Made by a program: the position numbers and the translations under genes. From an uncultured Gemmatimonadales bacterium (GTDB lineage: Bacteria; Gemmatimonadota; Gemmatimonadetes; Longimicrobiales; RSA9), in the NCBI GenBank assembly GCA_963783305.1, contig CAWAMW010000016.1, positions 384,001 to 448,000 on the forward strand: DNA of 64,000 nucleotides. The letters run 5' to 3'. Positions 1 through 64,000 of this stretch are shown here, one piece after another. Within the stretch, counting starts at the first letter, position 1, and every line of letters starts with the position of its first letter. The notes under the pieces are model-generated. The model did no database searches. It was not told the DNA's origin and worked only from the letters and a program-made list of their open reading frames with translations.

Positions 1-3000
1 GCGCACCCGCCGGCATTGCAGGCGGAAACCCGGTAAGTGTAGTCCGTGGCCTCGGCGGCGGCGGCGTCCGAGTAGCTCGTGGCGTCGGCCGCGAGCGTGG
101 CGATCTCCATGTAGCTGGCGCCGCGTCGCTGGAGCGTTCCACCGTGTAGCTCGACTCCGTGGCCACGTCCGCCCAGGTGAGGTCCACCTGCGTGGGCGAG
201 ATCACGGTGGCCCCGAGGCTCCCCGGCGCCGCGGGGGCGGGATCACTTCCTCATGTGGTGGCCGAGGCCAGGGCCGAGTAGGCGGAGCAGTCAGGGGGGG
301 CCAGCGGATCGCAGGCGCGCACCTGGTACTCGTAGGTGGTGCTGGGCTCCAGGCCGGTGTCCTCATACCCGGTGATGTCGGCGGCCGTGACCGCCACCTC
401 CGCGAAGGTCCCGCCGCTCACGCGCCGCTCGATCCGGTACTCGGACTCCGCACTGCTCTGGTCCACCCAGCTCAGGTCGATCCGGGTATCGGAGACGGCG
501 CTGGCGGCAGAGCCCCGTCGGCGGCGCCAGCGGCGTGGAGGCCGTCGCGGTGCTGGACGCGCACCCGCCGGCGTTGCAGGCCGAGACGCGGTAGGTGTAG
601 TCGGTGGCCTCCGCGGCCGCGGCGTCGGAGTAGCTCGTGACGTCGGCCGCGAGCGTGGCGAGCTCCGTGTAGCTGGCGCCTGCGGCGCTGGAGCGTTCGA
701 CTGTGTAGCCGGATTCCGTGGCCACGTCCGCCCAGGTGAGGTCCACCCGCGTGGGCGAGACCACGGTGGCCCCGAGGCTCCCCGGCGCCGCGGGCGGCGT
801 GATCACGTCCGTGGTGGCCGAGGCCTCAGCCGAGTAGGCAGAGCAGTCGCCGGTGTCGCAGGCGCGCACCCGGTACTCGTAGGTGGTGCTGGACTCCAGG
901 CCGGTGTCCTCATACCCGGTAATGTCGGCGGCCGTCACCGCCACCTCCGCGAAGATCCCGCCGCTCACGCGCCGCTCGATCCGGTACTCGGATTCGGCAC
1001 TGCTCTGGTCGGACCAGTTCAGGTCGATCCGCGTGTCGGAGACCGCGCTGGCCGAGAGACCTGTTGGCGGCGCCAGCGGCGTGGAGGCCGTCGCGGTGCT
1101 GGACGTGCACCCGCCGGCGTTGCAGGCGGAAACCCGGTAAGTGTAGTCCGTGGCCTCGGCGGCCGCGGCGTCCGAGTAGCTCGTGGCGTCGGCCGCGGGC
1201 GTGGCCAGCTCCGTGTAGGTGGCGCCTGCGTCGCTGGAGCGTTCGACTGTGTAGCCGGATTCCGTGGCCACGTCCGCCCAGGTGAGGTCCACCCGCGTGG
1301 ACGAGACCACGGTGGCCCCGAGGCTTCCCGGCGCCGCCGGGGGCGTGATTACTTCCTCATCGGTGGTGGCCGAGGCCAGGGCCGAGTAGGCGGAGCAGTC
1401 AGCGGTGGGGCCAGCGGCATCGCAGGCGCGCACCTGGTACTCGTAGGTGGTGCTGGGCTCCAGGCCGGTGTCCTCATACCCGGTGATGTCGGCGGCCGTG
1501 AGCGCCACCTCCGCGAAGGTCCCACCGCTCACGCGCCGCTCGATCCGGTACTCGGACTCCGCACTGCTCTGGTCGGCCCAGCTCAGGTCGATCTGGGTGT
1601 CGGAGACGGCGCTGGCGGCGAGCCCCGTCGGCGGCGCCAGCGGCGTGGAGGCCGTCGCGGTGCTGGACGCGCACCCGCCGGCGTTGCAGGCGGAGACGCG
1701 GTAGGTGTAGTCCGTGGCCTCCGCGGCCGCGGCGTCGGAGTAGCTCGTGACGTCGGCCGCGGGCGTGGCGAGGTCCGTGTAGGTGGCGCCGGCGTCGCTG
1801 GAGCGCTCCACCGTGTAGCCCGATTCCGTGGCCACGTCCGCCCAGGTGAGGTCCACCTGCGTGGGCGAGACCACGGTGGCCCCGAGGCTCCCCGGCGCCG
1901 CGGGCGGCGGGATCACGTCCGTCGTGGCCGAGGCCCAGGTCCGAGTAGGCAGAGCAGTCGCCAGCGTCGCAGGCGCGCACCTGGTACTCGTAGGTGGTGC
2001 TGGACTCCAGGCCGGTGTCCTCGTACCCGGTGATGTCGGCGGCCGTGACCGCCACCTCCGCGAAGGTCCCGCCGCTCACGCGCCGCTCGATCCGGTACTC
2101 GGACTCCGCACTGCTCTGGTCGGACCAGCTCAGGTCGATCCGCGTGTCGGAGACGGCGCTGGCCGCGAGACCTGTTGGCGGCGCCAGCGGCGTGGAGGCC
2201 GTCGCGGTGCTGGACGAGCACCCGCCGGCGTTGCAGGCCGAGACGCGGTAGGTGTAGTCGGTGGCCTCCGCGGCCGCGGCGTCGGAGTAGCTCGTGACGT
2301 CGGCCGCGAGCGTGGCGATCTCCGTGTAGCTGGCCCGCGTCGCTGGAGCGTTCGACTGTGTAGCCGGATTCCGTGGCCACGTCCGCCCAGGTGAGGTCCA
2401 CCTGCGTGGGCGAGACCACGGTGGCCCCGAGGCTCCCCGGCGCCGCGGGCGGCGGGATCACTTCCGTCGTGGCCGAGGCCAGGTCCGAGTAGGCAGAGCA
2501 GTCGCCAGCGTCGCAGGCGCGCACCTGGTACTCGTAGGTGGTGCTGGACTCCAGGCCGGTGTCCTCGTACCCGGTGATGTCGGCGGCCGTGACCGCCACC
2601 TCCGCGAAGGTCCCACCGCTCACGCGCCGCTCGATCCGGTACTCGGACTCCGCGCTGCTCTGGTCGGACCAGCTCAGGTCGATCCGGGTGTCGGAGACGG
2701 CGCTGGCCGAGAGGCCCGTTGGCGGCGCCAGCGGCGTGGAGGCCGTCACGGTGCTGGACGCGCACCCGCCGGCGTTACAGGCCGAGACGCGGTAGGTGTA
2801 GTCGGTGGCCTCCGCGGCCGCGGCGTCGGAGTAGCTCGTGACGTCGGCCGCGAGCGTGGCGATCTCCGTGTAGCTGGTCGCCCGCGTCGCTGGAGCGCTC
2901 CACCGTGTAGCCCGATTCCGTGGCCACGTCCGCCCAGGTGAGGTCCACCTGCGTGGCCGAGACCACGGTGGCCCCGAGGCTCCCCGGCGCCGCGGGCGGC

Positions 3001-6000
3001 GGGATCACGTCCGTCGTGGCCGAGGCCAGGTCCGAGTAGGCGGAGCAGTCGCCAGCGTCGCAGGCGCGCACCCGGTACTCGTAGGTGGTGCTGGACTCCA
3101 GGCCGGTGTCCTCGTACCCGGTGATGTCGGCGGCCGTGAGCGCCACCTCCGCGAAGGTCCCGCCGCTCACGCGCCGCTCGATCCGGTACTCGGACTCCGC
3201 GCTGCTCTGGTCGGACCAGCTCAGGTCGATCCGAGTGTCGGAGACGGCGCTGGCCGAGAGGCCCGTTGGCGGCGCCAGCGGCGTGGAGGCCGTCACGGTG
3301 CTGGACGAGCACCCGCCGGCGTTGCAGGCCGAGACGCGGTAGGTGTAGTCGGTGGCCTCCGCGGCCGCGGCGTCGGAGTAGCTCGTGACGTCGGCCGCGG
3401 GCGTGGCCAGCTCCGTGTAGCTGGCGCCTGCGTCGCTGGAGCGTTCGACTGTGTAGCCGGATTCCGTGGCCACGTCCGCCCAGGTGAGGTCCACCCGCGT
3501 GGCCGAGACCACGGTGGCCCCGAGGCTCCCCGGCGCCGCGGGCGGCGGGATCACGTCCGTCGTGGCCGAGGCCAGGCCGAGTAGGCAGAGCAGTCGCCAG
3601 CGTCGCAGGCGCGCACCCGGTACTCGTAGGTGGTGCTGGACTCCAGGCCGGTGTCCTCGTACCCGGTGATGTCGGCGGCCGTCACCGCCACCTCCGCGAA
3701 GATCCCGCCGCTCACGCGCCGCTCGATCCGGTACTCGGACTCCGCACTGCTCTGGTCGGACCAGCTCAGGTCGATCCGGGTGTCGGAGACCGCGCTGGCC
3801 GAGAGACCTGTTGGCGGCGCCAGCGGCGTGGAGGCCGTCGCGGTGCTGGACGTGCACCCGCCGGCGTTGCAGGCGGAGACCCGGTAGGTGTAGTCCGTGG
3901 CCTCCGCGGCCGCGGCGTCCGAGTAGCTCGTGGCGTCGGCCGCGGGCGTGGCGAGCTCCGTGTAGCTGGTCGCCTGCGTCGCTGGAGCGTTCGACTGTGT
4001 AGCCGGATTCCGTGGCCACGTCCGCCCAGGTGAGGTCCACCCGCGTGGACGAGACCACGGTGGCCCCGAGGCTCCCCGGCGCCGCCGGGGGCGTGATTAC
4101 TTCCTCATCGGTGGTGGCCGAGGCCAGGGCCGAGTAGGCGGAGCAGTCAGCGGTGGGGCCAGCGGCATCGCAGGCGCGCACCTGGTACTCGTAGGTGGTG
4201 CTGGGCTCCAGGCCGGTGTCCTCATACCCGGTGATGTCGGCGGCCGTGAGCGCCACCTCCGCGAAGGTCCCACCGCTCACGCGCCGCTCGATCCGGTACT
4301 CGGACTCCGCACTGCTCTGGTCGGCCCAGCTCAGGTCGATCCGCGTATCGGAGATGGCGCTGGCCGCGAGGCCCGTCGGCGGCGCCAGCGGCGTGGAGGC
4401 CGTCGCGGTGCTGGACGCGCACCCGCCGGCGTTGCAGGCGGAAACGCGGTAAGTGTAGTCCGTGGCCTCGGCGGCCGCGGCGTCCGAGTAGCTCGTGGCG
4501 TCGGCCGCCGGCGTGGCGAGGTCCGTGTAGCTGGTGCCGGCGTCACTGGAGCGCTCCACCGTGTAGCCCGTTTCCGTGGCCAAGTCCGTCCAGGTGAGGT
4601 CCACCTGCGTGGCCGAGACCACAGTGGCCACGAGGCTCCCCGGCGCCGCGGGCGGCGGGATCACGTCCGTCGTGGCCGAGGCCAGGTCCGAGTAGGCAGA
4701 GCAGTCGCCAGCGTCGCACGCACGCACCTGGTACTCGTAGGTGGTGCTGGACTCCAGGCCGGTGTCCTCGTACCCGGTGATGTCGGCGGCCGTGAGCGCC
4801 ACCTCCGCGAAGGTCCCGCCGCTCACCCGCCGCTCCATCCGGTACTCGGACTCCGCACTGCTCTGGTCCACCCAGCTCAGGTCGATCTGCGTATCGGAGA
4901 CGGCGCTGGCGGCGAGGCCCGTTGGCGGCGCCAGCGGCGTGGAGGCCGTCACGGTGCTGGACGAGCACCCGCCGGCGTTGCAGGCCGAGACGCGGTAGGT
5001 GTAGTCGGTGGCCTCCGCGGCCGCCGCGTCGGAGTAGCTCGTGACGTCGGCCGCGAGCGTGGCGATCTCCATGTAGCTGGCCCCGCGCGCTGGAGCGTTC
5101 GACTGTGTAGCCGGATTCCGTGGCCACGTCCGTCCAGGTGAGGTCCACCTGCGTGGGCGAGACCACGGTGGCCCCGAGGCTCCCCGGCGCCGCGGGCGGC
5201 GGGATCACGTCCGTCGTGGCCGAGGCCAGGTCCGAGTAGGCGGAGCAGTCGCCAGCGTCGCACGCACGCACCTGGTACTCGTAGGTGGTGCTGGACTCCA
5301 GGCCGGTGTCCTCGTACCCGGTGATGTCGGCGGCCGTCACCGCCACCTGGGCAAAGGTCCCACCGCTCACGCGCCGCTCGACCCGGTACTCGGACTCCGC
5401 GCTGCTCTGGTCGGACCAGCTCAGGTCGATCCGGGTGTCGGAGACCGCGCTGGCCGAGAGGCCCGTTGGCGGCGCCAGCGGCGTGGAGGCCGTCACGGTG
5501 CTGGACGAGCACCCGCCGGCGTTACAGGCCGAGACGCGGTAGGTGTAGTCGGTGGCCTCCGCGGCCGCGGCGTCGGAGTAGCTCGTGACGTCGGCCGCGA
5601 GCGTGGCGATCTCCGTGTAGCTGGTCCCCGCGTCGCTCGAGCGCTCCACCGTGTAGCTCGACTCCGTGGCCACGTCCGCCCAGGTGAGGTCCACCCGCGT
5701 GGGCGAGACCACGGTGGCCCCGAGGCTCCCCGGCGCCGCGGGCGGCGGGATCACGTCCGTCGTGGCCGAGGCCAGGTCCGAGTAGGCGGAGCAGTCGCCA
5801 GGGGGGCCGCGCGTCGCAGGCGCGCACCCGGTACTCGTAGGTGGTGCTGGACTCCAGGCCGGTGTCCTCGTACCCGGTGATGTCGGCGGCCGTGAGCGCC
5901 ACCTCCGCGAACGTCCCGCCGCTCACGCGCCGCTCGATCCGGTACTCGGACTCCGCGCTGCTCTGGTCGGACCAGCTCAGGTCGATCCGAGTGTCGGAGA

Positions 6001-9000
6001 CGGCGCTGGCCGAGAGGCCCGTTGGCGGCGCCAGCGGCGTGGAGGCCGTCACGGTGCTGGACGAGCACCCGCCGGCGTTGCAGGCCGAGACGCGGTAGGT
6101 GTAGTCGGTGGCCTCCGCGGCCGCGGCGTCGGAGTAGCTCGTGACGTCGGCCGCGAGCGTGGCGATCTCCGTGTAGCTGGTCCCCGCGTCGCTGGAGCGC
6201 TCCACCGTGTAGCCCGACTCCGTGGCCACGTCCGCCCAGGTGAGGTCCACCCGCGTGGCCGAGACCACGGTGGCCCCGAGGCTCCCCGGCGCCGCGGGCG
6301 GCGGGATCACGTCCGTCGTGGCCGAGGCCAGGTTCGAGTAGGCGGAGCAGTCGCCAGCGTCGCAGGCGCGCACCCGGTACTCGTAGGTGGTGCTGGACTC
6401 CAGGCCGGTGTCCTCGTACCCGGTGATGTCGGCGGCCGTGAGCGCCACCTCCGCGAACGCCCCGCCGCTCACGCGACGCTCGATCCGGTACTCGGACTCC
6501 GCGCTGCTCTGGTCGGACCAGCTCAGGTCGATCCGAGTGTCGGAGACGGCGCTGGCCGAGAGGCCCGTTGGCGGCGCCAGCGGCGTGGAGGCCGTCACGG
6601 TGCTGGACGAGCACCCGCCGGCGTTGCAGGCCGAGACGCGGTAGGTGTAGTCGGTGGCCTCCGCGGCCGCCGCGTCGGAGTAGCTCGTGACGTCGGCGGC
6701 GAGCGTGGCGATCTCCATGTAGCTGGTCCCCGCGTCGCTCGAGCGCTCCACCGTGTACCCTGACTCCGTGGCCACGTCCGCCCAGGTGAGGTCCACCCGC
6801 GTGGCCGAGACCACGGTGGCCCCGAGGCTCCCCGGCGCCGCGGGCGGCGGGATCACGTCCGTCGTGGCCGAGGCCAGGTTCGAGTAGGCGGAGCAGTCGC
6901 CAGCGGGGGCCGCACCGTCACAGGCGCGCACCCGGTACTCGTAGGTGGTGCTGGACTCCAGGCCGGTGTCCTCGTACCCGGTGCTGCCGGCGGCCGTCAC
7001 CGCCACATCCGCGAACGTCCCGCCGCTCACGCGCCGCTCGACCCGGTACTCGGACTCCGCGCTGCTCTGGTCGGACCAGCTCAGGTCGATCCGGGTGTCG
7101 GAGACCGCGCTGGCCGAGAGACCCGTTGGCGGCGCCAGCGGCGTGGAGGCCGTCACGGTGCTGGACGAGCACCCGCCGGCGTTACAGGCCGAGACGCGGT
7201 AGGTGTAGTCGGTGGCCTCCGCGGCCGCGGCGTCGGAGTAGCTCGTGACGTCGGCCGCGAGCGTGGCGATCTCCGTATAGCTGGCCCCGGCGCTGGAGCG
7301 CTCCACCGTGTAGTTCGACTCCGTGGCCACGTCCGCCCAGGTGAGGTCCACCCGCGTGGGCGAGATCACGGTGGCCCCGAGACTCCCCGGCGCTGCGGGG
7401 GGCGGGACCACGTCCGTGGTGGCCGAGGCCTCAGCCGAGTAGGCGGAGCAGTCGCCAGCGTCGCAGGCGCGCACCCGGTACTCGTAGGTGGTGCTGGACT
7501 CCAGGCCGGTGTCCTCGTACCCGGTGCTGCCGGCGGCCGTCACCGCCACCTCCGCGAACGCCCCGCCGCTCACGCGACGCTCGATCCGGTACTCGGACTC
7601 CGCGCCGCTCTGGTCGGACCAGCTCAGGTCGATCCGGGTGTCGGAGACCGCGCTGGCCGAGAGACCTGTTGGCGGCGCCAGCGGCGTGGAGGCCGTCACG
7701 GTGCTGGACGCGCACCCGCCGGCATTGCAGGCGGAAACCCGGTAAGTGTAGTCCGTGGCCTCGGCGGCCGCGGCGTCCGAGTAGATCGTGACGTCGGCCG
7801 CGAGCGTGGCGATCTCCGCGTAGCTGGCCCCGGCGGCGCTCGAGCGCTCCACCGTGTACTCTGACTCCGTGGCCACGTCCGTCCAGGCGAGGTCCACCTG
7901 CGTGGGCGAGATCACGGTGGCCACGAGGCTTCCTGGCGCCGCTGGCGGCGTGATTACTTCCGCCTCAGTGGTAGCCGAGGCCAGGGCCGAGTAGGCGGAG
8001 CAGTCAGCGGTGGGGCCAGCGGCATCGCAGGCGAGCACCTGGTACTCGTAGGTGGTGCTGGGGGCGAGGCCCGTGTCCTCGTGGCTGGTGCTGTTCGCAG
8101 CCTTCACCGCTATCTGGGAGAAGGTCCCGCCGCTGACGCGCCGCTCGATCCGGTACTCGGATTCCGCGCTGCTCTGGTCCACCCAGCTCAGGTCGATCTG
8201 CGTATCGGAAACGGCGCTGGCCGCGAGCCCCGACGGCGGCGCAAGCGGCGTGGAGGCCGTCACGGTGCTGGACGCGCACCCGGCGGAGTTGCAGGCGGAG
8301 ACGCGGTAGGTGTACTCCGTGGCTTCCGCGGCCGCGGCGTCGGAGTAGCTCGTGACGTCGGCGGCGAGCGTGGCGATCTCCGCGTAGCTGGTCCCCGCCT
8401 CGCTCGAGCGCTCCACCGTGTACCCTGACTCCGTGGCGACGTCCGTCCAGGTGAGGTCCACCTGCGTGGGCGAGATCACGGTGGCCACGAGGCTCCCGGG
8501 CGCCGCGGGGGGCGGGACCACGTCCGTGGTGGCCGAGGCCTCAGCCGAGTAGGCGGAGCAGTCGCCAGCGTCGCAGGCGCGCACCCGGTACTCGTAGGTG
8601 GTGCTGGGGGCGAGGCCCGTGTCCTCGTGGCTGGTGCTGTTCGCGGCCTTGATCGCCACCTCCGCGAAGGTCCCACCGCTCACGCGCCGCTCGATCCGGT
8701 ACTCGGACTCCGCGCTGCTCTGGTCGGACCAGCTCAGGTCGATCCGAGTGTCGGAGACGGCGCTGGCCGAGAGGCCCGTTGGCGGCGCCAGCGGCGTGGA
8801 GGCCGTCACGGTGCTGGACGCGCACCCGCCGGCATTGCAGGCGGAAACCCGGTAAGTGTAGTCCGTGGCCTCGGCGGCCGCGGCGTCCGAGTAGCTCGTG
8901 GCGTCGGCCGCGGGCGTGGCCAGCTCCGTGTAGGTGGCGCCTGCGTCGCTGGAGCGTTCGACTGTGTAGCCGGATTCCGTGGCCACGTCCGCCCAGGTGA

Positions 9001-9600
9001 GGTCCACCCGCGTGGACGAGACCACGGTGGCTCCGAGGCTCGCCGGCGCTGCGGGGGGGTCGGGCATGCCCGCGCTCGTGCTAACGGAGACTGGGCCGTT
9101 GTAAGCGGAGCACCCGCCGTCATTACAGGCACGCACCCGGTACTCATAGCTGGTGCTGGGCTCGAGCCCAGCCTCGCCGAAGCTCGTGGTGTTGGCGCCG
9201 ACCGATCCGACTTCTGCGAATGTTCCGCCCACCGTGCGGCGCTCGATCCTGAAGCTGGTCTCGGTGGCGCTGTTGTCGACCCACGCGACGTCGACCGTCG
9301 TCGGGCTGGTGGCTTCGGCCGTGATGCTGGAGGGAGCTACGGGTGGTGTCGTGGGAGAAATCGCCTCTGAGAATGATGAACACCCCGCACTGTTGCACGC
9401 CCGCACCTGATAGACGTACCGCCCATCCGCCGCCACCGCCTCGTCCTGGTACGTCACCACGTTGGTATCCACGGTCGCGAGGAGCGAGACCGCCGCTTCC
9501 CCCGGCGCCTGCCGGTGGATCTGGAAGCCTGTCTCATCGTCGCTGTTGTCACTCCACACCAGAACCACGGCGCTGGCGGAGACAGTTGCCGCGTCCAGGT
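1..9600. repeat. Intragenic tandem repeat, ~546 bp unit (two FN3 domains), 17 complete copies plus a partial copy
   Basis: The same anchor recurs at 336, 883, 1447, 1994, 2538, 3085, 3630, 4195, 4741, 5285, 5841, 6387, 6945, 7488, 8052, 8598 and 9153 (spacing 543-565 bp). Confidence 0.95.
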
Positions 9601-10354
9601 CGGAGGGAGGCGCGGGCACGTTCTGCTGGACCTGGAGCGTCACTTCCAGCGCCGCCGGCGAGTTGGTCGCCGCTGGATCCGACACCAGCACAGTGGCGGC
9701 GTAGGTGCCGCCCATGAGCGACCCGGTCTCCACCGTCAGCGTCATCGTGGAAGGCGCCTCCGGCCCCGATAGCGCCACGTTCAGCCATCCCGCGGGACCC
9801 TCCCCATACGTCACTGTCGCTGAAAGCTCTGTCAGAGAGCCGGCGCCGCCGTTGGTGATCTCAATCTCGATCGGGTTCGGCGCCCGCCCTCCCGCTGCCA
9901 CGGAGAAAGCCACGGAGCTTCGGTTCAAGTCGATCCGCGGCATGTCGAGGACGACAACTGAGGCCCTCCCGACCTGGCCTTCCGCCGTCGCTGTGATTTC
10001 CGTCGCTCCCGCACCGTCGGCGAAAGCGAGACCCGTCTGGTCGATGCGAACGATCGCCGGGTTCTCGCTTCGCCATGCCACGTCTCGTCCGGAGAGGACG
10101 TCCTCTTCACCGCCGTAGAGTTCTGCTCTGAACTGCATGCCTTGACCAAGAACGAGCTCCGCCTCCCCCGGGACGACCACGACGGTCGACACCGGCACGG
10201 CGTTCACCACCAGTTCTTCGCAGCCCACGAGCACCGCGAGCCCCACCAACGCCCGCACAAGGATCCATCGGCGGGCTGTGCCGCCGGCCGAACGTCCCGA
10301 AGGGAGCGGGCTCGCCGATCGGATGTCTCGAGAGGGGCGGCGACTCTTCATCAC
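1..10354 (-). CDS. Giant surface lipoprotein: Ig-like (Big_2) and BACON-like domains followed by >=35 tandem FN3 domains; frameshifted in this sequence; 3' end beyond window
   Basis: ORF 5522..10354 has a lipobox (LAVLVG-C) and an Ig-like segment (VVVVPGEAELVLG...W.SENPAIVRID.TG). FN3 motifs (W.D.S..E..Y.IER; L...T.Y.Y.V.A) continue in the frameshifted ORFs 4543..5754, 2775..5072, 1913..2749, 363..1916 and 251..466. Confidence 0.85.
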
Positions 10355-11481
10355 GGGGCCTCGCCGTATCGGATCCGAATGAAGCGCATGCCAAGGGATT
10401 CCGCCGAGAGCCGGGGTGCCGGGGACAGGTCGAGACGCAAGGAGCGATCAGCGGTGACAGGGAGGGTCAGGCCGGTGTCCCGGCCGTCGGCCTTCAGGGC
10501 GGCTTCGACGGCGCTGATGAGCATCAAGCCGACGCCTACCGCGAGCGCCGGCACGAGGAACGGACGTTCCGTCTTCTGCGAAGCGATGGCATCGGGGGGA
10601 CAGCCACCGGTTGGAGACGGTGCCCGGCAATCGATCGTCGTCCGCTCATACAGGTACCCCGTGGCACCCGCACCGACGACCATTCCGGTGACGAGAACGC
10701 CGACGATCGGCCGACCGGTGTAATAGTGACCGCCTCCAGGTAGCACCGCCCCCAGCAGGAACGTTCCCGCCGGGCTGCGGGCTCGTGGGTTCTGACCGAG
10801 CGGCTGAAAGGTGGCGTGAATCGCCTCCCTGTCATCGGCGTCCGGACGCAGCTCGAGATACTGGAACAGGTCGGCCCGCGCCTCATCGACGCGCGTCATG
10901 GCGAGCCGCACCAGCCCCCGGTCGTAAAGCGCCTCGGGCACCACGTGGCGGTCCAGAAGTGCGCTGAAAAGCTCATCCGAGCGCTCGGCCTCACCGGCTC
11001 CAAACGCCGCCACCGCTTCCAGGAACCGACCCCGGAGGTTGGACCCAGCCCCCTCCTCCATCGCCTGCTCCAGTCGACGGCGCGCCTCGGCCGCCGATGG
11101 GCCGTCAGGCGCGATGCTGAGGTACCGGCAGAACCACTCTACGCCGGCCCCGGTATCCTCCGACTCGGAAGCAATGCGCCCGCGCAGGTAGAGCGCTTCC
11201 GCCGACGCCGGATCTCTACCGAGCGCACGGTCCAAGAACTCCGCGGCCACGGCCAGATCGCCGAGGATCATCGCCTGCGTGGCCGCGTCCACCAACCGCT
11301 GCACTTCAGCAGGGGCTTCGCCAGCGGGGCTCGCATCGGCGGGAGCAGGATCGCACAGAAAGGATACGGCGGGGGCCTCTCCTTTGAGCGCCAGCGTCTG
11401 ACCAACGGCCTGGGTGGCTGCGCTCAGTCCCAGGAGCGCGAGCCCCATGGCCGACCCGTGCCGCAATCGGGTAGCGATCAT
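10351..11481 (-). CDS. Secreted TPR-repeat protein with C-terminal hydrophobic segments
   Basis: Signal peptide; TPR-like helices (AEALYLRGRIA, PEALYDRGLVRL, LFQYLELRP); LGAVLPGGGHYYTG membrane motif; 4-nt overlaps with both neighbours. Confidence 0.75.
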   Translation of the reverse strand: MIATRLRHGSAMGLALLGLSAATQAVGQTLALKGEAPAVSFLCDPAPADASPAGEAPAEVQRLVDAATQAMILGDLAVAAEFLDRALGRDPASAEALYLRGRIASESEDTGAGVEWFCRYLSIAPDGPSAAEARRRLEQAMEEGAGSNLRGRFLEAVAAFGAGEAERSDELFSALLDRHVVPEALYDRGLVRLAMTRVDEARADLFQYLELRPDADDREAIHATFQPLGQNPRARSPAGTFLLGAVLPGGGHYYTGRPIVGVLVTGMVVGAGATGYLYERTTIDCRAPSPTGGCPPDAIASQKTERPFLVPALAVGVGLMLISAVEAALKADGRDTGLTLPVTADRSLRLDLSPAPRLSAESLGMRFIRIRYGEAP

Positions 11482-13463
11482 CGGGTGCGACTCCCAACGG
11501 TCGTCCCCGCACCCGCACTCCTCACGGGCACTTGCCGGCTCTCGCGACTCCCATCACCCAGCTGACCCTGGATGTTGTTCCCCCAGCAGTAGAGCTCTCC
11601 GGCGGCGGTCTCACCGCAGGTGTGCGCGCCGCCTGCGGCAAGGACGCGGAAGCGATGCTCGCTCCGCACCGGTACCGGTGCGGCCGCATCGTCGCTCGAG
11701 CCGTCCCCGAGCTGACCAAAAACGTTCCGGCCCCAGCACCACGCCGCTCCATCGCTCGTCAGTCCACAGGTGTGGACACCGCCGGCGGTGACCTCGACGA
11801 ACGTCAGCTCCGTCTGTACTCGAACGGGAACGGCCGTTGTACCGGTGCCCGTGCCCAGCTGACCGTATCGGTTTTCGCCCCAGCACCATGCCTCGCCCCC
11901 GCGCGTCAGGCCGCAGGTGTGTGCGCTGCCGGCGGTGACGCGGCTGAAGGGCGCCGGCTGCGCGACTGCGGCCGGTTGCGATCGGTCCTCCCGGTTGCCA
12001 AGACCGAGCTGCCCCCCGGAGTTCGCACCCCAGCAGTAGAGCTGGCCGGCTCCCGTCAGCGCACACGTGTGGGCCCACCCGCTCACCAGCTGAACCACTC
12101 CCTCCAGGCCCGTTACCAGCGCGGGCTCCCTCTGCTCGCCGCGCAGGCCCGTCCCGAGTTGCCCTCGCTCGCCTTTGCCCCAGCAGTGGATGTCCCCCGA
12201 CGACGCGCGCACACACACGTGCTCCGACCCGACCGCCAGCTCCACCGGCTCTGAGGCCAGGGGCAGAGCCCGTTCACCCGCCATCGACCGGTCGCCGCCG
12301 CCGCCGACGGCTCGACACACGACCGTCGACCGCATCGTGATCGCGCACATGTGCAGGACTCCCGCAGACACCGCTCGGACTCCGGAGCCCAGTTCGGCGA
12401 CCCCCGTTAGCGCGGGTTCGGCCGAGCCCACGCAACTCGCTCCGCCCCCCGTCCCCAACAGGCAGGTGTGCGCGCCGCCCACAGCCCACCGCCGGTTGGG
12501 GAGCGGGGCCGCCACGAGATGCACTTCGACGGCACGGTCCAGTGTGGTGGGAGAGCCCGGGCCCGGGACTCTGCCATTGGCGTCCGGATCCGGCTCGGAC
12601 CGCTCCCCGTTATCCTCCACGAGAGGAGTCGGCGCAGCGCCCGGGGGGGCGACGAGCGCCGTGCGCGAGGCATAGGACGCGGTCTCCAGTCGAGCCGAGA
12701 ATTCCAGCCTCACCGCAGGCCGATCCGCCAGGTAGACCGTGCCCCGTAGAGAATCAGGATCGCTCCCCAGCCGCCAGGAGGTCATAGCGAGCCCCGAGGT
12801 CCTCGTCCGAACCAAGGGAGATCCCAACTCGCCGCCTGCTGGCGATAGCTCGAATCGGACTCCCCGGTCCGCCACAGGCTGGTCGTCCGCGTCCAGCACC
12901 ACGACCGCTATCGACTCACGCAGCTTGCGCCCGGGACGACCCACCTGATCCTGACCCGCCCACAGAATCAGTCGATCACCCGACTCCGGATCGATGGCCG
13001 TCGCCCTCTCCGACCCCACCGGTCCCTCGGGTTGCGCAAGCACGGGAGGCCGTTCGAAAGCTGGAGCTTTCAGCATCCGCAGCTCCGCACGTCGCTCCCC
13101 CAGATCCGCACCCGCCTCTCCACTCTCCATACTGCGGGCGTAAAGCAGAGCTCCCGTGCCCCCGGCGGCCGTGGCCACAATGGCGACGCCGATCGCCTTG
13201 CGGAAACCGCGTGGCCGCAGCCACCCGGTTGAGGACGGCCTCGGCCCGCTCCGATCCCCCTCGGGCACGGGGAAGAACACGAGCGGCGGATCCGATGAGG
13301 GCTGCGCCACAGCGGAGTTCCGACCGCGAGCTCGCCAAATGCCAAAGAGGATCAACAGCACCAGCAGACAAGCTGGTGCTATCCACAGCAGGAGGGTTGC
13401 GGTCGACTGGGGGAGAAACAGTCCCGGCAAGCCAGACTCCAAACAGCAAGGAATCCTTCCCAT
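11478..13463 (-). CDS. Membrane-anchored Ig-like + RCC1/BLIP-II beta-propeller repeat protein
   Basis: Repeated G..HTC.LT..G...CWG.N..GQLG motifs; Ig-like segment (GQDQVG.PG...W.LG); N-terminal TM segments. Confidence 0.85.
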   Translation of the reverse strand: MGRIPCCLESGLPGLFLPQSTATLLLWIAPACLLVLLILFGIWRARGRNSAVAQPSSDPPLVFFPVPEGDRSGPRPSSTGWLRPRGFRKAIGVAIVATAAGGTGALLYARSMESGEAGADLGERRAELRMLKAPAFERPPVLAQPEGPVGSERATAIDPESGDRLILWAGQDQVGRPGRKLRESIAVVVLDADDQPVADRGVRFELSPAGGELGSPLVRTRTSGLAMTSWRLGSDPDSLRGTVYLADRPAVRLEFSARLETASYASRTALVAPPGAAPTPLVEDNGERSEPDPDANGRVPGPGSPTTLDRAVEVHLVAAPLPNRRWAVGGAHTCLLGTGGGASCVGSAEPALTGVAELGSGVRAVSAGVLHMCAITMRSTVVCRAVGGGGDRSMAGERALPLASEPVELAVGSEHVCVRASSGDIHCWGKGERGQLGTGLRGEQREPALVTGLEGVVQLVSGWAHTCALTGAGQLYCWGANSGGQLGLGNREDRSQPAAVAQPAPFSRVTAGSAHTCGLTRGGEAWCWGENRYGQLGTGTGTTAVPVRVQTELTFVEVTAGGVHTCGLTSDGAAWCWGRNVFGQLGDGSSDDAAAPVPVRSEHRFRVLAAGGAHTCGETAAGELYCWGNNIQGQLGDGSRESRQVPVRSAGAGTTVGSRTR

Positions 13464-13715
13464 GCGGGTGCACGATCCGATCGAGCGCCCGCTTCAGGGG
13501 AGGATGGGGGCGAAGCTCTTGTCGCTACCATCCCAATATTAGTCTACCGGTAGATCGAGCCTCCGTCAAATCAAACTCCAACTGTTCGCCGCCGCGGTTG
13601 TCGCCCCGACCTTCGGGTTGTATTCGGGTTCCTTCGATGCCATCCTCCATCAGAGACTCGACGTATTGGCGGGCCGCTCTTTCGGGCGCGGCCCTTGTAC
13701 TGGACGGGAGGGGCA

Positions 13716-16700
13716 GTGGGAGAGTTCGTGGAGCTTCGAACGCGTTCGGCGTTCTCGTTCGGGGATGGGGCGTGCACCCCTGAGACGCTGGTGCGGGTGG
13801 CGGCGGAACAGGGGCACGGCTCGCTGGGCTTGACGGACCGATCGGACCTGGGGGGGGCGATCCGGTTTGCGCTGGCGGCGCGGCAGGCGGGGATCCGGCC
13901 CGTGGTGGGGGCGGAGCTCGTGGTGGATGGTCATCCGCTGGCGCTGCTGGCGCGGAGCGTCGAGGGGTTCCACTCCCTGGCGAGCCTGGTGACCCTGTCG
14001 CGAATGGGGGATTGGGGGGAGTGGCTGGCGGAGAAGGCGGACCGGGAGGCGGCGTATGCTCGATCATCGAGCCCCGAGCCGCGCGCATCGACCCTGTACC
14101 CCTCTCACTCCGGTTCTCCGTTGCGTTCGGACTCTCCGTCCCCTTCCGCCCTCGCTCCGGGGCTTCATCGGGACCGGGATGGACGGGTGCGGACGCGGGC
14201 GACGGCGGTGACCTCGCGGCGGAAGATCGAGCCGGCGCCGCACACGCCGGGTGCCTTTCTCCGGAACGGCGGGGGGTCGGAGCCCGGGGCACGGACGGGA
14301 CGGGCCCCGGCGCGGGGCCAGCCGGTGCTGACGCTGAGCGACCTGGAGGGTCGGACACAGGGACTGCACCTGCTGACGGGGTCGCCGAGCGGTGAGCTGG
14401 CGTCGCTGGTCCGGTCGGGGCGGCCCGAGGAGGCGCTCTTCCTGCTGTCGCGTCTCCGGGAGCTCTTCCCGGGGCGGCTGGCGGTGGAGGTGCAGCTCCA
14501 CCATGTGTCGGGGGAGGAGTCGGCGCTGGCGGGGGCGCTCATCGAGCTGGCCGAGAAGCAGGGGCTGCCGTGGGTCGTCTCGAATGATCCTCGGTACGTG
14601 GATGGCGGCAGCCGCCTGGTCCACGATCTCCTGACGGCGCACCGGGCGGAGCTGGACGTGGACACGGCGGCGAGCTGGGGTGTGCTGCACCCGAACGGGG
14701 AGTGGCGGCTCAAGTCGCCCGCGGAGATGGCGTCGCTGTGGAAGGGCCGTGAAAAGGGGCTGGAGGAGTCGGCGCGGATCGCGGCAGAGTGCGCCTTCGA
14801 CCTGAAGTGGGTGCGGCCGCCGCTACCGACCTTCCCCGTCCCCGCCGGTCACGATGATGGCTCCTGGCTGCGGGAGCTGACGTTCCGCGGGGCGGAGAAG
14901 CGCTGGGGGGTAGTCGACGACCGCCAGCGGGCGCAGCTGGAGCACGAGATCCGGGTCATCGACACGCTCGGCTTCGCGGGCTTCTTCCTGGTCATGTGGG
15001 ACGCCGTACGGGAGGCCCGCCAGCGCGGGATCCTCTGCCAGGGACGCGGCAGCGCGGCCAACTCGGCGGTGGCCTTCTGCCTGGAGATCACGGCCGTCGA
15101 CCCGGTGCGCCACGGCCTCCTCTTCGAGCGGTTCCTCTCCGAGGTCCGGACCGATGGGATGACGGAGGCGCCGGACATCGACGTGGACTTCGAGATGCAC
15201 CGGCGCGAGGAGATACTCGACTACATGTACACCCGCTACGGCCGTCAGCACGCCGCCATCACGGCCGTCACCCAGGTCTTCCACGCCCCCACAGCCCTCC
15301 AGGACTGCATGCGCGCCCTGGGTTGGCCCGCGGAGACCGCCTTCGCCCTCTCGAAACGGCTCCACGGGCGCGAGCCCAGCCAGGCGGCCGATGAGCTGGA
15401 AGCCGGCATGGCCGATCGCTTCGGGCTCTCCCTCACCACGCCCCGTGTCCGCGCGCTCCTCTCCGCGCTCCGCTCCCTCGACGACGTCCCACGGCTCCGT
15501 TCCACGCACCCCGGCGGCTTCGTCCTCTCCAGCCGCCCCCTCGGCGAGTACCTGCCCATCGAGGAGACCTCCATGGGCCGGACCATCCTCCAGTTCGACA
15601 AGGACGACCTGGACGCCGCCGGTGTGCCCAAGTTCGATTTCCTCGGGCTCGGCGGCCTGACCGTCGTCCACAAGGCCTTCGACGCCATCGAGGCCCGGAC
15701 CGGCCGGAAGCTCGAGCTCTACGACCTCCCCGTCGACGACCCCAAGACGTACGAGATGATCGGCCGGGGCGATACGCTCGGTACCTTCCAGATCGAGTCA
15801 CGGGCCCAGATCCAGTCCATCCTCCAGACTCGTCCCCAGCGACTCTACGACCTCGTGGTCCAGGTCGCGCTCATCCGACCCGGACCCATCCAGGCCCGCT
15901 TCGTCCGCCCCTACACCCGGCGTCGACTGGGGCTCGAGGAGGTGGAGTACGCCGACCCGCGCCTGGAGCCCATCCTCCGGCGTACCTACGGCATTCCCAT
16001 CTTCCAGGAGCAGGCCATGGCCATCTCCATGGCCCTCGGCGGGTTCACCGCGGCCGAGGCCGATGAGCTCCGCCGCGCCATGGGCCACCACCGCAAGCTG
16101 CCGAAGCTCCACGCCGCCATCCAGCGACTCAAGGACCGCATGGGCCGGAATGGCGTCACTCCCGAGGACGCCGAGCGGATCACCGACGACCTCTATTCCT
16201 TCTCCAATTACGGGTTCCCCGAGTCGCACGCCTGGAGCTTTGCCCTCATCGCCTACGCCACCTCCTACCTCAAGGCCCACCACCCCGCCGAGTTCCTCAT
16301 GGCCATCCTCAACGCGTGGCCCATGGGCTTCTATCCCCCCGCCACGCTCGTCCACGAGGCCCGCCGCAACGGTGTGGAAGTTCACCCGCCATGTCTGCGC
16401 GATGGACAGTGGGAGTCCACGCTCGAGCCGCTCACCCCGTCCCGCGAGCCCTGCCCCGTCAACGGGAGCAGGCCGAGCCCGGGGGCGGTGCGCGTGGGGT
16501 GGCAGCACATCCGGGGACTGGGTGAGGACGCGCGCGAGCGTCTTCAGCGGGGGGGCGAAGAAAGCCCCTTCACGAGCGTCGACGACACAGTCCGTCGCGC
16601 CGGCCTCTCCCGCACCGACGCTCTCCACCTCGCCCGCGCGGGCGCCTTCGAGGCGTTCCAGCCCGGGCGCCGGAAGGCCGCATGGGAGGCCCTCCGCGCC

Positions 16701-17141
16701 GCCGGCGACACCCTCCCCCTCGCCCCCGCCAGACACCTCCCGCTGGACCCGCGCGAGGTGAGCGACGAAGAGCTCATCTTCCTCGACTATCTCGCCACCG
16801 GAATCAGCGTGCGGGGCCACCCCATGGAGCACATACGACCCCGCCTCGACTCCCACGGCGTCTGCTCTTCCGCCGGCCTCGCCCAGGCACCTGACGGCCG
16901 TCCCATTCTCGTCGCGGGCCTGGTCGTGGCTCGACAGCATCCCGCCACCGCTCAGGGCACCGTGTTCCTTCTCCTCGAGGACGAGCACGGGTTCCTCAAC
17001 ATCATCGTCCCGCCCCCCGTCCACGACCGCTACCGCGAGATCATCCACCACGCCCCCTTCCTCCTCGTACATGGCCGGTTCGAGCGCGAGGATCGGGTCC
17101 TGAACGTGGTGGCACAGCGGTTCCGGGAGCTGAAACGATGA
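13716..17141 (+). CDS. dnaE2: Error-prone DNA polymerase III alpha (DnaE2/ImuC)
   Basis: PHP-like start (VELRTRSAFSFGDGA), GRGSAANSAV, PDIDVDFE, HPGGFV, FQIESRAQ, YGFPESHA and C-terminal OB fold. GTG start at 13716 follows GGAGG. Confidence 0.93.
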   Translation: MGEFVELRTRSAFSFGDGACTPETLVRVAAEQGHGSLGLTDRSDLGGAIRFALAARQAGIRPVVGAELVVDGHPLALLARSVEGFHSLASLVTLSRMGDWGEWLAEKADREAAYARSSSPEPRASTLYPSHSGSPLRSDSPSPSALAPGLHRDRDGRVRTRATAVTSRRKIEPAPHTPGAFLRNGGGSEPGARTGRAPARGQPVLTLSDLEGRTQGLHLLTGSPSGELASLVRSGRPEEALFLLSRLRELFPGRLAVEVQLHHVSGEESALAGALIELAEKQGLPWVVSNDPRYVDGGSRLVHDLLTAHRAELDVDTAASWGVLHPNGEWRLKSPAEMASLWKGREKGLEESARIAAECAFDLKWVRPPLPTFPVPAGHDDGSWLRELTFRGAEKRWGVVDDRQRAQLEHEIRVIDTLGFAGFFLVMWDAVREARQRGILCQGRGSAANSAVAFCLEITAVDPVRHGLLFERFLSEVRTDGMTEAPDIDVDFEMHRREEILDYMYTRYGRQHAAITAVTQVFHAPTALQDCMRALGWPAETAFALSKRLHGREPSQAADELEAGMADRFGLSLTTPRVRALLSALRSLDDVPRLRSTHPGGFVLSSRPLGEYLPIEETSMGRTILQFDKDDLDAAGVPKFDFLGLGGLTVVHKAFDAIEARTGRKLELYDLPVDDPKTYEMIGRGDTLGTFQIESRAQIQSILQTRPQRLYDLVVQVALIRPGPIQARFVRPYTRRRLGLEEVEYADPRLEPILRRTYGIPIFQEQAMAISMALGGFTAAEADELRRAMGHHRKLPKLHAAIQRLKDRMGRNGVTPEDAERITDDLYSFSNYGFPESHAWSFALIAYATSYLKAHHPAEFLMAILNAWPMGFYPPATLVHEARRNGVEVHPPCLRDGQWESTLEPLTPSREPCPVNGSRPSPGAVRVGWQHIRGLGEDARERLQRGGEESPFTSVDDTVRRAGLSRTDALHLARAGAFEAFQPGRRKAAWEALRAAGDTLPLAPARHLPLDPREVSDEELIFLDYLATGISVRGHPMEHIRPRLDSHGVCSSAGLAQAPDGRPILVAGLVVARQHPATAQGTVFLLLEDEHGFLNIIVPPPVHDRYREIIHHAPFLLVHGRFEREDRVLNVVAQRFRELKR

Positions 17142-17232
17142 AATGCATGGCTCACCCCTTCAGCCGTACCGGAGATCGTCGGTTCGATCCGCGAGCGGGT
17201 GGAGCGTGACGGGGGCGGGTGCGCCCCGGGAC

Positions 17233-18300
17233 ATGCCACCGGCGCTGAGGGTGCTTCAGGGCCGTGGCGCCACGGACAACCCGGCCAACCGGTTCGAGCG
17301 GCTGGCCGTGGAGTCGATCGAGGAGTGGATGGACCCGGACGATCCCGCGCCGCGCACGATCCTCCTGCGGGACGCCACCCGGACGATCCTGTCGCACAAC
17401 GACAGCCCGGACGTGGGCTTTGACGTGTCGGTGAATCCGTATCGGGGGTGCGAGCACGGCTGCATCTACTGCTATGCGCGTCCCACTCACGAGTACCTGG
17501 GGTTCTCCGCCGGGCTGGATTTCGAAACGCGGATCGTGGTGAAGGAGGACGCGCCGGCAATGCTGCGGCAGGCGCTCCTTTCGCCGCGCTGGCGCCCACG
17601 CGTCATCGGCATGAGCGGGGTGACGGACCCGTACCAGCCGGTGGAGCGGCGGCTGCGGATCACGCGCGGCTGCCTGGAGGTCCTGGCGGAGCTGCGGAAC
17701 CCGGTGGCGGTGATCACCAAGAACCACCTGGTGACGCGGGACATCGACCTGCTGAGTGAGCTCGCGTCGCATGGCGCGGCGGCGGTGGCCTTGTCGGTGA
17801 CGAGTCTCCGCCCGGAAATCCAGCGGGTCATGGAGCCCCGCACGGCCACGCCGGCCCGTCGGCTCGACGCCATCCGGCGGCTGTCCCGAGCGGGGATCCC
17901 CGTCCGGGTCATGATCGCGCCGGTGGTGCCGGGTCTGACCGACGAGGAGGTGCCGGCGATCCTCGAGGCCGCGGCGGAGGCGGGCGCCAGCGGCGCGGGC
18001 TACATCGTCATGCGGCTGCCCCACGGAGTGAAGGGGCTGTTCACCGACTGGCTGGAGGCGCACTTCCCCGAACGGAAGAGCAAGGTGCTGAACCGCGTCC
18101 GGGAGATGAGGGGAGGCGCGCTGAACGACCCCCGGTTCGGCTCCAGGATGCGGGGGGAGGGGCCGTACGCCGAGCAGATCCGTCAGCTCTTCGAGATCTC
18201 GCGTCGCCGGGTGGGTCTCGACCGCGACCCTACACGGCTCTCCGCGGCGGCCTTCCGCCGGCCGCCGCGGAACGGTCAGCTGGGCCTGTTCGACGACTGA
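17233..18300 (+). CDS. PA0069/Rv2578c-family (SplB-like) radical SAM protein
   Basis: NPYRGCEHGCIYCYAR (CxxxCxxC), TDPYQP, GRGA.DNP.NRFE; ends QLGLFDD. The start may be 17143. Confidence 0.9.
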   Translation: MPPALRVLQGRGATDNPANRFERLAVESIEEWMDPDDPAPRTILLRDATRTILSHNDSPDVGFDVSVNPYRGCEHGCIYCYARPTHEYLGFSAGLDFETRIVVKEDAPAMLRQALLSPRWRPRVIGMSGVTDPYQPVERRLRITRGCLEVLAELRNPVAVITKNHLVTRDIDLLSELASHGAAAVALSVTSLRPEIQRVMEPRTATPARRLDAIRRLSRAGIPVRVMIAPVVPGLTDEEVPAILEAAAEAGASGAGYIVMRLPHGVKGLFTDWLEAHFPERKSKVLNRVREMRGGALNDPRFGSRMRGEGPYAEQIRQLFEISRRRVGLDRDPTRLSAAAFRRPPRNGQLGLFDD

Positions 18301-18307
18301 GCCGCGA

Positions 18308-18610
18308 TCAGGGCAGCTGGTGGTCCGTCGGGCTCTGGAACGGACGACCCTGGCGCTCCTCGCTCCCGGACTCCCCACGCCCGGCTGACGCCCCGTCATC
18401 AGCCGAGGTTCGAACGACGTTCTGCGCCTTCGGCCCCTTCGGTTCCTCGATCACCTCGAACTCCACCGTCTCTCCCTCGGCCAGCGTCTTGAAGCCGTGC
18501 CCCTCGATGGAGCTGTGGTGCACGAAGACGTCATCGCCACCCTCGCGCTCGATGAACCCGAATCCCTTCGAGTCGGAGAACCACTTCACCTTGCCGGTGA
18601 CCTTCGCCAT
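18308..18610 (-). CDS. Cold-shock domain protein with C-terminal extension
   Basis: [34 protein letters not shown] at 18610. Confidence 0.93.
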
Positions 18611-18685
18611 TTCGACCGTCCTTTGGAGTGAGGCGTTCCGTCGCCCGCGGGGATTTGTCGGCGGGCGATCCCGGCGCTCCCATGA

Positions 18686-18702
18686 TGCAACGACCCTGCC
18701 GA
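18686..18702 (-). promoter_or_regulatory. Candidate sigma54 promoter of the csp gene
   Basis: TCGGCAGGGTCGTTGCA (GG-N10-GC). Confidence 0.55.
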
Positions 18703-18750
18703 AACCGGGGGGGGTGCGGGCGCGCCACATGGCCGAGCTGCCGGCCCTGG

Positions 18751-18775
18751 GAACTTTCTTGCGCCCGGGCCTGTA
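18751..18775 (+). promoter_or_regulatory. Candidate ECF-sigma promoter
   Basis: GAACT-N16-TGTA, 35 bp upstream of the lipoprotein ATG. Confidence 0.35.
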
Positions 18776-18810
18776 GGTCGAATGACGCCCGTTTCCAGGG
18801 AGACTGACCC

Positions 18811-19977
18811 ATGAGACCGCTCCTCGCCCTTTCCGTCCTCGCGCTGGCCGGCTGCTATCTCCCCGCCAGCTCCCAGCCCGCACCTCGGGCGGCCGACTAC
18901 GCCTACTACGGCGCGTCCTCTCGATCGCAGCCGCTCCGCGCCGCCGTCTGGTACGACGAGTACAGCGGGATGGCGTCCTTCGACCTGAACCGGCCGGGGT
19001 ACGTGGCCATGTTCGCGCTCCAGCCCCTGGGCCACATCGAGCTGCTCTATCCCACGTGGGGGGCGGGAATTCAGCGACAGCGGGCGTTCCGGTCGGGCGG
19101 CCACTCCGTCCGCACCGACTCGCGACTGTATCACCTGGCCCTCGATCGCTCCTACCGCGGATCACCGCGGCGCGTGGCGACCCAGACCTACATCGTCCTC
19201 ATCGCGTCCGACCGACCCCTCCGACTGGACCAGTTCATGGCCTACGGCACACTGCCGTGGCTCGACCACCCGTCGATCACATGGAACCCATTCGTGGCCA
19301 CCGACCACCTGGTCCGGGAGGTGGTACCGGGCTACAACGCGGGGGACTGGACCGTCGCGTACCACGTGGTGTGGCCCGAGGCGTCGTGGAATCGCTACGA
19401 CCCCCGGCTCCACAACCGCGTGAGGGACCGCTACACCCACGTCCGGTGTCCGGGGGGGATCGTCATATCGGTGCCGATCGGGGCGGTGCGGAGCGGCGCC
19501 TGGAACTGCCCCAGGAGAGACGGCTACGCGGGGCCCGGGGCGCAGCCGCGGCGCGGCGATGTGCCGCCCGTCACGGAGGCGCTCCCGAAGCGTCCGAGGG
19601 CGGCGGACTGGAGTGGCGCCACGCCCACCGACGGGGCCCGACGCGCCGTGCCGCGCCCCGAGCGTGGGCGGCCGGCGACGGGTGCGTCCCCGCGGGCGGT
19701 GCCTTCCTCGGAGCGGCCACGGCCGCAGGCGGCACCGCAGCCCGGCGTGAGGCCGAGCGCGAAGCCGAGCGCGAAGCCGAGCGTTAGGCCGCGGCCATCG
19801 GCGAAGCCCGGGGGGGGCGCGAAGCCTACGCCATCGGTAAAGCCCCGGCCGTCCCCGAAGCCCGGACCGTCCGCGAAGCCCGCGCCGTCCGCGAAGCCCG
19901 CGCCATCCGCGAAGCCGAGCAGGCCCCGGCCGAGGCCGAAGCCCAAGCCGGGAGGTGGCGGCGGCAGCGGCGGCTGA
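18811..19977 (+). CDS. Lipoprotein (DUF4384-like domain) with Pro/Ser/Ala/Lys-rich repetitive tail
   Basis: Lipobox [24 protein letters not shown] and [10 protein letters not shown] segments; PSAK/PSVK repeats at the C-terminus. Confidence 0.7.
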
Positions 19978-20001
19978 GACCGCGCGCGACCGGGTCCCTC
20001 A

Positions 20002-20400
20002 TCAGAGGATGGCCCGGCCGATGGCGGTGATCCCGCCGATCACCAGGATGAGGGCGCCGGCCGAGCCCAGGACCGCCACCAGGTGGGACTGCGCTTCCGG
20101 CGCCCTCCGCTTGTTGACGCCCGCAGCAATGTGAGCGACCACAGCGGCCAGGATCATCATCACGAGATGGCCCCACAGCATGGGGAAGAAGACGCGAACG
20201 AAGATCAGGACGATACCCAGGAGGACCTGGAGGTCGAGGAGCCCGACGAAGCTCGACAGCAGAATCCTGCCCGGCTTGTCCCATGGGCGGTTGCGGAGCA
20301 TGGCGACGAGGGAGTAGCCGAGGGACAGCACGCCCGCCAGCAGGACCAGGTAGCGCAGCCCCGAATGGGCGTGGAACAGGATGTTCGAGAACGTTTCCAT
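20002..20400 (-). CDS. Four-TM membrane protein with conserved His residues
   Basis: METFSNILFHAHSGLRYLVLL..., LDLQVLLG, HLVMMILA..VAHI; four hydrophobic segments. Confidence 0.75.
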   Translation of the reverse strand: METFSNILFHAHSGLRYLVLLAGVLSLGYSLVAMLRNRPWDKPGRILLSSFVGLLDLQVLLGIVLIFVRVFFPMLWGHLVMMILAAVVAHIAAGVNKRRAPEAQSHLVAVLGSAGALILVIGGITAIGRAIL

Positions 20401-20435
20401 GATATCCTTCGTTTTTCTGTGAATGTTGTGGGTCG

Positions 20436-20462
20436 GCGGGGGCCGGCGCGGCCGGCCCCCGC
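20436..20462. terminator. Strong GC hairpin at the end of the metalloprotease gene
   Basis: GCGGGGGCCGGC-GCG-GCCGGCCCCCGC; no clear U-tract. Confidence 0.45.
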
Positions 20463-22928
20463 TCAGTCGTGGCCGCCGATGGGGCTCCCCGGCGGCGATG
20501 GGAGCGGACGCGGGGCGTCCCACGCGTCCGCCGGGCGATCCAGAAAGCGCTGGATATCCGCGGCCAGCCGCACCGCGTGGGCCTGGCTCATCTCGTCGGG
20601 GTGCCGGCGCATTGCGGCCAGCCGCTCATGCAGGGACCGGAGGCGCAGCTCCGCCACGGCCCGGACCTGCGGCATCGCGGCCGCGGCGGCGAGGCTCATG
20701 AGCTCTCGCACCACCACGTCCTCCACCACCCGTTTCACTTCCGCTTCATAGCCATTGGCGACCGGAGCGCCGAAGGTAGCCGCCTCGAGGCGGTCCAGCG
20801 CCTCGCCGAGCCCGGGCATCCCTGGCTCCAGCGCCGCCTGCTCCACCAGCCGCGCCGCCCGCTCCGGGTGCAGGATCATGGCCACGGTCATCTCGGCGGC
20901 CACCGCCGCGGGGGAGATCGGGTCGAACGTGATGCCGGTGAACCGATCGAAGAGCTCGCGATGCGAGGGATAGCCGTAGGGCCGGGGCGGGATCACGGCC
21001 AGGAGGTCCCGGGGCAGAGTGAGTGCGGCCGGCCGAAGCGTCTCCAGCAACGCGTCCAGCGCCCGGAGCTGATCGGCGGCGGGCACCCGCTGGAGCGGCA
21101 CCTGGCCATCGCCGCGAAGCGCGTACGTATAGGTCATCCCGCCCAGCACCTTGGCGGTGGCCTCGACCTGATAACGGTGGTGCAGGTAGAGCGGGACCAG
21201 CGCCTCCTCCAGCGTTGCAAGCGGCGCCCCCATGCGGATCGCGCCTTCGCCGAACCGCTCCAGCGCCGCCGCTCTCACGCCCATCATCCGACGCAGCTCG
21301 GCGGCCGCGTCGGCGCCATTGTCCCAGAGGTGGGCTCGAGGGTGGGCGCTCCCGAGCGGCCGGGCGTCCTGGTCGCTCAGAAAGACGAGCCCTCGGCTGC
21401 GGGCCTGGTCAATAACCGCCTCGAGCGCCGCGTCCTCGTCCGTGCCCTCCGGGAAATCCGTATAGCCGTATGTGATGGCTGCCTTGTCCCACTCCCCGAT
21501 ACCGGTGTCGTATGCGTCGGAGAGGTCGATCGTGCCGTCCGGCCGCAGGCGCGCCACGGGGTGCGGGTAGTCCATGACCGAAGCCTGGTCCGATGCACTG
21601 GCCACGTAGTTGTGTGCGAGTCCGAGCGTGTGCCCTACCTCGTGCGCCGAGAGCTGTCGGATCCGCGCCAGCGCCATCTCGGCCATGTCGGTCGGGGTGC
21701 TGACCCCTTCCTCGTACGGGGACAGCAACCCCTCCGCCAGCAGGTAGTCCTGTCGCACCCGCAGCGAGCCCAGAAGCACGTGCCCCTTGATGATCTCACC
21801 CGTACGGGGATCTGTGACCGAGCTACCGTAGCTCCAACCGCGCGTCGACCGGTGCACCCAGTTGATGACGTTGTATCGGACGTCGAGCGGATCGGCGCTG
21901 TCCGGGAGGACCTCCACCCGGAACGCATCCCTGTAGCCGGCCGCCTCGAACGCCTGGTTCCACCAGCGGGCGCCCTCGAGGAGTGCCGAGCGCACGGGCT
22001 CCGGAGCCCCGGGATCCAGGTAGTAGACGATCGGCTCCACCGGCTCGCTCATCGCCGCGGCCGGGTCCTTCTTTTCCAGTCGGTGCCGTGCGATCCAGCG
22101 TCGCTCCATGGGCTCCCCCAGGGGTGCGGCGTAGTCGAGCCACGATACGCCGAAATAGCCCGCGCGCGGGTCCAGCTCACGGGGCTCGTAGCCGGGGGGC
22201 GGCGAAGCGACGAAGGAATGCCGCTGCCGCACCGTCACCGCCTCGGCGCTGGGTGTGACCGATCGGATCTCGCCGCCCGCCGGGTCGCCCTCGAAGGTGA
22301 GCACCACCTCCACCTCGGTATTTCGGGGGAACGCCCGTGTATTCTCGCCGTGGACTGCGCTGCGGCTCCGGTCCACCTTGTAGGTACCCTGGCCGCCGCG
22401 CCGCAGCCGCTCGGCCACGCCGTGGACGTCACGGAGCACGAAGTCGGTGGCGTCCACCAGCAGCCGACCCTCCGACTCGGCGACGATCTCGAACCCCCAC
22501 AGCACCGAGCGCGCGAACGCGTCCTCCACCGCCCGCCGCTCGGCGGCGTTGTCCGTCACGGCACGGAACGCGTAGTTGGGCTCGGTCAGCAAGAGCTTCC
22601 CGTCCGCGCGTTCGAAGAACACGACCCGGGTCCGCCCGAGCTGGTTCCGATCGAGCCCGATGTCGTTCGAACCGATCCCGGCCGCCAGCGAGTGGACGTA
22701 CAGGAACTCGATGTCGGTCTCCGGGACCTCGAGCCACAGCTTCCCCTCGTCCTCGTCCCGGTAGAAGGGGAGGAATCCGTCGTGGCGCTCCAGCCCAGCG
22801 GTCTTCGAGGCGATGCTCGGCAGTGTGCTCCCCGGGGCCGGAGCCGCGGGTGCGCCTCCGCCCGCGCCGGTGGCACAGCCGGTGGACACGGCGAGGATCA
22901 GAGCGGGCAGGAGCTGGAGGCGTCGCAT
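20463..22928 (-). CDS. Zinc-dependent metalloprotease lipoprotein (DUF5117/DUF4953, metzincin)
   Basis: HEVGHTLGLAH and SVMDY Met-turn; lipobox VSTG-C after ATG 22928. Confidence 0.9.
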   Translation of the reverse strand: MRRLQLLPALILAVSTGCATGAGGGAPAAPAPGSTLPSIASKTAGLERHDGFLPFYRDEDEGKLWLEVPETDIEFLYVHSLAAGIGSNDIGLDRNQLGRTRVVFFERADGKLLLTEPNYAFRAVTDNAAERRAVEDAFARSVLWGFEIVAESEGRLLVDATDFVLRDVHGVAERLRRGGQGTYKVDRSRSAVHGENTRAFPRNTEVEVVLTFEGDPAGGEIRSVTPSAEAVTVRQRHSFVASPPPGYEPRELDPRAGYFGVSWLDYAAPLGEPMERRWIARHRLEKKDPAAAMSEPVEPIVYYLDPGAPEPVRSALLEGARWWNQAFEAAGYRDAFRVEVLPDSADPLDVRYNVINWVHRSTRGWSYGSSVTDPRTGEIIKGHVLLGSLRVRQDYLLAEGLLSPYEEGVSTPTDMAEMALARIRQLSAHEVGHTLGLAHNYVASASDQASVMDYPHPVARLRPDGTIDLSDAYDTGIGEWDKAAITYGYTDFPEGTDEDAALEAVIDQARSRGLVFLSDQDARPLGSAHPRAHLWDNGADAAAELRRMMGVRAAALERFGEGAIRMGAPLATLEEALVPLYLHHRYQVEATAKVLGGMTYTYALRGDGQVPLQRVPAADQLRALDALLETLRPAALTLPRDLLAVIPPRPYGYPSHRELFDRFTGITFDPISPAAVAAEMTVAMILHPERAARLVEQAALEPGMPGLGEALDRLEAATFGAPVANGYEAEVKRVVEDVVVRELMSLAAAAAMPQVRAVAELRLRSLHERLAAMRRHPDEMSQAHAVRLAADIQRFLDRPADAWDAPRPLPSPPGSPIGGHD

Positions 22929-23032
22929 AGGTCGTCTGGTGTGGGTCGGAGATTCGCTGCTCGGAGCCGCGGCTGGGCGGTGAATATGCGATGACGCCCG
23001 AGCCGGCGCCAACCGCCGGCCGTGCTTAGCGG

Positions 23033-23048
23033 TGGCGGGCTCCTTGCG
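23033..23048 (+). promoter_or_regulatory. Candidate sigma54 promoter of ligC
   Basis: TGGCGGGCTCCTTGCG. Confidence 0.5.
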
Positions 23049-23086
23049 CGTTGGCGGGGAGACGCCAACAAGGAGCCGCCAGAGCG

Positions 23087-24136
23087 ATGTCCGACTTCTC
23101 ACTGCCGATCACGCCGCCTCTCCCGCCCATGGAGGCCCGTTCCACCGACACGGTGCCGGTGGAAGGCGACTGGCTGTACGAACCGAAGTGGGATGGCTTT
23201 CGCTGTATCGTGTTCCGGGACCACTCGGCCGTGGAGCTGCAGTCGAAATCGTCGAAATCGCTCACGCGGTATTTCCCGGAGGTCGTGGATGCGGTCCGGT
23301 CGCTGGGCGCCCGGCAGTTCGTCCTCGACTGCGAGCTGCTGGTCCCCGAGGAGGAGGATGTGTCGTTCGATCTCCTCCTGCAGCGCATCCATCCCGCCGA
23401 GAGCCGGGTGCGCCGGCTCTCCACCGAAACGCCGGCATGGCTGATCGCATTCGACCTGCTGGCCCGCGGCTCTACGCGATCCCTGCTGGACTGGCCGCTG
23501 GTGGAGCGCCGCGCCGACCTGGAGGAGTTCGCGGCCGAGTACCTGGACGACTCGGACCGTGTTCATATCACTCCCGCCTCCGACGATCCCACCGTGGCCC
23601 GCGACTGGCTCGACCGGCTGTCGGGTGTGGACGGTGTGATGGCCAAGGACCCGTCGCGTGAGTACGCCAGCGGCTCCCGCGACGCCATGTGGAAGGTGAA
23701 GCGCCGTCGCACCGCCGACTGCGTGGTGGGCGGATTCCGGTATTCCAGGAACAGCGGCATCGGCTCGCTCCTGCTGGGGCTGCACGACGACCAGGGGCTC
23801 CTCCACCACGTGGGCTTCTGCTCCAGCTTCCCCGACGCCGAGCGTGATCGGCTCCTGGACGTGGTCGAGCCGCTCATCGAGGAGCCCGGGTTCACCGGCA
23901 ATGCGCCGGGCGGGCCCAGCCGCTGGTCCACCGAGCGCTCGAGGGAGTGGCAGCCGCTCAGGAACGAGCTGGTCGTGCAGGTCGGCTATGACCATTTCAC
24001 CGGAGGTCGGTTCCGCCACGGCACCGCGCTCGACCGCTGGCGGCCGGACAAGGATCCCCGCCAGTGCACGCTCGACCAGGTGGAGCGGGAAGGGCGGGGC
24101 GCGCTCCGCGTCCTCCGCCACGGGCTCGGGTCCTAG
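23087..24136 (+). CDS. ligC: ATP-dependent DNA ligase (LigC-like)
   Basis: YEPKWDGFR (KxDG), TADCVVGGFR, GSLLLGL, RFRHG, RWRPDKDP..C. Confidence 0.88.
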   Translation: MSDFSLPITPPLPPMEARSTDTVPVEGDWLYEPKWDGFRCIVFRDHSAVELQSKSSKSLTRYFPEVVDAVRSLGARQFVLDCELLVPEEEDVSFDLLLQRIHPAESRVRRLSTETPAWLIAFDLLARGSTRSLLDWPLVERRADLEEFAAEYLDDSDRVHITPASDDPTVARDWLDRLSGVDGVMAKDPSREYASGSRDAMWKVKRRRTADCVVGGFRYSRNSGIGSLLLGLHDDQGLLHHVGFCSSFPDAERDRLLDVVEPLIEEPGFTGNAPGGPSRWSTERSREWQPLRNELVVQVGYDHFTGGRFRHGTALDRWRPDKDPRQCTLDQVEREGRGALRVLRHGLGS

Positions 24137-24822
24137 AACCGGACTCCGACCCGCAGCTCGGCGGCCGCAGAAGGGAAGGGGGCGAGTCCGAGGTCCCCGT
24201 CGAAGCCGTCCACGGACGCGGCGAGGCCCAAAGTGAAGCCTCCCACGGCCGCCACCACGCCACCTTCCACGCCCAGCGCGAGCCCGCTGGCCGTCACGTC
24301 CACGTCCATGATCGTCCCCGTGGTCCGGGCGCCAAGTCCCCGAACTTCCGCGTACGGGCGGCTCCGGATCCCGCCGATGGAGAGCGGCCGGACCAACCGG
24401 AGCCCCAGCCCGCCGGCCAGTACCGTCGAGGCGTCCGCCCCCGGGGCCAGCCGCGCGGCGCCCGCATGGCCGGTGGCGCACACCGTCAGACCGAGGGCGG
24501 AAAGCGGCAGCGGCACCGCTGCCGTGGCCCGCCCGATGTCCGGATCGGGACCGTCCAGTTGCATCCGTCGGTAGCCCACGCGGAGCGAAACGGGGCCGGG
24601 AGCCAGGGTCCCGTGTACGCCCACGGTCGGACCCGTCAGTCCACCCGCAGCGTCATACGAGGCCATGCCGATGGCGGCCTCCACGCCCGTCCCGGAGGCG
24701 ATTCCGCAGCTCTGCGCCCACAGCGGTGAGCCGCCCCCCGTCAGTCCGAGCAGCGCCGCCGTGACTACCGCGGCGGCGGCAGTCCTCCCTGTGTGTCCGG
24801 GCCCACCCGTCCCCCCGCTCAT
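24133..24822 (-). CDS. Secreted, probable outer-membrane beta-barrel protein
   Basis: Signal peptide, alternating beta-strand pattern, C-terminal LRVGVRF; overlaps the upstream gene. Confidence 0.55.
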   Translation of the reverse strand: MSGGTGGPGHTGRTAAAAVVTAALLGLTGGGSPLWAQSCGIASGTGVEAAIGMASYDAAGGLTGPTVGVHGTLAPGPVSLRVGYRRMQLDGPDPDIGRATAAVPLPLSALGLTVCATGHAGAARLAPGADASTVLAGGLGLRLVRPLSIGGIRSRPYAEVRGLGARTTGTIMDVDVTASGLALGVEGGVVAAVGGFTLGLAASVDGFDGDLGLAPFPSAAAELRVGVRF

Positions 24823-26585
24823 CGGACGCGCACCAGCGAACCGCGGAGCGCCGACCCCGGCGGTGGCCCCCCGGGCCGCGCGCGCAGGACCGCCTGTCCG
24901 TCGCCCGGAATGAAGAACCGCGCGAACGCCGCTCCGCCGGGCAGCAGCTCGAGATGGAGCGGATTGGCGGCCGTCAGCGAGAGCACGCGCAGCGGGTAGT
25001 CATCCCCCTGCTGCGTGCTGGGATAGATTTCGCGAAAGTTCCAGCTGGGCAGCCTGTACGGGGCCGCCGCGGGCAGCAGGTCATCGGTGTATACCGATAC
25101 GGTCCAGTCCTGCATCCAGCTCAGCGCCGCCTCGGCGCCGAGCACGCGGTTTACGTTGTCGAGTCCGGCGTTGCGGGCGTTCACGATATCGAAGAAGAAC
25201 GCGTTGTCGCTCCGCCCGGACCGATCGGCAGCGTAGCGCAGGAAGGACCAACTGGCGCCGCGTGTGGCCAGATTGTCGATTCCCATGAGCGATGCCGTAT
25301 CCGGCTGCTCGAGGTATCGCCGGAAGTTGCCTGCGTTCCCCGCCATGTAGCGGTTGAACGCGTCGACGCCGTTCGGACGGGCGATGATGTCGTCGGCTGT
25401 GAGGTTCATCGCCGGCTCCAGGCCGGCCACCTCATAGAAGAGCAGCTCTTCCGTGATATGGCTCAGCCCCTCGTTCAGCCACGGCTCCTCGAACGCCATG
25501 GCGTCGTTTACGAACAGCCGACGGGAGGCGTTCACCAGGTGCTGAAGCTCGTGCCCGATCAGAGGGAGCGAGCGCTGCCGCACGTCCGCGCTGGTGAACG
25601 TGAGCCCCACCCTCCCGAACGGGTCCGGCGAGATGAGATAGACGATCTCCGCCTGGTTCGCGGCGGGACACGCCTCCAGCCGATCCGTCCCAACCTCAGG
25701 GAACAGGTCCCCTGACCAGAAGAAGCCGAGCGTCACGGTGCTGGCCCCTCGGGCGGTCAGCTCGTTCACCGCGCGTGTGAAAAAGAGGATCACCCGGCCA
25801 TTCCCATCGATGTCCTCCGGCACGCCCATATGGTCGGTGACCACGGGGTACACGAGCGTGTCGAAAGCGGCGCCCATCTCGAGATACTCGAACGACGTGA
25901 ACCCTCCCGGGTTGCCCGTATCCGCGACGATCACGGCGTGGTCGGAGACAGACATGACGCGGCCGGTCCGGATGTCCTCCGTCGAGCAGCTGATGGATAC
26001 ATTGAAGTCGAGCAGTTCACCCGGTGTGGGCACGTCCGCGGCGGCCGCCGCCATGGTGTGGGCGGCGGACGGGACCAGCGCGCCGGCCGCACCCCCGCGG
26101 ATCCGGGGAGTGAGCTCCCTGATCTCTCGCCGGCGCAGCCAGGCTTCGAAGCCGGTGTCCGGGATCCACTGCTCGCCCGCGACCCCGCCAAGCGCCAGCC
26201 TGCCGCCGATGCCGCCCTCCAGGCCGCCGGGAGACCCGCTTTCCCGGACGCCGGCGAGAAGGGGTCCACCGGGCTCGGCCAGCGCGCTGGATGGGCCGCC
26301 CGTCGATCCGGTGATCTCGAGGTCCAGCGGGAGCGAGACGCTGGCGTCGTCGTCCCCCGGAGCTCTCGTGCCGAAGAACGGGATGTAGAGGAACTCCGCG
26401 GTGCTCGCACCCCCGGAATCGAGGCAGAGGGTCTGATTCTCGGGGCCGCTGAGTTGGCGTACTTCCGCCACATTCAGCGGGGCGCCGTCCCCATAGACGC
26501 AGGAGAGGAGCGTGCCCGCGGGGCCGTTCACATCGGTGCCACACCCCCACAGGAGGAGGGGGGCGAGGAGGAGCGTGCGTTTCAT
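24819..26585 (-). CDS. Lipoprotein zinc metallopeptidase (M30-like)
   Basis: Lipobox LLWG-C; DIDGNGRVILFFT; GHELQHLVN and WLNEGLSH. Confidence 0.8.
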   Translation of the reverse strand: MKRTLLLAPLLLWGCGTDVNGPAGTLLSCVYGDGAPLNVAEVRQLSGPENQTLCLDSGGASTAEFLYIPFFGTRAPGDDDASVSLPLDLEITGSTGGPSSALAEPGGPLLAGVRESGSPGGLEGGIGGRLALGGVAGEQWIPDTGFEAWLRRREIRELTPRIRGGAAGALVPSAAHTMAAAAADVPTPGELLDFNVSISCSTEDIRTGRVMSVSDHAVIVADTGNPGGFTSFEYLEMGAAFDTLVYPVVTDHMGVPEDIDGNGRVILFFTRAVNELTARGASTVTLGFFWSGDLFPEVGTDRLEACPAANQAEIVYLISPDPFGRVGLTFTSADVRQRSLPLIGHELQHLVNASRRLFVNDAMAFEEPWLNEGLSHITEELLFYEVAGLEPAMNLTADDIIARPNGVDAFNRYMAGNAGNFRRYLEQPDTASLMGIDNLATRGASWSFLRYAADRSGRSDNAFFFDIVNARNAGLDNVNRVLGAEAALSWMQDWTVSVYTDDLLPAAAPYRLPSWNFREIYPSTQQGDDYPLRVLSLTAANPLHLELLPGGAAFARFFIPGDGQAVLRARPGGPPPGSALRGSLVRVR

Positions 26586-26655
26586 GGTCATCCCAGCGGG
26601 GGCGGCCCGGCGCGATCTCTCGGGCCGGGCCGCCATGTGCATGCCAGCGCTGGTG

Positions 26656-26680
26656 AAAAATAGCCGCGAGAGGCCGCGGC
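26656..26680 (-). terminator. Rho-independent terminator
   Basis: Minus strand GCCGCG-6nt-CGCGGC-TATTTTT after the DUF4097 gene. Confidence 0.6.
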
Positions 26681-26690
26681 GGCCAGCGGG

Positions 26691-27515
26691 CTACCGTCGA
26701 ACGACGACGCCGCCGTTGGTGGTGGTCGCCCGGATCAGCGGGCCACCGTCCCCGATCCGAGTGCGGATCCGGCGATCGATCCGGCCCTGCACCGTCACCG
26801 GGATGTCCAGGCGCATGCCGCCGTTCACGGTGCCGAACTCGAGCTCGGCCGAGTAATCGTCGGGGACGGCGATCTCCACACCACCATTGGTCGTCTCGAG
26901 GTCCACGCCACCACCCTGCCAGGTGCGGCCCGTGAGCTCCAGGTGCAGCCCGCCGTTCGTGGTCTCTCCCCGGACACGCCCCGCTCCGCCGGAAAGGTGG
27001 ATGCCGCCGTTCGTGGTGCGCGCCGCGACCTCGCCCGTGAGGTCGGCCAGGCGGATCCCGCCATTGCTCGCATCCAGTCGGAGCGCCGTCGCACGGGGCA
27101 CCATGAGCTCGAAGCTCGCCGACCAGTGGTCCCGGTCTCGGCTGTGGGGACCCCTCGCCTCGATGGTCGAGCCCGTCAGGATCTCCACCGCACGCGCGAG
27201 ATCCTGCGGATCGCCGTTCCGGCTGCTCGCGTTGATCCGGACGACGAGCCGGATCTCGTCCTGGTCCCAGCCTGTCACCACGATTCCGCCATTCTGCCCC
27301 GCGTCCACCGCGAGATCGGGCCGCGCTTCGAGGCTATACTCCCGCTCCTCGCAGTACTGGTCGCGGTCGTCGCTGTTCCATTGGCAGTTCGTGTCCTCAT
27401 CGACCCGGATCGGGGCCGCCTGCGCCGTGACCGCCGTGGCGGAGAGCGTGGTGAGGAGGAGAGCGGTGGCCATGAGTAGCCCCGCGAATGCCGATCCCCG
27501 AATCCGTCCCGTCAT
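26691..27515 (-). CDS. DUF4097 family beta-strand repeat protein
   Basis: Signal peptide; repeated T(T/V)NGG[IVL] motifs. Confidence 0.88.
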   Translation of the reverse strand: MTGRIRGSAFAGLLMATALLLTTLSATAVTAQAAPIRVDEDTNCQWNSDDRDQYCEEREYSLEARPDLAVDAGQNGGIVVTGWDQDEIRLVVRINASSRNGDPQDLARAVEILTGSTIEARGPHSRDRDHWSASFELMVPRATALRLDASNGGIRLADLTGEVAARTTNGGIHLSGGAGRVRGETTNGGLHLELTGRTWQGGGVDLETTNGGVEIAVPDDYSAELEFGTVNGGMRLDIPVTVQGRIDRRIRTRIGDGGPLIRATTTNGGVVVRR

Positions 27516-27560
27516 CGATCTACCCCGTTGCAGGTGGTGCAGGTGGTCTACAGGGGGTTG

Positions 27561-27585
27561 GACGGCCGCCGGGCTGGAAAGGTTG
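27561..27585 (-). promoter_or_regulatory. Candidate ECF-sigma promoter
   Basis: CAACC-N16-CGTC on the minus strand, upstream of the DUF4097 gene. Confidence 0.45.
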
Positions 27586-27599
27586 GAACGCCGGTCGGA

Positions 27600-28838
27600 C
27601 TAGTCGTGGCTCAGGAGCCGCTGGAGCTCTTCTGGCGACAGGTCGGCGGCGCTGCGGGAGCCGAGGCGGCCACCCGCGCGGTTGGACTTGCCGGCCGCCT
27701 GCTTGACCTCGGCCGGGGCCCCGGCGTAATCGAATCCCTCGAGCGATATCCGGGGCAGCGGATAGCCGAGCACGCGCTCGATCGACCGGACCTGTCCCAG
27801 GTCGGCGGCCGTCATGAACGTGATGGCATCACCCGCCGCGCCCGCCCGGCCGGTCCGGCCGATCCGATGCACGTAGTCGTCCGGGTCCTGCGGCACGTCG
27901 TAATTGATGACGTGGCTGATCCCCTCGATGTCGAGTCCGCGCTGCGCCACGTCCGTGGCCACCAGCACCTGGACGTGACCCTCCGCGAAACTCTCCATGG
28001 CGCTGCCACGCTGCTTCATGTTGCGGTCGCCGTGGATCACGTTCACCGCCATGCCCGACGAGCGCAGGCGGTGGTAGAGGAGGTCGGCGCCACGCTTGGT
28101 GCGCGTGAAGATCAGGACCTGGTCCATATCCGGGTCCTGCATCAGCTCCACCAGCAGGTCCACCTTCCGGTCCGGCCGCACCGAGTAGACCACCTGCTCG
28201 ACCGTCTCGGCCGCGGAGACGTCCGGGGACACCTCCACCCAGACCGGGTCCTTCTGGATCCGCGTGGCCAGCGCGTGCACCCCGTTCGGCATGGTCGCGC
28301 TGAACAGGAGCGTCTGCCGCTCCTTCGGCATCCGGACCAGCAGCTGCTCGAGCTGGGGCCGGAACCCCATGTCCAGCATGCGGTCTGCCTCGTCCAGGAT
28401 CAGGACATCGACCTCCGACAGATCGGCGTGCCCCTTCTCACACAGGTCGATCAGGCGACCCGGCGTGGCCACCAGCACCTCGAACCCCGCACGCAGGTCC
28501 CGGATCTGCGGCTCGTACGCCACACCCCCGTACACCTCGCCCACGTACATGTCCATGTACTTGGTCAGCTCACGGGCGTCCTCCGCCACCTGCTGCGCCA
28601 GCTCCCGTGTCGGGCATAGCACCAGCGTACGCAGTCCCTCGCGGCCCACCTGCCGCTCCAGCGTCGGGATCAGGAACCCGCCCGTCTTGCCGGTCCCCGT
28701 CTGGGCAATGCCCACGACATCACGACCCTCACGGGCCGGGGGGATCCCCTTGACCTGGATGGGCGTAGGAAGGGTCCAGCCGAGATCGGCAATGGCCTTG
28801 AGAACGGCGCTCGACGAGGTGAGCTCCTCGAACGACAT
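27600..28838 (-). CDS. DEAD-box RNA helicase
   Basis: PTPIQ, AQTGTGKT, PTRELA, TPGR, DEADRM, SAT, HRIGRTGRAG. Confidence 0.95.
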   Translation of the reverse strand: MSFEELTSSSAVLKAIADLGWTLPTPIQVKGIPPAREGRDVVGIAQTGTGKTGGFLIPTLERQVGREGLRTLVLCPTRELAQQVAEDARELTKYMDMYVGEVYGGVAYEPQIRDLRAGFEVLVATPGRLIDLCEKGHADLSEVDVLILDEADRMLDMGFRPQLEQLLVRMPKERQTLLFSATMPNGVHALATRIQKDPVWVEVSPDVSAAETVEQVVYSVRPDRKVDLLVELMQDPDMDQVLIFTRTKRGADLLYHRLRSSGMAVNVIHGDRNMKQRGSAMESFAEGHVQVLVATDVAQRGLDIEGISHVINYDVPQDPDDYVHRIGRTGRAGAAGDAITFMTAADLGQVRSIERVLGYPLPRISLEGFDYAGAPAEVKQAAGKSNRAGGRLGSRSAADLSPEELQRLLSHD

Positions 28839-28884
28839 GGATGAGACTTCCGAGCTGTCGGTAGGAATACGCGAACTCGCCAGC

Positions 28885-29082
28885 CTAACGATTGCGGCGG
28901 CGACGGGCCCGGGCGTTGCGACGACGGGCGGCCGCAGCCTTCCGCTTCTTCGCTTCGCTCGGCTTCTCGTAGAACCGCTTCTTCTTCATGTCCTTGAACC
29001 GTCCGGACCTGAGCATCTTCCGACGGAACTTCTTGAGCGCCCAGTCCAGGCGGTCGTTCTCGCTGAGTACGACCTCGACCAT
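28885..29082 (-). CDS. rpsU: 30S ribosomal protein S21
   Basis: ALKKFRRK...RFYEKPS..KKRK..AARRR. Confidence 0.95.
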   Translation of the reverse strand: MVEVVLSENDRLDWALKKFRRKMLRSGRFKDMKKKRFYEKPSEAKKRKAAAARRRNARARRRRNR

Positions 29083-29117
29083 GTTCTCTCCCTTATTCGT
29101 GGTACGAAAAGCTCACC

Positions 29118-29146
29118 AAGATACCGAGAATGGCGGGGCCTGTCAA
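29118..29146 (-). promoter_or_regulatory. Sigma70 promoter of rpsU
   Basis: TTGACA-17 bp-TATCTT on the minus strand. Confidence 0.75.
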
Positions 29147-29194
29147 AGCCGGGCCTCTCGGTCATGAGGTAGTACGGGCAACACGCGTTCCGTC

Positions 29195-29454
29195 GGGTGG
29201 CTCGGCTGCGCCTCGCAGGGTGGCTCGGCTGTCGCCTCGCAGGGTGGCTCGGCTGCGCCTCGCAGGGTGGCTCGGCTGTCGCCTCGCAGGGTGGCTCGGC
29301 TGCGCCTCGCAGGGTGGCTCGGCTGTCGCCTCGCAGGGTGGCTCGGCTGCGCCTCGCAGGGTGGCTCGGCTGTCGCCTCGCAGGGTGGCTCGGCTGTCGC
29401 CTCGCAGGGTGGCTCGGCTGTCGCCTCGCAGGGTGGCTCGGCTGTCGCCTCGCA
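29195..29454 (-). repeat. Hairpin tandem array 1: 11 units of 23/24 bp
   Basis: GGGTGGCTCGGCTG(T)CGCCTCGCA on the plus strand, order ABABABABBBB. Confidence 0.97.
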
Positions 29455-29546
29455 GGAACACCGCTGGCCGGTCCGGAGAACGCCCGCGGCAATACCCGTC
29501 ACCTCCACCACCTTGGTTCCGCGGGCCCAGGACGAGCCGGCTCCTC

Positions 29547-29786
29547 TGCGAGCGCCAGCGAGCCATACTGCGAGCGCAGCGAGCCACCCTGCGAGCGCAG
29601 CGAGCCACCCTGCGAGCGCCAGCGAGCCACCCTGCGAGCGCCAGCGAGCCACCCTGCGAGCGTCAGCGAGCCACCCTGCGAGCGTCAGCGAGCCACCCTG
29701 CGAGCGTCAGCGAGCCACCCTGCGAGGCGCAGCCGAGCCACCCTGCGAGCGTCAGCGAGCCACCCTGCGAGCGCAGCGAGCCACCC
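29547..29786 (+). repeat. Hairpin tandem array 2: 11 units of 21-23 bp, inverted relative to array 1
   Basis: TGCGAGC-G(C/T/-)CA-GCGAGCCACCC units; unit 29721..29743 is the exact reverse complement of array-1 unit A. Confidence 0.97.
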
Positions 29787-29794
29787 CCGCCTCT

Positions 29795-29823
29795 TTGTCG
29801 CCCCCGCCCCCCACCATTATCTT
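29795..29823 (+). promoter_or_regulatory. Candidate sigma70 promoter of yebC-ruvC-ruvA
   Basis: TTGTCG-17 bp-TATCTT. Confidence 0.6.
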
Positions 29824-29866
29824 GCACCGTTGGTTGCGCGACGTGCAGCGGATCGGACGGAGGCGT

Positions 29867-30616
29867 ATGGCAGGGCATTCCAAGTGGAAGAAGATCAAGC
29901 GGAAGAAGGCGGCGAACGACGCCAAGCGCGGCCAGGCGTTCACGAAGCTGATCCGTGAGATTACGGTGGCGGCGCGGGAGGGCGGGGGCGAGGCCGAGTT
30001 CAACCCGCGTCTGCGGCTCGCCATTGATACGGCGAAAGCGGCGAGCATGCCGCAGGAGAATATCGACCGTGCCGTCCTGAAGGGCACGGGCGATCTCGAG
30101 GGCGTCAACTACGAAGAGATGACGTACGAGGGCTACGGCCCAGGCGGTGTGGCGCTGTACGTGGAGGCGCTCACGGACAACCTGAACCGCACGGTGGCGG
30201 ACCTCCGTCACGCGCTGGAGAAGCACGGCGGGAACCTGGGCCAGAGCGGGTCGGTGGCCTGGCAGTTCGAGCGGAAGGGCCGGATCTACGTGGACGCGGG
30301 TCGCTATGACGAGGACGCGGCCATGATGGCGGCGCTGGAGGCCGGTGCAGAGGATTTCGCGCGGCAGGGGGACGAGTACGAGATCTCGACGGAAGTTGCG
30401 ACCTTCCATTCGGTGCAGGACGGGCTGAAGGAGCAGGGGATCGAGTTCGCCGATGCGGAGCTGTCGATGATCCCGACGGCTACAGTGCCGGTGGAAGGGC
30501 AGGAGGCGCTGCAGCTGTTGCGACTGCTGGACGCGCTGGACGACCTGGATGACGTGCAGCACGTTCACACGAACGCGGATATCGACGAGCGGGCGCTGAG
30601 CGAGGTGGCGGGTTGA
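29867..30616 (+). CDS. yebC: YebC/PmpR family protein
   Basis: MAGHSKW, NPRLRLA, YEGYGPGG, DDVQ.V.TN. Confidence 0.96.
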   Translation: MAGHSKWKKIKRKKAANDAKRGQAFTKLIREITVAAREGGGEAEFNPRLRLAIDTAKAASMPQENIDRAVLKGTGDLEGVNYEEMTYEGYGPGGVALYVEALTDNLNRTVADLRHALEKHGGNLGQSGSVAWQFERKGRIYVDAGRYDEDAAMMAALEAGAEDFARQGDEYEISTEVATFHSVQDGLKEQGIEFADAELSMIPTATVPVEGQEALQLLRLLDALDDLDDVQHVHTNADIDERALSEVAG

Positions 30617-31110
30617 AGGTTCTCGGCGTCGATCCTGGCACGGCAGCGACCGGCTATGGGGTCGTCGTCCGTGAGGGCGTGGGCGCCGCGTCGCTGGTGG
30701 AGTGCGGTGTCATCCGGACGCAGGCCGGGTCGCCGCTGGCCGATCGGCTGCGCGACATCCACGAGGGCCTGGGCGAGGTCCTCTCCCGCCACGCGCCGGA
30801 CGTGGTGGCGGTGGAAGGTGTGTTCTTCGGCAAGAACGTTCGGACCACCGTGCTGCTCGGGCACGCCCGCGGGGTAATCCTGCTCGCCGCGGCCCAGCAG
30901 GGGCTGGAGGTGGCGGAGTACGCGCCCGCGGAGATCAAGAATGCGGTGGTGGGCACGGGTCGGGCGAGCAAGGAGCAGGTGCAGTTCATGGTGAAGAAGC
31001 TGCTGCGGTTGAAGGAGGTGCCCAGCCCGGCGGATGCGGCCGATGGCGTGGCCGTGGCGCTCTGCCACATGAACACATTACGGCTCAGCCGTGCGGTGGC
31101 AGGGTCGTGA
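30613..31110 (+). CDS. ruvC: Holliday junction resolvase RuvC
   Basis: VLGVDPG..TGYG, GHARG, G.G.A.KEQV, DAADG.A.ALCH. Confidence 0.96.
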   Translation: MKVLGVDPGTAATGYGVVVREGVGAASLVECGVIRTQAGSPLADRLRDIHEGLGEVLSRHAPDVVAVEGVFFGKNVRTTVLLGHARGVILLAAAQQGLEVAEYAPAEIKNAVVGTGRASKEQVQFMVKKLLRLKEVPSPADAADGVAVALCHMNTLRLSRAVAGS

Positions 31111-31697
31111 TCAGCCGGATCCGGGGCACGCTGTTGACGCGGGAGCCCGACCGGGTGGAGGTCCTCACCAGCGGCGGTGTCGGCTATGAGCTGGAGATCC
31201 CTCTCTCCGTATTCGAGAAGCTGCCGCGGGCGGGTCAGGAGGTGGAGCTGCTGACCCACCAGGTAGTGCGGGAGGACGACCTCTTGCTATTCGGCTTCCT
31301 TCAGCCATCCGAACGACAGCTCTTCGGTCGACTGCTGGGCGCGTCGGGAGTGGGTCCGCGGCTGGCGCTCGCCATGATGTCGACACTCACTCCCACCGCA
31401 CTCGTGCGCGCCATCACCGACCGGGAGGTGGCGACCCTCGTGCAGGTGCCCGGCGTGGGCAAGAAGACCGCGGAGCGCATTGCGCTGGAGCTCGGCGACA
31501 AGCTCGACGACCTCGCCCTGCCCGCCGGCCCATCGGTGAAGGGGGCCGCCGCCCAGGAGGCGGTCGGCGCCCTGGTCGCGCTCGGCTACGCCAGCGCGGA
31601 TGCCAGCGCCGCCGTTCGCGCGAGCATTGAGGATGATGGCCCTGAGAACGACGCCAAGACGCTCATCCGGAAGGCGCTGGCCCGGGCGGGCAAGTAG
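31107..31697 (+). CDS. ruvA: Holliday junction branch migration protein RuvA
   Basis: MISRIRGTL, GGVGYE, VREDD..LFGF, GVGPRLA, PGVGKKTAERI. Confidence 0.96.
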   Translation: MISRIRGTLLTREPDRVEVLTSGGVGYELEIPLSVFEKLPRAGQEVELLTHQVVREDDLLLFGFLQPSERQLFGRLLGASGVGPRLALAMMSTLTPTALVRAITDREVATLVQVPGVGKKTAERIALELGDKLDDLALPAGPSVKGAAAQEAVGALVALGYASADASAAVRASIEDDGPENDAKTLIRKALARAGK

Positions 31698-31792
31698 CGA
31701 ACCAACGACACCACGACCGGGGGGCGCGACGAAACCCCGCCGGCCGCACTGGCGTATCGGAGCTGGACAGGACTACCCGAACGAATCGAAGC

Positions 31793-32638
31793 GTGGCGAA
31801 GAAGCATAACAAGCCTGCACGAGGCGCCGGCGCGGCGCATGGCCGCTCGGAAACCGCCTCCGCCGCTCCGGCGGCTCCCGAGGGGGCACCGCCGCCCCGG
31901 ACCTCCGCACAGGTGGCGGCGGACTGGGTGAAATCCATCGGCGGCGCGCTCATTCTCTTTCTGATCCTGCGCACGTTCATCCTCCAGACCTTCGTGATCA
32001 CGTCCTCCTCCATGGAGAGGACACTGCTGGTGGGGGACTTCCTGGTCCTGAGCAAGGCGGCCTACGGCGCGCATATCCCCTTCACGGACGCGCGGCTACC
32101 GGGGTACACCGATCTGGACCGGGGGGACGTGGTCGTCTTCCGGCCGCCTCACGACCCGGGCCTCGATGTGGTGAAGCGTGTGATCGGGATGCCCGGGGAC
32201 ACGCTGCACATGGAGGACAAGGCCCTGTACATCAACGGCGTCCAGCAGGACGAGCCGTACACCCGCCATAGTGACGCGGATGGCGACGTGGCGCACCCGT
32301 GGATGCGCTGGCAGTGCGGCGAGAGGGTGGCGTTGAGCCCCGACATCTCGGGGGCGTTCCGGGTACCGAAAGAGGGGTACAGCGGCAGCGGGCCAGGAGC
32401 GGCCTGCAGCCCCACTCGCGATGACTGGGGCCCGCTGGTCGTGCCGGAGGGCCACTACTTCATGATGGGCGACAACCGCGACGACAGCGTCGACTCCCGT
32501 TACTGGGGCTTCCTGGACGGCCAGCGGATCCGGGGCGAAGTGCTCGTGATCTACTACTCGTACGACCCGGAGCTGCTGCGGCCGCTGGCCTTCCTCCGCA
32601 ACGTGCGCGCACAGCGAATCGGCGACCTGGTGCGCTGA
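31793..32638 (+). CDS. lepB: Signal peptidase I
   Basis: S.SME.TL..GD, VKRVIG.PGD, MMGDNRD.S.DSRYWG. Confidence 0.95.
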   Translation: MAKKHNKPARGAGAAHGRSETASAAPAAPEGAPPPRTSAQVAADWVKSIGGALILFLILRTFILQTFVITSSSMERTLLVGDFLVLSKAAYGAHIPFTDARLPGYTDLDRGDVVVFRPPHDPGLDVVKRVIGMPGDTLHMEDKALYINGVQQDEPYTRHSDADGDVAHPWMRWQCGERVALSPDISGAFRVPKEGYSGSGPGAACSPTRDDWGPLVVPEGHYFMMGDNRDDSVDSRYWGFLDGQRIRGEVLVIYYSYDPELLRPLAFLRNVRAQRIGDLVR

Positions 32639-32669
32639 CGCACGCTCGCCGGGCGACGGGATCGGTCCG

Positions 32670-33059
32670 TCAGAACATACGCCGCAGCGTATAGCCGGCG
32701 AAAAAGGCCACGGCCACCGAAGCCAGCGGATGGCGCCGGACCGTGGTCTCCAGGTCTGAGCGCATCTCGTCGATCTCCCGCGTCCGGACGTAGTCGGCGG
32801 CATGCTGGATCCCCTCGGCCGCGTTGTCGGTCAGCGGGCGCGTTGGACCGAGGAACCGGTTCCGCGCGGCGGCCCGCTCTCCCAGCTCGCGGACCCGGAC
32901 CGCGGCCTCATCGAGCCGGCCACCCGCAGCGCGCCGGGCGCGGTCGAGGGCGCTGCGGTCGGAGGGAAGCGTCCCGGGATCGCCCATGGCGGGCTCCCGG
33001 CGAGTCTCGCTCTCGATCGGATCGGGGATCTCGTGATCGTGGTTCGGATGCTCGGTCAT
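32670..33059 (-). CDS. YqjD/ElaB (DUF883)-like tail-anchored protein
   Basis: AADYVR...LE..VRRHPLASVAVAFFAGY.L C-terminal anchor. Confidence 0.7.
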   Translation of the reverse strand: MTEHPNHDHEIPDPIESETRREPAMGDPGTLPSDRSALDRARRAAGGRLDEAAVRVRELGERAAARNRFLGPTRPLTDNAAEGIQHAADYVRTREIDEMRSDLETTVRRHPLASVAVAFFAGYTLRRMF

Positions 33060-33556
33060 GCCCGCTCCTTCTTCAGCCCGTGCTTGAAATCGTCCATCTC
33101 GCGCTCCGCCCATTCCTTGTCCGCGCGGAGCGACCCGGTCGTCTCCGTAGGGGCGAAGCCCCCCTTGCGGAGGTCCCGCGCCCCTTTCCATGCGGCGAGC
33201 GCGCCGATGAGGAACAGGATGCCGCCCGTGATGAGGGTGCCGAGCCAGTAGGACCCGAGCAGGGCCCCCAGCCCGAGGGCCAGGGCCAACACCAGGCACA
33301 GCCCGCCCACGGCGATGATCGCCACGCCGGCTCCGATCCACGCGCTGTCTACGACCACCCGCTTGGCGGTGCGTACGGCCTCCGCCTTCGCCAGCTGGAT
33401 CTCCTGCTGGACGAGCGTGCGGGTGTCATCCGCAAGCTCCCGCAGGAGCGGGATGATCCCCATCCCATCGCCCGCGCCGTTCGCCGGCGGGAGCTGGTGG
33501 TCGGGGTCCAACCGGCGCTGCCGGTCGGCCGCTTCTCTGCTGTCGGTGACTGCCAT
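33056..33556 (-). CDS. Phage-holin-like (holin-X/YhjD) membrane protein
   Basis: L.ELADD..TLVQQEIQLAKAE, two TMs, P.ET..SL..D.EW. Confidence 0.85.
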   Translation of the reverse strand: MAVTDSREAADRQRRLDPDHQLPPANGAGDGMGIIPLLRELADDTRTLVQQEIQLAKAEAVRTAKRVVVDSAWIGAGVAIIAVGGLCLVLALALGLGALLGSYWLGTLITGGILFLIGALAAWKGARDLRKGGFAPTETTGSLRADKEWAEREMDDFKHGLKKERA

Positions 33557-33603
33557 GTCCGTCTTCCTCTACCTCGTCCTCCGCCCGTGACGACTCGGAG
33601 ACG

Positions 33604-33620
33604 TGCAATGGATGTGCCGG
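33604..33620 (-). promoter_or_regulatory. Candidate sigma54 promoter (holin-X/DUF883 operon)
   Basis: CCGGCACATCCATTGCA, close to the TGGCAC-N5-TTGC consensus. Confidence 0.65.
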
Positions 33621-33629
33621 GCGTCGGCG

Positions 33630-33646
33630 CCGGCGGAGTTCTTGCA
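33630..33646 (+). promoter_or_regulatory. Candidate divergent sigma54 promoter (DUF3618 gene)
   Basis: CCGGCGGAGTTCTTGCA. Confidence 0.5.
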
Positions 33647-33707
33647 CCCTACGCATGCGGCACGATAGGATCGAGAGAGTAGCCCATACCGACCCTGGCG
33701 ATCAACC

Positions 33708-34154
33708 ATGTCGAAACCCGACGAAACCAAGCTGCCGGCAACGCCGACCACGGAGCGCGCCCTTCCGCCGGAGGGCGGGACGACTTCCACGTCCCGGACG
33801 GCACCCGTGGCCGTGCCCGCTCCAGCGTCGCTGGAATCCGACCGGAAGGTGGAGCCCGCGCGAGCGACCCCGGAGCGGTCCCCGACCCGGGCGCATCCCG
33901 GTGGCAACGGCCGCCCGGGCGACCCCGCGGAGCTGCGGCGGGACATCGCGGAGACCCGGGCTCGGATGTCCAGCACGCTGGACGTGCTGGAGACGCGGGT
34001 CGCTCAGGAGCGCGCGTCGCTGGAGCGGAAGAAGACGGAGATGATGGAGATGGCGACGCTCAAGCCCCTGCGGGAGAAGCTCTCCCGGGAGCCGTGGCGA
34101 TCGATGGCCATCGCCTTCGTGGCGGGCTACGTCGTGGCCGCCATCCGGGACTGA
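33708..34154 (+). CDS. DUF3618-like protein with C-terminal membrane anchor
   Basis: PAELRRDIAETRARMSSTLD.L; PWRSMAIAFVAGY. Confidence 0.75.
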   Translation: MSKPDETKLPATPTTERALPPEGGTTSTSRTAPVAVPAPASLESDRKVEPARATPERSPTRAHPGGNGRPGDPAELRRDIAETRARMSSTLDVLETRVAQERASLERKKTEMMEMATLKPLREKLSREPWRSMAIAFVAGYVVAAIRD

Positions 34155-34178
34155 CCGAGCGGACCTTTGAGGGCGGGT

Positions 34179-34682
34179 CTAGTCCTCGTGGTCGCGTCCG
34201 AGCATCAGCCAGCCCAGCAGGAGCAACGGCAGCAGCACCAGCGTGGCGAGCAGATAGGGGCGGTCGAGGAGGGTCGTAGGGACCACCGCCGAGCTGAACG
34301 ACAGCGAGCCCGCGTCCCCCACTTCCACCGTGAACTCCCAGTCCCCCGACTCCTCCACATCGAATTTGGCCGCCTGAAACAGCTTGTTGGTGGCTTCCGC
34401 CCGCGTCGCACGCTTCCGGACGGGCTCCGCGGTCGCGTCCCCCTCGAGCTCGATCGGCCGCGCCTCCACCATTACCCATGGCGTCAGCACCGCACCCGCC
34501 GAATCCTGTACCATTACGCTCACGTCCAGCTCCCCCGTCCGCAGCGGCGTGGGGCTGGAGTAGATCGTCACCGTGTACGGCCCCAGCACGGCGTTGGAGA
34601 TCCGGACCGTCCCACCATTCCCGCGCAGCGGCGGCGCGACCAGCAGGACGAGCAGCAGCAGGACGGAAAAGGCGCGCGTCAT
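34179..34682 (-). CDS. YtkA/FixH-like secreted protein with C-terminal TM
   Basis: Signal peptide; GPY.VT...SPTPLR.G..DVSV.VQD, ATNKL..AA, G.W...V.V. Confidence 0.6.
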   Translation of the reverse strand: MTRAFSVLLLLVLLVAPPLRGNGGTVRISNAVLGPYTVTIYSSPTPLRTGELDVSVMVQDSAGAVLTPWVMVEARPIELEGDATAEPVRKRATRAEATNKLFQAAKFDVEESGDWEFTVEVGDAGSLSFSSAVVPTTLLDRPYLLATLVLLPLLLLGWLMLGRDHED

Positions 34683-34692
34683 GAGCCGCGTC

Positions 34693-35583
34693 TCACGTGC
34701 CGCTTCCCGCCGTCACCGGACGAGTGCCCCGTCCGTGCACCACCTCCGGGATCCACACATCGCCCTCGTCCTCGCGCATCATCATGAGCACCAGCACGAG
34801 GAGCGGGATGATGTAGAGGAGCCCTCCAATGACCCACATGAGGAGGCCCCCGAGCTGCTGGTCCCCGAGGGGTGAGAGGCCCCAGAGGCTGGGAGAGTCC
34901 AGGAACGTGCGGTAGAAGGGCTCGGAGCTCAGCGTGAGCGCCGCCCCGAGCACAAACCCGGCGATCTTTGCGGGGAAGATGTAGAGGATCCCGGCGCCGT
35001 AGCTCAGGCGGCGGCTGCCTCCGCTCGGGTGGATGACCGGCCACCAGAAGAGGAGCGCCATGCCCAGGAACATGGCGTGCTCCAGGTCGTGGATCCAGTT
35101 GCGGCCCTGAGCCGCGTCATACAGCGGCGGGTAGTGCCAGATGAAGAGGACGAGGATGTAGATCGTCAGCGCCACGCCCGCTCGGGTGAGGAAATGGAAG
35201 ACCCGGTGGACAGGGTTCCGCTCGTGGAACATGCGCCCGAGTCGCCGCCGCGCGCCGCGGTCGAATGCCCAGAGTGTGGGGAGGAGCGGGGCCCCCAGCC
35301 AGATGAGGGGCGCGGCCACCATGATCAGCAGCAGATGCTGCGCCATGTGCATGAAGAAGAAGATCGAGTCGAACGTGCCGATGGGAGAGAGCAGCGCGAC
35401 CGCCACGGCTGCGAGCCCCGCCCCGAAGCACCACGCCCGCCACGTCCTCAGGATCCTGCCGCCACGCCCCCGACGTCGCAGCCGGCGCCAGCCGCGGGCG
35501 TAGAGCCCCCCTGCCACGAGAAGGCCGATAATGACCGTCGGCTCGAACTCCCACGACAACAGGAACGCCTGAAGATCACCCAC
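34693..35583 (-). CDS. ctaG: Cytochrome c oxidase assembly factor, Caa3_CtaG family
   Basis: HMAQHLLL...AAPL, WH.P.LYD.A, H.LEH, DQQLGGLLMW. Confidence 0.88.
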   Translation of the reverse strand: MGDLQAFLLSWEFEPTVIIGLLVAGGLYARGWRRLRRRGRGGRILRTWRAWCFGAGLAAVAVALLSPIGTFDSIFFFMHMAQHLLLIMVAAPLIWLGAPLLPTLWAFDRGARRRLGRMFHERNPVHRVFHFLTRAGVALTIYILVLFIWHYPPLYDAAQGRNWIHDLEHAMFLGMALLFWWPVIHPSGGSRRLSYGAGILYIFPAKIAGFVLGAALTLSSEPFYRTFLDSPSLWGLSPLGDQQLGGLLMWVIGGLLYIIPLLVLVLMMMREDEGDVWIPEVVHGRGTRPVTAGSGT

Positions 35584-37171
35584 CGTCCTGCCCCCGATGC
35601 TCGCTGTGAGGGTCTATCTCCATCGGCATATCCATCCCCGGCATCTCCATCCCCGGCATATCCATTCCCGGCATCTCCATCCCTGGCATCTCCAGCGTGC
35701 CTCTCATGTCCATCGGCTGCGCCATGATCCAGCCGCCCAGCAGCCCCAGCCCCACCGCCAGTGTCGCCCACGGCACGAACGCGAGCCGGGCCGGCCGACG
35801 CCCCTGGAACGTCGCGCGGGAAATGTAATGGAGGAGGATCAGCGACCCCAGCACTCCGGCCTCCAGCACCACCAGCTCGAGCGGGAGCAGCCACCCGGCA
35901 GGGACGATGGCCGCCATGGTCCAGTCGGGCGCGCCGCCGGCGATCCCCACGTCGATGGCGACCCTGTGGAGGGTCGGCACGAGGTTGAGCCCGGCCGCGA
36001 GGAAGTGGAAGGCGTAGTGGGCGAGCCACATGCCGAACCCGAGCGGCACCAGCCCGAAGCCCATCCGGAGGAGGACCTCCCGGCCGGGTAGGGAGGTGCG
36101 GGCGAGTCGGCGGCTGGCGGCCGTCGTCAGGAAGAGGAGGAGCCCGGGAACGACCCCCAGGGCCACGACGAGGAAGACCGTCCACGTCACCCGCTCGCTC
36201 CCGATGCCGAGTGTTGCCCCGAGTCCCGCCTGGAGTCGCACCATGGGCCCGATCATCCCGGCCGCGTTCACGAACGCTCCGAACACCACGACCATGGCCA
36301 GCGCCAGGAGGTCGGGGCGGTCGGTGAATCGACCGATGCCCGAGCGCATCGGGTCCCCGACGAGCTCCGCTCCCGGCCAGCGAGCGACGATCCCCACATT
36401 GTCGTAGGGGCACGCCTGCACGCAGTCGAGACAGAAGGTGCAGTCCATGTTCCCGGCCTTCCGGGGCTGGAAGAGCCAGAGCTCGCACCCGTTCTGCACG
36501 AGCCGCGGCTCCCCCGTCCGCGGATCGATCTCGTGCCGGCCGGCGATGCAGTCCTTGGTCTCGCACGCCTCGCATACCGCCACGTCCCGAACGCGCACCT
36601 CCCCCGGCGAGGCGAGAGATTGGGTGAAATTGAACGCGCCGATCGGGCATACGTGCTTGCAGAACGCGGCGCCCTGGAACACCCCGTCGATGGCGAATGC
36701 CGCCGTGAAGTAGGCGACCACGATCCACGCGGTGAGCCACGGGCTGTTCCACAGATCGAACGCCTCATAGGCCCAGAAGAAGAGGACGAGGAGTCCCAGC
36801 GACAGCCACTTCGTCTTCAGCCATGCCGGCCATGAGCGGTCGGCGGGGAACAGCTTCCTGGCCAGGCGGCGCGGGAGCATGAACGGACACGCCATGCAGA
36901 ACAGGTTCCCCACCAGCAGCAGCGCCAGCACGACGAGACCGCGCCACTGCACCCACGGCGCGACCCCGGCCGCGTTCTGCGGTGCCAGGTTGGGGCCGAA
37001 CAGGCCGTCGGCGATGATGATGGCCGACAGCAGCAGGAGCGGGACCTGGAGGGTGGTGCGTGCGTGCTTCCAGCGAAGGAATCGGCCGAGGACGGGCGCG
37101 CGAGTCAGGTCCCCGCGGGGCGCGGGTGTCGCGTGGTAGATCGGCAGTTCACGTCGGGCGGTGCTGGGCAT
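35576..37171 (-). CDS. Membrane polyferredoxin (4Fe-4S; NapH/CcoG-like) with Met-rich C-terminal tail
   Basis: FCMACP, FCKHVCP, CEACETKDC, CTFCLDCVQACP; many TMs; MPGM(E/D) repeats. Confidence 0.85.
   Translation of the reverse strand: MPSTARRELPIYHATPAPRGDLTRAPVLGRFLRWKHARTTLQVPLLLLSAIIIADGLFGPNLAPQNAAGVAPWVQWRGLVVLALLLVGNLFCMACPFMLPRRLARKLFPADRSWPAWLKTKWLSLGLLVLFFWAYEAFDLWNSPWLTAWIVVAYFTAAFAIDGVFQGAAFCKHVCPIGAFNFTQSLASPGEVRVRDVAVCEACETKDCIAGRHEIDPRTGEPRLVQNGCELWLFQPRKAGNMDCTFCLDCVQACPYDNVGIVARWPGAELVGDPMRSGIGRFTDRPDLLALAMVVVFGAFVNAAGMIGPMVRLQAGLGATLGIGSERVTWTVFLVVALGVVPGLLLFLTTAASRRLARTSLPGREVLLRMGFGLVPLGFGMWLAHYAFHFLAAGLNLVPTLHRVAIDVGIAGGAPDWTMAAIVPAGWLLPLELVVLEAGVLGSLILLHYISRATFQGRRPARLAFVPWATLAVGLGLLGGWIMAQPMDMRGTLEMPGMEMPGMDMPGMEMPGMDMPMEIDPHSEHRGQDGG
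35625..35694. repeat. 15-bp coding tandem repeat (~4.7 copies) encoding MPGM(E/D)
   Basis: GGCAT(A/C)TCCATYCCY repeated. Confidence 0.9.
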
Positions 37172-37258
37172 CAGGCCCGGAAGGTAGCGCTCCGAGGGGT
37201 CGGCGTGAAGGCGGTGGCGGCGCTTGAGGCGGCGTGGTCATGGGCGGGCCGAACGCTG

Positions 37259-38689
37259 TCACCAGACGCGGTGGGTCACCACGGTGGTGCGTCCGACCTT
37301 CACGGTCACGGGGCCCAGCGTTGCCGCGCGGGCACCGTCCACTTCGATCTCCAGGTCGTGCGATCCCGCCGGGAGCCGGAGCCGGACCATGGCGACGGAG
37401 CCCGGAAGCAGGTGCCACGACCGGGTGTCGGCGCGCTCCGTGAGCGCGGTGCCCAGGTTCGCCAGCCATCCCACGACGTGCCCCGCCGTCTCGTCCTTTT
37501 CGCTCACCGCGCTTTTCGCCCCCGCCGTAAACGCCAGCTTGGAAGCGGCGCGGACAACGGTTCGCGCGAGCATCGCGCCCCGCTCCCCATCGAAATCGCG
37601 GCGCACGGCGTCCGCCACATCGAGGCGGGCCGTCGCGCCGGCGCCGCTGTCCGCCGCTGCACCGGCCGGGCCACCCTTCCGGACGTGCACGGCGCCGCCG
37701 GGCGGCGAGTCCTGGTAGAGCACGGGCCAGGAGATCCGGAGCAGGTAGGGGTCGGAGTCGTCGTCGTCGTTCCGGTTGCACCCGTAGCGGCAGTCCCACG
37801 GGTCCAGCCGCGTCTCGCTGCGCCAGCCGTAGTCGTGGTAGTACGGGCTCCGCCCACCGCTGCTCGCGGCGAGGAGGATTCGGGCTGCAGCCTCCGCGGC
37901 GGCTGCGGTCTTCTCCGCCGCGTCGCCTTCCGCCAGCTTGCTCACCTGCCACGCCGGAAGAACCACCACCACCGATTGCTCCACCCGGTGCGGCACGAAC
38001 CCTCGCTCCACGAGCACCAGCACCTCACCCGTCTCGTCCGCCGCATCGGAGCCGGGGACCGGAGCCGGGATTCCCGCTCGACGGTAGGCCACGTCCGCCG
38101 CGTCCGCATACCCGGCGGCCTCGAATACGGCGGCGTCGAAGAGGTGGAAGAATCGCGCATCGCTGGAGACCGTGGCGCCGTCCCCGGCCTCCCCGAGGCG
38201 ATCCAGGAGCGCCTCGAGCCGGCGGGCCTCGACGGCGGCGGCGTCGTTGTGGCCGGCCTGCAGAAACCCCACGGCCGCGGTGTAATGGATCATGAGCCGC
38301 TCGGTCCGGCTCGGCGTGTAGGCCAGGGCCCGATCCGAAGTGATCATGCTCAGGACCTGCTGCGACACGCTGACCGTGACGCGATCCTCCGCCAGGTAGG
38401 AGGCGAGGTCGAGGAGGTGACAGCTTTCGGTGTACGCCCCCGCGTAGCGGCCGGCCGTGGCTGCATAAAGGAGGCGGAGCAGGTCGTCCTGGGGGATCGC
38501 GCGCTGCCCCTCCAGCACCGAACCGTACGCCTTGTCGGGCTCGTAGGCGAGCTCCCGCCGGAGCGCGTCCTCGTCCGCCGGCAGTCCGCTTGGCGCCAGG
38601 TCGTAGCCGTCGAATACGGCGGCACAGCCGGACAGCGACAGGGCCGCGGCGAGAACCGCGACCCCGACCGCACCCTTCATCCGCAACAT
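37259..38689 (-). CDS. COG3014-family lipoprotein
   Basis: Lipobox SLSG-C; Y.P...E...IHY, A.VEARR, VLVLVE.GFVP, TERADTRSW.LLP. Confidence 0.8.
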   Translation of the reverse strand: MLRMKGAVGVAVLAAALSLSGCAAVFDGYDLAPSGLPADEDALRRELAYEPDKAYGSVLEGQRAIPQDDLLRLLYAATAGRYAGAYTESCHLLDLASYLAEDRVTVSVSQQVLSMITSDRALAYTPSRTERLMIHYTAAVGFLQAGHNDAAAVEARRLEALLDRLGEAGDGATVSSDARFFHLFDAAVFEAAGYADAADVAYRRAGIPAPVPGSDAADETGEVLVLVERGFVPHRVEQSVVVVLPAWQVSKLAEGDAAEKTAAAAEAAARILLAASSGGRSPYYHDYGWRSETRLDPWDCRYGCNRNDDDDSDPYLLRISWPVLYQDSPPGGAVHVRKGGPAGAAADSGAGATARLDVADAVRRDFDGERGAMLARTVVRAASKLAFTAGAKSAVSEKDETAGHVVGWLANLGTALTERADTRSWHLLPGSVAMVRLRLPAGSHDLEIEVDGARAATLGPVTVKVGRTTVVTHRVW

Positions 38690-38699
38690 GGTCGCTCCG

Positions 38700-39497
38700 T
38701 CAGCGTCGATCGAGCACCACGATCCGTTCCTTCGCATACGCGATGGCGTCAGCCATCTTGGCATACGCATCGCCATACGCCTCGATCTTTTCAAGCTCCA
38801 GCTGGTGCAGGAAGCGCTTGTACTGGATCACCGCCTCGATCGGGCGGAGCTGCTTGTCCAGGGTGGTCGCCACGCGGTACGCGATCACCGGGTCGCTCGG
38901 CTTCAGCACCTGCGCCCGGTCGTAGCGATTGAGCGCCATGTCGAACTCGCCCCGCGCCACGTAGTCGTCGCCCTCGCGGAGCAGCATCTCGGCCATGGCC
39001 ACAGCCCGGCCTTCCGTGGTGGCATCGGCGGGCGAGCTCACCACGCGCACGCCCTGCGCTTCGCCGTAGCTGTAGCTCTGCACACGGCCGTCCGCCACCT
39101 GTACCATCACGACCTGACCCACGGCGTCGGTTGGAGCGCGCTGCGGGCTTCGGGGCACCAGGATCGACGCGCCGCCCGAGCGTCTCACGGTCCAGGCATC
39201 GTACGTGGTCCGCGTGGCCGCCAACACCTGCGTCTCGTTCATGCCCAGCGCCAGCTCGCCGCGCGTCACCGCCGCGCAGATCTCACCGGCGCACGTGGCC
39301 ATTGCCTCGGCGGCGATGGAGTCCCGGCTCATCCGGTTGATCACCTGATCACCCGCCGCCACCACCGCGCCCGCGGGGGCCTGCGCCTCCGGGACGCGAT
39401 CGTCGTTGGTCAGGATCGGCTCCTGGTGGATCCGCTTGGGCGCGCACCCGGCCGCCAGCGCCGCCAGTGCCACGATTCCCACTCTGCTCGCGTTCAT
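38700..39497 (-). CDS. TPR-containing lipoprotein
   Basis: Lipobox LAAG-C; C-terminal TPR-like helices. Confidence 0.75.
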   Translation of the reverse strand: MNASRVGIVALAALAAGCAPKRIHQEPILTNDDRVPEAQAPAGAVVAAGDQVINRMSRDSIAAEAMATCAGEICAAVTRGELALGMNETQVLAATRTTYDAWTVRRSGGASILVPRSPQRAPTDAVGQVVMVQVADGRVQSYSYGEAQGVRVVSSPADATTEGRAVAMAEMLLREGDDYVARGEFDMALNRYDRAQVLKPSDPVIAYRVATTLDKQLRPIEAVIQYKRFLHQLELEKIEAYGDAYAKMADAIAYAKERIVVLDRR

Positions 39498-39506
39498 GTC
39501 GTCTCC

Positions 39507-40118
39507 TTACCAGCCGATCCGGGGCCGCTCGATGTACTTCTTGATCTTGTGCTGTCCCGCCCAGACCTTGACGTTGCTCTCCAGGTCCGTGAGCGTCGCG
39601 TCCACCTGGTAGAACACCACCTTCTCCCGGCCCTCCTCGTCCTCGATAGCCGTGATCTCCCCCTGGAACATGTAGTTCGCACCCAGCTCGTAGGCCATCC
39701 GCGCCCGGGTCCCCGCCCGGGCGTTGTCCTGCTGGTCCGTCCGCTCGTCCCGGATCTCCGACCGCTCCTCAGGACTCGCCACCATCGTCACTGCGCCCGA
39801 ATTGATCATCGCCCGCTCCAGGTCCCCGATGAACGCGTTGACCGGGATGTGCTCCATGGTCCGGTTCCGGAACGTGCCCACGATCACCGCCGGGGCCTCG
39901 CCGCCATGCGCCGCTGCGTGCCGCGTCACCCACGGCGCGTTCAGCGACTGGTCGATCAACTCGTTCGCCACCAGCCGCGAATCGGTGTCGTTCCAGCGGC
40001 CAGAGAGGTCGGTAACACTGGTGGGGTCAATGCGCGAGACCTGCTTGGCGCAGCCCCCCAACATGAGGGTGAGGACGGCGAGCGTCATTGCCCCCGTCAC
40101 TCTGCTTGAACGGTACAT
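39507..40118 (-). CDS. Penicillin-binding protein activator LpoB-like lipoprotein
   Basis: Lipobox [26 protein letters not shown]...E.N..VW.G...IKK. Confidence 0.85.
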
Positions 40119-40152
40119 TGGTTGTGCCTCCGTGATGGGTCCGTGCGGGTTG

Positions 40153-40177
40153 TACACGGGGGGGTGGGGGAAAGTTC
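40153..40177 (-). promoter_or_regulatory. Candidate ECF-sigma promoter of the lpoB operon
   Basis: GAACT-N16-TGTA on the minus strand, same pattern as 18751..18775. Confidence 0.35.
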
Positions 40178-40186
40178 GGGGGGGGG

Positions 40187-40403
40187 GGGTGGCTCGCCGC
40201 TTCGCACTCGCAGGGTGGCTCGCCTTCGGCTCGCAGGGTGGCTCGCGCTTCGCACTCGCAGGGTGGCTCGCCTTCGGCTCGCAGGGTGGCTCGCGCTTCG
40301 CACTCGCAGGGTGGCTCGCCTTCGGCTCGCAGGGTGGCTCGCGCTTCGCACTCGCAGGGTGGCTCGCCTTCGGCTCGCAGGGTGCTCGCGCTTCGCGCTC
40401 GCA
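40187..40403 (-). repeat. Hairpin tandem array 3: 9 units alternating ~25/23 bp
   Basis: GGGTGGCTCG-CCTTCGG-CTCGCA alternating with GGGTGGCTCG-CGCTTCGCA-CTCGCA; shares the TCGCAGGGTGGCTCG core with arrays 1 and 2. Confidence 0.97.
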
Positions 40404-40454
40404 GGACCGAAGACTGGCCGAAGACGTTGGCGGCGCGTTAGGTTGGCAGCAGCT

Positions 40455-41509
40455 ATGAACCAACCTGAGATTACGACCCCGGAAGCCCTCACGGAGGAGA
40501 TCGAGGCGGAGCTGTCGCTCCGGCCTCAGCGGCTGGCCGAGTTCATCGGGCAGACGAAGGTCAAGGAGTCGCTGCGGATCGCCATTGACGCGGCGAAGGG
40601 GCGGGGGGAGCCGCTGGACCATACGCTCTTTCACGGGCCGCCGGGGCTGGGGAAGACGACACTGGCGATGCTGATGTCGCGGGAGCTGGGGGTGCAGATC
40701 CGGACGACCTCGGGGCCGGTGCTGGAGAAGCCGGCGGACCTGGTGGGGCTGCTGACCAACCTGGAGGAGGGGGACATCCTCTTCATCGACGAGATCCATC
40801 GTCTGCGGCCGATCATCGAGGAGTTCCTGTACCCGGCCATGGAGGACTACCGGATCGACATCCGGCTCTCGGAGGGGCCGAAGGCGCAGACCATCACCAT
40901 GCCGGTGGAGCGGTTCACGCTGGTGGGGGCCACGACCCGGTTCGGACTCCTGACGCCGCCAATGCGCGCCCGCTTCGGGATCATCCAGAGACTCAACTAC
41001 TACGACGCGGCCGAGCTGATGGACATCGTGGTGCGGAGCGCGGAGATCCTGGAGGTGGGGACGACGGCGGAGGGCGCTGAGGAGATCGCGAAACGGAGCC
41101 GCGGCACCCCCCGGGTGGCGAACCGCCTGCTGCGCCGCGTCCGGGACTTCGCGCAGGTGCGTGCCGACGGCGTCATAACGGGGGCCGTGGCCGATGACGC
41201 ACTCCGGATGCTGGACGTCGACGAGTACGGTCTGGACGAGATGGACGCCCGGATCATCAAGACGCTGATCGAGAACTTCGAGGGCGGCCCGGCGGGGCTG
41301 AACACCCTGGCGGTCGCGGTCGGTGAGGACCCGGGCACCATCGAGGAGGTGTACGAGCCGTTCCTCATCCAGAACGGGTTCCTCATGCGCACGCCGCGCG
41401 GCCGGATGGCAACGAAGCGGGCGTTCAAGCGATTCGGCTACGCGGTGCCCCGGGACCTGGGCGACCGGGGTCAGATCCGGCTCTTCGACGAGGGTGCCTC
41501 CGACCCGGC

Positions 41510-41513
<4 letters not shown>
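40455..41513 (+). CDS. ruvB: Holliday junction branch migration helicase RuvB
   Basis: [44 protein letters not shown]. Confidence 0.97.
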
Positions 41514-44114
<2,601 letters not shown>

Positions 44115-44139
44115 GCAACTTTGGAAGGAACGCGATCAG

Positions 44140-44670
44140 ATGTCCCTACTTGAGCTGCGCCTGATGGGCGATCCGGTATTGCGGGAGGAAGCCGCGCCCA
44201 TCGAGGCCGTGGATGACGAGATCCGGGCCCTCGCCCGGGACATGTTCGACACCATGTATGAAGCCGATGGGGTGGGGCTGGCCGCCAATCAGATCGGCAT
44301 CACCCGTCGCCTCATCGTGGTCGACCCACGGGAGGAGGGCGTCAAGCCGCGCGCGCTGGTGAACCCACGCGTCGTGGCTACCGGCGAGGAGACGGACCGC
44401 GCGGAGGAGGGCTGCCTCAGCATCCCCGGGCTCCGGGAGATCGTCGAGCGGAAGTCGAGCGTCGTGGTGGAGGCGCTGGACCTGGACGGCGAGACCGTGC
44501 GGATCGAGGCGGAAGGGCTCGCGGCCCGGGTGCTCCTCCACGAGATCGATCATCTCGATGGCGTCCTGTTCGTGGACCGCGTGAGCCCGTTGAAGCGCAG
44601 GATGCTGCTGAAGAAGTGGGCGAAGGTGAAGGGCGACTACGAGAGCGCCCCGTCGCGGACGGGCGGCTGA
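44140..44670 (+). CDS. def: Peptide deformylase
   Basis: GVGLAANQIG, EGCLS, HEIDHLDG. Confidence 0.97.
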   Translation: MSLLELRLMGDPVLREEAAPIEAVDDEIRALARDMFDTMYEADGVGLAANQIGITRRLIVVDPREEGVKPRALVNPRVVATGEETDRAEEGCLSIPGLREIVERKSSVVVEALDLDGETVRIEAEGLAARVLLHEIDHLDGVLFVDRVSPLKRRMLLKKWAKVKGDYESAPSRTGG

Positions 44671-44671
44671 A

Positions 44672-45622
44672 GTGCGGGTCCTCTTCTGGGGCACACCGGA
44701 GTTCGCGCTGCCATCGCTCGGGGCGCTCCTGGGCGAAGGTCACGACGTGGTGGGCGTGGTCACACAGCCGGATCGGCCGCGGGGGCGGGGGCGATCGCCG
44801 TCGCCATCGCCGGTGAAGGAGCTGGCGGAGGCCGAGGGGCTGCCCGTCCTGCAGCCGGAGCGGGCGCGGGACCCGGCATTCCTGGACGTGGCGCGGAAGC
44901 TAGAGCCCGATGTGAGCGTGGTCGTCGCGTACGGCCAGATCCTCAGCCGGGAGGCGCTGGACGTGCCCACCCACGGGTCCATCAACGTTCACGCGTCACT
45001 GCTGCCGAAGCTGCGGGGTGCAGCCCCCATCCACTGGGCCATCATCCGCGGGCACGCGACCACCGGGATCACCACCATGCGAATGGTGGAGGCGCTCGAC
45101 GCCGGGCCCATGCTCATGCAGGTCGAGGAGCCCATCCTGCCGGAGGAAACGGTGACGGACCTCACCGTGCGGCTCAGCGAGCTGGGCGCGGGCACCATCA
45201 TCGAGACGCTGGCGCTCCTGGAGGCGGGCGACCTCGATGAGACGCCCCAGGACGATGGCGCCTCCACGTACGCTCCGATGATCGACCGGGACGTGGCCCG
45301 GGTCGACTGGAGCCGCCCCGCCCGCGAGGTGGCCGATCTGATCCGTGGCCTGGACGCCGTGCCCGGCGCGTGGACGCTCCAGAACGACGAGTCGGAGCTC
45401 AAGGTATACCGCCCGAGGGTGGCGGCCGGCGGCCACGGCAGCGGCACGGAGCCCGGCCGTATCCTGGACGTCGAGCCGGGGCGCCCGGAAGAAGGGCTGC
45501 TGGTGGCCTGCGGCGAGGACGCGGTCTGGGTGCGGGAGGTAAAGCCGGCCGGGAAGCGACGGATGAACAGCGCCGACTGGCTCCGCGGACGCGGGGCGCG
45601 GGCTGGCGATCGGCTGACGTGA
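44672..45622 (+). CDS. fmt: Methionyl-tRNA formyltransferase
   Basis: GTPEFA, TQPDRP.GRG, VVAYG, NVH.SLLP..RGAAPI. Confidence 0.97.
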   Translation: MRVLFWGTPEFALPSLGALLGEGHDVVGVVTQPDRPRGRGRSPSPSPVKELAEAEGLPVLQPERARDPAFLDVARKLEPDVSVVVAYGQILSREALDVPTHGSINVHASLLPKLRGAAPIHWAIIRGHATTGITTMRMVEALDAGPMLMQVEEPILPEETVTDLTVRLSELGAGTIIETLALLEAGDLDETPQDDGASTYAPMIDRDVARVDWSRPAREVADLIRGLDAVPGAWTLQNDESELKVYRPRVAAGGHGSGTEPGRILDVEPGRPEEGLLVACGEDAVWVREVKPAGKRRMNSADWLRGRGARAGDRLT

Positions 45623-46266
45623 TGCGGGTTCCGGGACTGCACGTCGTCACGGACGACGCGGTCCTGGGCGCGCCATGGTTCCGCGATCGGGCTCGGCGGC
45701 TCATCGAGTCTGTCGGCCCGTCGCTGGCGCTGCACCTGCGTGGACCCGCCACGGAGCCGGGGCGGCTCATGGAGCTGGCCAGCGCACTGCGGCCGGCGGC
45801 GGAGGAGGTGGGTGCGCTGCTCCTGGTCAACGACCGGGTCGATGTGGCGCTCGCGGCCGGGGTGGACGGGGTCCAGCTCGGCGGGCGATCACTGCCCGTT
45901 GCGGCGGTGCGGGCGCTCCGGTCCGACTTGCGGATCGGCGCGTCCATCCATGGCGTCACCGACGCGCGAGGGGCCGAGGGCGCGGACTTCCTCGTGCTGG
46001 GGACGATCTGGGCGAGCGAGTCCCACCCGGGGCGGGAAGGGGCCGGGCTCGGGCAGGTGCGCTCTGTGGTGGAGAGTGTGGACGTGCCGGTCATCGCCAT
46101 CGGCGGGGTGACGCCCCGCCGCGCCGCCGCCGCGCTGGCCGCCGGGGCATCCGGAGTGGCCGTCCTCCGGGGCGTGTGGGACGACGACGAGCCGGCCCGA
46201 GCGGCGGCGGAGTACCTGGGTTCGATGAAGCGAGCGGGAGAGGAGGACGCATGGCGGAAGAGCTGA
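45622..46266 (+). CDS. thiE: Thiamine phosphate synthase family protein (ThiE/TenI-like)
   Basis: [30 protein letters not shown] replaces the usual QLR.K motif. Confidence 0.8.
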
Positions 46267-46466
46267 TCCGCGTGACTGTGAACGGGGACGATCGCGAGAT
46301 CGCCGCGGGGCACACGGTCCGGACGTTCCTGGAATCGCTGGATCTGCACCCTGGCCTGGTGGTGGTGGAGCGAAACCGAGAGATCCTCGACCGCGACCGC
46401 TACGGCGCGGTGACCGTGCAGCCCGGCGATGTGCTGGAGCTGGTGCACTTCGTCGGCGGTGGCTGA
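46251..46466 (+). CDS. thiS: Sulfur carrier protein ThiS
   Basis: VNG..., [17 protein letters not shown]. Confidence 0.95.
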
Positions 46467-46534
46467 GATGGACAGCGGGGGACTGGAACCCGAACACGAG
46501 GGTCACGTGGCCCACACATCAACGGAAGACGACG

Positions 46535-47338
46535 ATGGATAGAGCAGCGAACGCACCGACTGTGGAGGACGCACCCCTCCGGATCGGCGGCAGGGAGTTC
46601 CGCTCCCGGCTGATCGTGGGGACGGGGAAGTACGCCTCGAACCAGGAGATGGTGGACGCCATCGCGGCGTCCGGGGCCGACATGGTCACCGTGGCCGTGC
46701 GCCGGGTGGACCTGGACCGGACGAAGGAGGAGGGGGTCCTCTACCACCTCGATCCCAGGGAGATCTTCCTGCTGCCGAACACCGCCGGGTGCTATACGGC
46801 GGAGGACGCGATCCGGTACGCGCGGCTCGGCCGTGAGGCCGGGATGAGCGATTTCGTGAAACTGGAGGTCATTGGCGACCAGGACACGCTGCTGCCGGAT
46901 GTCCAGGCCACGCTGGAGGCCGCCCGGGTGCTGGTGGACGAGGGGTTCCATGTCCTGGCGTACACGAACGAGGACGTCGTCACCGCGCTCCGGCTCGAGG
47001 ACGCCGGCTGCGCCGCCGTCATGCCGCTGGCCAGCCCCATCGGGAGCGGGCTCGGGCTCGTGAACCCCTACTACATCCGGGAGATCAAGAAACGGCTGGA
47101 GGTGCCGGTGATCGTGGACGCCGGAGTGGGCACGGCCTCCGATGCCTGCGAGACGATGGAGCAGGGTGTGGACGGGATCCTCATGAACACCGCTCTCGCG
47201 GCGGCGAAGAAGCCGGCTGTCATGGCGCGCGCCATGAAGCTCGGCGTCGAGGCCGGCCGGCTCGCGTACCTCGCCGGCCGCATGCCGCGCCGCGAATGGG
47301 CGGTGCCGTCCTCACCGACCGACGGGATGCTCGAGTAG
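46535..47338 (+). CDS. thiG: Thiazole synthase
   Basis: [40 protein letters not shown]. Confidence 0.97.
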
Positions 47339-47349
47339 TCGGGAGGCCG

Positions 47350-48201
47350 CTAACCCGGTTTGTGACCCGACACCCCGAGCGCCTCCGGCTCCCTGCGCAC
47401 GCGCACGAACCCGAGGGCGGAGAGCCGGTCCTTCACGCGCCCGGGCAGGTCCTGTCCGCGCGTCCGGCTGCCAGGGTCGCCGGTGTAGTGGAAGAGGCGG
47501 CCGCGGGGACGCAGCACCCGGAACAGCTGACGGTAGAACTCGTCGCCATAGAGATCTCCGGCCACCGCCAGGGTTGGAGGGTCGTGGATGACGAAGTCGA
47601 AGGCATTGCCCGGGAGCTCCGAGATGGCCTCCGCGACGTTCTCGTTCCGCAGCTCCATGTTGCCGGTGTCATCGAACAGCGGCTGTGAGTACGGGTTGAG
47701 CCGGGCCATGTCCACCACGTTCGGATCGATCTCGAAGACCGTGACGGAATCGGCGGTCTGGGCCGCGTGGATCGCCGAGTAGCCGAGCCCGCAACACGTC
47801 TCCAGCACCCGGCCGCGGATGGGCGCGATGGCGGCGATCTTCGATTCGGCGTCGGCTTTCGGGTCCGTGCCCTTGATCCGGTGCATGAGGATGCCGGAGA
47901 TCTCCAGCGCCGGCCACCCGCTCGTAGCCCGGAGCGTGTACACCTTGTTGGTCTCCCGGGAGAACCAGGTGACCTTCTCCGGCTCATCGTCCAGGACGGT
48001 GTAGATCGATTCCGGGTTCCCAGCGATGACGTCGAGCCCCGCAGCGCTCAGCGCCTGGCCGTCCGGGAGCCGCACCGCACCCGCCTCCAGCGGGAGCTCG
48101 ATCTCCGACCGCCCGAGGTCGAGCGTGGTCGTGACCGTCTCCTCCCCCCGCTCCAGCCGCGCCTGGATCGCCCTGGCCGCCGAACGCGTCAGGAGGATCA
48201 C
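47350..48201 (-). CDS. Class I SAM-dependent methyltransferase (COG2521-like)
   Basis: P.LEISGI.MH, VLETCCGLGYSAI, IHDPP....AG.LY...FY, LFHYTG.PG; GTG start overlaps the cdd stop. Confidence 0.8.
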   Translation of the reverse strand: MILLTRSAARAIQARLERGEETVTTTLDLGRSEIELPLEAGAVRLPDGQALSAAGLDVIAGNPESIYTVLDDEPEKVTWFSRETNKVYTLRATSGWPALEISGILMHRIKGTDPKADAESKIAAIAPIRGRVLETCCGLGYSAIHAAQTADSVTVFEIDPNVVDMARLNPYSQPLFDDTGNMELRNENVAEAISELPGNAFDFVIHDPPTLAVAGDLYGDEFYRQLFRVLRPRGRLFHYTGDPGSRTRGQDLPGRVKDRLSALGFVRVRREPEALGVSGHKPG

Positions 48202-48644
48202 TGGGACAGCGGATCGAAGGGAAGGGGGAGGAGCTCCGCGAGAGATGCGACCGTGACTCGGTCCGTGCCGGGGGCGTCCATGAGGACCCGGGTCCCCGTC
48301 CCCGTGGTGGCCGCCATCTCGTGCAGCACCTGTCGACAGGAGCCGCACGGGCTCACGACCTGCCCGCGCGGGAGCCGGTCGCCGAGGGCGCTGACCGCGA
48401 CCGCGCTGAAGGACCGCTCCCCACCCGCGTTGGCGCGACCTACCGCCATACGCTCGGCGCAGATGGTGGATCCGTAGGCGGCGTTCTCCACGTTGGAGCC
48501 GGTGACCACGCCCGTGGCCGTCCGCAGCGCAGCGCCCACCCGCACGCCCGAATACGGAGCATAGGCGGTGGCGAGAACCTCGCGCGCCGCGTCCATGAGC
48601 TCCCGGTCCTCCGGGTCGAGCTGGTCGTATCGTACTGTTTCCAC
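48198..48644 (-). CDS. cdd: Cytidine deaminase
   Basis: AYAPYS, G.NVENAAY, CAER, PCGSCRQ. Confidence 0.95.
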   Translation of the reverse strand: METVRYDQLDPEDRELMDAAREVLATAYAPYSGVRVGAALRTATGVVTGSNVENAAYGSTICAERMAVGRANAGGERSFSAVAVSALGDRLPRGQVVSPCGSCRQVLHEMAATTGTGTRVLMDAPGTDRVTVASLAELLPLPFDPLSQ

Positions 48645-48834
48645 CGCGCGTCCTCGGTCTGTTCGAGTCCCTTCGCCCCCGGCTCTTCCCCCCGCCGGGT
48701 TTCCTCGTGCCGCCCCCTCATTGTATCATTCACGGCTACTGGTGGGGGTCGACGGCGACGAGGCGTAAAGTGAGCGACGGCAGCAAAATACGCGAGCAGG
48801 GATCGGACCAGACCCGGGCGGGGGGGAAATAGCC

Positions 48835-49593
48835 GTGCTCGGGGATTCGCTGCGTCGGCGTCGCGGGGCTGAACGGCCCCGGCCGCCGAAGGGGGAGGGG
48901 GAGCGGGAGCGGCCCAAGGGGCCAGCGCGGACGCGACGGGTAAGCAGGGGGAGCGCCGCTCTCGGTTTCTGGGGGCGCTGGCTGCTGGCCGCCCTCGTGG
49001 TTCTCGGAGGCAGCTTCGGCGTCGGATACCTGCTATCGACCATGGTCCTCTTCCCGCCGCCGGAGACCGCCGGGACGGGGATTCCCACGCCGTCGCTCTA
49101 CGGCGAGACGCGGGAGGCCGCCCAGCGGGCCCTCGCCTCGGCCGGCCTGGAGCTCGGGGAGGTGTCGGAGCTGGCCAGCGTGGATACGGAGCGGGGTCGC
49201 GTGCTGGCTCAGGATCCCATTCCGGGGCAGGAGCTGCGTCGAGGGGGCACCGTATCCATCGCGCTGAGCGGAGGTCCGCCAGCGCTCGTGATCCCGCCCG
49301 TAACCGGGATGAGCCTCGGGACCGCCCGGGCGCTGCTGGAGACCCTCGGCTTCGATGTGGCCGAGCAGCTGTCCGATGAAGCCCGCGCCCCCGAAGGGAC
49401 GGTGGTTGCGACGGAGCCGGAGGCCGGTAGCCGCAGGCCGCTGCCGGCGGTGGTCACGCTGGTGGTCAGCCGCGGAGCGCCGCGGGATTCGACGGGCCAG
49501 CTACTGGACGCAGTGGGCCAGCCCATGGACACGGCGGTCGTGCCGAGGGCCCCTCGCGCCGGCGCTGATGGCCGGGGCGGAGCGGATCGTTGA
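48835..49593 (+). CDS. Membrane-anchored protein with two PASTA domains
   Basis: One TM, then G.VL.QDP.PG...G..V.I.LS.G and G.VV..EP..G......V.LVVS.G. Confidence 0.85.
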   Translation: MLGDSLRRRRGAERPRPPKGEGERERPKGPARTRRVSRGSAALGFWGRWLLAALVVLGGSFGVGYLLSTMVLFPPPETAGTGIPTPSLYGETREAAQRALASAGLELGEVSELASVDTERGRVLAQDPIPGQELRRGGTVSIALSGGPPALVIPPVTGMSLGTARALLETLGFDVAEQLSDEARAPEGTVVATEPEAGSRRPLPAVVTLVVSRGAPRDSTGQLLDAVGQPMDTAVVPRAPRAGADGRGGADR

Positions 49594-50159
49594 GAATAGG
49601 CGACCGAGGGCGGGACCTCCTCGTAAGCGTCCTCTTTCTCCTCGTGGTGGGAGGGCTGGTGGCGCTGGGGTGGCTGAACCGCGACTCGGCCATCACACTC
49701 GAGCGGGGGGAGACGGCCCCGGCGCTGGAGCTGCCCAGCATCGAGGGAGGGACGATCTCGCTCGCGGAGCTGAGGGGGAAGGTCATCATGCTGAATATCT
49801 GGGCCACGTGGTGCCCACCGTGCCTGAAGGAGATGCCGTCCATGCAGAAGGTCTACGAACGGCACCGCGGCGATGGCCTCGAGATCCTTGCGGTAGCGGT
49901 GGATGACCACCCCGGCGCCCGTATGGAAGATGGCCGGATCGTGGGCCTGGTCAGTGAGTTCGTGGAGCGGCTCGGAGTGACGTTCCCCGTGGTCGTGGAC
50001 CCCACGGGCGAGACGGAGAAGCGGTTCGGCACCGAGTACCTTCCCACCACGGTCCTCATCGACCGCGAGGGCCGCATCCGCGCGAGGGAGATCGGCGGCC
50101 GCTTCTGGGATGAGGAGCCGTTCATCGACATGGTGGAATCCCTGCTGGAGGAGAAATGA
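49590..50159 (+). CDS. TlpA/ResA thiol-disulfide oxidoreductase
   Basis: NIWATWCPPC..EMP; N-terminal TM. Confidence 0.92.
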   Translation: MRIGDRGRDLLVSVLFLLVVGGLVALGWLNRDSAITLERGETAPALELPSIEGGTISLAELRGKVIMLNIWATWCPPCLKEMPSMQKVYERHRGDGLEILAVAVDDHPGARMEDGRIVGLVSEFVERLGVTFPVVVDPTGETEKRFGTEYLPTTVLIDREGRIRAREIGGRFWDEEPFIDMVESLLEEK

Positions 50160-50869
50160 TCCGCCCTCACATTGGCATGGTGACCGAGAACTGGACGCTC
50201 AAGCTGGCCGCGCTCGTGCTGGCGGTCATGCTCTGGCTCGCTGTCACCGCCAACCAGCCGGAGCGAGCCACGTTCCGGAACGTGCCCGTGGAGGTGGACC
50301 TCCGCGATCCCGACTGGCGGCTCGAACGCACGGTGCCCGAGTACGTCGCCATCACGCTGCAGGGGCCGCGGGGCGAGCTCATGGACCTGAGCTCCGATCC
50401 GCCCCGTCTGGTCCTCCCAGTGGAGCGGGTCAGCGACTCCGTGGAGGTGCAGGTGGTTCCGCTCCAGTGGATCCAGCTCCCGACCGGCGTCCGCGAGACC
50501 CGTGTGCTCCGGATGCGCCCCGACACCATTCGCCTCCACTACCAGCGCCTCGAGACCCGAACGCTGCCCGTCCAGATCTACACCCGAGGCGACCTCCCGC
50601 AGGGGTATTCGCTATCCCTGCCGCTCCACACGAATCCGAGCTCCGTCTCCGTGCGGGGGCCCACCGGCGTGCTCTCCCGCATCGATTCCGTGCCGCTGCT
50701 CCCCGTCGACCTCTCGGGACTCCGCTCCACCACCAATATCCCCGTCTCGGTCGATACGGCGGCCTTCGACCTCCTCACGTTCGAGCCGGTGGAAGTCAAT
50801 GTCGTGTTGCGCGTGGTCCCCACCGACTCGATCCCGGCGGATACGACACGGAGCGGAGACGCCTCCTGA
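50156..50869 (+). CDS. CdaR/YbbR-like protein
   Basis: NW.LKL.AL.LA..LW..V; YbbR-type P..V.V.GP segments. Confidence 0.8.
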   Translation: MIRPHIGMVTENWTLKLAALVLAVMLWLAVTANQPERATFRNVPVEVDLRDPDWRLERTVPEYVAITLQGPRGELMDLSSDPPRLVLPVERVSDSVEVQVVPLQWIQLPTGVRETRVLRMRPDTIRLHYQRLETRTLPVQIYTRGDLPQGYSLSLPLHTNPSSVSVRGPTGVLSRIDSVPLLPVDLSGLRSTTNIPVSVDTAAFDLLTFEPVEVNVVLRVVPTDSIPADTTRSGDAS

Positions 50870-51936
50870 TGGCGCGGGACCGCGTCGTGCTGGGAATCGA
50901 GACGTCGTGCGACGAGACTTCCTCCGCCGTCCTCGTGGGCGACCAGCTGCGGAGCCATGTCATCCTCTCACAGGACGTGCACAAGGTGTACGCCGGCGTG
51001 GTGCCCGAGCTCGCTGCCCGCGCCCATATGCGGGTCCTGGACGATGTGGTGACCACCGCGCTCGAGGACGCAGGTCTCGACCTCGAGGCCGTCGATGTGT
51101 TCGGCGTCACCGCCGGGCCCGGGCTGATCGGCGCGCTTCTGGTGGGCGTGGCCTGGAGCAAGTCGGCCGCCTGGGCGCTCTCACGCCCCGTGGTGGGTGT
51201 GCACCACATGGAGGCGCACCTGTTCGCGGCCAGCCTCGAGGACCCGCACGCCGTGCCGCCGTTCGTGGCGCTACTGGTTTCCGGCGGTCACACCCTCCTC
51301 CTCTGGGTCCCCGAGTGGGGTCACTACGAGCTGCTCGGCGAGACCCGGGATGACGCGGCGGGCGAGGCGTTCGACAAGGTCGCCCGCATCCTGGGCATGG
51401 AGTACCCGGGAGGGCCCGAGATCGAACGCGCCGCGGTCCGCGCCGCCGATGCCGCGTCGAATGACCCCGCCGACGAGCACGCTTTCCCGCGCCCCATGCT
51501 GGCAGGGAACCAGAATCCCGCCGACGATGCCTACTACGCTTTCTCCTTCAGCGGGCTCAAGACCGCCGTGCTGAACCGCGTGCAGTCGCTTCGCGACGAC
51601 GGACGCCTCGAGCAGCAGCGGGACGAGGTCGCCCGATCCTTTCAGCGGGCGGTCACGGACGTGCTGGTGTCCAAGACCATGCGGGCGGTGGAGGAAAAGG
51701 GGTGCCGGCGGGTGCTCATCGGCGGCGGCGTCGCGGCGAGCCAGGCGCTCCGGAGCGCCTTCCGCGATGCCCTGGGCGAGCACGGTCGACTCTTTCACCC
51801 CTCCCCGAGAATGGCCACCGACAACGGCGCCATGATCGCCCGTACCGCTGCCTTCCGGTTCGATCAGGGCGACACCGCCGGCCTCGACCTCAGCGCTCGC
51901 GCCGACCTCCCGTTCCCGGGGCTCGTGCGCCGATGA
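50869..51936 (+). CDS. tsaD: tRNA N6-adenosine threonylcarbamoyltransferase TsaD
   Basis: LGIETSCDET, GVVPE.A.R.H, HHMEAH, SGGHT, DDAAGEAFDK, FSFSGLKT, TDNGAMIA. Confidence 0.97.
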   Translation: MARDRVVLGIETSCDETSSAVLVGDQLRSHVILSQDVHKVYAGVVPELAARAHMRVLDDVVTTALEDAGLDLEAVDVFGVTAGPGLIGALLVGVAWSKSAAWALSRPVVGVHHMEAHLFAASLEDPHAVPPFVALLVSGGHTLLLWVPEWGHYELLGETRDDAAGEAFDKVARILGMEYPGGPEIERAAVRAADAASNDPADEHAFPRPMLAGNQNPADDAYYAFSFSGLKTAVLNRVQSLRDDGRLEQQRDEVARSFQRAVTDVLVSKTMRAVEEKGCRRVLIGGGVAASQALRSAFRDALGEHGRLFHPSPRMATDNGAMIARTAAFRFDQGDTAGLDLSARADLPFPGLVRR

Positions 51937-52141
51937 TCCGTGCGCTCTTCGTGCAGCGACTCCGCCGGTCGTGGCCGCCGTGCCTGGAGATTCGGAACGA
52001 TTCCCGCATGGGCGCTTCGTGCCTCTTCGGGCCGTACCCGGTGCTCGGTGGGGAGGCGCGCGCCCTGGCGGGGACAACGGCCGCGGTGGGTGTGGCGCTG
52101 CGGACCAGACGTGAACCGAGCGCTCAGTCGAGCGAGGTCGC

Positions 52142-53008
52142 ATGATCACGATCCTGCACGTGTCGGATCTCCATTTCGGACCTCCCTACCTTCCGAACGT
52201 GGGGGAGGCGCTGCTCCAGGCGGCGCACGCCGTGGACCCCGACATCGTGGTGGCGAGCGGAGATTTCACGCAGCGGGCCAAGGAAGAGCAGTTCAGGGAG
52301 GCCCGCGCCTTTTTAAACCGGATGCCGGCGGTGCCAACGGTCGTGGTGCCCGGGAACCACGACGTGCCGCTGTACCGGATCGCGGAGCGGATCTTCAACC
52401 CGTACAAGTACTACAAGGCGTACATCTCCGAGGAGCTGGACCAGGTGGTGAGCACGGACGATGTGCTCATTGTGGCGCTCAACTCCACGAGCCCCCTGCG
52501 GCATATCACGAATGGCCGAATCGAAGCGAGCCAGCTGCGGTTCACTCGCCGGGCGTTCGACCGGGCGACGGATCGCCAGGTCCGGATCGTCGTGGCGCAT
52601 CACCATTTCGCCCCCGCCCCGGATTACGAGGGGGGCGAGGTCATGCCGCACGGGAAGTATGCGATCGACGCGTTCACGGAATCGAAGGTCGATCTGATCC
52701 TGGGCGGGCACCTGCACCGGGCCTACATCGGCAACTCCCTCGACCTCTACCCCGGGCTCGACAAGGACCACGGGATCATCATCGTCCAGAGCGGCACGTC
52801 CACATCCCGGCGCGGGAGGGTGCGGGAGCGGGAGAAGAACTCGTTCAACCTCATCCGCATTACGGACGAGGTAATCCGCATCACGCACTACATGTTCTTC
52901 GACGATACCGGTGGCTTCGCGTCCGTGAGCCGTCATATCTTCCCTCGCAGTCATGTCGCGTTCTTCAGTGATAGCGTGACCGCCGCCCTGGAGGACGGGA
53001 GCGTGTGA
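52142..53008 (+). CDS. Metallophosphoesterase (calcineurin-like)
   Basis: SDLHFG, SGD.TQR, PGNHD, HHH, GH.H. Confidence 0.9.
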   Translation: MITILHVSDLHFGPPYLPNVGEALLQAAHAVDPDIVVASGDFTQRAKEEQFREARAFLNRMPAVPTVVVPGNHDVPLYRIAERIFNPYKYYKAYISEELDQVVSTDDVLIVALNSTSPLRHITNGRIEASQLRFTRRAFDRATDRQVRIVVAHHHFAPAPDYEGGEVMPHGKYAIDAFTESKVDLILGGHLHRAYIGNSLDLYPGLDKDHGIIIVQSGTSTSRRGRVREREKNSFNLIRITDEVIRITHYMFFDDTGGFASVSRHIFPRSHVAFFSDSVTAALEDGSV

Positions 53009-53134
53009 GGCGGACCTTCTGTGGTGGCGCCGCTGAACCGGGCGGTGCGCTTTGCAGCAATCCCGCGAGATCGATTCGATGAGTAAGCTCATCCGTCCTG
53101 TTCCTCTCCACTCTTCAATCGGGCAGGCGTTCCG

Positions 53135-54298
53135 ATGGCGGTGAAGCGGGCGGCCCGGTACGCGCTCATTGCGGCGGCGGCGCTGGTTGTGCTGCTGCTC
53201 GTCGTGGCGGTCGTGCTGACGCGGACGCAGTTCGGTGGCGAGCGCGCCGGCCGCCTCGCCATCGAGCAGGTCAGCGGAGCCATCGAGGGCGATCTGGCCG
53301 TGGAGCGGATCAGCGCGGGGAACGTGCTCCGTGGCGTCACGCTGCACGGTGTCACCCTGCGCGGACCCGACGGGCGCCTCTTCCTTGCCGCGGATAGCGC
53401 CCGGCTGGCATACCGGTTCCGTACCCTCCTGAGTGGCTCGCTCGTCTTCGATCGGCTGATCCTGCACGGCCCGGAGGTGGTCATTGAGCGGCTGCCGGGG
53501 CAGGAGCAGTGGAACTACCAGAAGATCTTCCCTGGTGATACGGCCGCCGCGCCGGACACGGCCGGCGTGCGGGTCGTTCTGCTGGAGGACCTGCGGGTGG
53601 AGAACGGCCTTGCCATAGTCCGCATGCCCTGGGAGCCGGAGGGGCCCGTGGCGCCGGAGGATACGGCGCGCCTGATCCTGGAAGAGGTGCCCGGCGGGCT
53701 CGTTCGGACCATGCGCTTCGAGGCTTTGAACGCCCGGCTCCCGCGGATCGTGTGGGAGGCACCCGGGGAGCGGACGCGACTGATCGAAGTGGGAGAGCTT
53801 ACGACCCGCGCCTATATCTGGGAGACCCCGATGCACGTCGAGGCGCTCGAGGGCGTGCTCACCATGCGCGACTCGCTCCTGGCCTTCGAAGCGCCGCGAG
53901 CGCGCCTCCCTGACTCCGAGCTCGCGCTGCGCGGCACCGTCATAATCGGCGAGGAGAAGATCTACGACATCCAGATCGATGGTCGTGATCTCGCGTTCTC
54001 CGACTTCCAGTGGCTCTACCCGCGGCTTCCGGAGGAGGGCGGCGGTGCCATGCAGCTCCGGATCCATACCCAGGATGATGGGTCCATCCTGTGGCTCGCC
54101 CGTGACGCGCAGGTACGGACGAGTGGGACGGAGCTGGCGGGATCATTCGGGGTGGTGACCGGGGACAGCCTCTACTTCACCAACGTGGATCTGAACGGGT
54201 TACCCCTGGACTTCGATCTCCTCCAGCGCCTGCTCCCCATGGACCTCCAACTCGAAGGACTCATGGTCGGGGGCGTGGAGGTGGAGAGCTCGCCATGA
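53135..54298 (+). CDS. AsmA/TamB N-terminal-like membrane-anchored protein (short)
   Basis: N-terminal TM followed by T..G, then beta-rich repeats and the L..P.V...R......WN motif. Confidence 0.6.
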   Translation: MAVKRAARYALIAAAALVVLLLVVAVVLTRTQFGGERAGRLAIEQVSGAIEGDLAVERISAGNVLRGVTLHGVTLRGPDGRLFLAADSARLAYRFRTLLSGSLVFDRLILHGPEVVIERLPGQEQWNYQKIFPGDTAAAPDTAGVRVVLLEDLRVENGLAIVRMPWEPEGPVAPEDTARLILEEVPGGLVRTMRFEALNARLPRIVWEAPGERTRLIEVGELTTRAYIWETPMHVEALEGVLTMRDSLLAFEAPRARLPDSELALRGTVIIGEEKIYDIQIDGRDLAFSDFQWLYPRLPEEGGGAMQLRIHTQDDGSILWLARDAQVRTSGTELAGSFGVVTGDSLYFTNVDLNGLPLDFDLLQRLLPMDLQLEGLMVGGVEVESSP

Positions 54299-54376
54299 TC
54301 CACGGGGCTCGATCCATGGACCGCGGGACTGCGCCGGGGGTATAGCCGCAGCGAACCCACGCACTCGAGAGGGACA

Positions 54377-55240
54377 ATGCAGCAGATCAAGGTCTTCGTG
54401 CTGATGGCGGGGCTCACCGCCCTGATGGTCGTGCTCGGCGGCTACGTTGGCGGACAGAGCGGAGCGATCCTCTTCTTCGCCTTCGCGGCCCTGATGAATT
54501 TCGGGATGTACTGGTGGAGCGACAAGGTGGTACTGAAGATGTACCGCGCCAGGATCATCGACCGCGGCGAGGCGCCCGAGCTCTACGACATGGTCGATCG
54601 GCTGCGTCAGCGCGCCGGGCTGCCCATGCCGACCCTCGCGATCGCGCCGTCCGAGCAGCCCAACGCTTTCGCCACCGGCCGTAGCCCGGAGAAGGCGGTC
54701 GTCTGCTGCACGGCCGGGATCCTCAAGCTGGTGGACCAGAATGAGATCGAGGGCGTCCTCGCCCACGAGCTCGCGCACATCAAGCACCGGCACATGCTCA
54801 CCAGCACCGTGGCCGCGACCATGGCCGGCGCCGTGGCCATGATCGGCCGGGTGGTGACCTGGGGCGCCATCTTCGGGATGGGGGGACGCGATCGGGAGGG
54901 AGGCGGCCTCGGCATGATCGTCATGGCCATTGTCGCGCCGATCGCGGCCATGATGATCCAGTTCGCCATCAGCCGCCAGAACGAGTTCCAGGCCGACCGC
55001 ACGGGCGCCGAGATCAGCGGGAACCCCATGGGGCTCGCCAGTGCGCTCCAGAAGCTCGACGCCTACAGCCGCCGGATCCCCATGCAGGTGAACCCGGCCG
55101 GGGCCTCGCTGGCCATCGTCAATCCGCTGGCCGGCGCGAAGTCGCGCTTCAGCGGGATGTTCAGCACCCACCCCGCCACGGAAGAGCGCGTGGCTCGCCT
55201 GCGCGAGATCGCCGGCGAGCTCTCCTCCCCAACCGTTTGA
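54377..55240 (+). CDS. htpX: Zinc metalloprotease HtpX
   Basis: PNAFATGR, HELAH, SRQNEFQAD, FSTHP...ER. Confidence 0.95.
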   Translation: MQQIKVFVLMAGLTALMVVLGGYVGGQSGAILFFAFAALMNFGMYWWSDKVVLKMYRARIIDRGEAPELYDMVDRLRQRAGLPMPTLAIAPSEQPNAFATGRSPEKAVVCCTAGILKLVDQNEIEGVLAHELAHIKHRHMLTSTVAATMAGAVAMIGRVVTWGAIFGMGGRDREGGGLGMIVMAIVAPIAAMMIQFAISRQNEFQADRTGAEISGNPMGLASALQKLDAYSRRIPMQVNPAGASLAIVNPLAGAKSRFSGMFSTHPATEERVARLREIAGELSSPTV

Positions 55241-55261
55241 GGGGGGCCCCGTGGTCGCACA

Positions 55262-56212
55262 ATGAGCGATTCGGGAGCGGATGACCGTGTGGCCGGCCCC
55301 TACGCCAATCGCACGTTCATCATCCTGAACCCCATGGCCGGGCAGGAGGACCCCCAGCGCCTGCGTCGAATGATCGGGGGCGAGTTCGCGGCACAGGGCG
55401 CGTCGTTCGATCTCACCCAGACCGAACGCGCCGGCCACGCCACCGAGCTCGCCCGGGAGGCTGCGGCTCTGGGCTACCGCGCCGTCTGTGTGGTCGGCGG
55501 GGACGGCACCCTCGGAGAGGCGGTGACCGGCCTCGCCGGCACCGACACACCCCTCGCCGTCATTCCCCGAGGGACCGCCAACCAGGTCGCGCGCAACCTC
55601 AGGATCCCCGCGAACCTGGAAGAGGCCGTGCGCGTGGCGGTCCGCGGGAAAGCGGCCCCCGTCGACCTCGGGCGGATCGGCGACCGCGTCTTTGCGCTGG
55701 TGGCTGGAGCAGGTCTGGACGCGGCCGTCATGGCCAGCGCGACGCGCGGGATGAAGGAGCGCTGGGGCTTTGCCGCCTACGTGTTCGCGGCGGTCAAGGA
55801 GGTGCTCAACGCGCAGCCGGTCGACTTCCGCATCACCGCCAATGGCGAGACGATGGAAATCCGGGCGGTCAGCGTCATGCTGGCCAACGTGGGGGAGCTC
55901 TTCGCACACTTCTTCCCCTTTCCGGTCCCGCTGGCGCCGCGCCCTCGCAGCTCGTGGCAGGACGGCCTCTTCGACGTGGTCATCGTGGCGCCGCGCAACG
56001 TGATCGATGTGCCCGGGATCGTCTGGAAGGCCATGGGCAAGCAGTATGAGGGGGACGACGACCGGCTCCTCCATTTCCAGGCCCGGGAAGTGACTATTGA
56101 GGCCGATCCGCCCATCGCCGTTCAGATCGACGGCGATCCCGCTGGACTCACCCCCATGTCGGCCACGGCCATCGAACGGGGCGTCCTCCTGATCGCGCCA
56201 GCGCTCTCGTGA
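55262..56212 (+). CDS. Diacylglycerol kinase family lipid kinase
   Basis: ILNP.AG, GGDGT..E, P.GTAN, DG.FDV, QIDGD. Confidence 0.92.
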   Translation: MSDSGADDRVAGPYANRTFIILNPMAGQEDPQRLRRMIGGEFAAQGASFDLTQTERAGHATELAREAAALGYRAVCVVGGDGTLGEAVTGLAGTDTPLAVIPRGTANQVARNLRIPANLEEAVRVAVRGKAAPVDLGRIGDRVFALVAGAGLDAAVMASATRGMKERWGFAAYVFAAVKEVLNAQPVDFRITANGETMEIRAVSVMLANVGELFAHFFPFPVPLAPRPRSSWQDGLFDVVIVAPRNVIDVPGIVWKAMGKQYEGDDDRLLHFQAREVTIEADPPIAVQIDGDPAGLTPMSATAIERGVLLIAPALS

Positions 56213-57090
56213 GCCTGCGCCACTCCCGGACGCAGGAGATCCGGCGAGAGGACGTGCTCGCCGCCGATGGCACCCGGCTGGCGCTCTACCGCGTGGGGCC
56301 CACCGGCGGTCCGCCGGTCGTGCTGATGCCGGGCACCTTTTCCAACCACACCTTCTGGCTCGGGACGCGCGCTCACGGATTCGCCTGGGCTCTGGGCGAG
56401 GCCGGATTCGAAGCGATCGTCCTGGACGCGCGCGGCCACGGCGGAAGCGAGCGGCCGTCGGGCCAGGACTGGACCTTCGACCACTGGGGTCGTGTGGATG
56501 TGCCCGCCGCCGTGGAGGCCGCGGCCACCGATGGCCGCCCGGTCCTCCTCGTGGGCCATTCCGCTGGCGGCGCCGCCATGCTCATGGCGCTGGCGGCGGA
56601 TCCGGCCGTCCGCGAGCGCGTGGCCGGTGCCGTGATCCTGGCCACGCCCGTCCCCTGGCTCCAGCACTGGCGCCGGGTGTCTGCCTGGGGGATCCGGACA
56701 CTCTCCAGGATCCTGGGCCGCTTCCCCGCGCGGCTGGTCGGCCTCGGCCCCGAAGACGAGCTGCCGGGGGTCATGCGCCAGTGGATGACCTGGAACCTCC
56801 GCGGGGAGTGGCTCTCCGAGGACGGGGTCGACTACGCGCGGGAGCTCCGGTCCGTCCGGGTGCCGGTCCTCGGGATGAGCGGAGCGGGCGACACCCGATT
56901 CGCGCCGCCCGCGGCCTGCCGCGCCCTCATCGAGATGCTCGGGTCCGAGAACGCCACCTATCGCGTGGCCGGCGTCGAGACTGGCTTCAGCGAGGACTTC
57001 GACCACGCCGGCATCGTCGTGAGCCGTGCCGCACACGAGGAGGTGTGGCCGGCACTCATCGAGTGGCTCCGGGAGCACGCACCCGCCTGA
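56209..57090 (+). CDS. Alpha/beta-fold hydrolase
   Basis: D.RGHG.S, GHSAGG nucleophile elbow, C-terminal D and H. Confidence 0.9.
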   Translation: MSLRHSRTQEIRREDVLAADGTRLALYRVGPTGGPPVVLMPGTFSNHTFWLGTRAHGFAWALGEAGFEAIVLDARGHGGSERPSGQDWTFDHWGRVDVPAAVEAAATDGRPVLLVGHSAGGAAMLMALAADPAVRERVAGAVILATPVPWLQHWRRVSAWGIRTLSRILGRFPARLVGLGPEDELPGVMRQWMTWNLRGEWLSEDGVDYARELRSVRVPVLGMSGAGDTRFAPPAACRALIEMLGSENATYRVAGVETGFSEDFDHAGIVVSRAAHEEVWPALIEWLREHAPA

Positions 57091-57210
57091 CCCCGCTGGT
57101 CAGGGTCGGGGCTTGCACCCGATCGCGACCCGGGCGACATTCAACGTCTCTGGCGGTCCGGCGATCGGGCCCTTCGCAGTCTCTCACAGACAATCGGAGT
57201 ACACGCTTCC

Positions 57211-57774
57211 ATGGCGATGTCCGCCTCTCAGATCCGGCGCGGCAACGTGATCATGCACGACGGTGAGCCGTGCCGCGTCGTCGAGACCCAGCACGTCAAG
57301 CCGGGCAAGGGTCCCGCCTACATGCAGTCGAAGCTCAGGAACATCCTGAACGGGACGATCTTCGAGCACCGGTTCCGCTCCGCGGACACCGTCGAGAAGG
57401 CGGACATGAACACCCGCGAGCTCCAGTTCCTCTACCATGACGGTCAGCACCACTACTTCATGGACAAGGAGACGTTCGAGCAGTTCCCCATCGGGGATGA
57501 AGCGCTCGGCGACGAAGGCAAGTGGCTCATCCCGAACATGGACGTCCAGGTCGAGTTCCTGGAGGGCAGGCCCCTGGGGATCCAGCTCCCGCGCATCCTC
57601 GAGCTCGAGGTGGTGGAGACCGAGCCTGGCGTGCGCGGCGATACCCGCACGTCCGTAACCAAGCCCGCCACCCTCGAGAACGGCGCCGTGGTCCAGGTGC
57701 CCGCCTTCGTGGACAAGGGCCAGGTCATCCGCGTCGATCCCTCCGAGGGAACGTACATCGAGCGCGTTCGCTGA
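57211..57774 (+). CDS. efp: Elongation factor P
   Basis: HVKPGKG, QFLY.DG, KPATLE.G..VQVP.F, Y..R. Confidence 0.97.
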   Translation: MAMSASQIRRGNVIMHDGEPCRVVETQHVKPGKGPAYMQSKLRNILNGTIFEHRFRSADTVEKADMNTRELQFLYHDGQHHYFMDKETFEQFPIGDEALGDEGKWLIPNMDVQVEFLEGRPLGIQLPRILELEVVETEPGVRGDTRTSVTKPATLENGAVVQVPAFVDKGQVIRVDPSEGTYIERVR

Positions 57775-57815
57775 CCCGGGCGGTCTCACCAGGCCGTTCC
57801 AGCAGGGCGTCTCCG

Positions 57816-57843
57816 GGGCCGGGCACCACGCCCGGCCCTTTCT
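57816..57843 (+). terminator. Rho-independent terminator of efp
   Basis: GGGCCGGGC-ACCAC-GCCCGGCCC-TTTCT. Confidence 0.7.
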
Positions 57844-57881
57844 GCATCTTAACCCTCGGCGCGTGCAGACAACGTTCACAG

Positions 57882-57898
57882 GCGGCCCGGGAGTTGCA
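57882..57898 (+). promoter_or_regulatory. Candidate sigma54 promoter
   Basis: GCGGCCCGGGAGTTGCA. Confidence 0.5.
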
Positions 57899-57959
57899 AA
57901 AGGGGAGGGATGTCACCGCCGCTCGTGCGGCGCTGTACCTTCGGAACGGAGTGTGGACC

Positions 57960-58106
57960 ATGCTGTGGACTATCGTCATCATCCTGCTGATCCTGTGGCT
58001 GCTGGGATTCATATCCGGCACGATGGGCGGACTGATTCATATCCTGCTGGTTATCGCCATCATCGTCGTGCTGATCCGCGTCATCCAGGGCCGAAACCCC
58101 ATCTGA
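57960..58106 (+). CDS. Small lmo0937-family membrane protein (48 aa)
   Basis: MLWTIVIILLILWLLGF...GGLIHILLVIAIIVVLIRVIQGR. Confidence 0.88.
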   Translation: MLWTIVIILLILWLLGFISGTMGGLIHILLVIAIIVVLIRVIQGRNPI

Positions 58107-58112
58107 GGGCGA

Positions 58113-58149
58113 GAGCGGGGGCGGCTCAGCCGTCCCCGCTCCTCTCTTT
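58113..58149 (+). terminator. Probable terminator hairpin
   Basis: GAGCGGGGGCGGC-TCA-GCCGTCCCCGCTC followed by CTCTCTTT. Confidence 0.55.
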
Positions 58150-58284
58150 GGGCCGTCCCCGTCGGCTCCGGACCGTCAATGAAGAGGTCGGTTTCCCGCG
58201 TCGGCACGCCATGGACCGCGGCGCCCGCCCCCGGGTATACACCACCTTCGACCACGGCCCAGGCTTTTTCCCGCACCACATCGC

Positions 58285-61149
58285 ATGGACGAAAAACTCA
58301 TCGTTCGCGGCGCCCGCGAGCACAATCTCCAGAACATCGACGTCGAGATCCCGCGCGACCGGCTGGTGGTCGTCACCGGCATCAGCGGTTCCGGGAAGAG
58401 CTCCCTGGCATTCGACACGATCTACGCGGAGGGCCAGCGGCGGTACGTCGAGTCGCTGTCCGCGTACGCCCGCCAGTTCCTGGGCGTCATGGAGAAGCCG
58501 GACGTCAATGTCATCGAGGGGCTGAGCCCCGCGATCTCCATCGAGCAGAAGACCACGGGTCGGAACCCGCGCTCGACCGTGGGCACGGTCACCGAGGTGT
58601 ACGACTACCTCCGGCTCCTGTGGGCCCGCGTCGGTACGCCACACTGCGCCGACTGCGGCCGCCCGGTCGAGCCCCAGACCGCCGGGCAGATCGCCGACCG
58701 GGTGCTGGGCTGGCCTGAAGGCGCTCGAATCGAGGTCCTCGCACCCCTGGTGCGCGGCCGGAAGGGGGAGTTCCGGGAGCTGTTCGAGGAGGCACGCAAG
58801 AAGGGGTTCGTGCGCGTGCGGGTGGACGGAGAGACCCACGACCTCGAGAGCCCCCCGACGCTGAACCGGTACGAGAACCACACCATCGCGGTGGTCGTGG
58901 ACCGGCTCGTGGTCCGGGCGGAGGATCGTGCTCGCCTGGCCGACTCCGTGGAGACGGGGCTCAAGACCGCGGACGGCATCGTGGAGGTGGTCCTGCACGG
59001 CGGCGAGGAGCCCGAGACCTTCCTCTTCAGCGAGCGCTTCGCCTGCGTCCACTGCGGCACCAGCATCCCCGAGATCGAGCCGCGGCAGTTCAGCTTCAAC
59101 AGCCCGTACGGCGCGTGCGACGATTGCGGTGGCCTGGGGACGCGACTCGAGGTGAGCGAGGATCTCGTGGTGGCCGACCCGTCCATTTCCATCCTGGAGG
59201 GCGTGATCATCCCGTGGGGCGCGCCCACGGGTCACCTGCGGCGGTCCGTGGTCGAGGGCATCGCCAGTCACTACGACTTCGAGGCCAACGCCAACTGGGG
59301 CACGCTCCCGGAGGAGACCCGGCGCGCGGTGCTCTACGGCTCGGGCAGCACTAAGATCGAGTTCCCCTACAGCTCGGGAGGAAAAAAGGGGAGCTACAAG
59401 GAGCCGTGGGAGGGCGTCCTCGAGAACGTGAAGCGGCGCTACGAGGAGACCAGCTCGGAGAACGTCCGCAGCCAGCTCCGGGAGTTCATGATCCCGCAGC
59501 CGTGCCGCACGTGCGAGGGGCATCGCCTCCGGGCGGAAAGCCTGGCGGTCACCGTCGCGGGGCGGAGCATCGGCGAGATCGCGGATATGAGCGTGAGCGA
59601 GGCGCTCGACTTCTTCCGCTCCCTTTCCCTCGACGACGACGAGCCGGCTGGCCCCCAGGCGCTCCCCGCCCGCATCGCCCGTCCCATCCTGAAGGAGGTC
59701 ACCGAGCGGCTGACCTTCCTGGTGAACGTGGGGCTCCAGTACCTCACGCTGGGCCGGAGCGCGGAGACGCTGAGCGGCGGTGAGGCGCAGCGGATCAGGC
59801 TTGCAACGCAGATCGGCAGCCGGCTCGTGGGCGTCCTCTACATCCTGGACGAGCCCAGCATCGGGCTCCATCAGCGCGACAACGAGCGCCTGCTGGAGAC
59901 GCTGCGGCAGCTCCGCGACCTGGGTAACACCGTCATCGTCGTGGAGCACGACGAGGAGACGATCCGCTCCGCGGACCACGTCATCGACCTGGGCCCCGGC
60001 GCGGGCCGGCATGGCGGGCACATCGTGGCCCAGGGGACGGTGGACGACCTGATCGAGGCCCCCGGCTCGCTGACCGGTGCCTACCTGCGGCGTGAGAAGT
60101 CCATTGCCATACCGGCCGAGCGTCGTCGGCCCCCGAAGAAGCGGACGCTCACCGTGCGCGGCGCGCGCCAGCACAACCTGAAGGACATCGACGTCCACTT
60201 CCCCCTGAGCACGTTCACCGCCGTCACTGGCGTGAGCGGCTCGGGGAAGAGCACGCTCGTCAACGAGATCCTTTTTCAAACCCTGGCCCGCGACATCAAT
60301 CGCCGTCGCACCATTCCCGGCGCTCACGACGCGGTCGAGGGGATCGAGTACGTCGACAAGGTGATCGAGATCGACCAGTCGCCCATCGGACGTACCCCAC
60401 GATCGAACCCGGCCACATACACGGGCCTGTTCACGCCCATCCGGAGCCTGTTTGCCGACCTGCCGGAGTCGAAGATCCGCGGGTACGCGCCCGGCCGCTT
60501 CAGCTTCAACGTGAAGGGCGGCCGCTGCGAGGCCTGCGCCGGCAATGGCCTGGTCAAGATCGAGATGCACTTCCTGCCCGACGTGTACATCCCGTGCGAC
60601 GTCTGCCGGGGGAAGCGCTACAACCGCGAGACCCTCGAGGTGCTCTACAAGGGGCGCAATATCGCCGAGGTCCTGGACATGACCGTGGATGAGGCGCTGG
60701 AGTTCTTCGCTGCCGTCCCCTCTCTGAAGCGCCGGCTGGCCACCCTGAGCGATGTGGGGCTCGGCTACATCCATCTCGGTCAGTCCGCCACCACACTGTC
60801 CGGCGGCGAGGCTCAGCGTGTGAAGCTCGCCACCGAGCTCGCCAAGCGCGATACCGGTCAGACGCTCTACATCCTCGATGAGCCCACCACCGGTCTCCAT
60901 TTCGAGGATGTCCGCCTGCTCCTCGATGTCCTGCACCGTCTGGTCGACAAGGGCAATACCGTTCTGGTCATCGAGCACAACATGGACGTCATCAAGACCG
61001 CCGACTGGGTCGTGGACCTCGGCCCAGAGGGCGGGGCCGAGGGCGGCGAGATCGTCGGAGAGGGCACTCCGGAAGAGCTCGCCGCCAACCCGCTGTCCCA
61101 TACGGGCCGATTCCTCGCCGACGTCCTGGGCATGGCCCCCGTCGGCTGA
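58285..61149 (+). CDS. uvrA: Excinuclease ABC subunit A
   Basis: [21 protein letters not shown], two LSGGEAQR and LDEP motifs, Zn fingers. Confidence 0.98.
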
Positions 61150-61251
61150 CGCTGCCCCTCCACGCCTCTTCACGGGTTTCCACGGTGCCGTCGAGGGCAT
61201 AACGTGGGACACGGCCCGACCAGGGAATCCCGACAGAGCGGAGTGACCTAC

Positions 61252-63699
61252 ATGATCAAGCGATGCCTTTCGGCCGTCGTACTGGCGGCCATCTGGACGC
61301 CCGCGGCGGCTCAGGACGTGGCGGAGACCTACCGTACGCCGGCGCCCGCCCTGGCGCAGCTCGTGGATGCGCCGGTAACCCCCGGCGCGACCGTGTCGCC
61401 CGACGGGCGGTGGCTCCTTCTCGAGGAGCGGCCCTCCCTCCCGACCATCGGCGAGGTGGCCCGCGAGGAGCTCCGGATCGCGGGGCTCAGGATCGACCCC
61501 CTCAGCAACGGTCCCAGCCGGTCGCAGGGATCCACGGGCCTGACGCTGAAAGAGCTGCCGGACGGCGCTGAACGAAGCATCCCCGGCCTCCCGGAGCTCG
61601 GGATCCGGAACGTCCGCTTTTCGCCCGACGGTCGTCACGTCGCGTTCACCGTTGACCGTGACGAAAAGATCGAGCTGTGGGTGGCGAGCGTGGTGGACGC
61701 GCGAGCCCGACTCCTGACCGAGCGTGCCGTGAATGACGCCCTGTTCGGCTCCCCCTTCGACTGGACGCCGGATTCCGAGGCGCTGGTGGTGCGGCTGCTA
61801 CCGGAAGACAGGGCCGCCCCGCCCGCGAAGCCGCGGGCGCCATCAGGGCCCGTCATCCAGGAGAACGTGGGCGAGAGCGCTCCGGTCCGCACGTACCAGG
61901 ACCTCCTCGAGAATCCGCACGACGAGGCGCTCTTCGAGCACTACGGCACCTCCGAGCTCGTCCGGTTGGACATGGACGGTGGCACCCGGACCCTGCTTAC
62001 CCCGCGGATCCTCGCCGGCGCTTCGGTCTCTCCCGATGGACGGTACATCCTCGCCGAGACGATCCACCGGCCGTTCAGCTATCTCGTACCGGCCTACAGC
62101 TTCCCGCAAACGGTCGAGATCGTGGACGCCCGCGATGGCGCTCGCGTCGCGCTCATCGCCGAGCTGCCTTTGCAGGAGAGCGTCCCGCCCGGCTTCGGGT
62201 CCGTGCCTACTGGCATGCGTTCCGTCCAATGGCGCGCTGATGCTCCCGCCACGCTCGCGTGGGTCGAGGCGCTGGATCAGGGGAACGCCCGCCTCGACGC
62301 CGAACACCGCGACCGCGTGTTCACGCTCCCGGCCCCTTTCCAGGCCGAGCCGACCCCGTTGATCGACCTCCCGCTCCGCTACGCCGGCATCCAGTGGGGC
62401 ACCGACGACGTGGCCCTGGTCTACGAGTCGTGGTTCGCCACCCGGATGGCGCGCACGTACGTCGTCGAGCCGGCGCGGCCCGGGAGCGGGCGCCTTCTCT
62501 TCGAGTACTCGTACGAGGAGCCCTACGCGGACCCGGGTCGGCCGGTCACCCACGCTGCGGGCAACGGCACCAGCGTGCTGACGCTCGCCGACGGCGGCCG
62601 CGCCATCTACCTCGTCGGCGATGGCGCCTCGCCAGAAGGGGAGCGGCCCTTCCTCCGGAAGATGGACCTCCGATCGGGCGCGACGGAGGAGCTGTTCCGC
62701 TCCGAGGCGCCCTACTACGAGGAGCCGGTCGAGGTCCTCGACGCCGAGGACCATCGCATCCTCACCGTTCGGGAGTCGCCGACGGACCCGCCGAACTTCT
62801 TCGTCCGTGACCTGGACGCCAACCGGGTCGTCGCACAGGTCACCCACTTCCCGCACCCATACCCGGAGTTGCGCGGGATCCAGAAGGAGTTCATCCAGTA
62901 TCAGCGCGACGACAGCGTTCCGCTGACGGCGACGCTCTACCTCCCGGCCGGCTACGACGCCGAGAGCGACGGGCCGCTGCCCACCCTCGTGTGGGCCTAC
63001 CCCCGGGAGTACAAGAGCGCCGCGGCCGCGGGGCAGGTGAGCGACTCGCCCTACCGGTTCAACCGGGTCAGCTACTGGGGTGCGATCCCGTACGTCCTGC
63101 GGGGATTCGCCGTGCTCGACAACGCGTCCATCCCCATCATTGGTGAGGGAGACGAGGAGCCCAACGACTCCTTCCTCGAGCAGCTCGTGGCCGGCGCCCG
63201 CGCCGCCATCGAGGAGGGTGTCCGGCGGGGCGTAACCGACGCCGACCGCGTCGCCATCGGCGGGCACTCCTACGGCGCGTTCATGACCGCCAACCTGCTG
63301 GCCCACTCCGACCTGTTCCGAGCCGGAATCGCCCGGAGCGGCGCCTACAACCGCACCCTCACCCCCTTCGGGTTCCAGCGGGAGGAGCGGCTCTACTGGG
63401 AGGCGCCGGAGATCTACTACGAGATGTCACCGTTCATGCACGCCGACGACGTGAACGAGCCGATCCTCCTGATCCACGGCCTCGCCGACAACAACTCGGG
63501 CACGTTCCCGATCCAGTCGGAGCGCTACTACCATGCGCTGAAGGGACTCGGCAAGACCGCCCGTCTGGTGTTCCTCCCGGCAGAAAGCCACGGGTACCGC
63601 GCCAGGGAGTCCATCCTGCACATGCTCTGGGAGACCGACCGCTGGCTCCAGCGGTACGTAAAGGAGGCACCCCCTCGCGAGCGTTCCACCGACGGCTGA
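61252..63699 (+). CDS. Secreted S9 prolyl-oligopeptidase family serine peptidase
   Basis: Signal peptide; beta-propeller SPDG repeats; GGHSYG, D.NSGT..QS, ESHGY. Confidence 0.92.
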   Translation: MIKRCLSAVVLAAIWTPAAAQDVAETYRTPAPALAQLVDAPVTPGATVSPDGRWLLLEERPSLPTIGEVAREELRIAGLRIDPLSNGPSRSQGSTGLTLKELPDGAERSIPGLPELGIRNVRFSPDGRHVAFTVDRDEKIELWVASVVDARARLLTERAVNDALFGSPFDWTPDSEALVVRLLPEDRAAPPAKPRAPSGPVIQENVGESAPVRTYQDLLENPHDEALFEHYGTSELVRLDMDGGTRTLLTPRILAGASVSPDGRYILAETIHRPFSYLVPAYSFPQTVEIVDARDGARVALIAELPLQESVPPGFGSVPTGMRSVQWRADAPATLAWVEALDQGNARLDAEHRDRVFTLPAPFQAEPTPLIDLPLRYAGIQWGTDDVALVYESWFATRMARTYVVEPARPGSGRLLFEYSYEEPYADPGRPVTHAAGNGTSVLTLADGGRAIYLVGDGASPEGERPFLRKMDLRSGATEELFRSEAPYYEEPVEVLDAEDHRILTVRESPTDPPNFFVRDLDANRVVAQVTHFPHPYPELRGIQKEFIQYQRDDSVPLTATLYLPAGYDAESDGPLPTLVWAYPREYKSAAAAGQVSDSPYRFNRVSYWGAIPYVLRGFAVLDNASIPIIGEGDEEPNDSFLEQLVAGARAAIEEGVRRGVTDADRVAIGGHSYGAFMTANLLAHSDLFRAGIARSGAYNRTLTPFGFQREERLYWEAPEIYYEMSPFMHADDVNEPILLIHGLADNNSGTFPIQSERYYHALKGLGKTARLVFLPAESHGYRARESILHMLWETDRWLQRYVKEAPPRERSTDG

Positions 63700-63777
63700 C
63701 GCACCCGGCCCGCCGCCGGACGCATTCGCGCTCCGGGGGCGGGCCCCTGGCCTCCGGCCGCACCGACGAGCCCCCCC

Positions 63778-63797
63778 GCGAGGCCGCCAGGCCGAGC
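63778..63797 (+). repeat. Solo copy of the array hairpin motif
   Basis: GC-GA-GGCC-GCCA-GGCC-GA-GC followed by CCCA, 7 bp before a TTGCCG -35-like box. Confidence 0.55.
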
Positions 63798-63868
63798 CCC
63801 ACGCTTGCCGAAACCCTGACTCCTTTCATACCGTACGGATCGGCAGGTTTCCCGAACCGGAGAACGTC

Positions 63869-64000
63869 ATGGTGAACAGAGAGGACCTCGAGAGCTTCCT
63901 GATCCGAATGGGCGTGGAGGCGGAAGAGGTCGATGACAACATGTGGGTGCTGAAGGGAGAGGGAGAGGACGATCCGAACGTGGTCGTGACCTACGCCCCG
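63869..64000 (+). CDS. Partial ORF, possibly YbjN/CesT chaperone-like
   Basis: MVNREDLESFLIRMG.E.EEVDDNMWV... after a GGAG RBS; open to the window end. Confidence 0.55.
   Translation, partial: MVNREDLESFLIRMGVEAEEVDDNMWVLKGEGEDDPNVVVTYAP

Follow-up and report, generated by a model that had tools for sequence, protein, structure and literature searches.

What are the three tandem arrays of small hairpins that lie between protein-coding genes of an uncultured Gemmatimonadales bacterium, and which gene, if any, do they belong with? In the window, i.e. the whole stretch of 64,000 nucleotides that was analysed, TRF places array 1 at positions 29195..29456 on the minus strand (11 units of TGC-GA-GGC-(GCA/GACA)-GCC-GA-GC with the linker CACCCT), array 2 at 29546..29786 on the plus strand (11 units, whose stems are mostly GC-(GCA/GCCA/GTCA)-GC) and array 3 at 40187..40405 on the minus strand (9 units with GAA loops, in which GCC/GGC stems alternate with GTGC/GCGC stems). 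All 31 units (11+11+9) are read on the C-rich strand, which is minus, plus and minus in the three arrays. As first noticed, the arrays share a 15-base linker: 26 exact copies and one two-mismatch copy lie inside them, and a single stray two-mismatch match was found at 63767 (shuffle mean 0.6). Arrays 1 and 2 are mutually inverted, with a 39-base perfect inverted match between them, and flank a core of ~90 bases (29457..29545); on the left arm (array 1) as on the right arm (array 2), the hairpin strand points outward.

The left neighbour of array 1 is rpsU (S21, TIGR00030; 28885..29082, minus strand), whose sigma-70-like promoter, TTGACA-17-TATCTT (29118..29146, minus), lies between the gene and the array, thus placing array 1 upstream of that promoter. 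Just outside array 2, a promoter-like site for yebC, TTGTCG-17-TATCTT (29795..29823, plus), was read by eye at a place where the promoter scanner gave no call; yebC/pmpR itself (29867..30616, plus) leads yebC-ruvC-ruvA. Array 3 is found between an LpoB-like lipoprotein gene (39507..40088, minus; TIGR02722 at 88 bits, below the curated cut-off of 110.6) and ruvB (40455..41513, plus), which leads ruvB-queA-tgt-yajC. Upstream of the lpoB-like gene and just outside array 3 stands a conserved GAACTT-N16-GTGTAC element (40152..40177, minus), which we take to be a likely alternative-sigma promoter; words resembling it are present in the orthologous gaps of relatives.

These surroundings could suggest a local cis-element—an N4-type hairpin promoter, UP element or priming site—serving rpsU, yebC-ruvCA, lpoB or ruvB. 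The arrays stop 8–50 bases from promoter-like sites, mini-hairpins are known in N4 promoters and priming sites, and the same gaps hold arrays in relatives, including at the position of array 3. Yet hairpin arrays occupy 3/10 rpsU-yebC gaps and 5/20 lpoB-ruvB gaps of relatives, the other orthologous gaps being short and empty or filled with unrelated repeat types, and across the genome the arrays take all orientations relative to neighbouring genes, which makes this reading extremely improbable. An N4-like promoter function, to which the original prediction alluded, is not supported either, the arrays lying upstream of ordinary promoter-like sites. In agreement with the original prediction, the arrays are not a CRISPR: their variable parts turn up again within an array, in other arrays and in other genomes. 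No Rfam family matched the window arrays at gathering score, the three sub-threshold matches being due to chance.

Fold and strand of the repeat units

The proposed dispersed, strand-specific family conserved for its fold is borne out, with the tandem GA lying on the GNA-loop strand. Among 163 distinct units from 9 genomes, the perfect stem reached a mean of 2.71, compared with 1.50 ± 0.07 in 2000 half-swaps, and the exact 15-base linker was found in 0/40 genomes of relatives, with one spurious match among the genome contigs. The inner stems in the window are perfect in 27/31 units, three others having a T.G wobble (GTGC/GCGC) and one a bulge. That the loops are always GNA or GNNA is true of the window, where all 31 are GCA, GAA, GACA, GCCA or GTCA and closed by C-G, but not of the genome, where 126 of the 157 stem-forming copies conform and ~20% carry other loops such as AAA, CCA, AAC and ATA. 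Similarly, the tandem GA/GA is strongly enriched, making up 172 of the 188 2x2 internal loops inside clusters of the genome but 55/2042 of the internal loops outside, yet it is not obligatory: 152 cluster hairpins have no internal loop at all, and in some units GA/TC is fully paired (12 vs 158 with GA/GA).

Nearest-neighbour folding gave no special stability for either strand (z of +0.75 to +3.14 for DNA and −1.06 to +1.49 for RNA), and such models miss mini-hairpins (PMC13037366). By sequence, the window units contain the GC-GNA/GNNA-GC core of mini-hairpin DNA. The DNA form of GCGNAGC/GCGNNAGC melts near 70–76 °C and is exonuclease-resistant, whereas the RNA octamer melts at 39 °C (PMC13037366).

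Genome-wide clusters and four-helix-bundle cassettes

Scanning the genome for further copies, as the original prediction had called for, returned 71 clusters, 68 of them intergenic. They form 58 cluster loci, including 47 single arms and 10 paired loci; all 10 pairs point outward, and three of them (G000:C2:93670, C15:137397 and C16:294071) enclose a four-helix-bundle gene of the PF05635 family (Avd/S23p-like); a fourth hairpin-armed gene lies on C11 near 29845. PF05635 genes adjoin hairpin clusters in 4/6 cases, set against 58 cluster loci in ~1025 gaps (p 1.4e-4), and a fold search with a clade-A protein model retrieved 2gsc (Z 18.4) and Avd (4dwl, Z 13.3). One of the control loop classes, GN1-2C, also produced 34 clusters. 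The genome's GC skew, examined for replichore bias, was noisy. TAG stops stand beside arms in 15/28 cases and make up 34% of the controls (p 0.025), but this was a single comparison among several and we attach no weight to it.

A 9-mer test, in which the best match had to reach twice the next, assigned 46/61 gene-less clusters to a single cassette by its arms, the four cassettes receiving 21, 13, 8 and 4, and left 15/61 without assignment. Of the 9-mers in array 1, 53% are specific to the arms of one cassette, that at G000:C2:93670, and array 2 has 61% cassette-specific 9-mers. In the core between them (29457..29545), hmmsearch of the gap translations found no four-helix-bundle remnant, and the best score for the box that precedes cassette genes (see below) was 2.9, i.e. 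no box; gene remnants were likewise found in 0/7 gene-less cores and the box at 0/47 single arms. Arrays 1 and 2 look like one empty, gene-less outward-pointing cassette. Array 3 is among the unassigned clusters, its best match being the same C2 cassette at 0.23 vs 0.13, under the twofold rule. It is a single arm, probably what is left of a cassette that stood upstream of ruvB, and in one relative (G016) a frameshifted cassette sits just upstream of ruvB at this very place. Overall, the arrays are very probably gene-less copies of the outward-pointing arms that bracket PF05635 genes.

Relatives show the same association, although the following counts are not independent: the genomes that bear the trait are closely related to one another, and several of the loci in clades A and B are orthologous. 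New loci found by protein alone have outward hairpin arms in 6/7 cases with at least 58 bits to the C2 protein and in 3/3 core clade-A cases. In two genomes a clade-B gene goes together with an excess of the pattern (155 vs 23 in G105 and 31 vs 3 in G127), whereas both gene and excess are missing from their congeners, G067 (6 vs 12) and G093 (4 vs 4). The excess in another genome, G041, was dismissed as noise. PF05635 loci in the family are mostly simple-armed, with hairpins on both sides in 7/49 and a period of 6–7 in 61/88 simple arms. The word TCGA is dense in 15/17 clade-A flanks, be they hairpin or simple, and in 0/8 clade-B flanks, and the genome's own clade-B arms were the best match of its dispersed arrays in only 4/8 genomes. 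Further afield, a strict pattern matched in 8/300 other genomes of the phylum, and none of the matches outside the family lay near a four-helix-bundle gene within the loci retrieved; viral contigs held no clade-A relatives, and four viral pattern matches came without such a gene.

Could the gene be incidental and the repeats neutral? Mini-hairpins might stall replication and amplify by slippage, while template switching repairs the stems and thereby mimics covariation, and the units do alternate and homogenise within the window arrays. The fully paired GA/TC units, and the unrelated repeats or empty space in orthologous gaps, would also fit. Such a process is nevertheless quite unlikely: repair should remove the GA/GA mismatch that instead dominates the GNA strand, the fold is kept in old arms (L187, L190) though most of their units differ, and the 10/10 outward pairs and cassette-specific subfamilies are left unexplained.

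The upstream box and a proposed role on single-stranded DNA

The cassette genes have an upstream box in common with comM-type, ssb, recQ and recX genes. Trained solely on the upstream regions of four-helix-bundle genes, the box model scored 16–23.5 upstream of the comM-type gene in 5/5 other genomes and at least 12 at 9/12 ssb genes, compared with at least 10 at 0/55 yebC/ruvB controls; it is weak at recA (at least 10 in 1/4 relatives). The box is near-palindromic and scores in reverse orientation too (27 vs 16 genes above 16). In the open-access literature, searched at listing level, no account was found of the box or of repeat-armed four-helix-bundle genes outside rRNA. The box appears to mark an undescribed DNA-uptake/recombination regulon in this family and gives a condition to look under.

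The same box precedes both Y1 genes of the genome, which bears on the view that the arrays are a REP/BIME-like family spread in trans by an HUH (RAYT) or Ssn-type GIY-YIG nuclease. Like REP/BIME elements, they are palindromes dispersed in intergenic clusters and in all gene orientations, and one unit of the relative G004 starts with CGTCATTGC. This view, and with it the HUH/RAYT or IS200 partner originally envisaged, is nonetheless very unlikely, arrays being present at 0/20 Y1 or small GIY-YIG loci. Y1 genes were flanked by the motif at 0/17 loci of relatives (17 of 69 matches examined) and 0/2 in the genome, and units stood at 0/3 short GIY-YIG loci; the genome's sole GIY-YIG match is in a 681-residue frame. 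The three window arrays have no GTAG at the hairpin foot and no SRM match, G127 has arrays without a Y1 match, and G067 has a Y1 match without array excess.

A protein-binding array had also been proposed, which is supported as plausible; the PF05635 gene is the partner that the original prediction missed. Because the loops are very stable in ssDNA and the box is common to DNA-uptake and recombination genes, the protein would likely bind the repeats as ssDNA, and the DNA-specific nature of GNA mini-hairpins argues for this ligand over an RNA duplex, which has been assumed on the basis of rRNA intervening sequences. That the arrays serve as ssDNA binding tracks for the cassette protein has, in our judgement, slightly less than an even chance of being right. 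Each unit is predicted to form a GNA mini-hairpin; between the hairpins, words of 5–7 bases (the length of 82/143 gaps) would remain as a spine for the cassette's protein to read. Made during DNA uptake or repair, the protein may bind its own arms on ssDNA and thereby help to protect them or to have host enzymes recombine them into the chromosome. Arms would grow and turn over via slippage and unequal exchange, and gene loss would leave paired or single arrays, as in the window. As for a catalytic partner, no reverse transcriptase was found (PF00078, 0 matches in the 96% complete genome), nor was a target-site duplication established. X1, the single RNA run that was found, consists of reads from other organisms and is uninformative.

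Alternatively, the cassettes may act as RNA in the manner of intervening sequences (IVSs): a read-through transcript would pair its arms, RNase III would cut the duplex and the gene would be released or controlled, with the small hairpins being secondary. The 23S IVS of Coxiella indeed has an S23p ORF, heptamer repeats and RNase III excision (PMC4990558), and for 28/68 clusters a convergent stop codon is no more than 60 bases away, so that these are probably transcribed. The idea that hairpin arms had lost their arm-to-arm pairing was refuted, the median local score being 35 vs 18.5 in other cassettes, and this mutual complementarity fits an RNA-duplex role equally well. Even so, we consider the RNA reading unlikely, given that GNA triloops are stable in DNA and much less so in RNA, that divergent promoter-like sites flank the paired arrays of the window, which lie outside both, that single arms make up 47/58 loci, and that unit types often differ between the two arms of one cassette.

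To return to ssDNA binding, ring structures have been solved for the very common PF05635/S23p family, for which we know of no function outside DGRs. A bolder proposition, which we regard as doubtful, is that PF05635 proteins are sequence-specific ssDNA readers belonging to selfish cassettes, a widespread and transposase-free class that would exploit natural transformation. On incoming DNA, each ring-shaped protein, expressed with the host's DNA-uptake regulon, would recognise its own arms by their word spine. GNA/tandem-GA hairpins would shield that strand, and recombination into the chromosome would thus favour the cassette and its gene-less offspring. With four gene-plus-arm pairs whose words differ, this one genome offers a ready cross-specificity binding test.

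Comparison with known systems

The 23S rRNA IVSs of Coxiella and Leptospira share the protein family and the position of its gene between inverted, repeat-containing arms (PMC4990558), and here, too, the inverted arms are built of tandem repeats. The repeats there are heptamers, whereas those described here are mini-hairpin units of 21–30 bases; moreover, the neighbours here are protein-coding rather than rRNA genes, the gene has its own upstream box, and there are dozens of gene-less copies. DGRs offer an Avd-like fold and a target hairpin with variable-sequence, GC-rich stems and a strand-specific G..A loop (PMC3240598, PMC10053308, PMC8632793), but the genome here has no reverse transcriptase, and the cassettes carry tandem hairpins on both sides of the gene. 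In Gut-1 (RF01706), small hairpins alternate with a short word as they do here, albeit in another phylum and with another word; it was published as an RNA, apparently without a partner gene (PMC2864571). Its covariance model had no match in the window arrays.

Known natural cases of mini-hairpin DNA are single sites in phage and plasmid origins and N4 promoters, whereas the unit cores described here, which are the same sequences as GCGNAGC/GCGNNAGC or extensions of them, form chromosomal arrays (PMC13037366). REP/BIME with RAYT and CGTC repeats/SRM with Ssn are similar in organisation, with a small gene between hairpins of its own family, many gene-less intergenic copies and one gene per subfamily (PMC3733652, PMC11893778). 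In contrast to these, the arrays run head-to-tail with a tandem GA pair in place of a GTAG or CGTC tag, and the partner is without a known nuclease domain. If the selfish-cassette reading is true, RAYT/REP and Ssn/SRM would be joined by a third kind of selfish pair of gene and repeat, one that has no nuclease.

The hairpin family and its fold

Arrays 1 (29195-29456) and 2 (29546-29786) occupy the gap between the divergent rpsU and yebC-ruvC-ruvA, and array 3 (40187-40405; all bounds from TRF) that between an lpoB-like gene and ruvB. Together they contain 27 copies (26 exact) of a common 15-base linker, against 0.6 copies expected for the whole window; an Rfam search matched no family to the arrays. 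Array 1 is separated from rpsU by a sigma-70-like site, and promoter-like words, found by eye, lie immediately outside arrays 2 and 3, meaning that the arrays are located upstream of these promoters. Elsewhere in the window, a single two-mismatch linker match (63767-63781), outside any array, is probably due to chance, and long open frames span 5522-10354 (1610 residues), 13695-17141 (1148) and 58285-61149 (954).

The source genome, G000, holds 79 exact linkers in 15 clusters, and 40 relatives hold none. A descriptor demanding at least three GNA/GNNA mini-hairpins within 45 bases retrieved 71 clusters from G000, 68 of which, at 58 loci, are intergenic as judged with a simple purpose-made gene caller; four of five control loop classes yielded 0-3 clusters, and GN1-2C yielded 34. 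When a looser pattern was run over 251 genomes of the order and scored against its reversed control, a clear excess emerged in G000 (110 vs 14) and in G105 (155 vs 23), G005 (56 vs 15), G004 (29 vs 10) and G127 (31 vs 3), the latter four having the same hairpins with different linkers. G041 was rejected as an array genome, its smaller excess being noise.

The original prediction held that the units conserve a fold, and the stems bear this out. In 163 distinct inner segments from nine genomes, excised via GCGA...GAGC anchors, blind to pairing, the mean perfect stem is 2.71 pairs vs 1.50 +/- 0.07 in the half-swap control (2000 swaps; maximum 1.72), while 172 of the 188 2x2 internal loops in G000 clusters, collected whatever the type of mismatch, are GA/GA and two TC/TC (other genomes, 295 of ~313; outside clusters, 55 of 2042), although both controls overstate independence because the units are related by descent and by copying. 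Tandem GA pairs are thus typical of such loops but not of every unit, as 152 hairpins in clusters have no internal loop at all. Likewise, loops that are always C-G-closed GNA or GNNA were found in all 31 window units, read on the C-rich strand, but not genome-wide, where 31 of 157 stem-forming copies have others. Inner stems of the window units are perfect in 27 cases, with a T.G pair in three and a bulge in one; much of what varies among units is stem length. The second pair is G-C in 96 segments, C-G in 37, A-T in three and T-A in one.

ViennaRNA folding found no special stability in the array sequence; published work reports that mini-hairpin stability is not captured by standard models, that GCGNAGC/GCGNNAGC DNA melts near 70-76 C (RNA octamer, 39 C), that GNA alone of 64 triloops gives such melting and that GNA mini-hairpin DNA withstands exonuclease (PMC13037366). 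The value of this array form lies partly in its pointing to single-stranded DNA as the candidate ligand. In the arms of L069, a G105 locus with 9 and 5 inward hairpins, the linker itself folds into a further GCA mini-hairpin, this one on the opposite strand, so that both strands bear GNA hairpins. In another family of the same class (G314 and G349; L299:1360-1680, L300:900-1750), repeated tRNA 3' ends directly follow tRNA genes, the T-loop sequence of each copy being interrupted by a branched hairpin element of the GNA/GA-GA type; neither fetched locus contains a four-helix-bundle gene.

Genes flanked by hairpin arms

The suggestion that a HUH/Y1 nuclease gene is flanked by the motif failed: arrays are absent from both Y1 genes of G000, from all 20 fetched loci (17 Y1, three short GIY-YIG) and from the sole GIY-YIG match of G000, a 681-residue frame. 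Arrays 1-3 also contain no GTAG and no SRM match, as these are defined in the consulted parts of PMC3733652 and PMC11893778, and these results speak against either nuclease as the array partner. The three arrays and their hairpin family are real, without a HUH link.

Array neighbours in G000 instead include two proteins of PF05635. All six PF05635 genes of this genome lie between tandem repeats (by eye), four with hairpin units and two with 6-8-mers, and four of the six adjoin a hairpin cluster (p = 1.4e-4). All ten paired cluster loci point outward, three around a PF05635 gene and seven, including arrays 1 and 2, around 64-229 bases in which no gene remnant was detected. When the 61 gene-less clusters were assigned by cassette-specific 9-mers, 46 fell to one or other of the four hairpin-armed cassettes; arrays 1 and 2 went to that at C2:93670 (contig:position), to which array 3 leans below the assignment threshold. 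We conclude that the arrays are a new structural variant of a repeat-armed four-helix-bundle cassette. A clade-A protein is modelled as a four-helix bundle (pLDDT 91), nearest to Xcc0516 (Z 18.4, rmsd 1.4, 112 aligned), then BT_0352 and Avd (Z 13.3-14.5).

Two further repeat groups occur in G000. A second, larger subfamily occupies ~21 loci (e.g. C2:341276, C7:365961, C16:319224): its members are near-identical copies of a 60-110-base composite of several hairpins with GATCGACCCC linkers, and they match the arms of the C11:29845 cassette. The two simple-armed genes (flanks L106 and L107) apparently have their own dispersed gene-less 6-8-mer arrays (5 and ~38 regex matches; C2:310716, C2:627584, C15:405325 and others).

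Cassettes in related genomes

PF05635 is present in 65 of 73 family genomes. Hairpins flank both sides of seven of the first 49 gene loci (two of the seven had been fetched for their arrays), and of these genes one stands alone while the others form two well-supported subclades. Further loci were found from the protein alone: at a threshold of 58 bits to the C2 protein, six of seven new loci have outward hairpin arms (L183, L184, L186, L187, L188, L190) and one, L189, simple arms. Outward hairpin arms also occur at L218 and at all three new core clade-A loci (L156, L157, L216); eight outer loci of this clade carry arms of simple 6-7-mers. Most units differ at L187 and L190, where the stem is still GC-based, the loop mostly GNA and the linker pyrimidine-rich and 4-6 bases long. 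G105 and G127 carry a clade-B gene and arrays, their congeners G067 and G093 neither, and dispersed arrays match their own genome's clade-B arms best in four of eight genomes.

Ten rpsU-yebC gaps with both genes visible contain hairpin arrays (three), simple repeats (four) or nothing evident (three); 20 lpoB-ruvB gaps contain hairpin arrays in five cases (one by eye) and inverted hexamers in one. In G016, a four-helix-bundle gene with a frameshift sits directly upstream of ruvB between outward arms that each hold a hairpin; its left neighbour is a different one. Upstream of yebC in G003 (L036), a ~150-base unit stands in three tandem copies; G004 and G006 have one related copy each, and partial copies are seen in L037 and L038. 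Many family members also share, at one site, an old four-helix-bundle gene that is conserved and short-armed (L116, L117, L118, L140, L142, L143, L147), which follows a peptidase-like gene and precedes what we take, by eye, to resemble a ComEA-type protein.

Spine words, the upstream box and known systems

Between hairpins, 82 of 143 gaps leave an unpaired spine of 5-7 bases; the period of simple arms is 6-7 in 61 of 88. Dense TCGA marks 15 of 17 clade-A flanks of either arm type, many of these loci being orthologous, none of eight clade-B flanks and fewer than 10 of 77 others. From these sequences, a hairpin arm appears to be a short-word repeat in which every unit has a mini-hairpin inserted, and the cassette protein may read the spine words. 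A rival reading, in which the two arms pair as an RNA duplex, stands because hairpin cassettes keep arm-to-arm complementarity.

A conserved, near-palindromic box, approximately TG(G/T/A)C-N7-GC(C/T)AT(G/T)-N5-GCC, precedes 84 of 106 four-helix-bundle regions (shuffles, 1). High-ranking matches to it also lie before genes for SSB (two), RecQ-type helicase (two), RecX, RecN, a ComM-type ATPase, UPF0102, a type II/IV secretion (pilus-type) ATPase, DUF559 (two), PDDEXK_3 and one Y1 protein (Pfam annotation of 20 genes, three without a match); ComM and YraN serve here as labels for such genes. Examples of these sites are L286 (C16:644062), L277 (C17:250121), L278 and, in relatives, L316-L332. Scores reach 16-23.5 before the ComM-type gene in five of five relatives, at least 12 at nine of 12 ssb genes and at least 10 at one of four recA genes and none of 55 yebC/ruvB controls; the box is weak at recA and lexA. 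It looks like the mark of a DNA-uptake/recombination regulon, so far undescribed, that belongs to this family and may serve either competence or the response to damage; it would name a condition for cassette-gene expression. Two Y1 (RAYT-like) genes with ~340-residue frames and no flanking palindromes (L001:1500-1860, L002:1500-1770) share the box as well as a second word, ATATGGAA(T/A), and 37 of 73 family genomes have genes like them.

The simplest joined reading of these sequence patterns is that the cassette protein would be made when single-stranded DNA is plentiful and bind its own arms, which would favour persistence or recombination of the cassette; dispersed arrays could then arise by slippage and by loss of the gene. 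G000 provides four cognate gene-arm pairs within one genome.

In the portions of the literature searched, no description was found of the box or of four-helix-bundle genes with repeat arms outside rRNA. PF05635 has been connected to Avd (PMC10053308, PMC8632793), and in DGR target hairpins the GC stems vary and the loops are GRNA (PMC3240598); G000 has no reverse transcriptase. Gut-1 was published as a non-coding RNA (PMC2864571). The closest known system to the cassettes is the 23S rRNA IVS that bears an S23p gene (PMC4990558).
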